Under the pieces are notes generated by a model that worked only from the letters and a program-made list of their open reading frames with translations, searched no databases and had not been told where the DNA came from. A stretch of 36,451 bases of DNA. Origin: Minisyncoccia bacterium (GTDB lineage: Bacteria > Patescibacteriota > Minisyncoccia > Phycocordibacterales > UBA918). Shown here piece by piece: positions 1 to 36,451 of this stretch (its first letter is position 1; every line of letters starts with the position of its first letter). The stretch spans positions 1 to 36,451 of the forward strand of contig JBNKWW010000061.1 in the NCBI GenBank assembly GCA_050299955.1, read 5' to 3'. A program made the position numbers and the translations under genes.

Positions 1-47
1 CACTCCTGCATTTTGTATAACAGATTTTGATTTTCTATTTTTGTTCA
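1..47 (-). CDS. Possible 5' end of a CDS running off the left edge (MNKNRKSKSVIQNAG..)
   Basis: A reverse-strand ATG (cat at 45-47) opens a frame with no stop up to the window edge. Only 15 codons are visible, so the product cannot be assessed. Confidence 0.2.
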
Positions 48-165
48 TTATTTATATGATACCTTCTTTATTTTTTTAAAGTGGAGATAATGTTGATAAA
101 TACCTTTCTATGAATTTATTGAAACAACTTAATCAACACCATTATCCCCACCCCATCAAAAATGC

Positions 166-194
166 TTGACAATGTTGGTGAGGTATGCTATTTT
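166..194 (+). promoter_or_regulatory. sigma70-type promoter TTGACA-17nt-TATTTT
   Basis: TTGACA at 166-171, a 17-nt spacer, then TATTTT at 189-194. It lies about 45 nt upstream of the ATG at 240. Confidence 0.5.
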
Positions 195-239
195 ATGGCC
201 AGACTGATGAGCAGTCTTGTTTCCATAGGAGGAAAATCG

Positions 240-554
240 ATGCACAAATTGCTTCTCGCCGCAGCAGCGGCACTGACCTTTACGACAACGACACCTGTTT
301 TTGCCGGCGACAACAATCTGGACACGGTCAAATGTGACCGTTCCACTGCCGAAAAAATTCTCGGCAAAATCGACGCTGGCGCCGACAGCCTCACGCAGGC
401 CTATGTCAACGATCAGCTCGACACCGGTGTTTGCAAAAAGGTTTCAGTTGACTCGTCCGATGCCGTGACCATTACCAAAAAGGGTGCGTTCGGCGTAGCC
501 TCCTGGAATGGGGGTTTCATCATCACCTGGGACGGCCCCTTCGGTAACATCTGA
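240..554 (+). CDS. Small secreted protein of unknown function (104 aa, signal peptide, 2 Cys)
   Basis: Lies within ORF 162-554. The ATG at 240 is preceded by AGGAGG (227-232, 7-nt spacer) and begins a classical signal peptide, MHKLLLAAAAALTFTTTTPVFA/G. Third codon positions are GC-rich, unlike neighbouring genes. Confidence 0.7.
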   Translation: MHKLLLAAAAALTFTTTTPVFAGDNNLDTVKCDRSTAEKILGKIDAGADSLTQAYVNDQLDTGVCKKVSVDSSDAVTITKKGAFGVASWNGGFIITWDGPFGNI

Positions 555-576
555 CTTGTTGCCGAAGAAATGTTCC

Positions 577-608
577 AAAAAAACCCGGTGGTTCATCTAC
601 CGGGTTTT
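577..608 (+). terminator. Intrinsic terminator hairpin
   Basis: A-run, then stem CCCGGTGG/CTACCGGG (584-591 / 597-604), then TTTT (605-608). Confidence 0.6.
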
Positions 609-626
609 ATAATGGAGGAAAAGTAC

Positions 627-728
627 GTGAACAAATTTATCATTTTTGTATGGATTATTATCGCCGCTATCGCAATAGCGGGAATAATCTACATAATGGG
701 TGCGGAAGTTCCGTTAACAAACGGATAG
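627..728 (+). CDS. Candidate 33-aa single-pass membrane peptide (VNKFIIFVWIIIAAIAIAGIIYIMGAEVPLTNG)
   Basis: GTG at 627 is preceded by GGAGG (614-618, 8-nt spacer). The frame encodes one strongly hydrophobic helix and ends at TAG 726-728. It is not in the supplied ORF track because it is under 60 aa. The track ORF 650-844 in another frame looks non-coding. Confidence 0.35.
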   Translation: MNKFIIFVWIIIAAIAIAGIIYIMGAEVPLTNG

Positions 729-749
729 CCTCTGTACTACAGACACAAA

Positions 750-793
750 CCCTCGACTGGCGCACTGCGCTGGCCGAGGGTTTTCTTATTTTT
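750..793 (+). terminator. Intrinsic terminator (interrupted hairpin plus T-run)
   Basis: CCCTCG (750-755) pairs with CGAGGG (775-780), with an inner GCGCA/TGCGC stem. TTTTCTTATTTTT follows. Confidence 0.5.
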
Positions 794-813
794 GTTGGCG
801 TTTGTGCAAGGGT

Positions 814-836
814 GGCCAAAAGCGAAGCTTTTGGCC
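814..836. terminator. Hairpin GGCCAAAAGC-GAA-GCTTTTGGCC (GCGAAGC apex)
   Basis: Perfect 10-bp stem with a GAA triloop. It lies between the convergent plus-strand small genes and the minus-strand trmH-like gene. Confidence 0.5.
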
Positions 837-858
837 GTACATAAATAAACTCTATTCC

Positions 859-1329
859 CTACCTATAAAACAAAACAATTCCCGTTGTTACTGAGACATT
901 AAGTGACTCCTTTTGCCCAGCCATTGGAATTTCCAGAATAGTATCGGCAAGGTCGAGGAGTTCGGGGCGAACGCCGTCGACTTCATTGCCTAAGATGTAG
1001 CAAACCTTTTCGTAAGTTTCTGGCTTGAAATCATAGAGTGAGACGGAGCGAGAATCTTGCTCTACTGCGACGATATGGAAGGCTTCTTGCTTGAGGTGCG
1101 CCAGATACGCCAGCGCGCCATCTTCATCAACCTTTTCCCAAGGAACCATCCTACTCGCGCCAAGCGAAGTCTTCTTTATTTCTTCTACTTCCCTACCAAA
1201 GCGGTCTATTGGCGCCGGCGTGTAACCACCCAAATATATTTTTGAAACTCCAGCACCATCACTGGTTCTAAATATTGAACCAACGTTATGCTGACTCCGT
1301 ATGTTGTCCAGAAAAACCACTTTTTGCAT
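859..1329 (-). CDS. SpoU/TrmH-family RNA 2'-O-methyltransferase
   Basis: Carries the SpoU motifs NVGSIFRTSDGAGV, ILGNEVDGV and IPMAGQKESLNVSVTTGIVLF. The 156-aa length fits the minimal SPOUT fold. Confidence 0.85.
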   Translation of the reverse strand: MQKVVFLDNIRSQHNVGSIFRTSDGAGVSKIYLGGYTPAPIDRFGREVEEIKKTSLGASRMVPWEKVDEDGALAYLAHLKQEAFHIVAVEQDSRSVSLYDFKPETYEKVCYILGNEVDGVRPELLDLADTILEIPMAGQKESLNVSVTTGIVLFYR

Positions 1330-1332
1330 AAG

Positions 1333-2160
1333 TTATAACTTGAATGATTTAATAGCCATATCCAACAATTCTCTTTTCTCTATATCTTTTTTCCAAATAC
1401 TGTTTGTTCGGTTTGGATTTAGTCGCACACCTTTGGAAAAATTAATCTCTTTTTGAAATAGTACCAAATTTTCTTTACCAGAAATAACAACTTCATTCTT
1501 ACCCTGAAGGGTTGCATCAATAGCGAAACCCTTGAGTAGTTTTTGTACAAGCACTAAAACAGTTTTATCTTTTTGGTACCCGCGAACTCTTCTCTTATTG
1601 GTTTTTATCCTATAATCCATACACCCCTCATCGTCAAAAAAGGCTCGCAAGAATTCTCTTTGATACACAGGCAACATTTTATCAACCTCATCAATTAATT
1701 CACTTGATTTTTGTTTTAGAAACTCACCCAACTCAACATTGTTAAAAGAAATTTTAATGACGCCACTTCTTTTATCATAGTGTTTATTTCCATCATATGA
1801 ATACACTATTCTCATCAATTTTTCTACTCTCTGTATCAAGCTTTCACTCCTATTGTTATAACAACATCGTTTTTTCTGTATTTCTCCATCAAACATCAAA
1901 TGAGCCACAAGCAATATTAGATCGGGAGTCCACTCCGAAAACGGTTTAAATGAACGCAAAGCTTTACCTTTTCGTGCAGCGGAATTTTTCAAGGCGCGTA
2001 CTTTTGCGTTTTGGCTGACTTCTTTTTTCTTTTTATTACTAAGTGAAATATCTTTAATATGAAAATACACCGACGTTTTGCTTCGTCCGGTTATTTTCAC
2101 TATTTCGTTTAGAGTAAGGTCTTTCTTACGCAGCTCAATACACTGTTGTTTGAAAGACAT
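1333..2160 (-). CDS. Free-standing double-motif LAGLIDADG homing endonuclease with an N-terminal HTH
   Basis: Two LAGLIDADG-like motifs (LLVAHLMFDGEI and FLRAFFDDEGCMD) lie about 100 aa apart. The N-terminus has the HTH-like segment LTLNEIVKITGRSKTSVYFHI. Confidence 0.75.
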   Translation of the reverse strand: MSFKQQCIELRKKDLTLNEIVKITGRSKTSVYFHIKDISLSNKKKKEVSQNAKVRALKNSAARKGKALRSFKPFSEWTPDLILLVAHLMFDGEIQKKRCCYNNRSESLIQRVEKLMRIVYSYDGNKHYDKRSGVIKISFNNVELGEFLKQKSSELIDEVDKMLPVYQREFLRAFFDDEGCMDYRIKTNKRRVRGYQKDKTVLVLVQKLLKGFAIDATLQGKNEVVISGKENLVLFQKEINFSKGVRLNPNRTNSIWKKDIEKRELLDMAIKSFKL

Positions 2161-2164
2161 AATG

Positions 2165-2237
2165 TCCGCCCACCAGGGAACGATCCTGGAACCTTCGGCT
2201 TAAAAGGCCGCTGCTCTACCAATTGAGCTATAGGCGG
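2165..2237 (-). tRNA. tRNA-Lys (anticodon UUU), atypical, no encoded CCA
   Basis: The reverse complement folds as a cloverleaf: CCGCCTA-TA-GCTC-AATTGGTA-GAGC-A-GCGGC-CTTTTAA-GCCGA-AGGTT-CCAGG-ATCGTTC-CCTGG-TGGGCGG-A. The acceptor stem has 7 pairs including one G-U. The D-loop has GG and the anticodon loop is CT-TTT-AA. Confidence 0.65.
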
Positions 2238-2247
2238 GTGCCTTAAT

Positions 2248-2256
2248 ATTGTATCA
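2248..2256 (-). promoter_or_regulatory. Extended -10 element (TGATACAAT) for the tRNA-Lys transcript
   Basis: On the minus strand, TGa-TACAAT ends 10 nt upstream of the tRNA 5' end. Confidence 0.4.
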
Positions 2257-2466
2257 TACAAAGGTACTAATATCTCTCCAAAGTTGTTTGGAAAGTAGCC
2301 AGCACTATAACATTTTATGATGTTTTTTCAATATTTAACTACTAGCGTAGCGCTGACTAAGTATTTTTCTGGATCCCTTACAGCGACTGTTTAGGTTGTA
2401 TGATCCAGCTCTCGCAAGCGAGGGCTGGATCGACAACCTCTTGCGGAAGCCTCCCAGGCTTCCTCA

Positions 2467-2605
2467 CCCGTCTTCACGGGGATGACAGCTGCTGTTTAAT
2501 CTGGATCCCCGTCTTCACGGGGATGACAGCTTCGCTGTCACTTTTATTAGGACAGCAGCGAAGCTGCTGTCCGGCGCCGTCATCCCCGCGGAGGCGGGGA
2601 TCCAG
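2467..2605. repeat. REP-like palindromic element cluster
   Basis: Two direct copies of CCCGTCTTCACGGGGATGACAGC (2467-2489, 2508-2530). An inverted, roughly 26/30-identical copy, GCCGTCATCCCCGCGGAGGCGGGGATCCAG, lies at 2576-2605. Between them are the hairpins GACAGC-TTC-GCTGTC (2525-2539) and GGACAGCAGC-GAA-GCTGCTGTCC (2550-2572). Confidence 0.7.
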
Positions 2606-2617
2606 TGTAAACTAAAA

Positions 2618-3322
2618 CTACAAACTCAAAATCCAACGCTCCAAAGCAACTTCCAAGTCGCAAAGTCCGAGACGACTTTCGTGTTGGAGTTTATGCAATG
2701 AGAGCGAAAGCTGCTCGAGTTCATCTTCTTTAAATTTTGAGAGTGCGCGTTTGGCTTTATTGTATGGGTAGTCTTTGAGGCCCGCCTCCGAGGCATTTGC
2801 AGTTAAGGAAGAAAGACGCAAAGTTTTGAGTTGCCACCATAAAACACCAATTATCTCCTCCGGAGCAATGCCTCGGAGACGGGCCTCGTTAAACAACAGC
2901 CACAAACTTTTTTTATCTTTCCCTGAAAGAGCGTCCGCCAAAGCAAAAGTATTAAATCGTTCCGTCTCGCCTTTTTTAAACTCCTGCATTTGGTCGGCAT
3001 ATTTGGTGAATGGCTTTTTTTCGGGAGCCAAAAGCGTACCTTCCGTTATCACAAAAACATCTTCACTAGATGCCATTTCCGATAGAGCGTTTTGTACTGC
3101 TTCATTAAACTCGTCGTCACCGGAAGGTGTATCAAACCAATAAACTTTACGGTCACCAAAAAGTGAAACACTACCAAGACAATCCCCCACTATTCCCGGC
3201 GCGTATGAATCAACATCAACACTAACAAGCTCCGCTCCGATTTCTTCTTGGTAGCCGCTTAAAAAACTAAGCGCTGCTGCACGCACTTTCACAGTATCAT
3301 TACCAAAAAAAACTTTTATCAT
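2618..3322 (-). CDS. holA: DNA polymerase III delta subunit (HolA)-like, short form
   Basis: The segment FALADALSGKDKKSLWLLFNEARLRGIAPEEIIGVLWWQLKTL matches the HolA pattern (vF.L.dal..g....al..l..l...g..p..il..l..q...L). The gene sits directly downstream of polA. Confidence 0.55.
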   Translation of the reverse strand: MIKVFFGNDTVKVRAAALSFLSGYQEEIGAELVSVDVDSYAPGIVGDCLGSVSLFGDRKVYWFDTPSGDDEFNEAVQNALSEMASSEDVFVITEGTLLAPEKKPFTKYADQMQEFKKGETERFNTFALADALSGKDKKSLWLLFNEARLRGIAPEEIIGVLWWQLKTLRLSSLTANASEAGLKDYPYNKAKRALSKFKEDELEQLSLSLHKLQHESRLGLCDLEVALERWILSL

Positions 3323-3334
3323 ACTCAGAATTCT

Positions 3335-5737
3335 TTAAGCTTCGTACTTATTCATTTCTGCCCAATTATCTCCCACCTTCACGTCAACTAAAATCGGCAC
3401 GATATTAGTATATTGCTTTGGCAAAACCGACTGCATCACTTCCTTTATTACCGGTACGGCTAACTCAATTAGCTCGTCTTTGATTTCAAAAACCAATTCG
3501 TCATGTACCTGAAGCAAAATTTTAGCATCTTCCGCCCAACCATTTTTTTGGATTTCATTTTCTACATTTATCATCGCTAAGCGAAGCACGTCACCTTCGG
3601 TTCCTTGAATTGGCGCGTTAATAGCCATACGTTCGGCAGCAGCGCGAATAAATGGTGCTCCCGAGGTTATGCCAGGGAAATAGCGCCGACGACCATACAT
3701 AGTGACTGTGTAGCCATGCTCGCGAGCAAAAGTTTTGGTTTCTTCTAGATATTCAGCCAGTCGAGTAAAGGTGTTGAAGTAGGCGTTTAAAAATTCTTGC
3801 GCCTCTTCGCGTGTTGTCTCGCCACCGAGATTAGTGCGGAGTGCGTTGACTCCCATTCCGTAGAGAATACCAAAGTTAATCACCTTAGCTTGTCGCCGCA
3901 TATCAGGGGTCACTTCATTTGGCGCGACTCCAAACACCCTAGAAGCCACACCTTGGTGAACGTCTTCACCGTGTTGAAAAATGTCTATTAAGTATTTGTC
4001 ACCCGACATAATAGCCGCGAGGCGAAGCTCAACCTGTGAGTAGTCGATAGATACCAACTTGCTGCCTTCCTTCGCTACAAAAGCCTGACGCACCGCACGG
4101 CCATCACCACTTCTCGCGGGAATGTTCTGAAGGTTTGGATCACGACTAGCGAGGCGTCCGGTTGTGGTGCCGGTTTGTACAAAAGTAGTACGCACACGCC
4201 CGTCTTCTCCGGCTAGTTTAGGTAGGTTGTCGACGTAGGTTGAAGTGAGTTTTGAAAGTTCGCGGTAACGTAAAATAGCTGGAATGATTGGGTGATCCTC
4301 CTTCATTTTTTCTAGCTCGCTTTCTTTGGTAGAACGCTGACCGGTAGCGGTCTTTTTTTGTTTGTCTGGCTTAAGTCCTAAAGTATCAAACAACACTTCG
4401 CCGAGTTGCTTTGGTGAATTGATATTGAACTCCATTCCCGCGTACTTATATATCTCGTCTTTTAGACTGTCGAGTTCGATGTGGAATTTTTTGGACAACT
4501 TGGCGAGATATTTGGTATCAAGCAAAATACCGGTATGGTTAATTTTTTCCAAAATCGGAATAAGTGGCTTTTCAATTTCTTCATACAAACGCCACAAATC
4601 TTGTTCTTTTAGTTTTGCTTCCAAAGCTTTTTTGATTTCCGAAAAATCGGTGGTTTGGAAGAAAGAACGACCATAATCAATGATATCGGTTAGAGTGACG
4701 TTGGTACGGTCGGAGTCGAGAAGCCAAAGCATTACCGAAGCCTCTTTGATCTCTTCGAGTGGGGCGTAGGCGGCGCTGGTGCCGCTCTCATCTGGAAGAG
4801 AGAGCAGGTTTTTAAGTCGGCCGCCCAAAGTGCGAAAACCGAGCTCAGTAAAAAGCACCAGCGCCGCCTCCGCATTCATACTGTCACGCCAATTTTTCTC
4901 AGGGAATTTGAAATCAATTGGAGCGTCGCGACGAATAGTGGCCAACTCTTTAGAAAACTCGGCCTCTTCCTGATGGTCCGCAACCAGCTGCACAAAGCGC
5001 TTTTGCACTCCGCATTTTTTAGCCACCTCTTCCACCCCATCTTTTTCTATCGCTTTAAATATTTTTTCGAGACCACCAAAAGTTTGGATGAGCTTTAAGG
5101 CACTCGTCTCCCCCACCCCCGGAACACCAGGGATGTTGTCTGAGACATCACCACGAATACCTTTGTAGTCGATGGTGAGAAGTGGTCCAAAACCAAACTT
5201 TTCCTTCACTGCCGCCTCATCAAACATCGCCACCTCTGAACCCTTGCGCTGGGTATATACGCGCACGCGTTTTTTATCGACGAGCTGAAGTGTATCCATA
5301 TCGCCTGAGGCAATGATTACATTCAAGTCTTCTAAATCTTTGGTTTCTTCAACTATAGTGCCGAGCATATCATCTGCTTCAAAACCAGCCTTCTCATATA
5401 TAGGAATACCAAAAGCGGCAAAAATATCGCGGGAGCGAATTATTTGTTCGACGAGCGTGTTGTCTGTTTTGGCACGCTTAGCTTTATAGCCATCAAAAGC
5501 TTCATGGCGATGAGTTGGCTCTGGAAGGTCGTAACAAGCAACGATGTAGTCTGGTTTTAGGTCTTCAATGATTTTAATCAAAATAGCCACAACGCCGTAG
5601 AGCGCACCGGTTGGTTCGCCGCTTGGTGAAGTAAACTCCGGCAACGCATGGAAAGCACGATGCAAAATGGCGTGTGTATCAAGCAAAACCAGTGTTTCCT
5701 TTTTACTCTTTTTAGTTTCCGGTTTTTCCTTTTTCAT
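3335..5737 (-). CDS. polA: DNA polymerase I (5'-3' exonuclease plus family A polymerase domains)
   Basis: Motif A DYSQVELRLAA, motif B RRQAKVINFGILYGMG and motif C LQVHDELVFE. The N-terminal FEN-type 5' nuclease region includes LLDTHAILHRAFHA. Confidence 0.97.
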   Translation of the reverse strand: MKKEKPETKKSKKETLVLLDTHAILHRAFHALPEFTSPSGEPTGALYGVVAILIKIIEDLKPDYIVACYDLPEPTHRHEAFDGYKAKRAKTDNTLVEQIIRSRDIFAAFGIPIYEKAGFEADDMLGTIVEETKDLEDLNVIIASGDMDTLQLVDKKRVRVYTQRKGSEVAMFDEAAVKEKFGFGPLLTIDYKGIRGDVSDNIPGVPGVGETSALKLIQTFGGLEKIFKAIEKDGVEEVAKKCGVQKRFVQLVADHQEEAEFSKELATIRRDAPIDFKFPEKNWRDSMNAEAALVLFTELGFRTLGGRLKNLLSLPDESGTSAAYAPLEEIKEASVMLWLLDSDRTNVTLTDIIDYGRSFFQTTDFSEIKKALEAKLKEQDLWRLYEEIEKPLIPILEKINHTGILLDTKYLAKLSKKFHIELDSLKDEIYKYAGMEFNINSPKQLGEVLFDTLGLKPDKQKKTATGQRSTKESELEKMKEDHPIIPAILRYRELSKLTSTYVDNLPKLAGEDGRVRTTFVQTGTTTGRLASRDPNLQNIPARSGDGRAVRQAFVAKEGSKLVSIDYSQVELRLAAIMSGDKYLIDIFQHGEDVHQGVASRVFGVAPNEVTPDMRRQAKVINFGILYGMGVNALRTNLGGETTREEAQEFLNAYFNTFTRLAEYLEETKTFAREHGYTVTMYGRRRYFPGITSGAPFIRAAAERMAINAPIQGTEGDVLRLAMINVENEIQKNGWAEDAKILLQVHDELVFEIKDELIELAVPVIKEVMQSVLPKQYTNIVPILVDVKVGDNWAEMNKYEA

Positions 5738-5739
5738 TT

Positions 5740-6183
5740 TTACTTTTTAATTTTAACGACTCGCTTCTCTCCTTCCAGTTCAAAATACATATTGGTGACA
5801 TCTTGAGGCAATAACTCCGCGACTCTTTCTGCCCATTCAATACAAATTATAGTGTCAGGCATTTTTAAAACCTCTGAAAAACCAAGTACACTGAGTTCTT
5901 TCGGTGACTCGAGACGGTAGGCATCAATATGCACCAGCGTTTTAAAATACTGATCGCAGTCGTAGATTTTCATTATGACGAAAGTTGGACTAGTGATCAC
6001 CTCCTTAACTCCAAGTAACTTTCCTAGAGTTTGAGTAAAAGTAGTTTTGCCACTACCTAAATCGCCATGAAGGGAGAGGATGTATGGGCCGGCGCCTTTG
6101 GCGCCGGCCCCCTGCTCCAAAACCATTTTTGCCACGCTTTCTAACTCACTTATTTTTGTGATGTCCAAAACTGTCTCTTCCAT
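5740..6183 (-). CDS. tsaE: tRNA t6A37 biosynthesis ATPase TsaE (YjeE)
   Basis: P-loop GDLGSGKTTFTQ, SPTFVIM and HIDAYRL motifs. The 147-aa size fits. Confidence 0.9.
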   Translation of the reverse strand: MEETVLDITKISELESVAKMVLEQGAGAKGAGPYILSLHGDLGSGKTTFTQTLGKLLGVKEVITSPTFVIMKIYDCDQYFKTLVHIDAYRLESPKELSVLGFSEVLKMPDTIICIEWAERVAELLPQDVTNMYFELEGEKRVVKIKK

Positions 6184-6236
6184 TTGGCCATTCTATCACT
6201 TAAAATGTTAGATAGCATTACTCCAAGCTATTTACT

Positions 6237-7970
6237 ATGCCAAAATTTGACGAACATCTTTTAAATAACGACAAATTTCAAGAATTTCGCCAAGGCGGCG
6301 AAGAGAGTTTGGTTGCTTCCCTAGCCAAACAATACGGCTATTCTTATATCAATTTGCAAGGAGTTTCCATCAATCCGGACGCTCTAGCGACGGTACCAGA
6401 AGAAGAGGCTCGTCGAGTTGGTTTAGTTGCCTTTGAAAAACAAAACAAAAAACTATCGATAGCAGTACGAAATCCCAACAACCCAGAAGTTAAAAAACTG
6501 ATTGACCGCTTAGCAAATGACTGGCAATTAAATGTTTTTATGTGTTCTGTAGCCAGCCTCGAACACGGCTTTGAAAGATATAAAGACATCACCGAAACCG
6601 AAGCGGTTAAAAAAGGCGTGCTAGATATCGATCCGGAAGAAATCGCAAAACTGCAACTCTCTCTAAAACGGGTCGAGGATGTCGAAGCTAAGATACTCGA
6701 GATTCGTTCACTTAATAATGCGCGCAGAGTATCTGCCACTATGGAAGTTTTGTTTGCCGGAGCGATGTCTTTTAAAGCTTCCGACATTCACATTGAGCCG
6801 GAAGAAACCGAAGTTCGCGTACGTTACCGCCTCGACGGTGTATTGCACGACATTGTTAATCTTGAGCGAAAAGTCTACGAACGGATTATTTCTCGCATCA
6901 AACTCCTCGCCGGCCTCAAACTCAATATTCATGATGAAGCCCAAGACGGTCGTTTCACCTTTGAGATGGCTGATAAAGTGATTGAAATTCGTACCTCAAT
7001 TATTCCTGGAGCAGCTGGAGAATCGGCTGTAATGCGTCTTCTCGACCCAAGTGTAGCCGGCTTCAATATGGAACAACTCGGACTTAACGATACTCTGTAC
7101 CAAATAATGAAACGTGAGATCTCCCGCCCTAACGGACTCATTATCACCACTGGTCCGACAGGTTCTGGTAAAACGACTGCGCTTTACGCTTTTTTGCGTG
7201 CTGCCCATACACCGGAAGTAAAAGTAATAACCATTGAAGATCCAGTGGAGTATAAAATCGAAGGCTTGGTACAAACTCAAGTTGGTGAGGATTATACTTT
7301 CGCCTCTGGACTTCGCTCTATTCTTCGCCAAGACCCCGACATCATTATGGTTGGTGAGATACGTGACCGAGAAGTAGCTGAAACCGCCTTTCACGCCGCT
7401 GAAACCGGACACCTCGTATTCTCCACTCTTCACACCAACAGCGCTGTCGGTGCCTTCCCTCGCCTAATGGACCTCGGAGTTGATTCACGTATTATGGGAA
7501 CTTCGATCAACATCATTATTGGTCAACGTTTGGTGCGTCGTCTTTGTGATAAATGCAAGACCTCACATACCATCACAACCCCTGAACTAGAAATGATAAA
7601 TAAAGTTCTTTCCGGACATCCAAAAGGCATAACTGCCACCACAGAGACTCTGTTGTATGAAGCCACCGGATGTGACCAATGTGGGCAAACTGGCTTTAAA
7701 GGTCGTCAAGGAGTTTTTGAAGCTGTACTTATGGACAACGCAGTCGAAGAGGCGGTGCTGCGCGATCCGCGTGAACACATCATTCTTGAAGCCGCTCGCG
7801 AACAAGGTATCCCAACTATGGCCGAAGATGGTATGGAAAAAGTACTTGCGGGAATCACTTCACTCAAAGAATTGCGCCGCGTAGTTGACCTCTCAGACAT
7901 ACGCGGTGCCAAACCAGAAGAAAATAATAATGAAACACCGGATGATGATTTTATGTCGCATATTGTCTGA
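6237..7970 (+). CDS. pilB: GspE/PilB-family secretion or type IV pilus assembly ATPase
   Basis: Walker A GPTGSGKTT, Asp box ITIEDPVEY, Walker B DPDIIMVGEIRD and His box GHLVFSTLHTN. There is also a tetracysteine motif, CDKC...CDQC. Confidence 0.92.
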   Translation: MPKFDEHLLNNDKFQEFRQGGEESLVASLAKQYGYSYINLQGVSINPDALATVPEEEARRVGLVAFEKQNKKLSIAVRNPNNPEVKKLIDRLANDWQLNVFMCSVASLEHGFERYKDITETEAVKKGVLDIDPEEIAKLQLSLKRVEDVEAKILEIRSLNNARRVSATMEVLFAGAMSFKASDIHIEPEETEVRVRYRLDGVLHDIVNLERKVYERIISRIKLLAGLKLNIHDEAQDGRFTFEMADKVIEIRTSIIPGAAGESAVMRLLDPSVAGFNMEQLGLNDTLYQIMKREISRPNGLIITTGPTGSGKTTALYAFLRAAHTPEVKVITIEDPVEYKIEGLVQTQVGEDYTFASGLRSILRQDPDIIMVGEIRDREVAETAFHAAETGHLVFSTLHTNSAVGAFPRLMDLGVDSRIMGTSINIIIGQRLVRRLCDKCKTSHTITTPELEMINKVLSGHPKGITATTETLLYEATGCDQCGQTGFKGRQGVFEAVLMDNAVEEAVLRDPREHIILEAAREQGIPTMAEDGMEKVLAGITSLKELRRVVDLSDIRGAKPEENNNETPDDDFMSHIV

Positions 7971-8005
7971 TGTGTGACACAGAAATTCCACAAGAACAAG
8001 AGACG

Positions 8006-8032
8006 AAAAAACCCGACTATGATATAGTCGGG
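8006..8032. terminator. Hairpin terminator, better oriented for the minus strand
   Basis: AAAAAA-CCCGACTA-tgata-TAGTCGGG. The run of six T follows the stem only on the minus strand; on the plus strand the stem is followed by TAAATT. Confidence 0.6.
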
Positions 8033-8075
8033 TAAATTCGTTCTTGGCCAGTCTAACTAAGTGAGTTTCCAGAGT

Positions 8076-8199
8076 ATAACTCTCTAAGCAAGCTTTCGCA
8101 TAGAAAGTGAATGCTGCGCTAAGAGATGGTCCAGCACCTTGACTCAAGGTCAAGACCAGAACACGCTCGCAACAACACTCAGGTTGCTTAGAGAGTTAT
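8076..8199. ncRNA. Candidate structured ncRNA of unknown class (strand uncertain, minus favoured)
   Basis: A perfect 16-bp long-range helix, ATAACTCTCTAAGCAA (8076-8091) with TTGCTTAGAGAGTTAT (8184-8199), encloses about 90 nt. Internal hairpins include CTTTC/GAAAG (8093-8107) and TGGTC/GACCA (8127-8158), which surround the palindrome ACCTTGAcTCAAGGT (8136-8150). Terminator hairpins lie on both sides and there is no plausible ORF. Confidence 0.3.
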
Positions 8200-8229
8200 C
8201 TTCTTGAAACTAAATATAGTACTGACAAT

Positions 8230-8258
8230 AAAAAACTGCTTGATGACAAGCTGTTTTT
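8230..8258. terminator. Bidirectional terminator-like hairpin
   Basis: AAAAAACTGCTTG-atga-CAAGCTGTTTTT, with one internal mismatch, an A-run upstream and a T-run downstream. Confidence 0.45.
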
Positions 8259-8368
8259 GTTATCCGCAATAAATAGAGCATCTGGGCGACGAATGACTCG
8301 CCAAACTTCCAGTACGCATATACTAGCATACTAGAGAAATTTGTCAAGCTTATTAATAATGGGCGTAA

Positions 8369-8431
8369 GGACACAAAAGGGTGGCAAAAATCGGGGCCAA
8401 AAGCCCCGATTTTTGCCACCCTTTTGTGTCC
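8369..8431. repeat. 63-nt perfect palindrome (29-bp arms, 5-nt loop)
   Basis: GGACACAAAAGGGTGGCAAAAATCGGGGC-caaaa-GCCCCGATTTTTGCCACCCTTTTGTGTCC. The right arm contains the putative -35 of ruvB. Confidence 0.9.
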
Positions 8432-8452
8432 CCTCCCTAAAACCGATATAAT
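8424..8452 (+). promoter_or_regulatory. ruvB promoter TTGTGT-17nt-TATAAT, leaderless geometry
   Basis: TTGTGT at 8424-8429 and TATAAT at 8447-8452. The ATG at 8459 lies exactly 6 nt after the -10, and there is no SD. Confidence 0.5.
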
Positions 8453-8458
8453 ACATTA

Positions 8459-9454
8459 ATGACCAACTCGAAAGAACAGAGACCAAGCTTCACCAAAGAC
8501 GGCGCAGGCAACCTCGACCAAACACTTCGCCCCCAAACTTGGGAAGAATACGTTGGCCAAAGCAAGATAAAAGAAAACCTACGCATTCTCCTTACCGCTG
8601 CTCGCGAACGCGGTCACGCCGCTGAACATATTCTTCTTTACGGCCCACCAGGACTCGGCAAAACTACTCTTGCCCATCTTATTTCCAAAACTCTAGGTAC
8701 CAATATGCGCACTACTTCCGGTCCAGCTATTGAGCGTGTTGGTGACTTAGCCGCTATTCTCACCAACCTTTCTCCGGGCGACGTGCTTTTCATCGACGAA
8801 ATCCACCGCCTCTCAAAAAGTATCGAGGAAGTGTTATATCCCGCAATGGAATCAGGTGTACTCGACATCATCATCGGTAAAGGTCCGTCAGCCCGTACGG
8901 TTCAACTCGAACTCCCACCATTCACTCTCGTGGCTGCCACTACTCGTATTTCAATGCTATCTTCACCACTTCGTTCACGTTTCTCCGGAGGAACTTTCCG
9001 TCTCGAGTTCTATACCGAAGACGAAATTGCCAGCATTTTAAAACGCTCCACTTCCCTTCTTGGAGTTGAAACCAACCAAGAAATCCTAAACAACATCGCC
9101 AAACGTTGCCGTGCCACTCCACGCGCGGCCAACTATCTTCTGAAACGTTGTCGCGACCTCGCTCAACTAGAAGGCTCAGAACTTTCAGACCAAATTGTTG
9201 AAAGAACTTTCTCTCTTCTTGAAATAGACAACCTTGGCCTCAACGCTCCAGACCGCGCTGTTCTCGAAGCCATCATTGGCAAATTTGGTGGCGGACCAGT
9301 TGGCCTCAATACTGTCGCCGCCGCAACCGGTGAGGAAACTTCAACCATAGAGGACGTCATCGAGCCATATCTTATCCGCCTCGGTCTCCTCGAACGCACT
9401 CCCCGCGGCCGCACCGCCACAGCAAGCGCCTACGAACATATTCAAAGTATCTAA
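8459..9454 (+). CDS. ruvB: Holliday junction branch-migration ATPase RuvB
   Basis: Walker A GPPGLGKTT, Walker B VLFIDEIHRL, sensor TTRISMLSSPLRSRF, and a C-terminal winged-helix region. Confidence 0.97.
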   Translation: MTNSKEQRPSFTKDGAGNLDQTLRPQTWEEYVGQSKIKENLRILLTAARERGHAAEHILLYGPPGLGKTTLAHLISKTLGTNMRTTSGPAIERVGDLAAILTNLSPGDVLFIDEIHRLSKSIEEVLYPAMESGVLDIIIGKGPSARTVQLELPPFTLVAATTRISMLSSPLRSRFSGGTFRLEFYTEDEIASILKRSTSLLGVETNQEILNNIAKRCRATPRAANYLLKRCRDLAQLEGSELSDQIVERTFSLLEIDNLGLNAPDRAVLEAIIGKFGGGPVGLNTVAAATGEETSTIEDVIEPYLIRLGLLERTPRGRTATASAYEHIQSI

Positions 9455-9464
9455 ATAAAAAACT

Positions 9465-10013
9465 ATGTCAGGACATAATAAATGGAGCAAAATTAAACAT
9501 AAGAAAGCGGCAACTGATGCCGTGAAGAGTAAGGTATTTAGTAAACACGCCGCTTTGATTGCAATGGAATCAAGGCTAGCCAAGGGTGATACGAATTCGC
9601 CAAGCCTCGCCGCCGCCATTGAGCGCGCTAAGAAAGATTCGATGCCGAAGGAAAACATCGAGCGCGCGGTTGCAAAAGGCGCGGGCGTAGGCGGCGAGGC
9701 TTATGAAGAAGTGATGTTTGAGGCCTTTGGTCCAGGCGGTACCGCTATGATAGTTACTGCCGTAACCGACAACAACAACCGCACCGCCCCAGAAATACGT
9801 CACATTTTCTCAAAAGCTGGTTTTGAGCTTGGCACTCCAGGCTCGGCTGCTTGGGCCTTTACCAAAACAGCTGCTGGCTACGCGCCACAAAACCCCTTAG
9901 AACTTTCCGACAGTGATGGTGAAAAACTCGCTAACTTGATTGAGGCTCTGGAGGAACAAGATGACGTACAGGATATTTACACTACCGCAGATTCACCTGA
10001 AGATGACGAGTAG
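9465..10013 (+). CDS. yebC: YebC/PmpR-family protein (short, 182 aa)
   Basis: The N-terminus MSGHNKWSKIKHKKAATDA and the segment SMPKENIERAVAKG are YebC hallmarks. It is shorter than the usual roughly 240 aa. Confidence 0.85.
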   Translation: MSGHNKWSKIKHKKAATDAVKSKVFSKHAALIAMESRLAKGDTNSPSLAAAIERAKKDSMPKENIERAVAKGAGVGGEAYEEVMFEAFGPGGTAMIVTAVTDNNNRTAPEIRHIFSKAGFELGTPGSAAWAFTKTAAGYAPQNPLELSDSDGEKLANLIEALEEQDDVQDIYTTADSPEDDE

Positions 10014-10019
10014 GTTCAC

Positions 10020-10049
10020 AAAAAGGCTGGCGCTACGCGCCAGCCTTTT
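10020..10049 (+). terminator. Hairpin AAAAAGGCTGGCGC-tac-GCGCCAGCCTTTT
   Basis: Perfect 9-bp GC-rich stem flanked by A and T tracts. It is a variant of the GGCCGGCGC hairpin family. Confidence 0.65.
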
Positions 10050-10080
10050 ACCTGTATACCAAATACTATATACTAAATTT

Positions 10081-10551
10081 ATGAAAGTTTTAGGTATTGA
10101 CCCTGGGTATGACCGAATGGGAGTGGCGATTTTGGAAAAACAAAACGGACAAGAGACACTTCTCTTCTCTACTTGTATAGAAACCGATAAAAAATCAGAA
10201 TTGGACGACCGACTGTTCGAGCTAGGGATTGCTTTTAAAAAACTACTCGAAGAACACGAGCCTGATATGGTTGGTATCGAAAATCTCTTTTTTAATAAAA
10301 ATGTAAAAACTGCTATCGGGGTAGCTGAGGCGAGAGGGATAGTGATGTTCCTTGCGCGATCCGCTGGTGCAAAAGTTCTTGAATTTAGTCCACAAGAAAT
10401 AAAAATTGCCATAACCGGCTACGGCAAGAGTGACAAAACCGCTGTTATTGATATGGTTAAACGACTGGTTAAGAACGCCCCAGATAAGGCTCTGGACGAC
10501 GAATATGACGCCATCGCTGTTGCTGTAACTGCCCTCGCCCATCACCGATAG
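10081..10551 (+). CDS. ruvC: Holliday junction resolvase RuvC
   Basis: Lies within ORF 9940-10551. The start was chosen at MKVLGIDPGYDRMG (ATG 10081), which follows the yebC terminator. The catalytic GIDPG and DEYDAIAVA motifs are present. TATACT lies 6 nt upstream of the ATG. Confidence 0.9.
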   Translation: MKVLGIDPGYDRMGVAILEKQNGQETLLFSTCIETDKKSELDDRLFELGIAFKKLLEEHEPDMVGIENLFFNKNVKTAIGVAEARGIVMFLARSAGAKVLEFSPQEIKIAITGYGKSDKTAVIDMVKRLVKNAPDKALDDEYDAIAVAVTALAHHR

Positions 10552-10567
10552 AGATAACTCAAAACTA

Positions 10568-10596
10568 AAACTACAGGGGTTTAACCCCTGTAGTTT
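10568..10596 (+). terminator. Intrinsic terminator AAACTACAGGGG-tttaa-CCCCTGTAGTTT
   Basis: Perfect 12-bp stem directly after the ruvC stop. Confidence 0.65.
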
Positions 10597-10730
10597 ATCC
10601 AAAAAGGTTTTCCACATAGCTCGATTTGCACCGGCAAAAATTAACAATTAAACTGGTGCGCACGCTAGTTGCAGAGAAAAAGTTTTTTTGATAAAACCAA
10701 TAGCATTAAAAACAAAACCAAGATAAAACT

Positions 10731-11006
10731 ATGATCTTTTTTGGAATGATTCGCAATGACAAGGAAGAAGAAGTGGAGGAAGAGGACGGCGACGCCGGAC
10801 TTGATGATTCGATGCTTGATGAAATCAGTGACGACGATAGTCACGATGATGACACTGAAGGATTTGGTCATATTGACGAAAACAGTGTCGCCAAAGATGA
10901 CAGTGATGAAAAAGATGATGACGATGATGAATCTGACGAAGAGGATCTAGAGGAAGACGCAGAAGATGTCGACTTTGATACTTTTGATGATATTGATGAG
11001 ATGTAG
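10731..11006 (+). CDS. Hyper-acidic low-complexity protein (91 aa)
   Basis: By my count 47 of 91 residues are D or E. It ends in DFDTFDDIDEM. It is the only sizeable plus-strand ORF in an otherwise 586-bp gap, and the overlapping alternative-frame ORFs look like by-products of the GAT/GAA repeats. Confidence 0.5.
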   Translation: MIFFGMIRNDKEEEVEEEDGDAGLDDSMLDEISDDDSHDDDTEGFGHIDENSVAKDDSDEKDDDDDESDEEDLEEDAEDVDFDTFDDIDEM

Positions 11007-11097
11007 TTTTGATTTAGTAATCAGTGGTTAATTGTAAGTTATCAGTTATTTGTTACCAGTGCAAACAGACAACTTACAACTAACCACCGACCGCACA

Positions 11098-11138
11098 GAA
11101 TTTAAAACCCCGAGCCAAAGGCTCGGGGTTTTAAATTC
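11098..11138. terminator. Bidirectional terminator with 19-bp perfect arms
   Basis: GAATTTAAAACCCCGAGCC-aaa-GGCTCGGGGTTTTAAATTC lies between the convergent acidic-protein gene and tyrS. It overlaps the tyrS stop codon by 1 nt. Confidence 0.8.
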
Positions 11139-12364
11139 TAAACCAACACCACCAAACTCTTCTTCCCTCTTTTCAAGATAGAAATATCCATTTGGCTAAA
11201 TACTTTTTCAACATCAATCACCTTCTCACCATTTAACGAAACCGCGCCGCCTTCCACAAACTCACGCGCTTCTCTTTTGCTACTTGCGAGTCCGGACTCA
11301 ACCAAAACATCAATCACATTCTTTCCTTTATATTCACCGAAGGTAGGAGCGTTTTGTTTAAGCATTTCTTTTTCTTTATCATTCAACCCAGAAAGAGTCG
11401 CTCCTCCAAACAAAATACCAGAAACCCTCTCTGCAGCCACAGCCACCTCTTCACCATGAACTAAAGCAGTCACTGCAAAAGCTAAGCGCTTTTGTGCCAA
11501 ACGCGAACTTTTATCATTAGCAAAATCTTGCTCAATGGATGCAATTTCTTCGAGAGATAAAAAGGTAAAAAGTTTTAAATAATCAACTACACTTTCATCA
11601 GAACTATTTAGCCAAAATTGATAGAAAGCGTATGGTGAAGTTTTCTCAGCGTCGAGCCACACAGCATTACCTTCACTTTTGCCAAACTTCTTTCCGGTCG
11701 CTTTATCAACAATAAGCGGCACCGTTAAAGCATAAGCAGTCTTTTGTTCTTTGCGGCGAATCAAATCAACTCCAGCAATAATGTTACCCCACTGGTCGCT
11801 ACCCCCAATTTGCAAGTCACAACTGTAGCGACGATTAAGCTCTAGATAGTCGTAAGCCTGGAGAAGTGGGTAAGCAAACTCAGTATAAGAGATACCTACT
11901 TCCCCTTCCATTCTTTTAGCGATAGCATCTTTTTTAACCAGTTCGTTTACTGTGAAGTGCTTACCAATATCGCGCAAAAAAGCAATGAGACCAAGCTCTC
12001 CGAGCCACTCTAAATTGTCAACAAAAGTTATCTCATTGCTGCCAAGCAAATTCTTGGCCTGTTCAGCTAAACAACTAACTCGTCTCTTTAACTCTTCTGA
12101 CTCAACCAGAACTCGCTCAGCGTCTGGTTTTGGATCACCAATCATTCCTGTCCCACCACCCACTAAAAAAATCACCTTGTGACCACCCTTATGTAAATGA
12201 CTTAGGAGCATCCAAGTTACAAGATTGCCAAGATGTGCTGAATCAGCAGTTGGGTCGATGCCGAGATAAACTGTTCTTTTTTCCTCATCCAAAATAGTAC
12301 CCAGACTCTCTGCGGAAAATTGATTAACAAAACCGCGCGCTGTCAATTCTTCAGATAATTTCAT
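11138..12364 (-). CDS. tyrS: Tyrosyl-tRNA synthetase
   Basis: HIGH-type motif SAHLGNLV, KMSKS-type motif KFGKS, and a C-terminal S4-like domain (KREAREFVEGGAVSLNG). Confidence 0.95.
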   Translation of the reverse strand: MKLSEELTARGFVNQFSAESLGTILDEEKRTVYLGIDPTADSAHLGNLVTWMLLSHLHKGGHKVIFLVGGGTGMIGDPKPDAERVLVESEELKRRVSCLAEQAKNLLGSNEITFVDNLEWLGELGLIAFLRDIGKHFTVNELVKKDAIAKRMEGEVGISYTEFAYPLLQAYDYLELNRRYSCDLQIGGSDQWGNIIAGVDLIRRKEQKTAYALTVPLIVDKATGKKFGKSEGNAVWLDAEKTSPYAFYQFWLNSSDESVVDYLKLFTFLSLEEIASIEQDFANDKSSRLAQKRLAFAVTALVHGEEVAVAAERVSGILFGGATLSGLNDKEKEMLKQNAPTFGEYKGKNVIDVLVESGLASSKREAREFVEGGAVSLNGEKVIDVEKVFSQMDISILKRGKKSLVVLV

Positions 12365-12435
12365 ATTGATATAAATCTACCACAAGGGTCAATAGCTGTC
12401 TAAAACCCAAGGCCACTGGACAGCACGTGTTATTA

Positions 12436-12449
12436 TGGCAATATTGCCA
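12436..12449. promoter_or_regulatory. 14-bp perfect palindrome TGGCAATATTGCCA in the divergent tyrS/PBP spacer
   Basis: Perfect dyad 13 nt upstream of the PBP start codon, in a 97-bp divergent intergenic region. Confidence 0.25.
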
Positions 12450-12461
12450 ATAAACTGAATT

Positions 12462-14717
12462 ATGAAAAACAAAAAAGTCCCATTTTTAAAGAAACACAAA
12501 GAACTATTAATAGACGCAATCATTGGTTTATTGGTTCTTGGTCTTGTTGCTTTTGGAGCGATTTTGGTTTGGGTGTCCACTATGGATATTCCAGATCTTT
12601 CTTCGTTTGAGCAGCGTCGCGTACTTCAATCAACCAAAATCTACGACCGCACCGGTGAGATACTCCTCTACGACCTTCATCAAGATGTGCGTCGTACTTT
12701 GATTCCTTACGAAGATATCTCCATCAACATAAAAAATGCGACCGTCGCTATAGAAGACGATTCTTTCTTTGATCATATTGGAGTTCGACCTTTTGCCATC
12801 ATCCGTTCAATGATAACCAACACCTTAAGAAACGGCAGCCCGTTTAGCGGTGGTGGTGGTTCCACCATCACTCAACAGGTGATCAAAAACTCTATTTTGG
12901 TGCAAGAAAAAACCCTCACCCGCAAAATCAAAGAAGCCATCCTAGCAATTCGCCTGGAACAAGTTTTGACCAAAGAAGAAATTCTCAATCACTACCTAAA
13001 CGAATCACCTTACGGCGGAACCATTTACGGTGTCGAAGAAGCTAGCCAAGCCTTTTTTGGCAAACACGCTAAAGATATAGACCTGGCCGAAGCTGCCTAC
13101 TTGGCCGCTATGCCACAGGCTCCAACTTACTACTCCCCGTACGGTAACCACAAAGACTCTCTGGATAACCGCAAAAATACTGTTCTTGACCGAATGTTAG
13201 AACTCGGTTTCATCAGCAAAGAAGAATATCAAGGAGCTAAAGATGAAACAGTGGAATTTTTACCTCAAGCTGCTACCGGCATTCGCGCACCTCACTTTGT
13301 AATGTACATTCGTGACCAACTAGCCAACCAGTACGGCGAAGACGCTTTGGCTGAGCGCGGCTTTAAAGTAATTACCACTCTAGACTACGACCTAGAAGCA
13401 GCTGCCGAAGAAATTGTAAAAGAGAACGCTCTTAAAAACGAAAAGACCTTCAATGCTTCAAACGCTTCTCTGGTAGCGTTAGATCCTAAAGACGGTAGTA
13501 TTCTCACTATGGTTGGTTCTCGTGATTACTTCGATGAAGATATAGATGGAAACTTTAACATCGCCCTAGCAGAGCGTCAGCCAGGATCTTCATTCAAACC
13601 GTTTGTTTACGCCACCGCTTTCACTAAAGGTTACACCCCGGCCACCACCCTCTTTGATGTGCCGACCCAATTCTCAACTGCCTGCTCACCAGATAACTTC
13701 ACTTCAGAAGATGGTTGTTACTCACCACAAAACTACGACCACAGATTCCGTGGCCCCATCTCAATGCGTAACGCCTTAGCGCAATCTCTAAACATTCCGG
13801 CGGTAAAAACTTTGTATCTAGCAGGAATCAAAGATTCCCTAAAACTGGCTCACGACGCTGGCATCACAACCTTGAACGACCCTGACCGATATGGACTTAC
13901 CTTGGTACTTGGTGGTGGTGAAGTAAAGTTGATTGATATGGTTGGTGCCTACAGCGTATTTGCCAACGAAGGAGTTAAGGTACCAATTAAATCAATACTA
14001 CGAATAGAGGACTCTGCTGGCAATGTTATATACGACAACGAAGACTCGCCTTCTGGTCAAAGAGTCCTCGATACCAATGTGGCTAGAGAGATATCTGACG
14101 TTCTTTCAGACAACGTAGCCAGAACACCGCTCTACGGTTCTAACTCACTAATGTACTTTGGTGGTCGTGACGTTGCTGCCAAAACCGGTACCACCAACGA
14201 CAAACGTGACGCTTGGATTTTGGGTTACACACCTAGTATTGTAGTTGGTGCTTGGGCCGGCAACAACAACAACGAATCAATGAATGAAATATCAGGTCTC
14301 ATCATTACTCCACTTTGGCGTGAATTTATGGATGTAGCACTCGAAAAATTAAGTTCAGAATCATTTAATGACCCAGAACCGATAGCTGAAGACTTAAAGC
14401 CAGTATTGCGCTCTAATGGCCTTATAGTAGACCCTACAGCCTTTGCGGAAGATTTGGGTGACGGTTCATCAAATAAAGATGTTATGGAAGCTTTTTATCA
14501 AAACATCCATTCAATACTTTATTACGTAAACAAAGACAACCCCCTTGGACCAGTGCCAAGCAACCCGAGTTCAGATGCTCAGTTCCCTCTTTGGGAGTAC
14601 GGGGTAACAGCTTGGAAAGGTGGGCAATTCTCTGACGAGAGTGGCAACAATGAAACCGGGACTGATACGGAAACGACAGAAGCTTCCGATGGAATAGATG
14701 TAGGGAGTAGGCAGTAA
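12462..14717 (+). CDS. Class A penicillin-binding protein (glycosyltransferase plus transpeptidase)
   Basis: GT51 motifs EDDSFFDHIGV, GGSTITQQ and RKIKEA. Transpeptidase motifs SSFKP, SLN and KTGT. The N-terminus has a TM anchor. Confidence 0.95.
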   Translation: MKNKKVPFLKKHKELLIDAIIGLLVLGLVAFGAILVWVSTMDIPDLSSFEQRRVLQSTKIYDRTGEILLYDLHQDVRRTLIPYEDISINIKNATVAIEDDSFFDHIGVRPFAIIRSMITNTLRNGSPFSGGGGSTITQQVIKNSILVQEKTLTRKIKEAILAIRLEQVLTKEEILNHYLNESPYGGTIYGVEEASQAFFGKHAKDIDLAEAAYLAAMPQAPTYYSPYGNHKDSLDNRKNTVLDRMLELGFISKEEYQGAKDETVEFLPQAATGIRAPHFVMYIRDQLANQYGEDALAERGFKVITTLDYDLEAAAEEIVKENALKNEKTFNASNASLVALDPKDGSILTMVGSRDYFDEDIDGNFNIALAERQPGSSFKPFVYATAFTKGYTPATTLFDVPTQFSTACSPDNFTSEDGCYSPQNYDHRFRGPISMRNALAQSLNIPAVKTLYLAGIKDSLKLAHDAGITTLNDPDRYGLTLVLGGGEVKLIDMVGAYSVFANEGVKVPIKSILRIEDSAGNVIYDNEDSPSGQRVLDTNVAREISDVLSDNVARTPLYGSNSLMYFGGRDVAAKTGTTNDKRDAWILGYTPSIVVGAWAGNNNNESMNEISGLIITPLWREFMDVALEKLSSESFNDPEPIAEDLKPVLRSNGLIVDPTAFAEDLGDGSSNKDVMEAFYQNIHSILYYVNKDNPLGPVPSNPSSDAQFPLWEYGVTAWKGGQFSDESGNNETGTDTETTEASDGIDVGSRQ

Positions 14718-14721
14718 CAAG

Positions 14722-14750
14722 AAAAGGCCGGCGCTTCGCGCCGGCCTTTT
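14722..14750. terminator. Bidirectional terminator AAAAGGCCGGCGC-ttc-GCGCCGGCCTTTT
   Basis: Perfect 9-bp GC stem with flanking A4 and T4, between the convergent PBP and DUF721-like genes. It is identical to the copy at 32161-32189. Confidence 0.85.
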
Positions 14751-14770
14751 CTTATCCACCGTCACACATC

Positions 14771-15055
14771 TTACAAAATAACCTTCGGTGCCCCTTTCTC
14801 TCCCAGACGTCCTTTAAGGTGTGTCAAAATCTCTTTTTCTCGCATTTTTATTTCGCTACGCAACGCTCCGCCAGATAAAATGGATAAAGTTTTACTTCCT
14901 GGTTGATATTTAATTTTTTCTTTAGGAATCTTAAACCCAAGCAAATCATCAACCACCTCAATAAAAGCGTTAACAACTGTCGCCTCAGGCGCAATTAGTG
15001 TCTTTTTATATTTCTCAAATAAGTCACTGAGTTTTTTTACTTCACCACCACGCAT
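14771..15055 (-). CDS. DUF721/DciA-like small protein
   Basis: A 94-aa ORF directly downstream of dnaN. The C-terminal pattern KTLSILSGGALRSEIKMREKEILTHLKGRLGEKGAPKVI resembles the DUF721 core (L.v.v.s..w..el.....eil..l...lg....i..i). Confidence 0.45.
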   Translation of the reverse strand: MRGGEVKKLSDLFEKYKKTLIAPEATVVNAFIEVVDDLLGFKIPKEKIKYQPGSKTLSILSGGALRSEIKMREKEILTHLKGRLGEKGAPKVIL

Positions 15056-15121
15056 AATGTTTTTATTATATTTCTTTAAAAAGGTGAAGCCCGTGCAAAT
15101 GTACCACTTTTGGAGGAAAGA

Positions 15122-16213
15122 TTACTTGTTCATCGGCATCACCAAATATCTAACAGATATATCATTAGCCCCTTTTATAACCATAGGTCTACCAATTCCG
15201 GCCATATTAAGTACGATGCTATCATCAGTAAAATGAGACAACGCTTCGGCAATATAACGTTGATTAAAGTTTAGGTTAAGCTCTTCGCCTTCTGTGTGTG
15301 CATTTACCGACTCAGTAGTGGTACCAACTTCCCCGCTTCCTGCAGAAACAGTGATGGAGTTTTTAGTTATATGCAAACCAACTTGGAAGAATTTGTTTAA
15401 AAAGATATTAGTCTTTTTAAAGGAGTGAATCAGATCTTCTTTAAGAAGAGTTGTTTTGGCAGCATATTCTTTTGGAATAATTTGTTCATAGTCAGGGAAA
15501 GAACCACTAACCAAACGAGAAGTTACATAAACATCTTCAAACTCGAGAGAAAACTGATTTTCATTAAAGCGACAGATTGGATCTCCGGAAACCAAATCAC
15601 AAACCCTTGCCACTTCAATCGCATTTTTTTGTGGAATCAAAACCGAAGACTCAAAAACCACCCCTTTTTGCGGTACAGTTTTTTCAATCAAACGAAAAGA
15701 GTCTGTTGCCACAAATGTAAGAGAGTGTTCTTTTTTTTGGAAAATATAAACACTGCCAAGTTCTGGTTTAATAGAAGAAAGAGATGCTGCAAAAGCGGCT
15801 GTCTTGATTCCAAGAGAAAAAAGTGAGTTGTTAAGTTTTTGACCAGTAGCTTCGATTTTTGGAATAGAAGGAAACTCATCAAAAGGAATACACTTAATTT
15901 GTGTTTCTGACCCTTTACTTTCAACTACCAAACTGGAATCTTCAAAACGTAAGGTTACCTCTTTATCGTTGTTTAGATTTATAGTTTGAATCAGAACATT
16001 AGCTGGTACAGCAGCTGTACCTGCCTCTTCTACTTTTGCTTTAACTTTAGCTTCAATACCAATTTCTAGATTGGTGGCTTTTAGAATAAGGTTGTCACCT
16101 TCAACCTCCAAAAGAACACACTGGAGTACTGGCAAGGTTACATGTTTGGTACTGACACGACTAACCAACTCCAACTTCTCATATAGGTCTTTAGTGTTTA
16201 GAGTGATGTTCAT
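15122..16213 (-). CDS. dnaN: DNA polymerase III beta sliding clamp
   Basis: 363 aa with a typical N-terminus (LVSRVSTKHVTLPVLQCVLLEVEGDNLILKATNLEIGIE). It sits immediately downstream of dnaA and ends in LVMPM. Confidence 0.95.
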   Translation of the reverse strand: MNITLNTKDLYEKLELVSRVSTKHVTLPVLQCVLLEVEGDNLILKATNLEIGIEAKVKAKVEEAGTAAVPANVLIQTINLNNDKEVTLRFEDSSLVVESKGSETQIKCIPFDEFPSIPKIEATGQKLNNSLFSLGIKTAAFAASLSSIKPELGSVYIFQKKEHSLTFVATDSFRLIEKTVPQKGVVFESSVLIPQKNAIEVARVCDLVSGDPICRFNENQFSLEFEDVYVTSRLVSGSFPDYEQIIPKEYAAKTTLLKEDLIHSFKKTNIFLNKFFQVGLHITKNSITVSAGSGEVGTTTESVNAHTEGEELNLNFNQRYIAEALSHFTDDSIVLNMAGIGRPMVIKGANDISVRYLVMPMNK

Positions 16214-16337
16214 AGTGGTTGATTATTTTTTAATCTTTTAAACATTATACTCTTTATTATTAGGGGTGTGGAAGTGTGTATATGTCAAAATCGTGGCCTG
16301 ATATAATGATGATACAAAGAGGGGTTGTTGCGCGAGG

Positions 16338-16493
16338 TTGTTGATAGAGCTGGAGATAAGGTGGATAATAAGGGGAACAAACAGATTGTTTTATCTTCGG
16401 TAACAGATTTTGTTGTTTTTCAACAAGTAATCCCCAAGAAAAAAGTAAAATTATTAAGTGTTTTATACCAAAGTGTTTACCAGTATATCCACA
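16338..16493. promoter_or_regulatory. DnaA-box-like cluster in the dnaA-dnaN spacer
   Basis: GGTGGATAA (16360-16368, 8/9 to TGTGGATAA) abuts TGGAGATAA (16351-16359, 7/9). Also TGTTGATAG (16338-16346, 7/9), ATATCCACA (16485-16493, 8/9 to TTATCCACA) and TAATCCCCA (16428-16436, 7/9). Confidence 0.45.
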
Positions 16494-16520
16494 GAGTTTT
16501 ACACAGCTGGGTTGGAGTGG

Positions 16521-16580
16521 CTTAAATAAGGCGAGGAAAACCGGTGGCTAAAGCCACCGGTTTTCCTCGCCTTATTTAAG
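16521..16580. repeat. 60-nt perfect palindrome (28-bp arms) at the dnaA 3' end
   Basis: CTTAAATAAGGCGAGGAAAACCGGTGGC-taaa-GCCACCGGTTTTCCTCGCCTTATTTAAG. The right arm covers the last two codons and the stop codon of dnaA. Confidence 0.9.
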
Positions 16581-17954
16581 CATCATTCTTATCTGAGTCA
16601 GTTCTTCCTCTAGGTTGCTGTTGCCTTTTAATTCGGTTTTGATTTTTTCACAGGAGTGGATCACGGTAGTGTGGTCGCGACCACCTAGTTTCTGTCCAAT
16701 TGAAGGATAAGAAATGGCGTAATCTTCGCGTAAGATATACATAATCAACTGTCTCGGCTTCACCACCTCTTTGCGCCTAGTTTTTTCGTAAATGGTTGCT
16801 GGCTCTATTTCAAAGTATTTAGCCACCTTCTCTACCACATCAGATATAGCTAGAGTTTTTCTTGGGCGGGTACTATTTTTGATGATTAACTTTACTTCGT
16901 CGAGTGACAGAGTGCGTCCCAAAAGCTGTGATTGACACATTATGCTGTTTAAAGCACCTTCGAGTTCACGAATGTTCCCTTCTATGGTGTAGGCGAGGTG
17001 TTGTACGACGTCTTCAGAGAGTGTGATGCTGTTTTGAGCTGCTTTAGCTTCCAAGATAGCAGCACGAGATTCTATGTCTGGAGCCGGTATGTCGATAATC
17101 ATTCCTTGAGAGAATCGTGACTGAAGTCTCTCTTCCATACCAGAGAGTAGTGCTGGGTGAATATCGCTCGAGAAAACAATCTGTTTATTGTTATCGTGCA
17201 TAGCGTTGAAGAGGTGGAATAGTTCTTCTTGAGTTTTGTCTTTGCTAGCCAAAAACTGAATGTCGTCCATGATCAAAACGTCGTATTGACGGTATTTGTC
17301 CTTAAAGTTATTGGCAGTTCCGTTTTGAAGGGAGTTAATAAAATCAACCACAAAACGTTCGCTGGTAACATAGAACACCTTTTTGCCGGCTTTTTTTAGT
17401 TGGTTCCCCACGGCTTGAATAAGGTGAGTTTTACCGTGACCAGTCTTACCGTAGATAAAGAGCGGGTTGTAGGCAATGCCGGGTTTTTCGCTTACTGTTT
17501 TGGCGGCGGCATGAGCCAGAGCATTAAATGGACCAATAACGAAAGTTTCAAAAGCATACTTAGGATTTAGATTGTCGCTCTTGTTGATGTAGTACTCTTC
17601 AAGGGGCAATGAGGCATTAACTGTTTGAGAGCGAGAACTTTCAATTTTTTTCTCGTTTCTTTGTACTACAGCATATTCAACACTGCGTACGTGTGGAGTT
17701 AGTTCGCGTAGAACTTTAAGAATCATTGGCTGGAATTTGTCAAAAAGCCAATCACGAACAAAGATACTTGGTACACCGATGGTGACAGTACCGTCGTCTA
17801 GAGAAACTATATGGGTGTCACGGAACCAAGTTTTGAAGTTGGCTGGAGTAATAGAGAGTTCAATGTTTACCAAGGCGTCGTCCCACAACTGTTTAACATC
17901 AATGTTTTCAGAATGAATGATGCTTTTTGGTTCAGTTTGAGATAGTGAGTTCAT
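16572..17954 (-). CDS. dnaA: Chromosomal replication initiator DnaA
   Basis: AAA+ Walker A GKTGHGKTHL, Walker B LIMDDIQF, sensor SSDIHP, and the domain IV DNA-binding helix GGRDHTTVIHSCEKI. Confidence 0.97.
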   Translation of the reverse strand: MNSLSQTEPKSIIHSENIDVKQLWDDALVNIELSITPANFKTWFRDTHIVSLDDGTVTIGVPSIFVRDWLFDKFQPMILKVLRELTPHVRSVEYAVVQRNEKKIESSRSQTVNASLPLEEYYINKSDNLNPKYAFETFVIGPFNALAHAAAKTVSEKPGIAYNPLFIYGKTGHGKTHLIQAVGNQLKKAGKKVFYVTSERFVVDFINSLQNGTANNFKDKYRQYDVLIMDDIQFLASKDKTQEELFHLFNAMHDNNKQIVFSSDIHPALLSGMEERLQSRFSQGMIIDIPAPDIESRAAILEAKAAQNSITLSEDVVQHLAYTIEGNIRELEGALNSIMCQSQLLGRTLSLDEVKLIIKNSTRPRKTLAISDVVEKVAKYFEIEPATIYEKTRRKEVVKPRQLIMYILREDYAISYPSIGQKLGGRDHTTVIHSCEKIKTELKGNSNLEEELTQIRMMLK

Positions 17955-18392
17955 AAGATTGGTTTCCAGAGTGTGAATGAATTATACCTCTATCAAGACT
18001 ACTGTAAACTTTTTTCAAAATTAGACCAGAAGTTATTGATTTGTTGAACTGTTTGACGTCAAGTGTTTATAACTTGTTGATAAGGGTGGGGATAGGAACA
18101 GAGTCGAGAACAAGTAATTAATAATAAGGAACAATGACGAAAACCGAAGGTTTTCGTCATTGTTTAACTACCCCATTCTCCCGTCTCCTCTTTTTGTAAA
18201 TTTTAAAATTATTAATTTTCAGTGTTTAAAACAATTGAATTATTGGTTATTGAATTAAAATTGAAAATTAATAATTTAAAATTAGGGGTTAATAGCTATG
18301 TTTTGGTTAATGATTATCAAAGGGCTTGGGAAGGTATAAAACCTTGAAAAATATACTGAATAGTGTATAGTTGCGGAACTAAAATATATTTT
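17955..18392. other. Candidate oriC (dnaA-rpmH spacer with DnaA boxes and an AT-rich DUE)
   Basis: Boxes TGTGAATGA (17972-17980), TGTTTATAA (18063-18071), TGTTGATAA (18075-18083, 8/9) and TGGGGATAG (18087-18095). An approximately 90% AT tract spans about 18192-18290. It contains a 16-bp perfect inverted repeat, AAATTATTAATTTTCA (18206-18221) with TGAAAATTAATAATTT (18262-18277). Confidence 0.55.
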
Positions 18393-18545
18393 ATGTCTAA
18401 GAGAACTTACCAACCAAGCAAAAAGAAGCGCGCCACCACTCACGGTTTTTTGGCTCGTAAAAATGACGGTTCAAAAGTGGTTCAGGCTCGTCGTCGTAAG
18501 GGTCGCGCCAGTCTTGCTGTTAAGACCGTTAACAAGGGCAAATAA
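18393..18545 (+). CDS. rpmH: 50S ribosomal protein L34
   Basis: [41 protein letters not shown] matches the L34 signature. The internal ATG of track ORF 18363-18545 was chosen as the start. Confidence 0.93.
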
Positions 18546-18562
18546 ACTCTGGTGAAACGATT

Positions 18563-18607
18563 GAATATGAAAAGGCCGGCGGCGAAGCTGCCGGCCTTTT
18601 CATATTC
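18563..18607 (+). terminator. Terminator, 21-bp-arm palindrome with GCGAAGC apex
   Basis: GAATATGAAAAGGCCGGCGGC-gaa-GCTGCCGGCCTTTTCATATTC, with one G-U pair. Confidence 0.85.
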
Positions 18608-18631
18608 CCTATTTACCCGTAAACTAAAGCG

Positions 18632-18952
18632 ATGTTGAAGAAAAAAGAGCGTCTGACAACCACAGAGTTCAATAAGGTTTTTGCTACCGGTCAAAGACGA
18701 CATAGTGTATTGCTGCAACTCATCTATGCTAAGGGTGAAGTTTTTCATGGTGCAGCTGTTGTTGGTAAAAAAGTCTTTAAAAAAGCGGTTGACCGAAATC
18801 GCCTAAGACGACGTATCTACAACATACTTTATCGTCTCTCAAAAGATGGTGAACTTCAAGGAACTTTTATCTTGATTGCTAAACCAGCCTGTAAGGAAGC
18901 TTCTTTTACCGACCTAAGAGCTGATATCGACCAGCTTCTATCAAAGTTTTAA
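18632..18952 (+). CDS. rnpA: RNase P protein component
   Basis: The N-terminus KKERLTTTEFNKVF, the basic segment RNRLRRRIY, the 106-aa size and the conserved rpmH-rnpA-yidC order all fit. Confidence 0.9.
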   Translation: MLKKKERLTTTEFNKVFATGQRRHSVLLQLIYAKGEVFHGAAVVGKKVFKKAVDRNRLRRRIYNILYRLSKDGELQGTFILIAKPACKEASFTDLRADIDQLLSKF

Positions 18953-19006
18953 ATAATCCTAAACTAGATTTTCCATCCAGTTACGGGTATAGTTTAGCCA
19001 AGTCTA

Positions 19007-19194
19007 AGAAACTGTCTAATATCTCATCGAGGTCCAAAGTGTCTCAAAATATGAGCGAAAATTGTGTATGTTGAGGAGGTGAATCTGGTATTCATTGACG
19101 AAACATACATAATTTGCAGCCATATTTTGAGACACGATGACCCGAAATGAATCAAAACAAGGATATTTTCATGGTGAGATATTAGACAGTTTCT
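19007..19194. repeat. 188-nt nested-hairpin element (MITE-like or structured RNA)
   Basis: There are three nested helices. The first has 20 perfect bp (19007-19026 with 19175-19194). The second has 15 perfect bp (19039-19053 with 19121-19135). The third has 14 bp with one G-U (19059-19072 with 19102-19115). There is no ORF. It occupies the position where yidD sits in many bacteria. Confidence 0.6.
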
Positions 19195-19236
19195 AATGAC
19201 TGTCTAACGGAATGTTTTAAAGGTTAAATTCACTTT

Positions 19237-19965
19237 ATGTTTTCTACTATTTGGCACACTGTCTTCTTTGATCCTGTTTATAACGGTTTGGTCTTCTTCA
19301 TTGATGCTATTCCCGGCGGTGATGTTGGTCTCGCTATTATTTGTATAACGGTATTGGTTAAGTTTGTTCTTCTCCCCCTCTCTATCAGCGCAGCTAAAAC
19401 TCAAAAAGCGATGCGAGTTTTGGAACCAAAGCTTTCTGAAATAAAGGAGAAACACAAAGACTCAAAAGAGGAGCAAGCCCGCGCCACTATGGAAGCTTAT
19501 AAAGAAGCCGGTGTTAAGCCTTTGGCTAGCGTTGCTCTCTTGTTTTTGCAGATACCAATAATCATTGCTTTGTACCTTTCTGTATCAAGGGGTGGTGGAG
19601 TACCTCTTCCAGGAATAAATATCGAACAGTTGTATTCCTTCATTCCGGTACCAGAATCGGTCAATATGATATTTCTTGGTCTCGTGGATATAAGTAAAAA
19701 GAGTCTGGTCTTGGCTCTTTTGGCTGGAGTAACTCAGTTCTTTCAAGCAAAGTTTGCTATGCCTAAACCGCCAGAGAGAAAGCCAGAAGATAAACCGAGT
19801 TTCAAAACAGATTTAGCTCACAGTATGCACATTCAGATGCGCTACGTGATGCCTGCAGTTATTTTTATGGTGGCCTATTCTATTTCAGCTTCAATAGCGT
19901 TGTACTTCACAGTAAGTAACTTAGTAGCTATTGCTCAAGAGTTGGTAGTCAGAAAGCATAGGTAG
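19237..19965 (+). CDS. yidC: Membrane protein insertase YidC (short Oxa1-type)
   Basis: Multi-pass TM protein with the LLPLSISAAKTQKAMRVLEPKLSEIKEKHKD coiled region typical of YidC/Oxa1. Synteny with rnpA supports the call. Confidence 0.9.
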   Translation: MFSTIWHTVFFDPVYNGLVFFIDAIPGGDVGLAIICITVLVKFVLLPLSISAAKTQKAMRVLEPKLSEIKEKHKDSKEEQARATMEAYKEAGVKPLASVALLFLQIPIIIALYLSVSRGGGVPLPGINIEQLYSFIPVPESVNMIFLGLVDISKKSLVLALLAGVTQFFQAKFAMPKPPERKPEDKPSFKTDLAHSMHIQMRYVMPAVIFMVAYSISASIALYFTVSNLVAIAQELVVRKHR

Positions 19966-19971
19966 ATTTAC

Positions 19972-20004
19972 AAAAAGGCCGGCAGCGAAGCTGCCGGCCT
20001 TTTT
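19972..20004. terminator. Bidirectional terminator AAAAAGGCCGGCAGC-gaa-GCTGCCGGCCTTTTT
   Basis: Perfect 10-bp GC stem with a GCGAAGC apex, between convergent yidC and the last gene of the T4SS-like operon. Confidence 0.85.
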
Positions 20005-20005
20005 G

Positions 20006-21169
20006 TTACTCCCCTACCCTATACCACCAAAGGGTGCCATTCATTTTGTTAATGAAGAATATATTTCCGTTACTTAGAGTGAAATCGGTTACATCGATAT
20101 CAAATCCTGCTTGGTCGGTTAGATTGATGGATAGTTCGGCAATGCCACTTTCAAGATCCACCTTCCAGATATTGTCCTGGCTGTTTAGTATCCCTTTATA
20201 CCAAGAGACGGCGTAGTTTTGGTTGGCATTATTGTCTCCAGCACACCACATTGTTCTGGTAGCTGTTTTACTAAAGGCACATTTTTCCGGTAACACGATG
20301 ATTGGTACTTCGGTTTTTTCGTTTGTGGTTGTGTCCAGCTTCTCGGAAACCATAAAGCCTAGAGTTTTGTCGTAATATGAATAAACCAAAGTACCGGCTT
20401 CTTGGCTGTTGATGCTGGTTAGAGATGTTTTTGTTTCGGTCAGTTTTTGAATGTTATTTCCAGAAACTGTATATACACCACCAGATAAAACGCTTGAGAC
20501 TTTGTTTGAGATTGTTGCGCTTCCGTCATCATTCCAGGAAACTCTTGCGTCAACAAAAGGTATTTGCCAGAGAACATTTGTTTCCATTGTTTTTCGATCA
20601 AAGCTGTACGCAAATGTTTGGTTGTTTAGAACTTTTGTGTAGTAAAGGGTTGTGCTGGAAACCAAGTAAAAATCTCGGCTATCGGTTGGTATTATTAAAG
20701 TGTCTTGCGCAGTATCGCTTATTTGATACCAAGCGGTACTGGTTGTGTTGTCGTCTTCTTCTCTAACCAGAACAACACTCCCGCCTTCTGGGTCAAATAC
20801 AGCATCAGTAACCTTGCCAATTGTATTGTTCAATAAACGATTTTCTGACTTGGCATTCAAATCCATCTTAAACACATAACCTGTCCCCCTTTCGGCATAG
20901 AGAATGTTTTTTTCTTCAAGAGACTCGATAAACGCGTAGCCTGCAATTGGTCGCTCGGTTAGTTGTTCAAGAGGTGAAGAAGATATTTCAATGAGTGTCT
21001 CCTCAGGCGGAGTAGTGATTGGGGTTGGTTCGTTGACTCCGATATTGGTGAGATTTGAAAAAGTATCTTTAACTGCTGTCGGCGCACCAAAAAAAAGTAA
21101 ATACACCCACAAGCCGGAAGCTAGTATGAGAATGGTGACTCCGATTATGGTAAATATTTTTTTGGTCAT
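20006..21169 (-). CDS. N-terminally membrane-anchored extracytoplasmic protein, unknown function (last gene of the T4SS-like operon)
   Basis: TM anchor IFTIIGVTILILASGLWVYLLFF. The remainder is rich in short beta-strand-like repeats, so a propeller-like fold is a guess. Confidence 0.6.
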   Translation of the reverse strand: MTKKIFTIIGVTILILASGLWVYLLFFGAPTAVKDTFSNLTNIGVNEPTPITTPPEETLIEISSSPLEQLTERPIAGYAFIESLEEKNILYAERGTGYVFKMDLNAKSENRLLNNTIGKVTDAVFDPEGGSVVLVREEDDNTTSTAWYQISDTAQDTLIIPTDSRDFYLVSSTTLYYTKVLNNQTFAYSFDRKTMETNVLWQIPFVDARVSWNDDGSATISNKVSSVLSGGVYTVSGNNIQKLTETKTSLTSINSQEAGTLVYSYYDKTLGFMVSEKLDTTTNEKTEVPIIVLPEKCAFSKTATRTMWCAGDNNANQNYAVSWYKGILNSQDNIWKVDLESGIAELSINLTDQAGFDIDVTDFTLSNGNIFFINKMNGTLWWYRVGE

Positions 21170-21194
21170 AGATTCTTTAATTATTTAACTGATT

Positions 21195-21728
21195 TTACTT
21201 GGCACAGTAAATTAAATTTGGTTTTTCAGAGTATGTTCCACCAGCTGCGGTACATTCATTAATGGCTTCCTTGCAACTATAGTATGTTGGGGTTAGTTTC
21301 GTGCAAGGAATTTTATCACCCGTCTTTTCTGCTTGGGTATTTTGAGTGGCTGTGTTTTGAACCGTCACCTTAGAAGCGTTTCTCAAAATATCCAGTTTGG
21401 TTATTTCTGGGTTGATGGTGCCAAGTAAAGTGGTGGCACTCAAAATTATTAAAAGACCAATTAAAGAAGCTTTTATGTCTTTCTTAGCATCGGCCTTGCT
21501 AGTCACCACGTCGGTCAGCATGTATTTAAAACCAGCCATCATTAACTTGATTACCGCCAGCAAGGCAGCAGCGCCGATGAGTAGTCGGTACACAGCGTTT
21601 ACGTATATTTCGGTAGAGGTGATACTTCCCCCGATGAATGGTATGTCTTCAAAAGTACTAAAAGCCAAACTACTAAGTGGCAGTGAGAAGGTGATAAGAA
21701 AGACAAATGTTTTGGTTAGATTTTTCAT
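21195..21728 (-). CDS. TrbC/VirB2-type T4SS pilin candidate with a C-terminal 4-Cys extension
   Basis: A signal peptide (..PLSSLA/FS) is followed by two hydrophobic helices separated by a short basic loop (LLIGAAALLAVIKLMMAGFKYM...KKDIKASLIGLLIILSATTLLG). This is the topology of VirB2/TrbC and 'T4SS pilin' family proteins. Confidence 0.5.
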   Translation of the reverse strand: MKNLTKTFVFLITFSLPLSSLAFSTFEDIPFIGGSITSTEIYVNAVYRLLIGAAALLAVIKLMMAGFKYMLTDVVTSKADAKKDIKASLIGLLIILSATTLLGTINPEITKLDILRNASKVTVQNTATQNTQAEKTGDKIPCTKLTPTYYSCKEAINECTAAGGTYSEKPNLIYCAK

Positions 21729-22468
21729 AGCCCGAAGTTTAAGTTAAAGAAACCTGAAGCGTTTTCGGTCAGTTTGATTTGGTGTCCAAGTTTGAAACCA
21801 ACACGGTAACTTCGCGTTGTGTCTTCTGGCCGGAAGAGGGTTACTTTACGCCAGGCATTGGTTTCTAGGGGTTGTCTGTCTATTGTCCACTCGGTTAGGA
21901 GTTCGGGTGGTTCGTCGGTTTGGCCAATAAAGTATGGCGCTACCAGAATGGAACTTTCAGTGCCGATGAGGTTGAAAGAACCTTGAATGGCACTCTGAGA
22001 TTGACCGCGGAGAGGGTTGTCTTCATAAAATACAACTTCATAAGGGCTTAGATCGACGTAGGTGTTTTTCTTTATGATGTTGCCACTTGAATCCGTTACT
22101 GATAGTCCGACCAAAGTTCGTCCAGCCAGTGGGGCGGTGAAAGTTAGTATGTTTGGAGTCTCGCTTTTGGCCATGGCTGCCTTGCCGTTTATTTGCCAAG
22201 AATAGTTAGAGGTCTCGCCTCCGGTTATAAGGGCTATTACTCTAACTGGATTACCGGCGGAAGGTTCTCTTCGTCCTTCGTAAAAACTGGGTACGTAAGT
22301 ATCGGCTTCAACAATTAGATCAACGTTTATAGTTGGTGATGACTGCCCTATTTTGCCACTAGACACTGGTAAATATTGGTTCGACAAAGAAGAAGTTTGA
22401 GCCAAAAGTGGCAATGGCAAAAAAACCAAGGCAATTAGTGTAATTGATAAAAAAGCAAAACGGCTCAT
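21725..22468 (-). CDS. Secreted protein, unknown function
   Basis: Signal peptide MSRFAFLSITLIALVFLPLPLLAQT. Its stop overlaps the next start in an ATGA 4-nt overlap, implying translational coupling with the pilin gene. Confidence 0.6.
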   Translation of the reverse strand: MSRFAFLSITLIALVFLPLPLLAQTSSLSNQYLPVSSGKIGQSSPTINVDLIVEADTYVPSFYEGRREPSAGNPVRVIALITGGETSNYSWQINGKAAMAKSETPNILTFTAPLAGRTLVGLSVTDSSGNIIKKNTYVDLSPYEVVFYEDNPLRGQSQSAIQGSFNLIGTESSILVAPYFIGQTDEPPELLTEWTIDRQPLETNAWRKVTLFRPEDTTRSYRVGFKLGHQIKLTENASGFFNLNFGL

Positions 22469-22515
22469 ATCATAAATAGGATAGCACGTAAAAGGCTTTA
22501 AATTGGTGATGGCTG

Positions 22516-23112
22516 TTAATCCAGCTCTTCTTTGGCGGTAAAGACAGGCCAGAAAATTGCCCAGGGTACTAGGTTAAAAAGAGGAATAAGATAGAAGGAA
22601 AAAGCCATAGCCAGAAATAGAATTCCTTTACCGTGGAATGGGTGCATTCCACGGGCCTTCATAATGACAAAGGCGGTTACTAAGGAGAAACAACCACAAA
22701 GTAGGGTTACAATCATTCCAATAAGCATGAGAGCGATGGCGGCGTCACTAAGTGACCCAAAGGTGACTGTGTCGGCAGCGCTACCAAGCCAAGTTTCATC
22801 TAGTATTGCACCGCCCCCAAGACTAACGAGACTAAGTACTCCAAACAAAATCTGAATGACATATATAGGAAGTGTGCTTTCAAATACCATCGTTACTGAT
22901 GTGACTGCGGCAGCTATTTTGGCGGGTGCTTTAGCGACTTTGCGAGCGTTTTGAATTACTTGTCGCTGACTACGTGGAGAGTTGTCGTTAGCTGCTGCTC
23001 TGCGGTTGTCATTGACGGCGTTTGGCCCACTGTTTCTCGAGCGTTGTCCTAGTTTGATGCCAGTGTTGTATGGCGCAGTTTCTTTTTTAACATTTTGGAC
23101 TTTTGGTGGCAT
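22516..23112 (-). CDS. Polytopic membrane protein with a basic disordered N-terminus, unknown function
   Basis: About 70 aa of N/R/Q/A-rich N-terminus are followed by about 4 predicted TM helices. Confidence 0.55.
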   Translation of the reverse strand: MPPKVQNVKKETAPYNTGIKLGQRSRNSGPNAVNDNRRAAANDNSPRSQRQVIQNARKVAKAPAKIAAAVTSVTMVFESTLPIYVIQILFGVLSLVSLGGGAILDETWLGSAADTVTFGSLSDAAIALMLIGMIVTLLCGCFSLVTAFVIMKARGMHPFHGKGILFLAMAFSFYLIPLFNLVPWAIFWPVFTAKEELD

Positions 23113-23148
23113 AGGTATGTAAAGTATACATCATATAGAGAATGGCAG

Positions 23149-23210
23149 GAGGCGAAATTAAATTGAGGAGTTGCCCCCTAGGGGGCAACTCCTCAATTTA
23201 ATTTCGCCTC
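23149..23210. repeat. 62-nt perfect palindrome inside the T4SS-like operon
   Basis: GAGGCGAAATTAAATTGAGGAGTTGCCCC-ctag-GGGGCAACTCCTCAATTTAATTTCGCCTC is palindromic through its centre. It lies in the 106-nt gap between the virB4-like gene and the next ORF, with no adjacent U-tract. Confidence 0.9.
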
Positions 23211-23218
23211 TCATACTT

Positions 23219-25015
23219 TTAACCTTGTGACGCCTTAAGCTCAGCGCGGGCATTTTTGATTTGCAGAATCTGTGACGGGTCGGAAGTGATGATTTGGTCT
23301 TCAGTGTAGGAAGCAATGACTTTGATGGCTACGTGCTTCAGGCCCGCAAAGAATATTCCCTCACCCACTCCGGACTCGAGTAGTAGCATTTTTTCTTCGT
23401 CCGTGAGGTTGAAGGTTCTTTGGATGTTGTCGATAGCAGTTGGCGACTGCTTCATCAAAAGTTGTAGCGAAGAGTTGGTGATCATCGGTACGCCGTAAGG
23501 AGAACGAAGGAAGTCATCAACGTCTTGGGTAATAGTGGAAATGCCAAGGTAGTACTTGCGACCACGTTTGGCAAGTGAAAAAAGGAACGAAGCGGTATCT
23601 TCCGACTTCATCATCCACCAAGCCTCGTCGATAACAAGAAGACGCTTCTGGAGGCGACGGCGAATTGCGCTCCAAATGTGGTTGGTGATGATATACATCG
23701 CCACAGTTTTGAGTTCGTCTTCCATATCGCGAAGTGAGAACACTACGAACTTTTGGTTGATATCAACGTTGGTAGCTTGGTTCATAAAACCAGACCAAGT
23801 ACCACTAGTGTATTTTTGGAGACGTGAAATAAGTGAGGAACTGCCTTCCATTCCGGCCAAAACCATCTCAAAGTCTGAGAGAAGTGGCGGTTCCATATCA
23901 CGAAAATCAACGTCACCGGTAATGTCTTTAAGTGCGTAAACCTCATGTAAAGCTTGGTCGATAACAGTTTCCTCTTCTGGAGAAAGACCGCCAAGCATTA
24001 AGCGGAAGAGACCAATCAGCTCAATAATATGTGAGCGAAGCACATCCTCAGGAGCTTCGTCTTCTTGCGGTGCCGGTAGGTCGAAGGGGTTAATATGGTG
24101 AGCCGAAGAAAGTGAAATATTAAAGAAGCGTCCACCGGTAGCCTCGGCCAAGTATTCGTATTCCCTTTCCGGGTCAATCACAATCACTTCAGTACCAAAC
24201 ATCAAAGAGCGAAGAATTTCTAGTTTGGTGGTGTATGACTTGCCGGCTCCGGAAGTAGCGAAGGTTACCGAGTTGTAGTTGGTCAATTGATAGCGGTCAA
24301 AAAGAACCAGTGAAGAGTTGTGACGGTTAATACCGTAAAGAATTCCCGAGTCGCTGGTCAGGTCGAATGAGGTAAAGGGAAAGAAACTGGAAAGTGGTGA
24401 AGAGTTGAACTTGCTATGTACTAAGAGTTCGTCGGTCATATTAGGCAAAACACTGCGGAGTCCTTGTTCTTGCTGGAAGAGTGCCGGTTTCATATAAACA
24501 AGACGCGAATCAAGAATACCTTTAACTTCGGATTCGATTTTGTTAAGAGTGTCGTCATCGGCGCCATAGACAGCAATGTACAAACCAACATCAAAGAGCT
24601 TTTCTTCAGCTTGTTGAAGTTTGTCGCGTAGATCTTCAAGGTTACGGTAGGCGGCTTCGAGTTGTGGGTCGCGCACCATTCCCTTCTCGGCGTTCATATT
24701 GATTTGACTTTGCACCTCAGCCACTTTTTTTTGAAACTTTTTCAAAGTTTCAGCAGTGTCTATTGGATGAATCATTATGGTAATGTCCATCTCATATTCA
24801 AGGTTCAAAACCGGTTCGAGCCAGCCGTCGTTTAGGTAACGCGGATAAGACACGGCAAAGAAAACACGCGCGTTGGTCCCGCTTACGTTAATACTACGCG
24901 GCGTAACACTGACAGCCGAAGGCGCTACTACATCTTCGAGAGTCATCAAAGCACTCTCGGTGTCCAATACTTGTTCCCCTTTTGGTTTTTGTTTTAATAA
25001 ATCCAATATACCCAT
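23219..25015 (-). CDS. virB4: VirB4/TrbE/ConE-family T4SS ATPase (middle plus C-terminal ATPase domains)
   Basis: Walker A ATSGAGKSYTTK and Walker B RLLVIDEAWWMM (the hallmark DEAW). The downstream ISTITQDVDDF is also present. The N-terminal part fits the Gram-positive VirB4 pattern (..YPRYLNDGWLEPVL..). Confidence 0.85.
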   Translation of the reverse strand: MGILDLLKQKPKGEQVLDTESALMTLEDVVAPSAVSVTPRSINVSGTNARVFFAVSYPRYLNDGWLEPVLNLEYEMDITIMIHPIDTAETLKKFQKKVAEVQSQINMNAEKGMVRDPQLEAAYRNLEDLRDKLQQAEEKLFDVGLYIAVYGADDDTLNKIESEVKGILDSRLVYMKPALFQQEQGLRSVLPNMTDELLVHSKFNSSPLSSFFPFTSFDLTSDSGILYGINRHNSSLVLFDRYQLTNYNSVTFATSGAGKSYTTKLEILRSLMFGTEVIVIDPEREYEYLAEATGGRFFNISLSSAHHINPFDLPAPQEDEAPEDVLRSHIIELIGLFRLMLGGLSPEEETVIDQALHEVYALKDITGDVDFRDMEPPLLSDFEMVLAGMEGSSSLISRLQKYTSGTWSGFMNQATNVDINQKFVVFSLRDMEDELKTVAMYIITNHIWSAIRRRLQKRLLVIDEAWWMMKSEDTASFLFSLAKRGRKYYLGISTITQDVDDFLRSPYGVPMITNSSLQLLMKQSPTAIDNIQRTFNLTDEEKMLLLESGVGEGIFFAGLKHVAIKVIASYTEDQIITSDPSQILQIKNARAELKASQG

Positions 25016-25025
25016 ACCTTTAATA

Positions 25026-25661
25026 CTAACCTATATCCGGTGCTTTACCTTGCACATCTCCCGGATTAAAAATGTGATAGAAGAGTTCTACCAACTCGTC
25101 ATTTTGGAGCGTAATGGTGCGAATACCAATTCGTGAGAGTCCTTGCTCTACCAAGGCAGCCCTTTGCTCTAGTTGTAATTTGTGTTCAGTGAAGTCCTTA
25201 TCGTCAAAATAAACACTGTTTTTCTTGCCAAAAAGATTGCTAAAGCCTTTTAAGTTGGACTGCAGGTTAGCGGCAATTGGAGTATAAGGAATAATGATAA
25301 AGAAACTCTTACTCATCACGTCTACTTCTTTGGTGAAGTTTTTGATGAATTGCATATACTCGCGGAGCTGGATACGCATCAAATCGTTGTCTTGTTTGTT
25401 TTCGCGTTCTTTTAGGAGTTTAAGATATGGTTCTATGTTTAGACGTCGTGATTGGATATAGAATTGCACTGAGAAGTCTAGGGTGTTGAGGAAGTTTTGA
25501 AATTGACGCAAGATGGCTTCTTGTTCATCTAGTGATTTAAGGGCGAAGTTTATAGAAGAAGCCAAAAGCACGGTATTCATTTGACCGTTCTTCAAAATAA
25601 CCACGTTATCTTTTATGTCGCGCAAGGGTACAAAATCTTGAGTTGTGTTTTTGGTAGCCAT
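25026..25661 (-). CDS. Protein resembling the extreme N-terminal domain of Gram-positive VirB4 (possible split VirB4)
   Basis: The segment LRDIKDNVVILKNGQMNTVLLASSINFALKSLDEQEAILRQFQNFLNTL recalls the first roughly 200 aa of Tn916 ORF16/ConE-type VirB4. It ends 10 nt before the ATPase ORF. Confidence 0.4.
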   Translation of the reverse strand: MATKNTTQDFVPLRDIKDNVVILKNGQMNTVLLASSINFALKSLDEQEAILRQFQNFLNTLDFSVQFYIQSRRLNIEPYLKLLKERENKQDNDLMRIQLREYMQFIKNFTKEVDVMSKSFFIIIPYTPIAANLQSNLKGFSNLFGKKNSVYFDDKDFTEHKLQLEQRAALVEQGLSRIGIRTITLQNDELVELFYHIFNPGDVQGKAPDIG

Positions 25662-25666
25662 TATAG

Positions 25667-26107
25667 TTATTTTTGGTTAGCCTTCATTTCTAGTTTGCGA
25701 GCCAAAGAAGTAAGATTGCTCCCCTCTTCTGGCGGGGTGTAGGTGGGGCTGGAAAAAGAATTTCCCTCTTGGTCTTGGTAAACACTCTCATTCTTTTTGC
25801 GCCATAAGTACAATTTTGTATTTCGGGTGTAAGCAATCACTGATTCTAGAAATCGAGAAAAGGGCTGATTATTTACCGGATAAAAACCAAGAGCAAACGC
25901 GAGACCGGCAACCGGAAGACCGAGAAGTACAAAAACAATTAATGGTGCCGTAAAGAAGAGTACGGTAGCGAGTCCAAGGCCGCCACCTAAGTAAACAAAC
26001 TGACGCCAAGTAAGGGGGCCAAAAATTTTGTCTTCTATTTCAATAAATTGAGGTACTTCAAAACGCATAAAATAATGACACACGAGAAGTCTTTCAAGGT
26101 GTGCCAT
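25667..26107 (-). CDS. PrgI-family (VirB3/ConD-like) small membrane protein
   Basis: MRFEVPQFIEIEDKIFGPLTWRQFVYLGGGLG followed by two TM helices matches the PrgI-family signature. The true start may be the internal ATG at 26068. Confidence 0.65.
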   Translation of the reverse strand: MAHLERLLVCHYFMRFEVPQFIEIEDKIFGPLTWRQFVYLGGGLGLATVLFFTAPLIVFVLLGLPVAGLAFALGFYPVNNQPFSRFLESVIAYTRNTKLYLWRKKNESVYQDQEGNSFSSPTYTPPEEGSNLTSLARKLEMKANQK

Positions 26108-26129
26108 TATTATACGATAGTTTCTACTT

Positions 26130-26831
26130 TTATTTTGATTCAGCCGTGGACGAATTACCTATAACATCGTCTTGTGTAGAACGATGCACTTCCTCATCGT
26201 CATTATTTTTATTTACAAATACTCCGTAACCGTGAACATTTTTAGCATCTGATTCAAATGTATGAATAGCTGGGATGCGAGGAGTTTCTGTTTGATCCGG
26301 TTTGGTAATTGTGGGTTGTTCGGGGGTAATAACTGGTGTACTTGGCGGCATTGCAGAAGCTGCAAAAGTGGGAGCTGGCTCTATTTCGTCCGCCGGCGCC
26401 TGAAACTCTTTTAAGGCCGAAGCCGCCTCAGCTGAAGGCAAGACTTCTTCAATACCGGAACCTTCCAAAGTAGCGCCGGCGACCACCTCCTTCCCTGGAG
26501 TGAACTGGTCATCCAAAAAGTTCATTATCGGCTCAACCAAAGAAAATAGTTCTTGATCAATATAGGCGGTAATGATTTCTGCTATTGAGGTTTCTATTTC
26601 TAGAGATTCTTTTATTCGGTTGATAAAACCTTGACGCGGCAAAAACATATAAAGAACCAACTCAATCTCCATTCGTAGTATATCTTCTTGTTCTTTGGTA
26701 AAACGATTTTCTACCGCCACTTCTTCTATCACTTTGTCTACGATGCCATAATCAAGAAGTTCGCGAATATCCGGCGGTAGGTTTTGGTACCGTTCGATAA
26801 ACTCTTCTGTTTGATTTGGATTTGTGTACAT
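26130..26831 (-). CDS. Hypothetical acidic protein with a Pro/Thr-rich linker
   Basis: A 233-aa ORF tightly packed in the operon, with no recognisable motif and no TM segment. Confidence 0.55.
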   Translation of the reverse strand: MYTNPNQTEEFIERYQNLPPDIRELLDYGIVDKVIEEVAVENRFTKEQEDILRMEIELVLYMFLPRQGFINRIKESLEIETSIAEIITAYIDQELFSLVEPIMNFLDDQFTPGKEVVAGATLEGSGIEEVLPSAEAASALKEFQAPADEIEPAPTFAASAMPPSTPVITPEQPTITKPDQTETPRIPAIHTFESDAKNVHGYGVFVNKNNDDEEVHRSTQDDVIGNSSTAESK

Positions 26832-26846
26832 AAGCTTTAACTACTT

Positions 26847-28850
26847 TTAACCTCCTTTTATTTTGCTCTTCGCCTCTTTTCGTATTGCGTCACCAGCATT
26901 CTCATTGAGTGCCGCGGTTCTTCCTGTGAATAGATTTTGTAACCAGCTCATACCTTCAACCACACCGGCGTAACCACCAGCTTGTTTTGCTGCTTCTTTT
27001 TCTTTGTCGGCCAATTTTTTCTTATCAGCCATGATTTCATCCATTTTAGTGTCTCTCGCAGGGTCTTTCTTGTCCATAGCGGCAAAGGCAACCATTTTTT
27101 CTTTGAGTTTGTCTTTGTCGTCTTTAATATCATCGAGCAAGGTTTGGTCGACATTGCGCTCTGTACCAATTTGATAGCGATGCATTTCTCGGCTAACAGC
27201 CTCTTTTTGTTTGGCTAGAGCCTCTGTGTCGGCTTCTATACCTGCTTTAAGATCGTCAATTTGAGCCTGATACATTCTTTGCTCGTCGGCATCGCCAGTC
27301 TGACTTTTGTCTTTTTGTAATTTGCGAGCTTTTTTCTTGTCAGCGTCTATCTTTGCCTCAAGAGCATCCTGTTCGGCACGGAGGCGTAGTACTGTTTCAT
27401 CGTCATCATCAACTTTTCCAAAAATTCTCTCTGTGTAGGCTTTCTCTTTCTTAGCCAATTCTTCTTTTTGTTGTACGTATCCAATTTTGGAACCTTCACC
27501 AAGGTTAAGTGCCTGACTAACTCTTTTGGCCCCCGGTGCTTGGCGCACGTCGTAGCTGACATTCCCAGCTTTGTCTGCTGCTTCGAGTGCGCGTCTCGCC
27601 ATAAATGATTTAAATTTGCCATATTTCTCCGCTCCTTCTACGGACCCGATATCTCTTAGTTTTCCACGAGCGCCGGACTTGTCCATTTTTTCCAAAACAG
27701 CTCCAGCACCTTTTCGCAAACCATATGCAGCGAGGCCAGCAGTTAAACCACCAGTTACAGCACCAGTCCCTTTCTTCACCATATTCATTCCATAATCCGC
27801 GCCAACGGCACCGAGGGATTTGGCTACCATTAGTGAAGCATAAGCAAACCCCATCACCACCATAAAATAAATTATAGAACCCCAGAAACTGTAGCCACCT
27901 TGAACGTTGCTGAAACTTTGCAAAGCATAGAGTGACAAGTACAGCATAAAAATATATGCCGGTGCTATCAGAGATTGGTTGATGAGTTTTTTGAAGTAGT
28001 TACCCCCACGACCTGCCAATTGTGGGAAGATAAGTCCTAAGAAAATCACCGGCGCGAATATCATCAAAAAAGTAAGATACATAAAACGAGTGAACAGTAT
28101 GAGACTGCCGGCAGCGAAGATGAATCCCATAGCGATGAGCATTGCCATCACAAAGAAAGCCAAAACCACAATACTCCAACCAATGTCGGCGTCGCTCTCC
28201 ACGCTACTGTCCGCATATTCTGAAGGGTCGGTGAGTTCTTCTGCTACCGAACCACTATTTTCCGGAAAGTTGTTAAGACTGGTAGCGGCAATAAAACCAC
28301 TGGAAATACGGTTGATTGGAATACCAAGAATGGTATCTGGATATTGATTTGCCACCATCAATTCACTTACTTGATAGGCCAAGAAGTTGTTGAAATCGAT
28401 TATGACACGTACAAAATAAAGGCTAAAGTTTATTAGTACTGCTGCCACAATAATGCCGCCCAAGAGACGTTTGGTTTGGCTGTCGTCGGAAGAGAGAATG
28501 GTTTTGAAGCCAGCCCAAATGACACCAAAGATAAAGAGTAGGTTGAAGATGTCGCGTACCACGGCCCAGAGAGCTTCGACTGCCTGAGTCAGTCCTCGAT
28601 TGTCGGAGAATTCAGCCATATTGACTACAAACAGTGAGATGCTGGCATCTAAAAGCCAAGCACCAATACGCGCAAAGAAAGCACCGATGGCAGTAACCAC
28701 GTAATAGATGACACTCTGAATAGTGCTTAGTTCCCTATCGGCTGCATAAGCCGGCATAGTAATGAGAGAAAAAATAGCCAATACCAAAAATAGAAAGAGG
28801 GATACTCTAAAAGTATTTCTCACTATTTTGTTTTGGTAAGACAAGTTCAT
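26847..28850 (-). CDS. VirB6/TrbL/ConG-like polytopic channel protein with a C-terminal charged coiled-coil
   Basis: Signal or anchor sequence plus at least 8 predicted TM helices over about 400 aa. A K/E/D-rich helical tail of about 250 aa follows (EQDALEAKIDADKKKARKLQKDK...). Its size and its position relative to PrgI/VirB4 resemble ConG/VirB6. Confidence 0.5.
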   Translation of the reverse strand: MNLSYQNKIVRNTFRVSLFLFLVLAIFSLITMPAYAADRELSTIQSVIYYVVTAIGAFFARIGAWLLDASISLFVVNMAEFSDNRGLTQAVEALWAVVRDIFNLLFIFGVIWAGFKTILSSDDSQTKRLLGGIIVAAVLINFSLYFVRVIIDFNNFLAYQVSELMVANQYPDTILGIPINRISSGFIAATSLNNFPENSGSVAEELTDPSEYADSSVESDADIGWSIVVLAFFVMAMLIAMGFIFAAGSLILFTRFMYLTFLMIFAPVIFLGLIFPQLAGRGGNYFKKLINQSLIAPAYIFMLYLSLYALQSFSNVQGGYSFWGSIIYFMVVMGFAYASLMVAKSLGAVGADYGMNMVKKGTGAVTGGLTAGLAAYGLRKGAGAVLEKMDKSGARGKLRDIGSVEGAEKYGKFKSFMARRALEAADKAGNVSYDVRQAPGAKRVSQALNLGEGSKIGYVQQKEELAKKEKAYTERIFGKVDDDDETVLRLRAEQDALEAKIDADKKKARKLQKDKSQTGDADEQRMYQAQIDDLKAGIEADTEALAKQKEAVSREMHRYQIGTERNVDQTLLDDIKDDKDKLKEKMVAFAAMDKKDPARDTKMDEIMADKKKLADKEKEAAKQAGGYAGVVEGMSWLQNLFTGRTAALNENAGDAIRKEAKSKIKGG

Positions 28851-28858
28851 ATTTCGGT

Positions 28859-30373
28859 TTAACTACTTGGTGGGTAGTCAAAGGTTCCGCCACAGCTCTT
28901 TCTCTTGGTCGCTATGTCGTAAAGGAATTCATCAATCAGAGCGGCTAGTTTGATGTTTAGGTATTGTTCGCGGAGTTTGTTGACTTTGCTACTGGTAGTG
29001 AAGAGGTCTTGACTCTTGTAACTGAGGTAGGTATTCATTACGGCCAACTTGGTGCTGCTGTCAGTAGCGTTTGCGTATTGAGTATTAAGTGTCTCAAGAA
29101 TGCTTATAGTTGTACTAGATACCGCGTAATTAGTAGTGGCGTTGTCTTTTTCGGTTTTGAGTTCATCAGTAAGTTCAAGATCAAAACACTTGGGGAATTT
29201 AGTTGAGTTATCTGTAAGTTTTACATCAAGTTCATCAAATATATCAAGTATATCTTGCTGCAGTTCTTGATATTCTTTTTCTGCTTTTAAAGAGTTCTTA
29301 ATAACGCTGGCCGAGCTGGTTTGGTATTTGCTCACATCATCTTGGGCTAGAGCGTCGGCATAGGAGAGGTCGCCGGAGTCACCAAATAAATTGACGCTGT
29401 AGTCTGGGTTGCCAGAGAGTCCAAGCACACCGGCTGCACCTTGCAAAACTTGGTTGGTGAGGTTGGTCATAAATGATGAGGCGACTTCGTTGAACTCATC
29501 CATATCAAGAATCTGCAGAGCTGGAAGTTCGCCAAGTAGGAATGATGCACTATGGGAGTCAACACTTAATGGTTTTGTTATATAACATTTTTGGGTTGAG
29601 CCACTACCGCTGGCGTTTGGTATATCTTGGCAGACTTCTGTTGGTTCGAAGCCGCCAGAGAGATCTGCTTTTTGTTTGGAGATGGCCAATTCTTCTTGGA
29701 TGGCGTTGTTTAGTTTTACTGTTTCCTTCAAGATTTGGCAGCTAGTATTTTTTGCGTCGCAACTTCTAAAAGCTAGATAAAGAACGTCGCCTGGGTCCAT
29801 ATTGTCCAAAGTGTCAGCCTCAGAACATTGGTTGTTGGTTGAGGTTTCGTCGTAGTATTCTTGGACAAAATTGTTGTAGAGAACGGTTCTTAGTTCGTGA
29901 GTTTGTGCTGATGAACACTGATTATAAGTGCCGTCACCGAAGATAAACTCGGTCGCTGCTTTTTCTATGGCTTCTTGATAGTAGTCGGCGAAGTTTTGGA
30001 TGAAAGGTATTTCGCCATTTTGACCATCGGCTTGCCCACCTAGCCATTTTAGTAGCTCACTTTGTAGCTGTTGTGTCAGATGCTCTTTGGTAGCATACAC
30101 TAAAGGGTCGAGATTAAACTCTTTATTTTCAAGGTTTTGTTGGAGGTCAGTAAAAGTGTCGGTCAAATCCTTGATAGAGTTTAGAAGTGTCGGAGTTTCT
30201 GATTGGTCGGATACAATGGTGACTTCTGTTCCACCAGTTACAGAGCTGGTAAGGCCACCAACCAAGTTATCTAAGAGGCCAGCTTTCGCACTTAAGGGAG
30301 AAACCATAAGAACTCCCACAAAAAACAAGGAGACAAGGTTATTTATGGTTATTTTCTGAAAAATTTTTTTCAT
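28859..30373 (-). CDS. Secreted Cys-rich protein, unknown function
   Basis: Signal peptide LVSLFFVGVLMVSPLSAKA. There are about 10 cysteines, apparently in pairs, and no recognisable motif. Confidence 0.6.
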   Translation of the reverse strand: MKKIFQKITINNLVSLFFVGVLMVSPLSAKAGLLDNLVGGLTSSVTGGTEVTIVSDQSETPTLLNSIKDLTDTFTDLQQNLENKEFNLDPLVYATKEHLTQQLQSELLKWLGGQADGQNGEIPFIQNFADYYQEAIEKAATEFIFGDGTYNQCSSAQTHELRTVLYNNFVQEYYDETSTNNQCSEADTLDNMDPGDVLYLAFRSCDAKNTSCQILKETVKLNNAIQEELAISKQKADLSGGFEPTEVCQDIPNASGSGSTQKCYITKPLSVDSHSASFLLGELPALQILDMDEFNEVASSFMTNLTNQVLQGAAGVLGLSGNPDYSVNLFGDSGDLSYADALAQDDVSKYQTSSASVIKNSLKAEKEYQELQQDILDIFDELDVKLTDNSTKFPKCFDLELTDELKTEKDNATTNYAVSSTTISILETLNTQYANATDSSTKLAVMNTYLSYKSQDLFTTSSKVNKLREQYLNIKLAALIDEFLYDIATKRKSCGGTFDYPPSS

Positions 30374-30375
30374 AA

Positions 30376-31218
30376 TTATTCCACTTTAATAAGGCGAGAA
30401 GCCGTATCGCTACTACTCCATTGTATACCAAGCTGATCTAATTTTAGGTAAAGATTTGTGATAGCCGTGTACAAAGCTTGGCGGTCGGCTTCAAAGCGGC
30501 GGAGGCGAATCATTGTCGGTAGACTGTCCTCGAAGACCTTACGGAAAGCGGTAATATCTGAATACATTGCTTGGTAAACATTTATTAAAGAAAGATGTTC
30601 CTTAATAAGAGAATCTGGTACCGGTAGCACCAACATTTTGTCGCGCATTCCGGCATAGGCCTCTATTATCGGGTCCAATTTAATGATTTGTTCCGGTACG
30701 TTGGCGGTGAGAGAGGTACTTAATATGGCCAATTCGTTTGGAGAATCTTTAGCGCTAGTGTAGCTTAGGGCGATTTCAGCTACTTCATTGCCATATTGGC
30801 GAAGATTAGCAGCAGAGTTGCTGCTAATTACATTTATGTCATTTTCTGTGTATTGTTTGTCGATTATAAGAGATTGCAGTTTTTGGCTGGCAGAAAGTAA
30901 AGTAGCGCCGGTATTAAAGCCGGTACTGCTGTTTTGGGCTAAGCTAGCCACGGCAAAATCAGTTACTAGTTCTTTGGTGTAGTTGGTCCCTGCACTTTCC
31001 TCACTCAGGTTGATGGTGTTTTTGGCTAGAGCTTCTTGCCAGTCTGGGACTTGGTCGTTGTTGGAGTCTGTGACTTGTATGAAGTTTCTGGGAATAGTAG
31101 TGACAGTGGATTCTTCAAGGGTGATGGTCGGCTCCTTTTGGCTGGACAGCCAAAAGGAGCCGACCATAATGGTTAGACCGGCAATTAAGGCAATCAAAAC
31201 TCGCGGATGAATTTTCAC
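30376..31218 (-). CDS. N-terminally anchored extracytoplasmic protein, first gene of the T4SS-like operon
   Basis: GTG start at 31218 is preceded by GGAGG (31225-31229 on the minus strand) and TATAAT (31242-31247). TM anchor VLIALIAGLTIMVGSFWL. Confidence 0.6.
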   Translation of the reverse strand: MKIHPRVLIALIAGLTIMVGSFWLSSQKEPTITLEESTVTTIPRNFIQVTDSNNDQVPDWQEALAKNTINLSEESAGTNYTKELVTDFAVASLAQNSSTGFNTGATLLSASQKLQSLIIDKQYTENDINVISSNSAANLRQYGNEVAEIALSYTSAKDSPNELAILSTSLTANVPEQIIKLDPIIEAYAGMRDKMLVLPVPDSLIKEHLSLINVYQAMYSDITAFRKVFEDSLPTMIRLRRFEADRQALYTAITNLYLKLDQLGIQWSSSDTASRLIKVE

Positions 31219-31280
31219 AATAACCTCCAGATTACTCCCCTATTATAACCTAGAGGAGTTGAGTTTGAGTGAAGTTATCT

Positions 31281-32114
31281 TCAGTTTTTGTGCGAATGAT
31301 TTAATTTTTCAGCTAGCTTTATCCAAGTGTCTATATTTAAATCTTCAGCGCGTATGTTATGTGACAGTTCCATTGCAGTAAAAACTTTTTCCAGTTCTTC
31401 TCTTTCAAAACTAGGGTCTTCTCCTTTAGCTAAGTTACTCAAGAGTTGTTTGCGTTTCTGACCAAACCCGATGTGTAACAGTTTAAAAAAGAATTTTTCA
31501 TCGAAGTTTTTAAATTTGTTACGAGAAATATTATCGATGGCAATAATGCCGGAATCAACCTTTGGAGGTGGTGTAAAGTGGCCTTTTCCAACGGTTTTTA
31601 TGTATTTCGGTTCGCCGTAAGCTTTGATTGAAAGTGATAAAATAGACTCTTTTTCATCTCGAGATAAATCACTGGTGATTCTCTTAGCAACCTCTTTTTG
31701 AATAAGAAAAACCAAAGTGTTGGGCTGAATCGGACTTTCCAGAAAAGCGCGGAAAAGCATTCCGGTTAAATAGTAAGGAATATTGGAGACCACTTTGAAG
31801 TGGTGGTCGGTGAGGCCGAGCGCAGCGAGGCCGATTTCTCGTACGTCGTGATGATAGACTCGCAATTGTTTGTCGGCAATTTCAGTGGCAAAAGTTTTTT
31901 GGAGACTTTCAATAGCACGTTTGTCAGCTTCGAGAGCGATAACTGTTGCTCCTTGTGCGAGGAGTTCGCGGGTCAAAGCACCGGTACCAGGGCCAACCTC
32001 AACCACAGTGTCACCTGTTTCAATGTTGGCAGCTTCAACAAGCCAGCGTGGGACAACATCGCTGTTCAGAAAATGTTGACCAAGGCTTTTCTTGGTTTCG
32101 AACTTTTCGGTCAT
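31281..32114 (-). CDS. rsmA: 16S rRNA (adenine1518/1519-N6)-dimethyltransferase RsmA/KsgA
   Basis: LGQHFL, the SAM motif VEVGPGTGALT, and VVSNIPYY. The start was chosen at MTEKFETKKSLGQHFL, because the longer track ORF runs through the upstream terminator hairpin. Confidence 0.93.
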   Translation of the reverse strand: MTEKFETKKSLGQHFLNSDVVPRWLVEAANIETGDTVVEVGPGTGALTRELLAQGATVIALEADKRAIESLQKTFATEIADKQLRVYHHDVREIGLAALGLTDHHFKVVSNIPYYLTGMLFRAFLESPIQPNTLVFLIQKEVAKRITSDLSRDEKESILSLSIKAYGEPKYIKTVGKGHFTPPPKVDSGIIAIDNISRNKFKNFDEKFFFKLLHIGFGQKRKQLLSNLAKGEDPSFEREELEKVFTAMELSHNIRAEDLNIDTWIKLAEKLNHSHKN

Positions 32115-32160
32115 ACGAGTAAGATACTGGATGGGTGGACAGTGTGCAAGGTAGGTTAGT

Positions 32161-32189
32161 AAAAGGCCGGCGCTTCGCGCCGGCCTTTT
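32161..32189. terminator. Terminator AAAAGGCCGGCGC-ttc-GCGCCGGCCTTTT (identical to 14722-14750)
   Basis: 29-nt exact repeat located just after the pcrA stop on the minus strand. Confidence 0.85.
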
Positions 32190-32197
32190 ACCACACA

Positions 32198-34189
32198 TCA
32201 ATCAATCTCTATTACTGTCCCCAAAAATCCATCATCACTATCGAAGCCTCCGAAGCTGTTGCCACTAGAACTTCTAGTCGTTCCTTCCCCACCCTCAATG
32301 TGTTCACTCTCAATATCTTTAAGGAAAGTTGAAGCAATGTTAATTCTCTGAGTACCAAAAATAGTACGCATCTTGGCATAAGTGAGGAATACTTTTTTCT
32401 CAGCACGTGTCAGCGCCACATAAAAGAGTCGCCTCTCTTCTTCTTGGTCTGCCCCTTTTTCATCAAGTCGTTCGTGTGGGAATAGTCCTTCTTCAAGACC
32501 GGTCACAAAAACATAAGGAAACTCAAGGCCTTTTGAGGCGTGTACCGTCATCAATCGCACGGCGTCACGTTCTTCTTTGGCCTTCATCTCGTCTTGATCA
32601 CTCTGCAAAGCCGCGTCTTCTATCACCGCTGCGACAGCTTCTTCCGGATCCATTTCGTCGTAACGCACCGCGAGAGTTACCAACTCTTGCAAGTTTTCAA
32701 AACGCTCCAGGTCTTCTTCGGTGCCGTTTTTCTTAAGGTCGGATTCTATTCCGGTACGTTTAATAATGAAGCGTAAAGTCTCGGACAACTTTTTAGTTCT
32801 GGCTTCGTCAGCTATGTCTTGCATCATTTGGTCAAACTGTTCTACTTTAGTTAGTGTCGCTCCTTTCAACTCACCTCGTCGACCTTCCAGTATCTTGAGT
32901 AAGGTGGCTGGGCCGATACCGCGAGTTGGTGAATTGATGACTCTGGAGAGGTCAGCAGTACTGTCTGGGTTGAGTGACAAACGTAAATAAGAAAGCACAT
33001 CCTTCACCTCCTTCCTTTCAAAAAATTTGGTGCCAAGCATTTGGTATGGAACCTCGAAGTTGATAAAAGCTTCTTCCAAAACGCGTGATTGGAAGTTGGT
33101 GCGGAAGAGTACGGCGATATCCGATGGCGCTGCCCCGTCAGCTATGAGTGACTTGGCAGTCATAGCTATGTATTCCGCCTCGTCAGCTCCTGTTAAAGCG
33201 ACGAAAAGAGTAATTTTTTCTCCATCAGCATTGCTGGTAAAAACAGTTTTATCTACTCGGTTTTGGTTCTTTTTGATAACACTGTTGCTGGCTGCGATGA
33301 TGGTTTTGGTTGAGCGGTAGTTTTCTTCAAGTAAAACAGTTTTCGCGCCAGCAAAGTGTTTTTCAAACTGTAATACGTTTTTAATGTCAGCTCCGCGCCA
33401 TCCGTAGACTGACTGGTCGATGTCGCCTACTACACAGATATTTTGCTGCTCGCCAGCCAAGAGGCGGGCGATTTCGTACTGTACTCTGTTGGTGTCTTGA
33501 TACTCGTCAATGTGGATATAACGGAAGCGATTTTGTAGCTTATTTAGAACTTCTGGATTTGATTTGAGCATCCCGAGTGTTTTTACAAGAAGGTCATCAA
33601 AGTCTAGGGCGTGTTCTTCTTTGAGAGTTCGGTCATAGCGTTCCCATACATCGGCTACTACCTCAGCAAAAGGTGAAGAGATTTCGCTGCGAAAATCAAC
33701 CAAGCTAATAGCATCGCCTTTATTTCTTGATATGGCACTCAGAACCTTACGCGGTTCAAAACGTTTAGGGTCGTGACCACCAGCCTCGAGAGCTTTTTTT
33801 ATTGCGCGGGAGCTATCACTTCGGTCATAAATAACGAAGTGTTTGCGAAGACCTAAAGCTTCGTGAAACTCACGCAGGAGCCGTACACCAAGAGAGTGAA
33901 AGGTGGTAACGGTCGGTTCGCTGTCTATGGCTGCAGAATTGCTCCCTGGAAATTCCTTTATTAGAGCGGTCACTCGTTCACGCATTTCTTTAGCGGCTTT
34001 GTTGGTGAAGGTGACAGCGAGAATGTTGTGAGGGGCTACGCCTTGGTGAATGATGTGTACAATGCGGTGAGTAATCACTCTGGTTTTTCCCGATCCAGCA
34101 CCGGCCAAAACCATCAAAGGGCCTTCAGTGGTCAAGACTGCTTCTTGCTGCTTTTCATTTAAGCCTTCGATATAAGGTAAATTCGTCAT
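32198..34189 (-). CDS. pcrA: UvrD/PcrA-family ATP-dependent DNA helicase
   Basis: Motif I AGAGSGKTRV, Ia TFTNKAAKEM, II DEYQDTN, and V/VI TVHASKGLEF and YVALTRA. The ATG at 34189 is preferred over the upstream TTG at 34225. Confidence 0.93.
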   Translation of the reverse strand: MTNLPYIEGLNEKQQEAVLTTEGPLMVLAGAGSGKTRVITHRIVHIIHQGVAPHNILAVTFTNKAAKEMRERVTALIKEFPGSNSAAIDSEPTVTTFHSLGVRLLREFHEALGLRKHFVIYDRSDSSRAIKKALEAGGHDPKRFEPRKVLSAISRNKGDAISLVDFRSEISSPFAEVVADVWERYDRTLKEEHALDFDDLLVKTLGMLKSNPEVLNKLQNRFRYIHIDEYQDTNRVQYEIARLLAGEQQNICVVGDIDQSVYGWRGADIKNVLQFEKHFAGAKTVLLEENYRSTKTIIAASNSVIKKNQNRVDKTVFTSNADGEKITLFVALTGADEAEYIAMTAKSLIADGAAPSDIAVLFRTNFQSRVLEEAFINFEVPYQMLGTKFFERKEVKDVLSYLRLSLNPDSTADLSRVINSPTRGIGPATLLKILEGRRGELKGATLTKVEQFDQMMQDIADEARTKKLSETLRFIIKRTGIESDLKKNGTEEDLERFENLQELVTLAVRYDEMDPEEAVAAVIEDAALQSDQDEMKAKEERDAVRLMTVHASKGLEFPYVFVTGLEEGLFPHERLDEKGADQEEERRLFYVALTRAEKKVFLTYAKMRTIFGTQRINIASTFLKDIESEHIEGGEGTTRSSSGNSFGGFDSDDGFLGTVIEID

Positions 34190-34483
34190 TGGCGACACTA
34201 TAACCTTTTGGCTTTCAATTCCCAAATGATAACTATTTTTTGAGTTAGAACACAGAAAAAGTTACTGTAAATAGCAAAAAAGGCGCTATGAATAAGGCTG
34301 ATTTGGCCCATTTTTTAAACAGTGGAAAAACCAACAATCGTCAATTGCGGCTAATATAACGTCTTGTATCATATTCATTGTTCTGGGATATTCCCCAATG
34401 TGACGGATGTAGTGATTGAACGGCGACGAGATCGTAATTAAAAAAGTATTCAACCTAGTGAACCAGACACTGACGATTCATCA

Positions 34484-35569
34484 ATGAAGTGGTTTGAAAC
34501 CAACCGTCAGGATACATATATAAGCATAAGTAAGCCGAGTCGTTTTCTTCGCTTGGCTTTGTTTGAGGCGTTGCCACTTCTTATGATGGCGATGTTGCCT
34601 CTTTCGGTACATGCCGGTGTCTGGTCTTCAATGATAGATATTTTTGGCGACAATGTTTTGACCTATGAAAAAAGTCAGACCAAAGTTGGTGCCACCGAAG
34701 TAAAGCTTCTTTCTGCTACTACCAACCCAGACCCTAAAGCGGCCCTAGGCGGCGGCGATATCATCGTCGATTCCGGCAGCTTGGTTTCCGGCGGTCCTTT
34801 TGGCGACGACGATATCGCCGCCGCCCAAAATGGCGAAATCAGCGTTTATGTCGTGCGCGAAGGCGATGCACTTTCTCAAATTGCTGAAATGTTTGATGTA
34901 ACTACCAATACCGTACTTTGGGCCAACAATCTAGACAGTGCCAAAGACATTCATCCGGGCGACAGCCTAGTCATTCTCCCTATTGTGGGTGTGCGCCATG
35001 TTGTAAAGTCAGGCGATACTATTTCTTCAATTGCTAAAAAATACGAGAGCGATGCTGACGAAATTCTTTCATACAATCAACTGGCTTCGGCTAGTGAAGT
35101 TACCGTCGGTTCCACTCTTATTATTCCAGGTGGTAGTTTGCATGAGGTTGTAGAGACCAAAACCACTACCAAGAGTACTGCTTCTAGTGGCACCGTTAAG
35201 GTAGCGGCTTCAGCGGCAACTGGTGGTGGTATGGTCAACCCTCTTCCGGGAAGCGTAAAGACTCAAGGTATCCACGGTTACAATGCGGTTGACCTTTCTG
35301 GTGTGCCGGTTGGCAGTACCGTTAGAGCTGCTATGTCCGGAGAAGTTATCGTAGCGCGCTTTGGTGGATGGAACGGTGGTTACGGAAACTATGTAGTTAT
35401 CCGTCATCCAAACGGAGTGCAGACTCTTTATGCTCACCTCAGTACTGTAGAGGTAGCAGTAGGCGATAGTGTAGATAGAGGTGAAAGAATCGGTGGAGTT
35501 GGTTCGACTGGTAAATCCACCGGCACGCACCTACACTTCGAAGTCCGCGGCTCCAGCAATCCATTTTAG
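34484..35569 (+). CDS. LysM-domain M23-family peptidoglycan metalloendopeptidase
   Basis: Two LysM repeats (YVVREGDALSQIAEMFDVTTNTVLWANNL and HVVKSGDTISSIAKKYESDADEILSYNQL). M23 motifs HGYNAVD, GYGNYVVIRH and GTHLHFEV. The N-terminus carries a signal anchor. Confidence 0.93.
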   Translation: MKWFETNRQDTYISISKPSRFLRLALFEALPLLMMAMLPLSVHAGVWSSMIDIFGDNVLTYEKSQTKVGATEVKLLSATTNPDPKAALGGGDIIVDSGSLVSGGPFGDDDIAAAQNGEISVYVVREGDALSQIAEMFDVTTNTVLWANNLDSAKDIHPGDSLVILPIVGVRHVVKSGDTISSIAKKYESDADEILSYNQLASASEVTVGSTLIIPGGSLHEVVETKTTTKSTASSGTVKVAASAATGGGMVNPLPGSVKTQGIHGYNAVDLSGVPVGSTVRAAMSGEVIVARFGGWNGGYGNYVVIRHPNGVQTLYAHLSTVEVAVGDSVDRGERIGGVGSTGKSTGTHLHFEVRGSSNPF

Positions 35570-35594
35570 GCGCAGAGCTTTGTTGGACTGCGAT

Positions 35595-35637
35595 AAAAAG
35601 ACCCTCCCTGGGCACCTGCCCCAGTCGGGTCTTTTTT
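35595..35637 (+). terminator. Intrinsic terminator
   Basis: AGACCC (35599-35604) pairs with GGGTCT (35627-35632), with an inner CTGGGC/GCCCCAG helix. TTTTT follows. Confidence 0.6.
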
Positions 35638-35804
35638 CTTGTCCGCCTCGCTATGCATCCTAAAATGAATTACTGGTTCCCTCGAACCCATTTTAGAAAA
35701 TTAAGGAGAGCTTTGCTCGACTATATTTTTCTTATGCGGAGCGCATACAAACAAAGAGCTTCAGCGACTATGTTTATACAGCGATAGTAGTGTGGTACTT
35801 GTCA

Positions 35805-36143
35805 CTAATATAAAAACAAGTTGCCTATCTTGACTATAATTTCTCTCAATTCTGCTTGTGTTATTGTGCCGATTTTTTTGTCGAGTCGTTTTTGCGAAAT
35901 TGTACGAACTTGAAAAGTTAATACTTCGGAGTTCTCGGTTAATTTGTTCGTTTTGTTTTTAGTAAGTTGGACGCAGGAGGAGTATTCTTTTATTTTTCTT
36001 GAAAGTGGACAAACTATGGAAACAGGCAGGTGTTCGTTCATTGTGTCACCAGAAACTACAACAACAGGTCGCTTTCCTGATTGTTCTGATCCTTTGGTTG
36101 GATTGAGGTTAGCCCAGTATATTTCCCCTTGCTTGATTTTCAT
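35805..36143 (-). CDS. mazF: MazF/PemK-family type II toxin (endoribonuclease)
   Basis: The N-terminus KQGEIYWANLNPTKGSEQSGKRPVVVVS is the PemK/MazF signature. The protein is 112 aa. Confidence 0.9.
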   Translation of the reverse strand: MKIKQGEIYWANLNPTKGSEQSGKRPVVVVSGDTMNEHLPVSIVCPLSRKIKEYSSCVQLTKNKTNKLTENSEVLTFQVRTISQKRLDKKIGTITQAELREIIVKIGNLFLY

Positions 36144-36147
36144 ACAA

Positions 36148-36384
36148 CTATCTTGTTAGTTCAGAGTAGTCGCCCATTCCCCACTCGGACATTTCAAGTG
36201 TGTCTTCATCAGTACTTACTCGGACAAAGTCCGACTTCATTTGTGCTTGGATACTTTCCTTCCGGTAACGTTCTAGAGCGGACTCTAGGATTTGTCTACG
36301 AGTCCTTTTAGTTTTCTTGGCATGCTCCCCCACCCAATTTAGTAACTGAGGTGAAATAGTGCTGGTGAAAGTTGCTGTTTTCAT
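36148..36384 (-). CDS. Ribbon-helix-helix-type antitoxin for MazF
   Basis: A 78-aa ORF ending 4 nt before the toxin start. The N-terminal beta-strand plus helix pattern (ATFTSTISPQLLNWVGEHAKKTKRTRRQILESALERY) is typical of RHH/CopG antitoxins, and the C-terminus is acidic. Confidence 0.7.
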   Translation of the reverse strand: MKTATFTSTISPQLLNWVGEHAKKTKRTRRQILESALERYRKESIQAQMKSDFVRVSTDEDTLEMSEWGMGDYSELTR

Positions 36385-36420
36385 ACGTATAATTTATACG
36401 TATGTTTTGTATGTGTCAAT
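36382..36420 (-). promoter_or_regulatory. TA promoter TTGACA-17nt-TAAATT with overlapping operator palindrome
   Basis: The minus strand reads TTGACA (revcomp of 36415-36420), 17 nt, TAAATT, 6 nt, ATG. A perfect 10-bp inverted repeat, CATACGTATA-att-TATACGTATG (36382-36404), spans the -10 and the start codon. Confidence 0.6.
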
Positions 36421-36451
36421 ATTCCCTGTTTATTTTGTGTGAATAAGTCAA

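Follow-up and report, generated by a model that had tools for sequence, protein, structure and literature searches.

A contig of a Minisyncoccia bacterium carries a compact cluster of eleven genes, some of them recognizable as parts of a type IV secretion system (T4SS). Is this cluster a conjugative element, or is it a fixed part of the chromosome, and what might it do for the cell? The original prediction was that of a domesticated surface apparatus derived from a chromosomal T4SS. The window analysed is the whole contig of 36,451 bp.

Organization of the gene cluster

The cluster comprises 11 co-directional ORFs on the minus strand between 20006 and 31218, with coordinates exactly as proposed originally. 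Starting from g11, the features are:

30376–31218, minus strand: g11 (280 aa), N-terminal transmembrane (TM) anchor with a predicted extracellular helical bundle; lineage-specific accessory protein
28859–30373, minus strand: g10 (504 aa), Cys-rich, mostly helical, secreted or anchored, with no recognizable relative
26847–28850, minus strand: g9 (667 aa), VirB6-like polytopic channel protein (‘extended VirB6’) whose C-terminus forms a long charged tail
26130–26831, minus strand: g8 (233 aa), predicted cytoplasmic; a small helical domain at the N-terminus precedes a disordered-looking Pro/Thr/Glu-rich tail
25667–26107, minus strand: g7 (146 aa), PrgI/VirB3-like membrane protein
25026–25661, minus strand: g6 (211 aa), TrsD-like, a separately encoded VirB4 N-terminal domain
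23219–25015, minus strand: g5 (598 aa), VirB4 ATPase of MPF-FATA affinity, comprising the middle and C-terminal P-loop domains
23149–23210, unstranded: perfect 62-nt palindrome in the virB4–g4 spacer
22516–23112, minus strand: g4 (198 aa), small membrane protein; ~3 TM segments and a disordered-looking basic N-terminal region
21725–22468, minus strand: g3 (247 aa), secreted, composed of tandem Ig-like beta-sandwich domains
21195–21728, minus strand: g2 (177 aa), VirB2-type T4SS pilin; has a signal peptide and two TM helices, and its Cys-containing C-terminal extension varies
20006–21169, minus strand: g1 (387 aa), extracellular TolB-like beta-propeller with an N-terminal anchor

From g11 to g1 the gaps calculated from these coordinates are 2, 8, 15, 22, 5, 10, 106, 47, −4 and 25 nt, in agreement with the earlier description of gaps from −4 to 47 nt plus one of 106 nt. 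The cluster is flanked by yidC and rsmA, with rpmH–rnpA and dnaA–dnaN adjoining, so that the housekeeping surroundings are as first described. The cumulative GC-skew minimum lies at ~15–16 kb in the window, and the G+C content computed for the cluster equals that of its surroundings. Every one of the 11 products has the look of a structural or machine component. Six of the proteins are lineage-specific; four are extracellular or anchored (g1, g3, g10 and g11), one is a small membrane protein (g4) and one is cytoplasmic (g8).

Neither a relaxase, a coupling ATPase nor an integrase is found among the scanned window ORFs of ~100 aa or more, and the borders of the cluster contain no tRNA, att-like repeat or integrase; the sole tRNA of the window is located at 2164–2237. 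The earlier statement that relaxase, VirD4/TcpA-type ATPase, integrase and att-like repeats are all missing is therefore upheld for the contig, and because the window is the contig in full, the lack of coupling protein and relaxase holds for these 36,451 bp and not for the genome. VirD4-like genes occur in most Patescibacteria genomes, usually distant from virB4 (PMC12102498). A VirD4-like coupling protein may thus be encoded elsewhere in the genome, and the transfer or uptake of DNA could still occur. Apart from one MazF toxin and one LAGLIDADG ORF, nearly all of the scanned ORFs are housekeeping genes.

The core machine

The product of g5 matches the NCBIfam model conju_CD1110 with 364.7 bits (cutoff 325) over model positions 182–733 of 752, and Pfam P-loop_TraG with E = 1.8e-26. 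Both the Walker A (ATSGAGKS) and Walker B (VIDEAW) motifs are present in its translation, and its best VirB4 model matches are to conjugative families (CD1110, Mycoplasma ICE and TraC). The best 120 listed of 8000 scored homologues (E ≤ 1e-20) are 84–100% identical; few of the matches listed have an organism name, and those that do are almost all Paceibacterota or Kaiserbacteria.

The 211-aa protein g6 had been placed among the unknowns, but is instead TrsD-like. It matches VirB4_plasma (NCBIfam) at positions 100–254 (E = 2.9e-13), TrsD NF041427 (E = 2.8e-6), CD1110 at positions 2–114 and the TraC-like family PF26593. It is a separate ORF in all of 79 loci, never fused to virB4, with gaps of mostly 1–9 nt. 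The product of g7 matches PF12666 (PrgI) with 47.5 bits (cutoff 27), and has a hydrophobic hairpin at residues 38–78. That of g2 matches PF18895 (T4SS_pilin) with 31.1 bits (cutoff 26.6), TrbC/VirB2 with E = 0.0018 and the Mycoplasma ICE pilin-like model NF045849 with E = 3.8e-5; within the family alignment the core is conserved while the Cys-rich tails are variable. The profile-HMM searches therefore bear out the assignments of VirB4, PrgI/VirB3-like protein and VirB2-type pilin made originally.

The 667-aa protein g9 was predicted to be VirB6-like. It has at least six TM-like windows within residues 9–349 and none beyond. The window protein has no Pfam or NCBIfam match, and hence no VirB6 model is matched directly, but four of 32 orthologues match PF04610 (TrbL/VirB6; best E = 2e-8) and that in locus L082 has a weak match to PF19590 (TrbL_3). 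The prediction thus stands for some of the orthologues, and g9 itself may be assigned as VirB6 only transitively, through them. No VirB8-like protein is recognized, nor any VirB1-like protein inside the cluster, and so any wall-spanning architecture is conjecture.

The accessory and surface proteins

All seven of the proteins originally left without a name were said to have a signal peptide or TM anchor. This is true of five, but no hydrophobic segment is present in the 211-aa or the 233-aa protein. Nor are all seven unnameable; g6 is TrsD-like, g1 TolB-like and g3 Ig-like, while g10 is still without a recognizable relative.

The g1 protein has a single TM segment (residues 2–33) and a conserved pair of cysteines, C297 and C309, that are invariant. 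Over ~180 residues its family profile aligns with TolB beta-propellers (6pnv, E = 6.8e-6), and PD40 repeats are found in two of 34 orthologues. These matches point to a membrane-anchored TolB-like beta-propeller. The N-terminus of g3 resembles a signal peptide, ending AQ. Its family profile matches the Ig-like domains of Hoc (3shs, E = 2.7e-6), and among 34 orthologues 14 match BiPBP_C and five match Ig_3, consistent with tandem Ig-like domains. In the alignment the relatives have three repeats, of which the window copy lacks the first.

The g11 protein has one TM-like segment (residues 1–26), followed by a short TSP3-like acidic motif (D51..D59-W60); six of 35 orthologues match PF18884 (TSP3_bac). 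No sequence match was found in the PDB. The ectodomain is all-helical in the AF2 model (pLDDT 82, pTM 0.65), so that g11 is predicted to be an anchored helical bundle. A fold search of the PDB with this model gave nothing significant, the best matches being 4-helix-bundle sensor domains with E ≥ 0.34. The g10 protein has an N-terminal hydrophobic segment and eight cysteines, of which C153, C183, C248, C263, C396 and C494 are conserved, and has no sequence match in the PDB or Pfam. Its AF2 model is of moderate quality (pLDDT 68, pTM 0.38), with a C-terminal helical bundle (residues 357–493) of pLDDT >90; the fold search of the PDB gave no match (best E = 0.41). Given the moderate quality of the model, the apparent lack of a structural relative is a weak conclusion. 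One orthologue contains F5/8-type-C and Big_7 inserts. The protein is a candidate surface or tip component.

For g4 the TM windows are at residues 75–106, 116–153 and 161–187, with no HMM match in Pfam or NCBIfam. Homologues were detected only in the 28 closest loci; many more distant loci have multi-TM analogues in the same position, and ~20 lack one. Comparison shows g4 to be unrelated to the pilin g2. The g8 protein has no TM segment, and neither the protein nor its family profile has an informative match in Pfam or the PDB.

The palindrome in the virB4–g4 spacer

The 106-nt gap (23113–23218) contains the palindrome, as had been noted; it is perfect, folds strongly (−59.2 kcal/mol, z = −12.2 against shuffled sequences) and occurs once in the window. 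In the nearest relatives (L082 and L083) the virB4–g4 gap is just 3 nt and the palindrome is absent, and a search of metagenome_contigs with its central 30 nt gave no exact match. Five of 80 relatives have non-homologous stems with at least 16 paired bases located 17–46 nt past virB4, some then followed by T-tracts. The palindrome is an insertion specific to this genome, located at the 5′ end of g4; as RNA it probably folds into a hairpin by which the genes downstream are uncoupled or attenuated.

Conservation of the locus

The cluster was compared with 80 related loci from Patescibacteria MAGs; those with names are Kaiser-, Nomura- or Taylorbacteria, Paceibacteria and Parcubacteria, and many TPA entries are labelled ‘uncultured Candidatus Saccharibacteria’. 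Forty-three other species-level Paceibacteria genomes span rsmA to yidC, and in all 43 the cluster lies between rsmA and yidC/rnpA/dnaA. The gene order is nearly fixed, as uvrD–rsmA–[g11..g1]–yidC–rnpA–rpmH–dnaA–dnaN. Ten of the 11 gene families are kept in 41–43 of these complete loci, with g1, g3, g8 (by iterative HMM search), g9 and g11 present in all, g7 and g10 in 42 and g2 in 41; the exception is g4 (14/43). In 31 of 34 genomes VirB4 shows stronger conservation than DnaA (median identities 71% and 60%), while the extracellular parts are only 23–37% identical, a contrast in keeping with a conserved motor whose surface evolves fast. Thus the near-universal presence, near-fixed order and strong conservation of VirB4 indicate an inherited core locus and not an ICE; the variable presence or placement that the synteny comparison might have revealed was not seen.

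In the close relatives listed, the flanks retrieved on either side (up to 10 kb each) are almost fully occupied by syntenic genes. A gene for a relaxase, coupling protein or integrase would have little space, and no DNA-processing genes are found there. In L082 and L083 all called flanking genes with a Pfam match are housekeeping.

Alternative explanations

An ordinary or decayed ICE, with relaxase, coupling protein and integrase past the contig ends, is highly improbable. The genome beyond the contig is out of view and the conjugative families head the VirB4 matches, but near-identical gene order at one housekeeping site in different species, the syntenic flanks, the uniform G+C content, the conservation of VirB4 and the plain borders all speak against it, as does the rarity of relaxases in the phylum (103 of 3,035 genomes; PMC12102498). 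The synteny result effectively refutes it.

A DNA importer analogous to Helicobacter ComB (T4SS-related) or archaeal Ced, taking in host DNA or nucleotides that the cell cannot synthesize, is unlikely. It would account for a cluster lacking relaxase and coupling protein, and Patescibacteria cannot make nucleotides de novo (PMC10633639). T4SS loci of the ABY1 class adjoin comF, recG and radA (PMC12102498), but no competence genes flank this locus in the window. The P-loop region of VirB4 weakly matches CedB (E = 5e-9), but with 35 bits against a cutoff of 700 and only within the shared P-loop. Moreover, Southlakia epibionticum loses competence but remains viable when comEC is deleted, whereas its T4SS is essential (PMC12857230), so the essential role there is not ComEC-dependent DNA uptake.

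Slightly more credible, though still rather doubtful, is a one-way injector of effectors or toxins against host or competitors in place of a pilus-based device for adhesion and exchange, on the model of the bacteria-killing T4SSs of Xanthomonas or Stenotrophomonas, or the 89K system of Streptococcus suis. Effector T4SSs lacking a coupling protein exist (Ptl and Brucella VirB; PMC12102498), and protein export was proposed by the authors for the Saccharibacteria system (PMC10633639). However, no candidate effector, immunity or coupling-protein genes are found in or beside the cluster, and its products resemble machine parts. The injector also overlaps the explanation preferred below, which fixes no substrate, and the two are not mutually exclusive.

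Discussion

The locus is very probably the Paceibacteria version of the chromosomal, non-conjugative ‘Patescibacteria-clade’ T4SS, which these ultrasmall bacteria have beside their replication origin. It is real, yet already described, by Wang et al. 2023 (Cell; PMC10633639) and Quinonero-Coronel et al. 2025 (Microb Genom; PMC12102498), with a review in PMC12857230. The published systems are derived from MPF-FATA and include pilins, usually have no relaxase or coupling protein nearby, and lie close to dnaA, dnaN, rnpA and ksgA (PMC10633639, PMC12102498), with rpmH as a further neighbour in Paceibacteria (PMC12102498). Their clade is nested in MPF-FATA, with TrsD, PrgI, VirB6 and VirB2 near virB4 (PMC12102498). 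In the Saccharibacterium S. epibionticum, epibiotic growth requires the homologous cluster with its pilins, and the cluster has no recognizable coupling protein or relaxase (PMC10633639). In the ML1 cluster the core genes follow a matching order, with a VirB6-like protein, then PrgI, a protein at the position of TrsD, VirB4 and, further downstream, an exported Ig-like protein.

A domesticated apparatus in place of an ordinary ICE, as first predicted and as the synteny, composition, VirB4 conservation and filled flanks argue, is thus the published conclusion. What is new here is the TolB-like propeller of g1, the tandem Ig-like domains of g3, the predicted helical bundle of g11, the apparent lack of a structural relative for g10 and the genome-specific palindrome insertion.

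The machine probably descends from the MPF-FATA conjugation apparatus of monoderm bacteria; it has become detached from DNA processing and is inherited vertically beside the replication origin. TrsD and VirB4 may assemble on PrgI and VirB6 at the cytoplasmic face, and the assembly would draw pilin out of the membrane at the expense of ATP. The pilin could then polymerize into a short pilus or tube across the cell wall, with the fast-evolving extracellular proteins building a wall-spanning collar and the end that contacts the host. Such an apparatus would exchange proteins or other molecules with no relaxase-led conjugation, and may support the association with a host microbe that these reduced-genome bacteria need.

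Overall organization of the cluster

The ORF list of the window contains eleven minus-strand ORFs within 20006–31218, of exactly the lengths given in the original prediction. In the order of transcription, and with the assignments discussed in the following sections, the features are:

30376–31218, minus strand: g11, 280 aa, provisionally an anchored helical bundle
28859–30373, minus strand: g10, 504 aa, Cys-rich protein
26847–28850, minus strand: g9, 667 aa, VirB6-like by way of its orthologues
26130–26831, minus strand: g8, 233 aa, predicted cytoplasmic protein
25667–26107, minus strand: g7, 146 aa, predicted PrgI/VirB3-like protein
25026–25661, minus strand: g6, 211 aa, predicted TrsD-like protein
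23219–25015, minus strand: g5, 598 aa, predicted VirB4
23149–23210: perfect palindrome of 62 nt
22516–23112, minus strand: g4, 198 aa, membrane protein
21725–22468, minus strand: g3, 247 aa, provisionally a secreted chain of Ig-like domains
21195–21728, minus strand: g2, 177 aa, predicted VirB2-type pilin
20006–21169, minus strand: g1, 387 aa, provisionally an anchored TolB-like beta-propeller

The spacers calculated from these coordinates are 2, 8, 15, 22, 5, 10, 106, 47, −4 and 25 nt. The G+C content is 0.40–0.46 over the cluster, and that of the flanks is the same.

The core of the secretion machine

The g5 protein matches the NCBIfam family conju_CD1110 with 364.7 bits (cutoff 325) and the Pfam family P-loop_TraG (E = 1.8e-26), and has both Walker motifs as originally described. 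It is assigned from these matches as a VirB4 with affinity to the MPF-FATA systems. The best 120 of 8000 VirB4 matches scored at E ≤ 1e-20 are 84–100% identical to the window protein, and of the few listed matches carrying an organism name almost all are named Candidatus Paceibacterota or Kaiserbacteria.

Located 10 nt upstream of virB4, g6 had been counted among the unknowns. It matches the N-terminal region of VirB4_plasma (2.9e-13) and the TrsD family (2.8e-6), and PF26593 (TraC-like) in a newer copy of Pfam. It covers positions 2–114 of the VirB4 model and g5 covers positions 182–733, so that the two proteins are predicted jointly to make up one VirB4. In 79 of 79 related loci the TrsD-like gene and virB4 form distinct ORFs, mostly with 1–9 nt between them, which rules out a frameshift or an assembly error as the source of the split.

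The remaining core proteins are a PrgI/VirB3-like protein, a pilin and a large membrane protein. The first two assignments are borne out by profile matches above cutoff, g7 being a predicted PrgI/VirB3-like protein (PF12666, 47.5 bits, cutoff 27) and g2 a predicted T4SS pilin of the VirB2 type (PF18895, 31.1 bits, cutoff 26.6). The g9 protein has at least six hydrophobic segments and, after them, ∼300 charged residues, a topology that fits VirB6. The window protein itself matches no VirB6 model in Pfam or NCBIfam and no PDB profile, but 4 of 32 orthologues match PF04610 (TrbL/VirB6, best 2e-8) and one close orthologue weakly matches PF19590 (TrbL_3). The original description of g9 as VirB6-like is thus a reasonable one that stands transitively, through the orthologues and the topology, and not through a model match of the protein itself.

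The accessory proteins

Direct searches of Pfam and NCBIfam with g1, g3, g4, g8, g9, g10 and g11 gave nothing above noise. Family profiles made from positional orthologues were searched against PDB sequences; with g8, g9, g10 and g11 these returned coiled-coil or low-complexity matches only. All seven proteins originally left unnamed had been placed in the envelope, but g6 and g8 have zero hydrophobic segments.

The g1 protein has a single N-terminal TM segment and two invariant cysteines. Its family profile matches the TolB beta-propeller 6pnv (E = 6.8e-6) and a few members match PD40 repeats, so that it is provisionally assigned as an anchored TolB-like beta-propeller. The g3 profile matches Hoc (2.7e-6), and among its orthologues BiPBP_C is found in 14 of 34 and Ig_3 in 5 of 34; it is provisionally a secreted chain of Ig-like domains. 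The window copy lacks the first of three Ig-like repeats compared with all 33 aligned relatives, and is correspondingly shorter than their ∼320–350 aa.

The AF2 model of g11 is good (pLDDT 82). In it a TM anchor leads into a linker that is disordered and carries a TSP3-like acidic motif, and then into a helical bundle. Six orthologues match TSP3_bac. The bundle weakly resembles four-helix sensor domains (E ≥ 0.34), and from the model g11 is provisionally described as an anchored helical bundle. The g10 protein has eight cysteines, of which six are conserved. Its AF2 model, of moderate quality (pLDDT 68), is mainly helical and has a C-terminal bundle predicted with confidence; against PDB structures it has no relative (best E 0.41 with this moderate model). 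One g10 orthologue carries inserted F5/8-type-C and Ig domains, as would be expected for a surface-exposed binding protein. Foldseek searches with the AF2 models of g10 and g11 gave no match at E < 0.1, and no VirB5/TraC-like, VirB8-like or hydrolase fold, a negative that is weak for g10 given its moderate model. In the searches made, the families of g10 and g8 have no recognizable relatives. For the membrane protein g4 the possibility of a second pilin was rejected (hhalign probability 2%).

No VirB8-like (NTF2-fold) protein was recognized among the eleven products, the anchored ones being the helical bundle g11 and the beta-propeller g1. Pfam and NCBIfam searches found no hydrolase domain in the eleven cluster proteins. 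The nearest hydrolase is encoded by a LysM-LysM-M23 peptidase gene (34484–35569, plus strand), divergent from uvrD and 3.3 kb off the cluster. It is a conserved neighbour in the close relatives L001, L005, L012, L021, L022 and L082, and in another related locus (L044) PrgI is directly preceded by an M23 match. This peptidase may be the missing VirB1-like wall hydrolase.

A palindrome following virB4

The palindrome lies within the 106-nt spacer between virB4 and g4 (23113–23218). Its folding energy is −59.2 kcal/mol, with z = −12.2 relative to shuffled sequences, and the window contains no second copy. In L082 and L083, the two closest relatives, the gap between virB4 and g4 is 3 nt and contains no palindrome. 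In the window an ATG remains 4 nt past the virB4 stop, opening a frame of only 18 codons that runs into the palindrome, and g4 starts ∼100 nt past this ATG. These comparisons show the palindrome to be an insertion specific to this genome, located at the 5′ end of g4; it looks like an insert of roughly 100 nt that displaced the g4 start.

A conserved regulatory element was rejected, since the palindrome is absent from the two closest relatives and the hairpins at this place in a few other lineages are non-homologous. A repeated mobile element was likewise rejected, given the single copy in the window and the lack of an exact copy of the central 30 nt in the metagenome collection. Non-homologous stems of at least 16 paired bases are found 17–46 nt after virB4 in five other lineages, some followed by T-tracts, from which we infer that virB4 may recurrently be followed by a transcript boundary or a point of attenuation in different lineages.

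Chromosomal context

The window is one complete contig of 36,451 bp. The domain scan of ORFs shows that the rest of it is almost wholly housekeeping. It encodes a SpoU methylase, PolA, TsaE, a PilB-type ATPase, RuvB, YebC, RuvC, TyrRS, PBP1A, DnaN, DnaA, RpmH, RnpA, YidC, RsmA, a UvrD/PcrA helicase and the LysM-M23 peptidase, together with a MazF toxin and a LAGLIDADG ORF. Features outside the cluster that merit individual description are:

1333–2160, minus strand: free-standing LAGLIDADG_3 ORF, 275 aa
2164–2237, minus strand: tRNA-Lys(UUU)
6237–7970, plus strand: PilB/GspE-type ATPase, a type IV pilus component
9465–10551, plus strand: overlapping YebC/TACO1 and RuvC ORFs
14771–15055, minus strand: conserved ORF directly downstream of dnaN
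16572–17954: dnaA
31281–34225, minus strand: uvrD/pcrA and rsmA
35805–36384, minus strand: MazF/PemK toxin gene, at the contig end

The uvrD/pcrA and rsmA genes overlap by 4 nt, and the end of rsmA is 62 nt from g11. With this spacing the T4SS genes may be co-transcribed with them from a promoter in the divergent region 34226–34483.

The cumulative GC skew has its minimum at 15–16 kb, beside dnaN and dnaA, which fits a replication origin there. DnaA boxes with one mismatch allowed number 14 against 8.2 expected, a count reached by 3 of 100 shuffles and barely above chance, so that the placement of oriC rests on gene order and GC skew. The cluster together with rsmA and uvrD (20006–34225, ∼14 kb) is transcribed in the direction of the presumed origin and opposes replication head-on. 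All gene-order patterns listed for the related loci show the cluster oriented in this way, convergent with yidC; a search of the text of PMC12102498 gave no mention of ‘head-on’.

The ATPase with T2SSE (2.8e-112) and MshEN domains lies ∼12 kb from the cluster. The LAGLIDADG_3 ORF, 3 nt downstream of the tRNA gene, may encode a homing endonuclease or a domesticated protein related to such enzymes. At 182 aa the YebC/TACO1 ORF is short, and the RuvC domain starts only at residue 50 of its ORF, so that the overlap may reflect a frameshift or an over-extended RuvC start. The ORF downstream of dnaN (94–96 aa) is also found in L082 (19311–19595) and L083 (10283–10573). Upstream of the toxin gene (8e-30) is a 78-aa ORF, a possible antitoxin gene for it.

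No relaxase, coupling-ATPase or integrase domain was found in the scanned window ORFs of ∼100 aa or more, in agreement with the original reading of this contig, and the fetched flanks of close relatives have little unassigned space for a relaxase. A coupling protein may be encoded elsewhere in the genome; according to PMC12102498, VirD4-like genes are common in Patescibacteria and seldom close to virB4.

Conservation of the locus

A scan of one genome per species gave 80 related loci from Patescibacteria MAGs. Where informative, their titles name Kaiser-, Nomura- or Taylorbacteria, Paceibacteria or Parcubacteria; many TPA records are titled ‘uncultured Candidatus Saccharibacteria’. Using the window proteins as tblastn queries, the arrangement uvrD-rsmA-[cluster]-yidC-rnpA-dnaA-dnaN was found throughout the relatives. 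Because extracellular proteins evolve fast, iterated profile searches were run over all ORFs of the related loci, and presence was counted in the 43 loci that reach from rsmA to yidC. The g1, g3, VirB4, TrsD, g8, VirB6 and g11 families are each present in all 43, PrgI and g10 in 42, the pilin in 41 and g4 in 14. At the g4 position many further loci have a small multi-TM protein without detectable similarity. Gene order is constant over the 43 loci except for a g1/pilin swap and occasional duplications, and five of the six non-core genes (all but g4) are as position-conserved as the core. The two closest relatives (VirB4 identity 91–93%, one of them, L082, on an 848-kb contig of GCA_040384045.1) have the same genes, and all of their called flanking genes with a Pfam match are housekeeping.

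Relative to the window proteins, VirB4 has a median identity of 71%, UvrD of 66% and DnaA of 60%, and the extracellular components of only 23–37%. In 31 of 34 genomes VirB4 is better conserved than DnaA, and it is under the stronger constraint. The cluster is a core locus that is inherited vertically and under strong selection; its motor is conserved and its surface changes rapidly.

Relation to known type IV secretion systems

Several features are common to the window and the Gram-positive conjugative MPF-FATA systems (pGO1/pSK41 Trs, pIP501 Tra, pCF10 Prg, ICEBs1 Con and the C. difficile CTn). The window VirB4 falls in the CD1110 family above cutoff, the TrsD and VirB4 split is similar in pGO1, and both have a PrgI/ConD-type membrane protein, a VirB6/ConG-type one (in the window by way of its orthologues) and no outer-membrane core proteins. 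However, the window locus has a VirB2-type pilin, normally absent from those systems, and is chromosomal, immobile and conserved over the sampled Paceibacteria genomes. A relaxase, a VirD4/TcpA-type coupling ATPase and an integrase were all not found among the scanned window ORFs of ∼100 aa or more, and no VirB8-like or VirB1-like gene was recognized in the cluster. Elements such as ICEBs1, Tn916, pCF10 and pIP501 are expected to vary in presence among relatives, whereas the locus occupies the same site in 43 of 43 complete loci, in fixed order and between housekeeping flanks, with VirB4 conserved above DnaA. The locus fails the defining features of a conjugative element, and an integrative conjugative element is effectively excluded, as originally argued. 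DNA importers of the archaeal Ced and Helicobacter ComB types are also driven by a VirB4-family protein and lack a relaxase, but the CedB P-loop match (35.3 bits, cutoff 700) and the CedD match (15.5, cutoff 600) are sub-threshold, and no other Ced or ComB components were found in the window.

The closest correspondence is with the chromosomal T4SS of the Patescibacteria. According to Quinonero-Coronel et al. 2025 (PMC12102498), VirB4 was found in 2,417 of 3,035 Patescibacteria genomes surveyed and nearly every copy belongs to a single clade nested in MPF-FATA, with TrsD, PrgI/VirB3, VirB6 and VirB2-type pilins encoded near virB4. Relaxases were found in 103 genomes only. The typical neighbours in Paceibacteria are dnaA, dnaN, rnpA, ksgA and rpmH, and the authors suggest that proximity to the origin may raise T4SS gene expression by a gene-dosage effect. 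The window shares the MPF-FATA-affine VirB4, the separate TrsD-like gene, PrgI, a putative VirB6 and a VirB2-type pilin beside virB4, and the dnaA, dnaN, rnpA, rpmH and ksgA/rsmA neighbours. The window ORFs and the flanks of its relatives show the same fixed site with no relaxase or coupling protein nearby, and nothing essential differs. In the sections of that study consulted and the text searched, the other six genes are neither named nor assigned. On its sequence features, the locus is assigned to this family (PMC12102498, PMC10633639), every testable defining feature being found, VirB6 transitively only.

In Southlakia epibionticum, Tn-seq showed that a homologous cluster including its pilins is essential for epibiotic growth, and this cluster is without a recognizable coupling protein or relaxase (Wang et al. 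2023, PMC10633639). The cluster of strain ML1 (Saccharimonadia; SEML1_0006-0019) lies at the chromosome start, a further likeness, and has the same core order of VirB6-like protein, PrgI, a protein in the TrsD position and VirB4. Both loci have an exported Ig-like protein further downstream of VirB4 and in-cluster pilins, and in neither is a relaxase or coupling protein recognized. ML1 encodes six pilins in tandem, two VirB6-like proteins of giant size and, within the cluster, a lysozyme/glucosaminidase, whereas the window has one pilin, one VirB6-like protein, no in-cluster hydrolase, and also the TolB-like propeller and the g10 and g11 families. Essentiality for host-dependent growth has been demonstrated, by Tn-seq, for ML1 only. 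According to a 2025 review (PMC12857230), no monoderm T4SSs other than these have pilins and no other T4SS is essential to its bearer; the review also notes that comEC deletion abolishes competence and leaves viability unaffected. The original inference of a domesticated apparatus is correct, and is already in the literature.

DISCUSSION

The analysis provides the parts of the machine with their predicted locations and conservation, and the fixed chromosomal position that they occupy; the mechanism beyond this is drawn from established T4SS biology, where VirB4 binds to VirB3 and VirB6 and powers the extraction of pilin and the growth of the pilus. In the window locus TrsD, VirB4, PrgI and VirB6 would form the membrane motor and channel, and the motor would assemble the one pilin into a short pilus or tube. 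The propeller, Ig, helical-bundle and Cys-rich proteins would build the parts that cross the wall and contact the host, and the role of the machine would be host association and not relaxase-led DNA transfer. Import of DNA and export of effectors by the apparatus are less probable alternatives. Five of the proteins (g1, g3, g8, g10 and g11) are position-conserved and have no counterpart in any characterized T4SS. It is conceivable, though we think it improbable, that the g1 propeller, g3 tandem Ig domains, g11 bundle, Cys-rich g10 and cytoplasmic g8 constitute a new wall-spanning and host-contact module that replaces VirB8, VirB1 and adhesins, and has turned a conjugation motor into an import conduit for host-derived molecules into Paceibacterium.

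The feature is real, the original description needs minor corrections only, and its interpretation is supported. The window is a further instance of a published system whose class is already known. What it contributes is a clean parts list for the Paceibacteria, with ten gene families fixed in order over 43 species, and provisional fold assignments for three accessory proteins (g1, g3 and g11). The parts would be defined targets for structural and genetic studies when a Paceibacterium becomes tractable. The function of the Patescibacteria T4SS is an important question. Some 80% of genomes in this huge bacterial radiation carry the system, no other monoderm T4SS has VirB2-type pilins, and in the one species tested it is essential for on-host growth.
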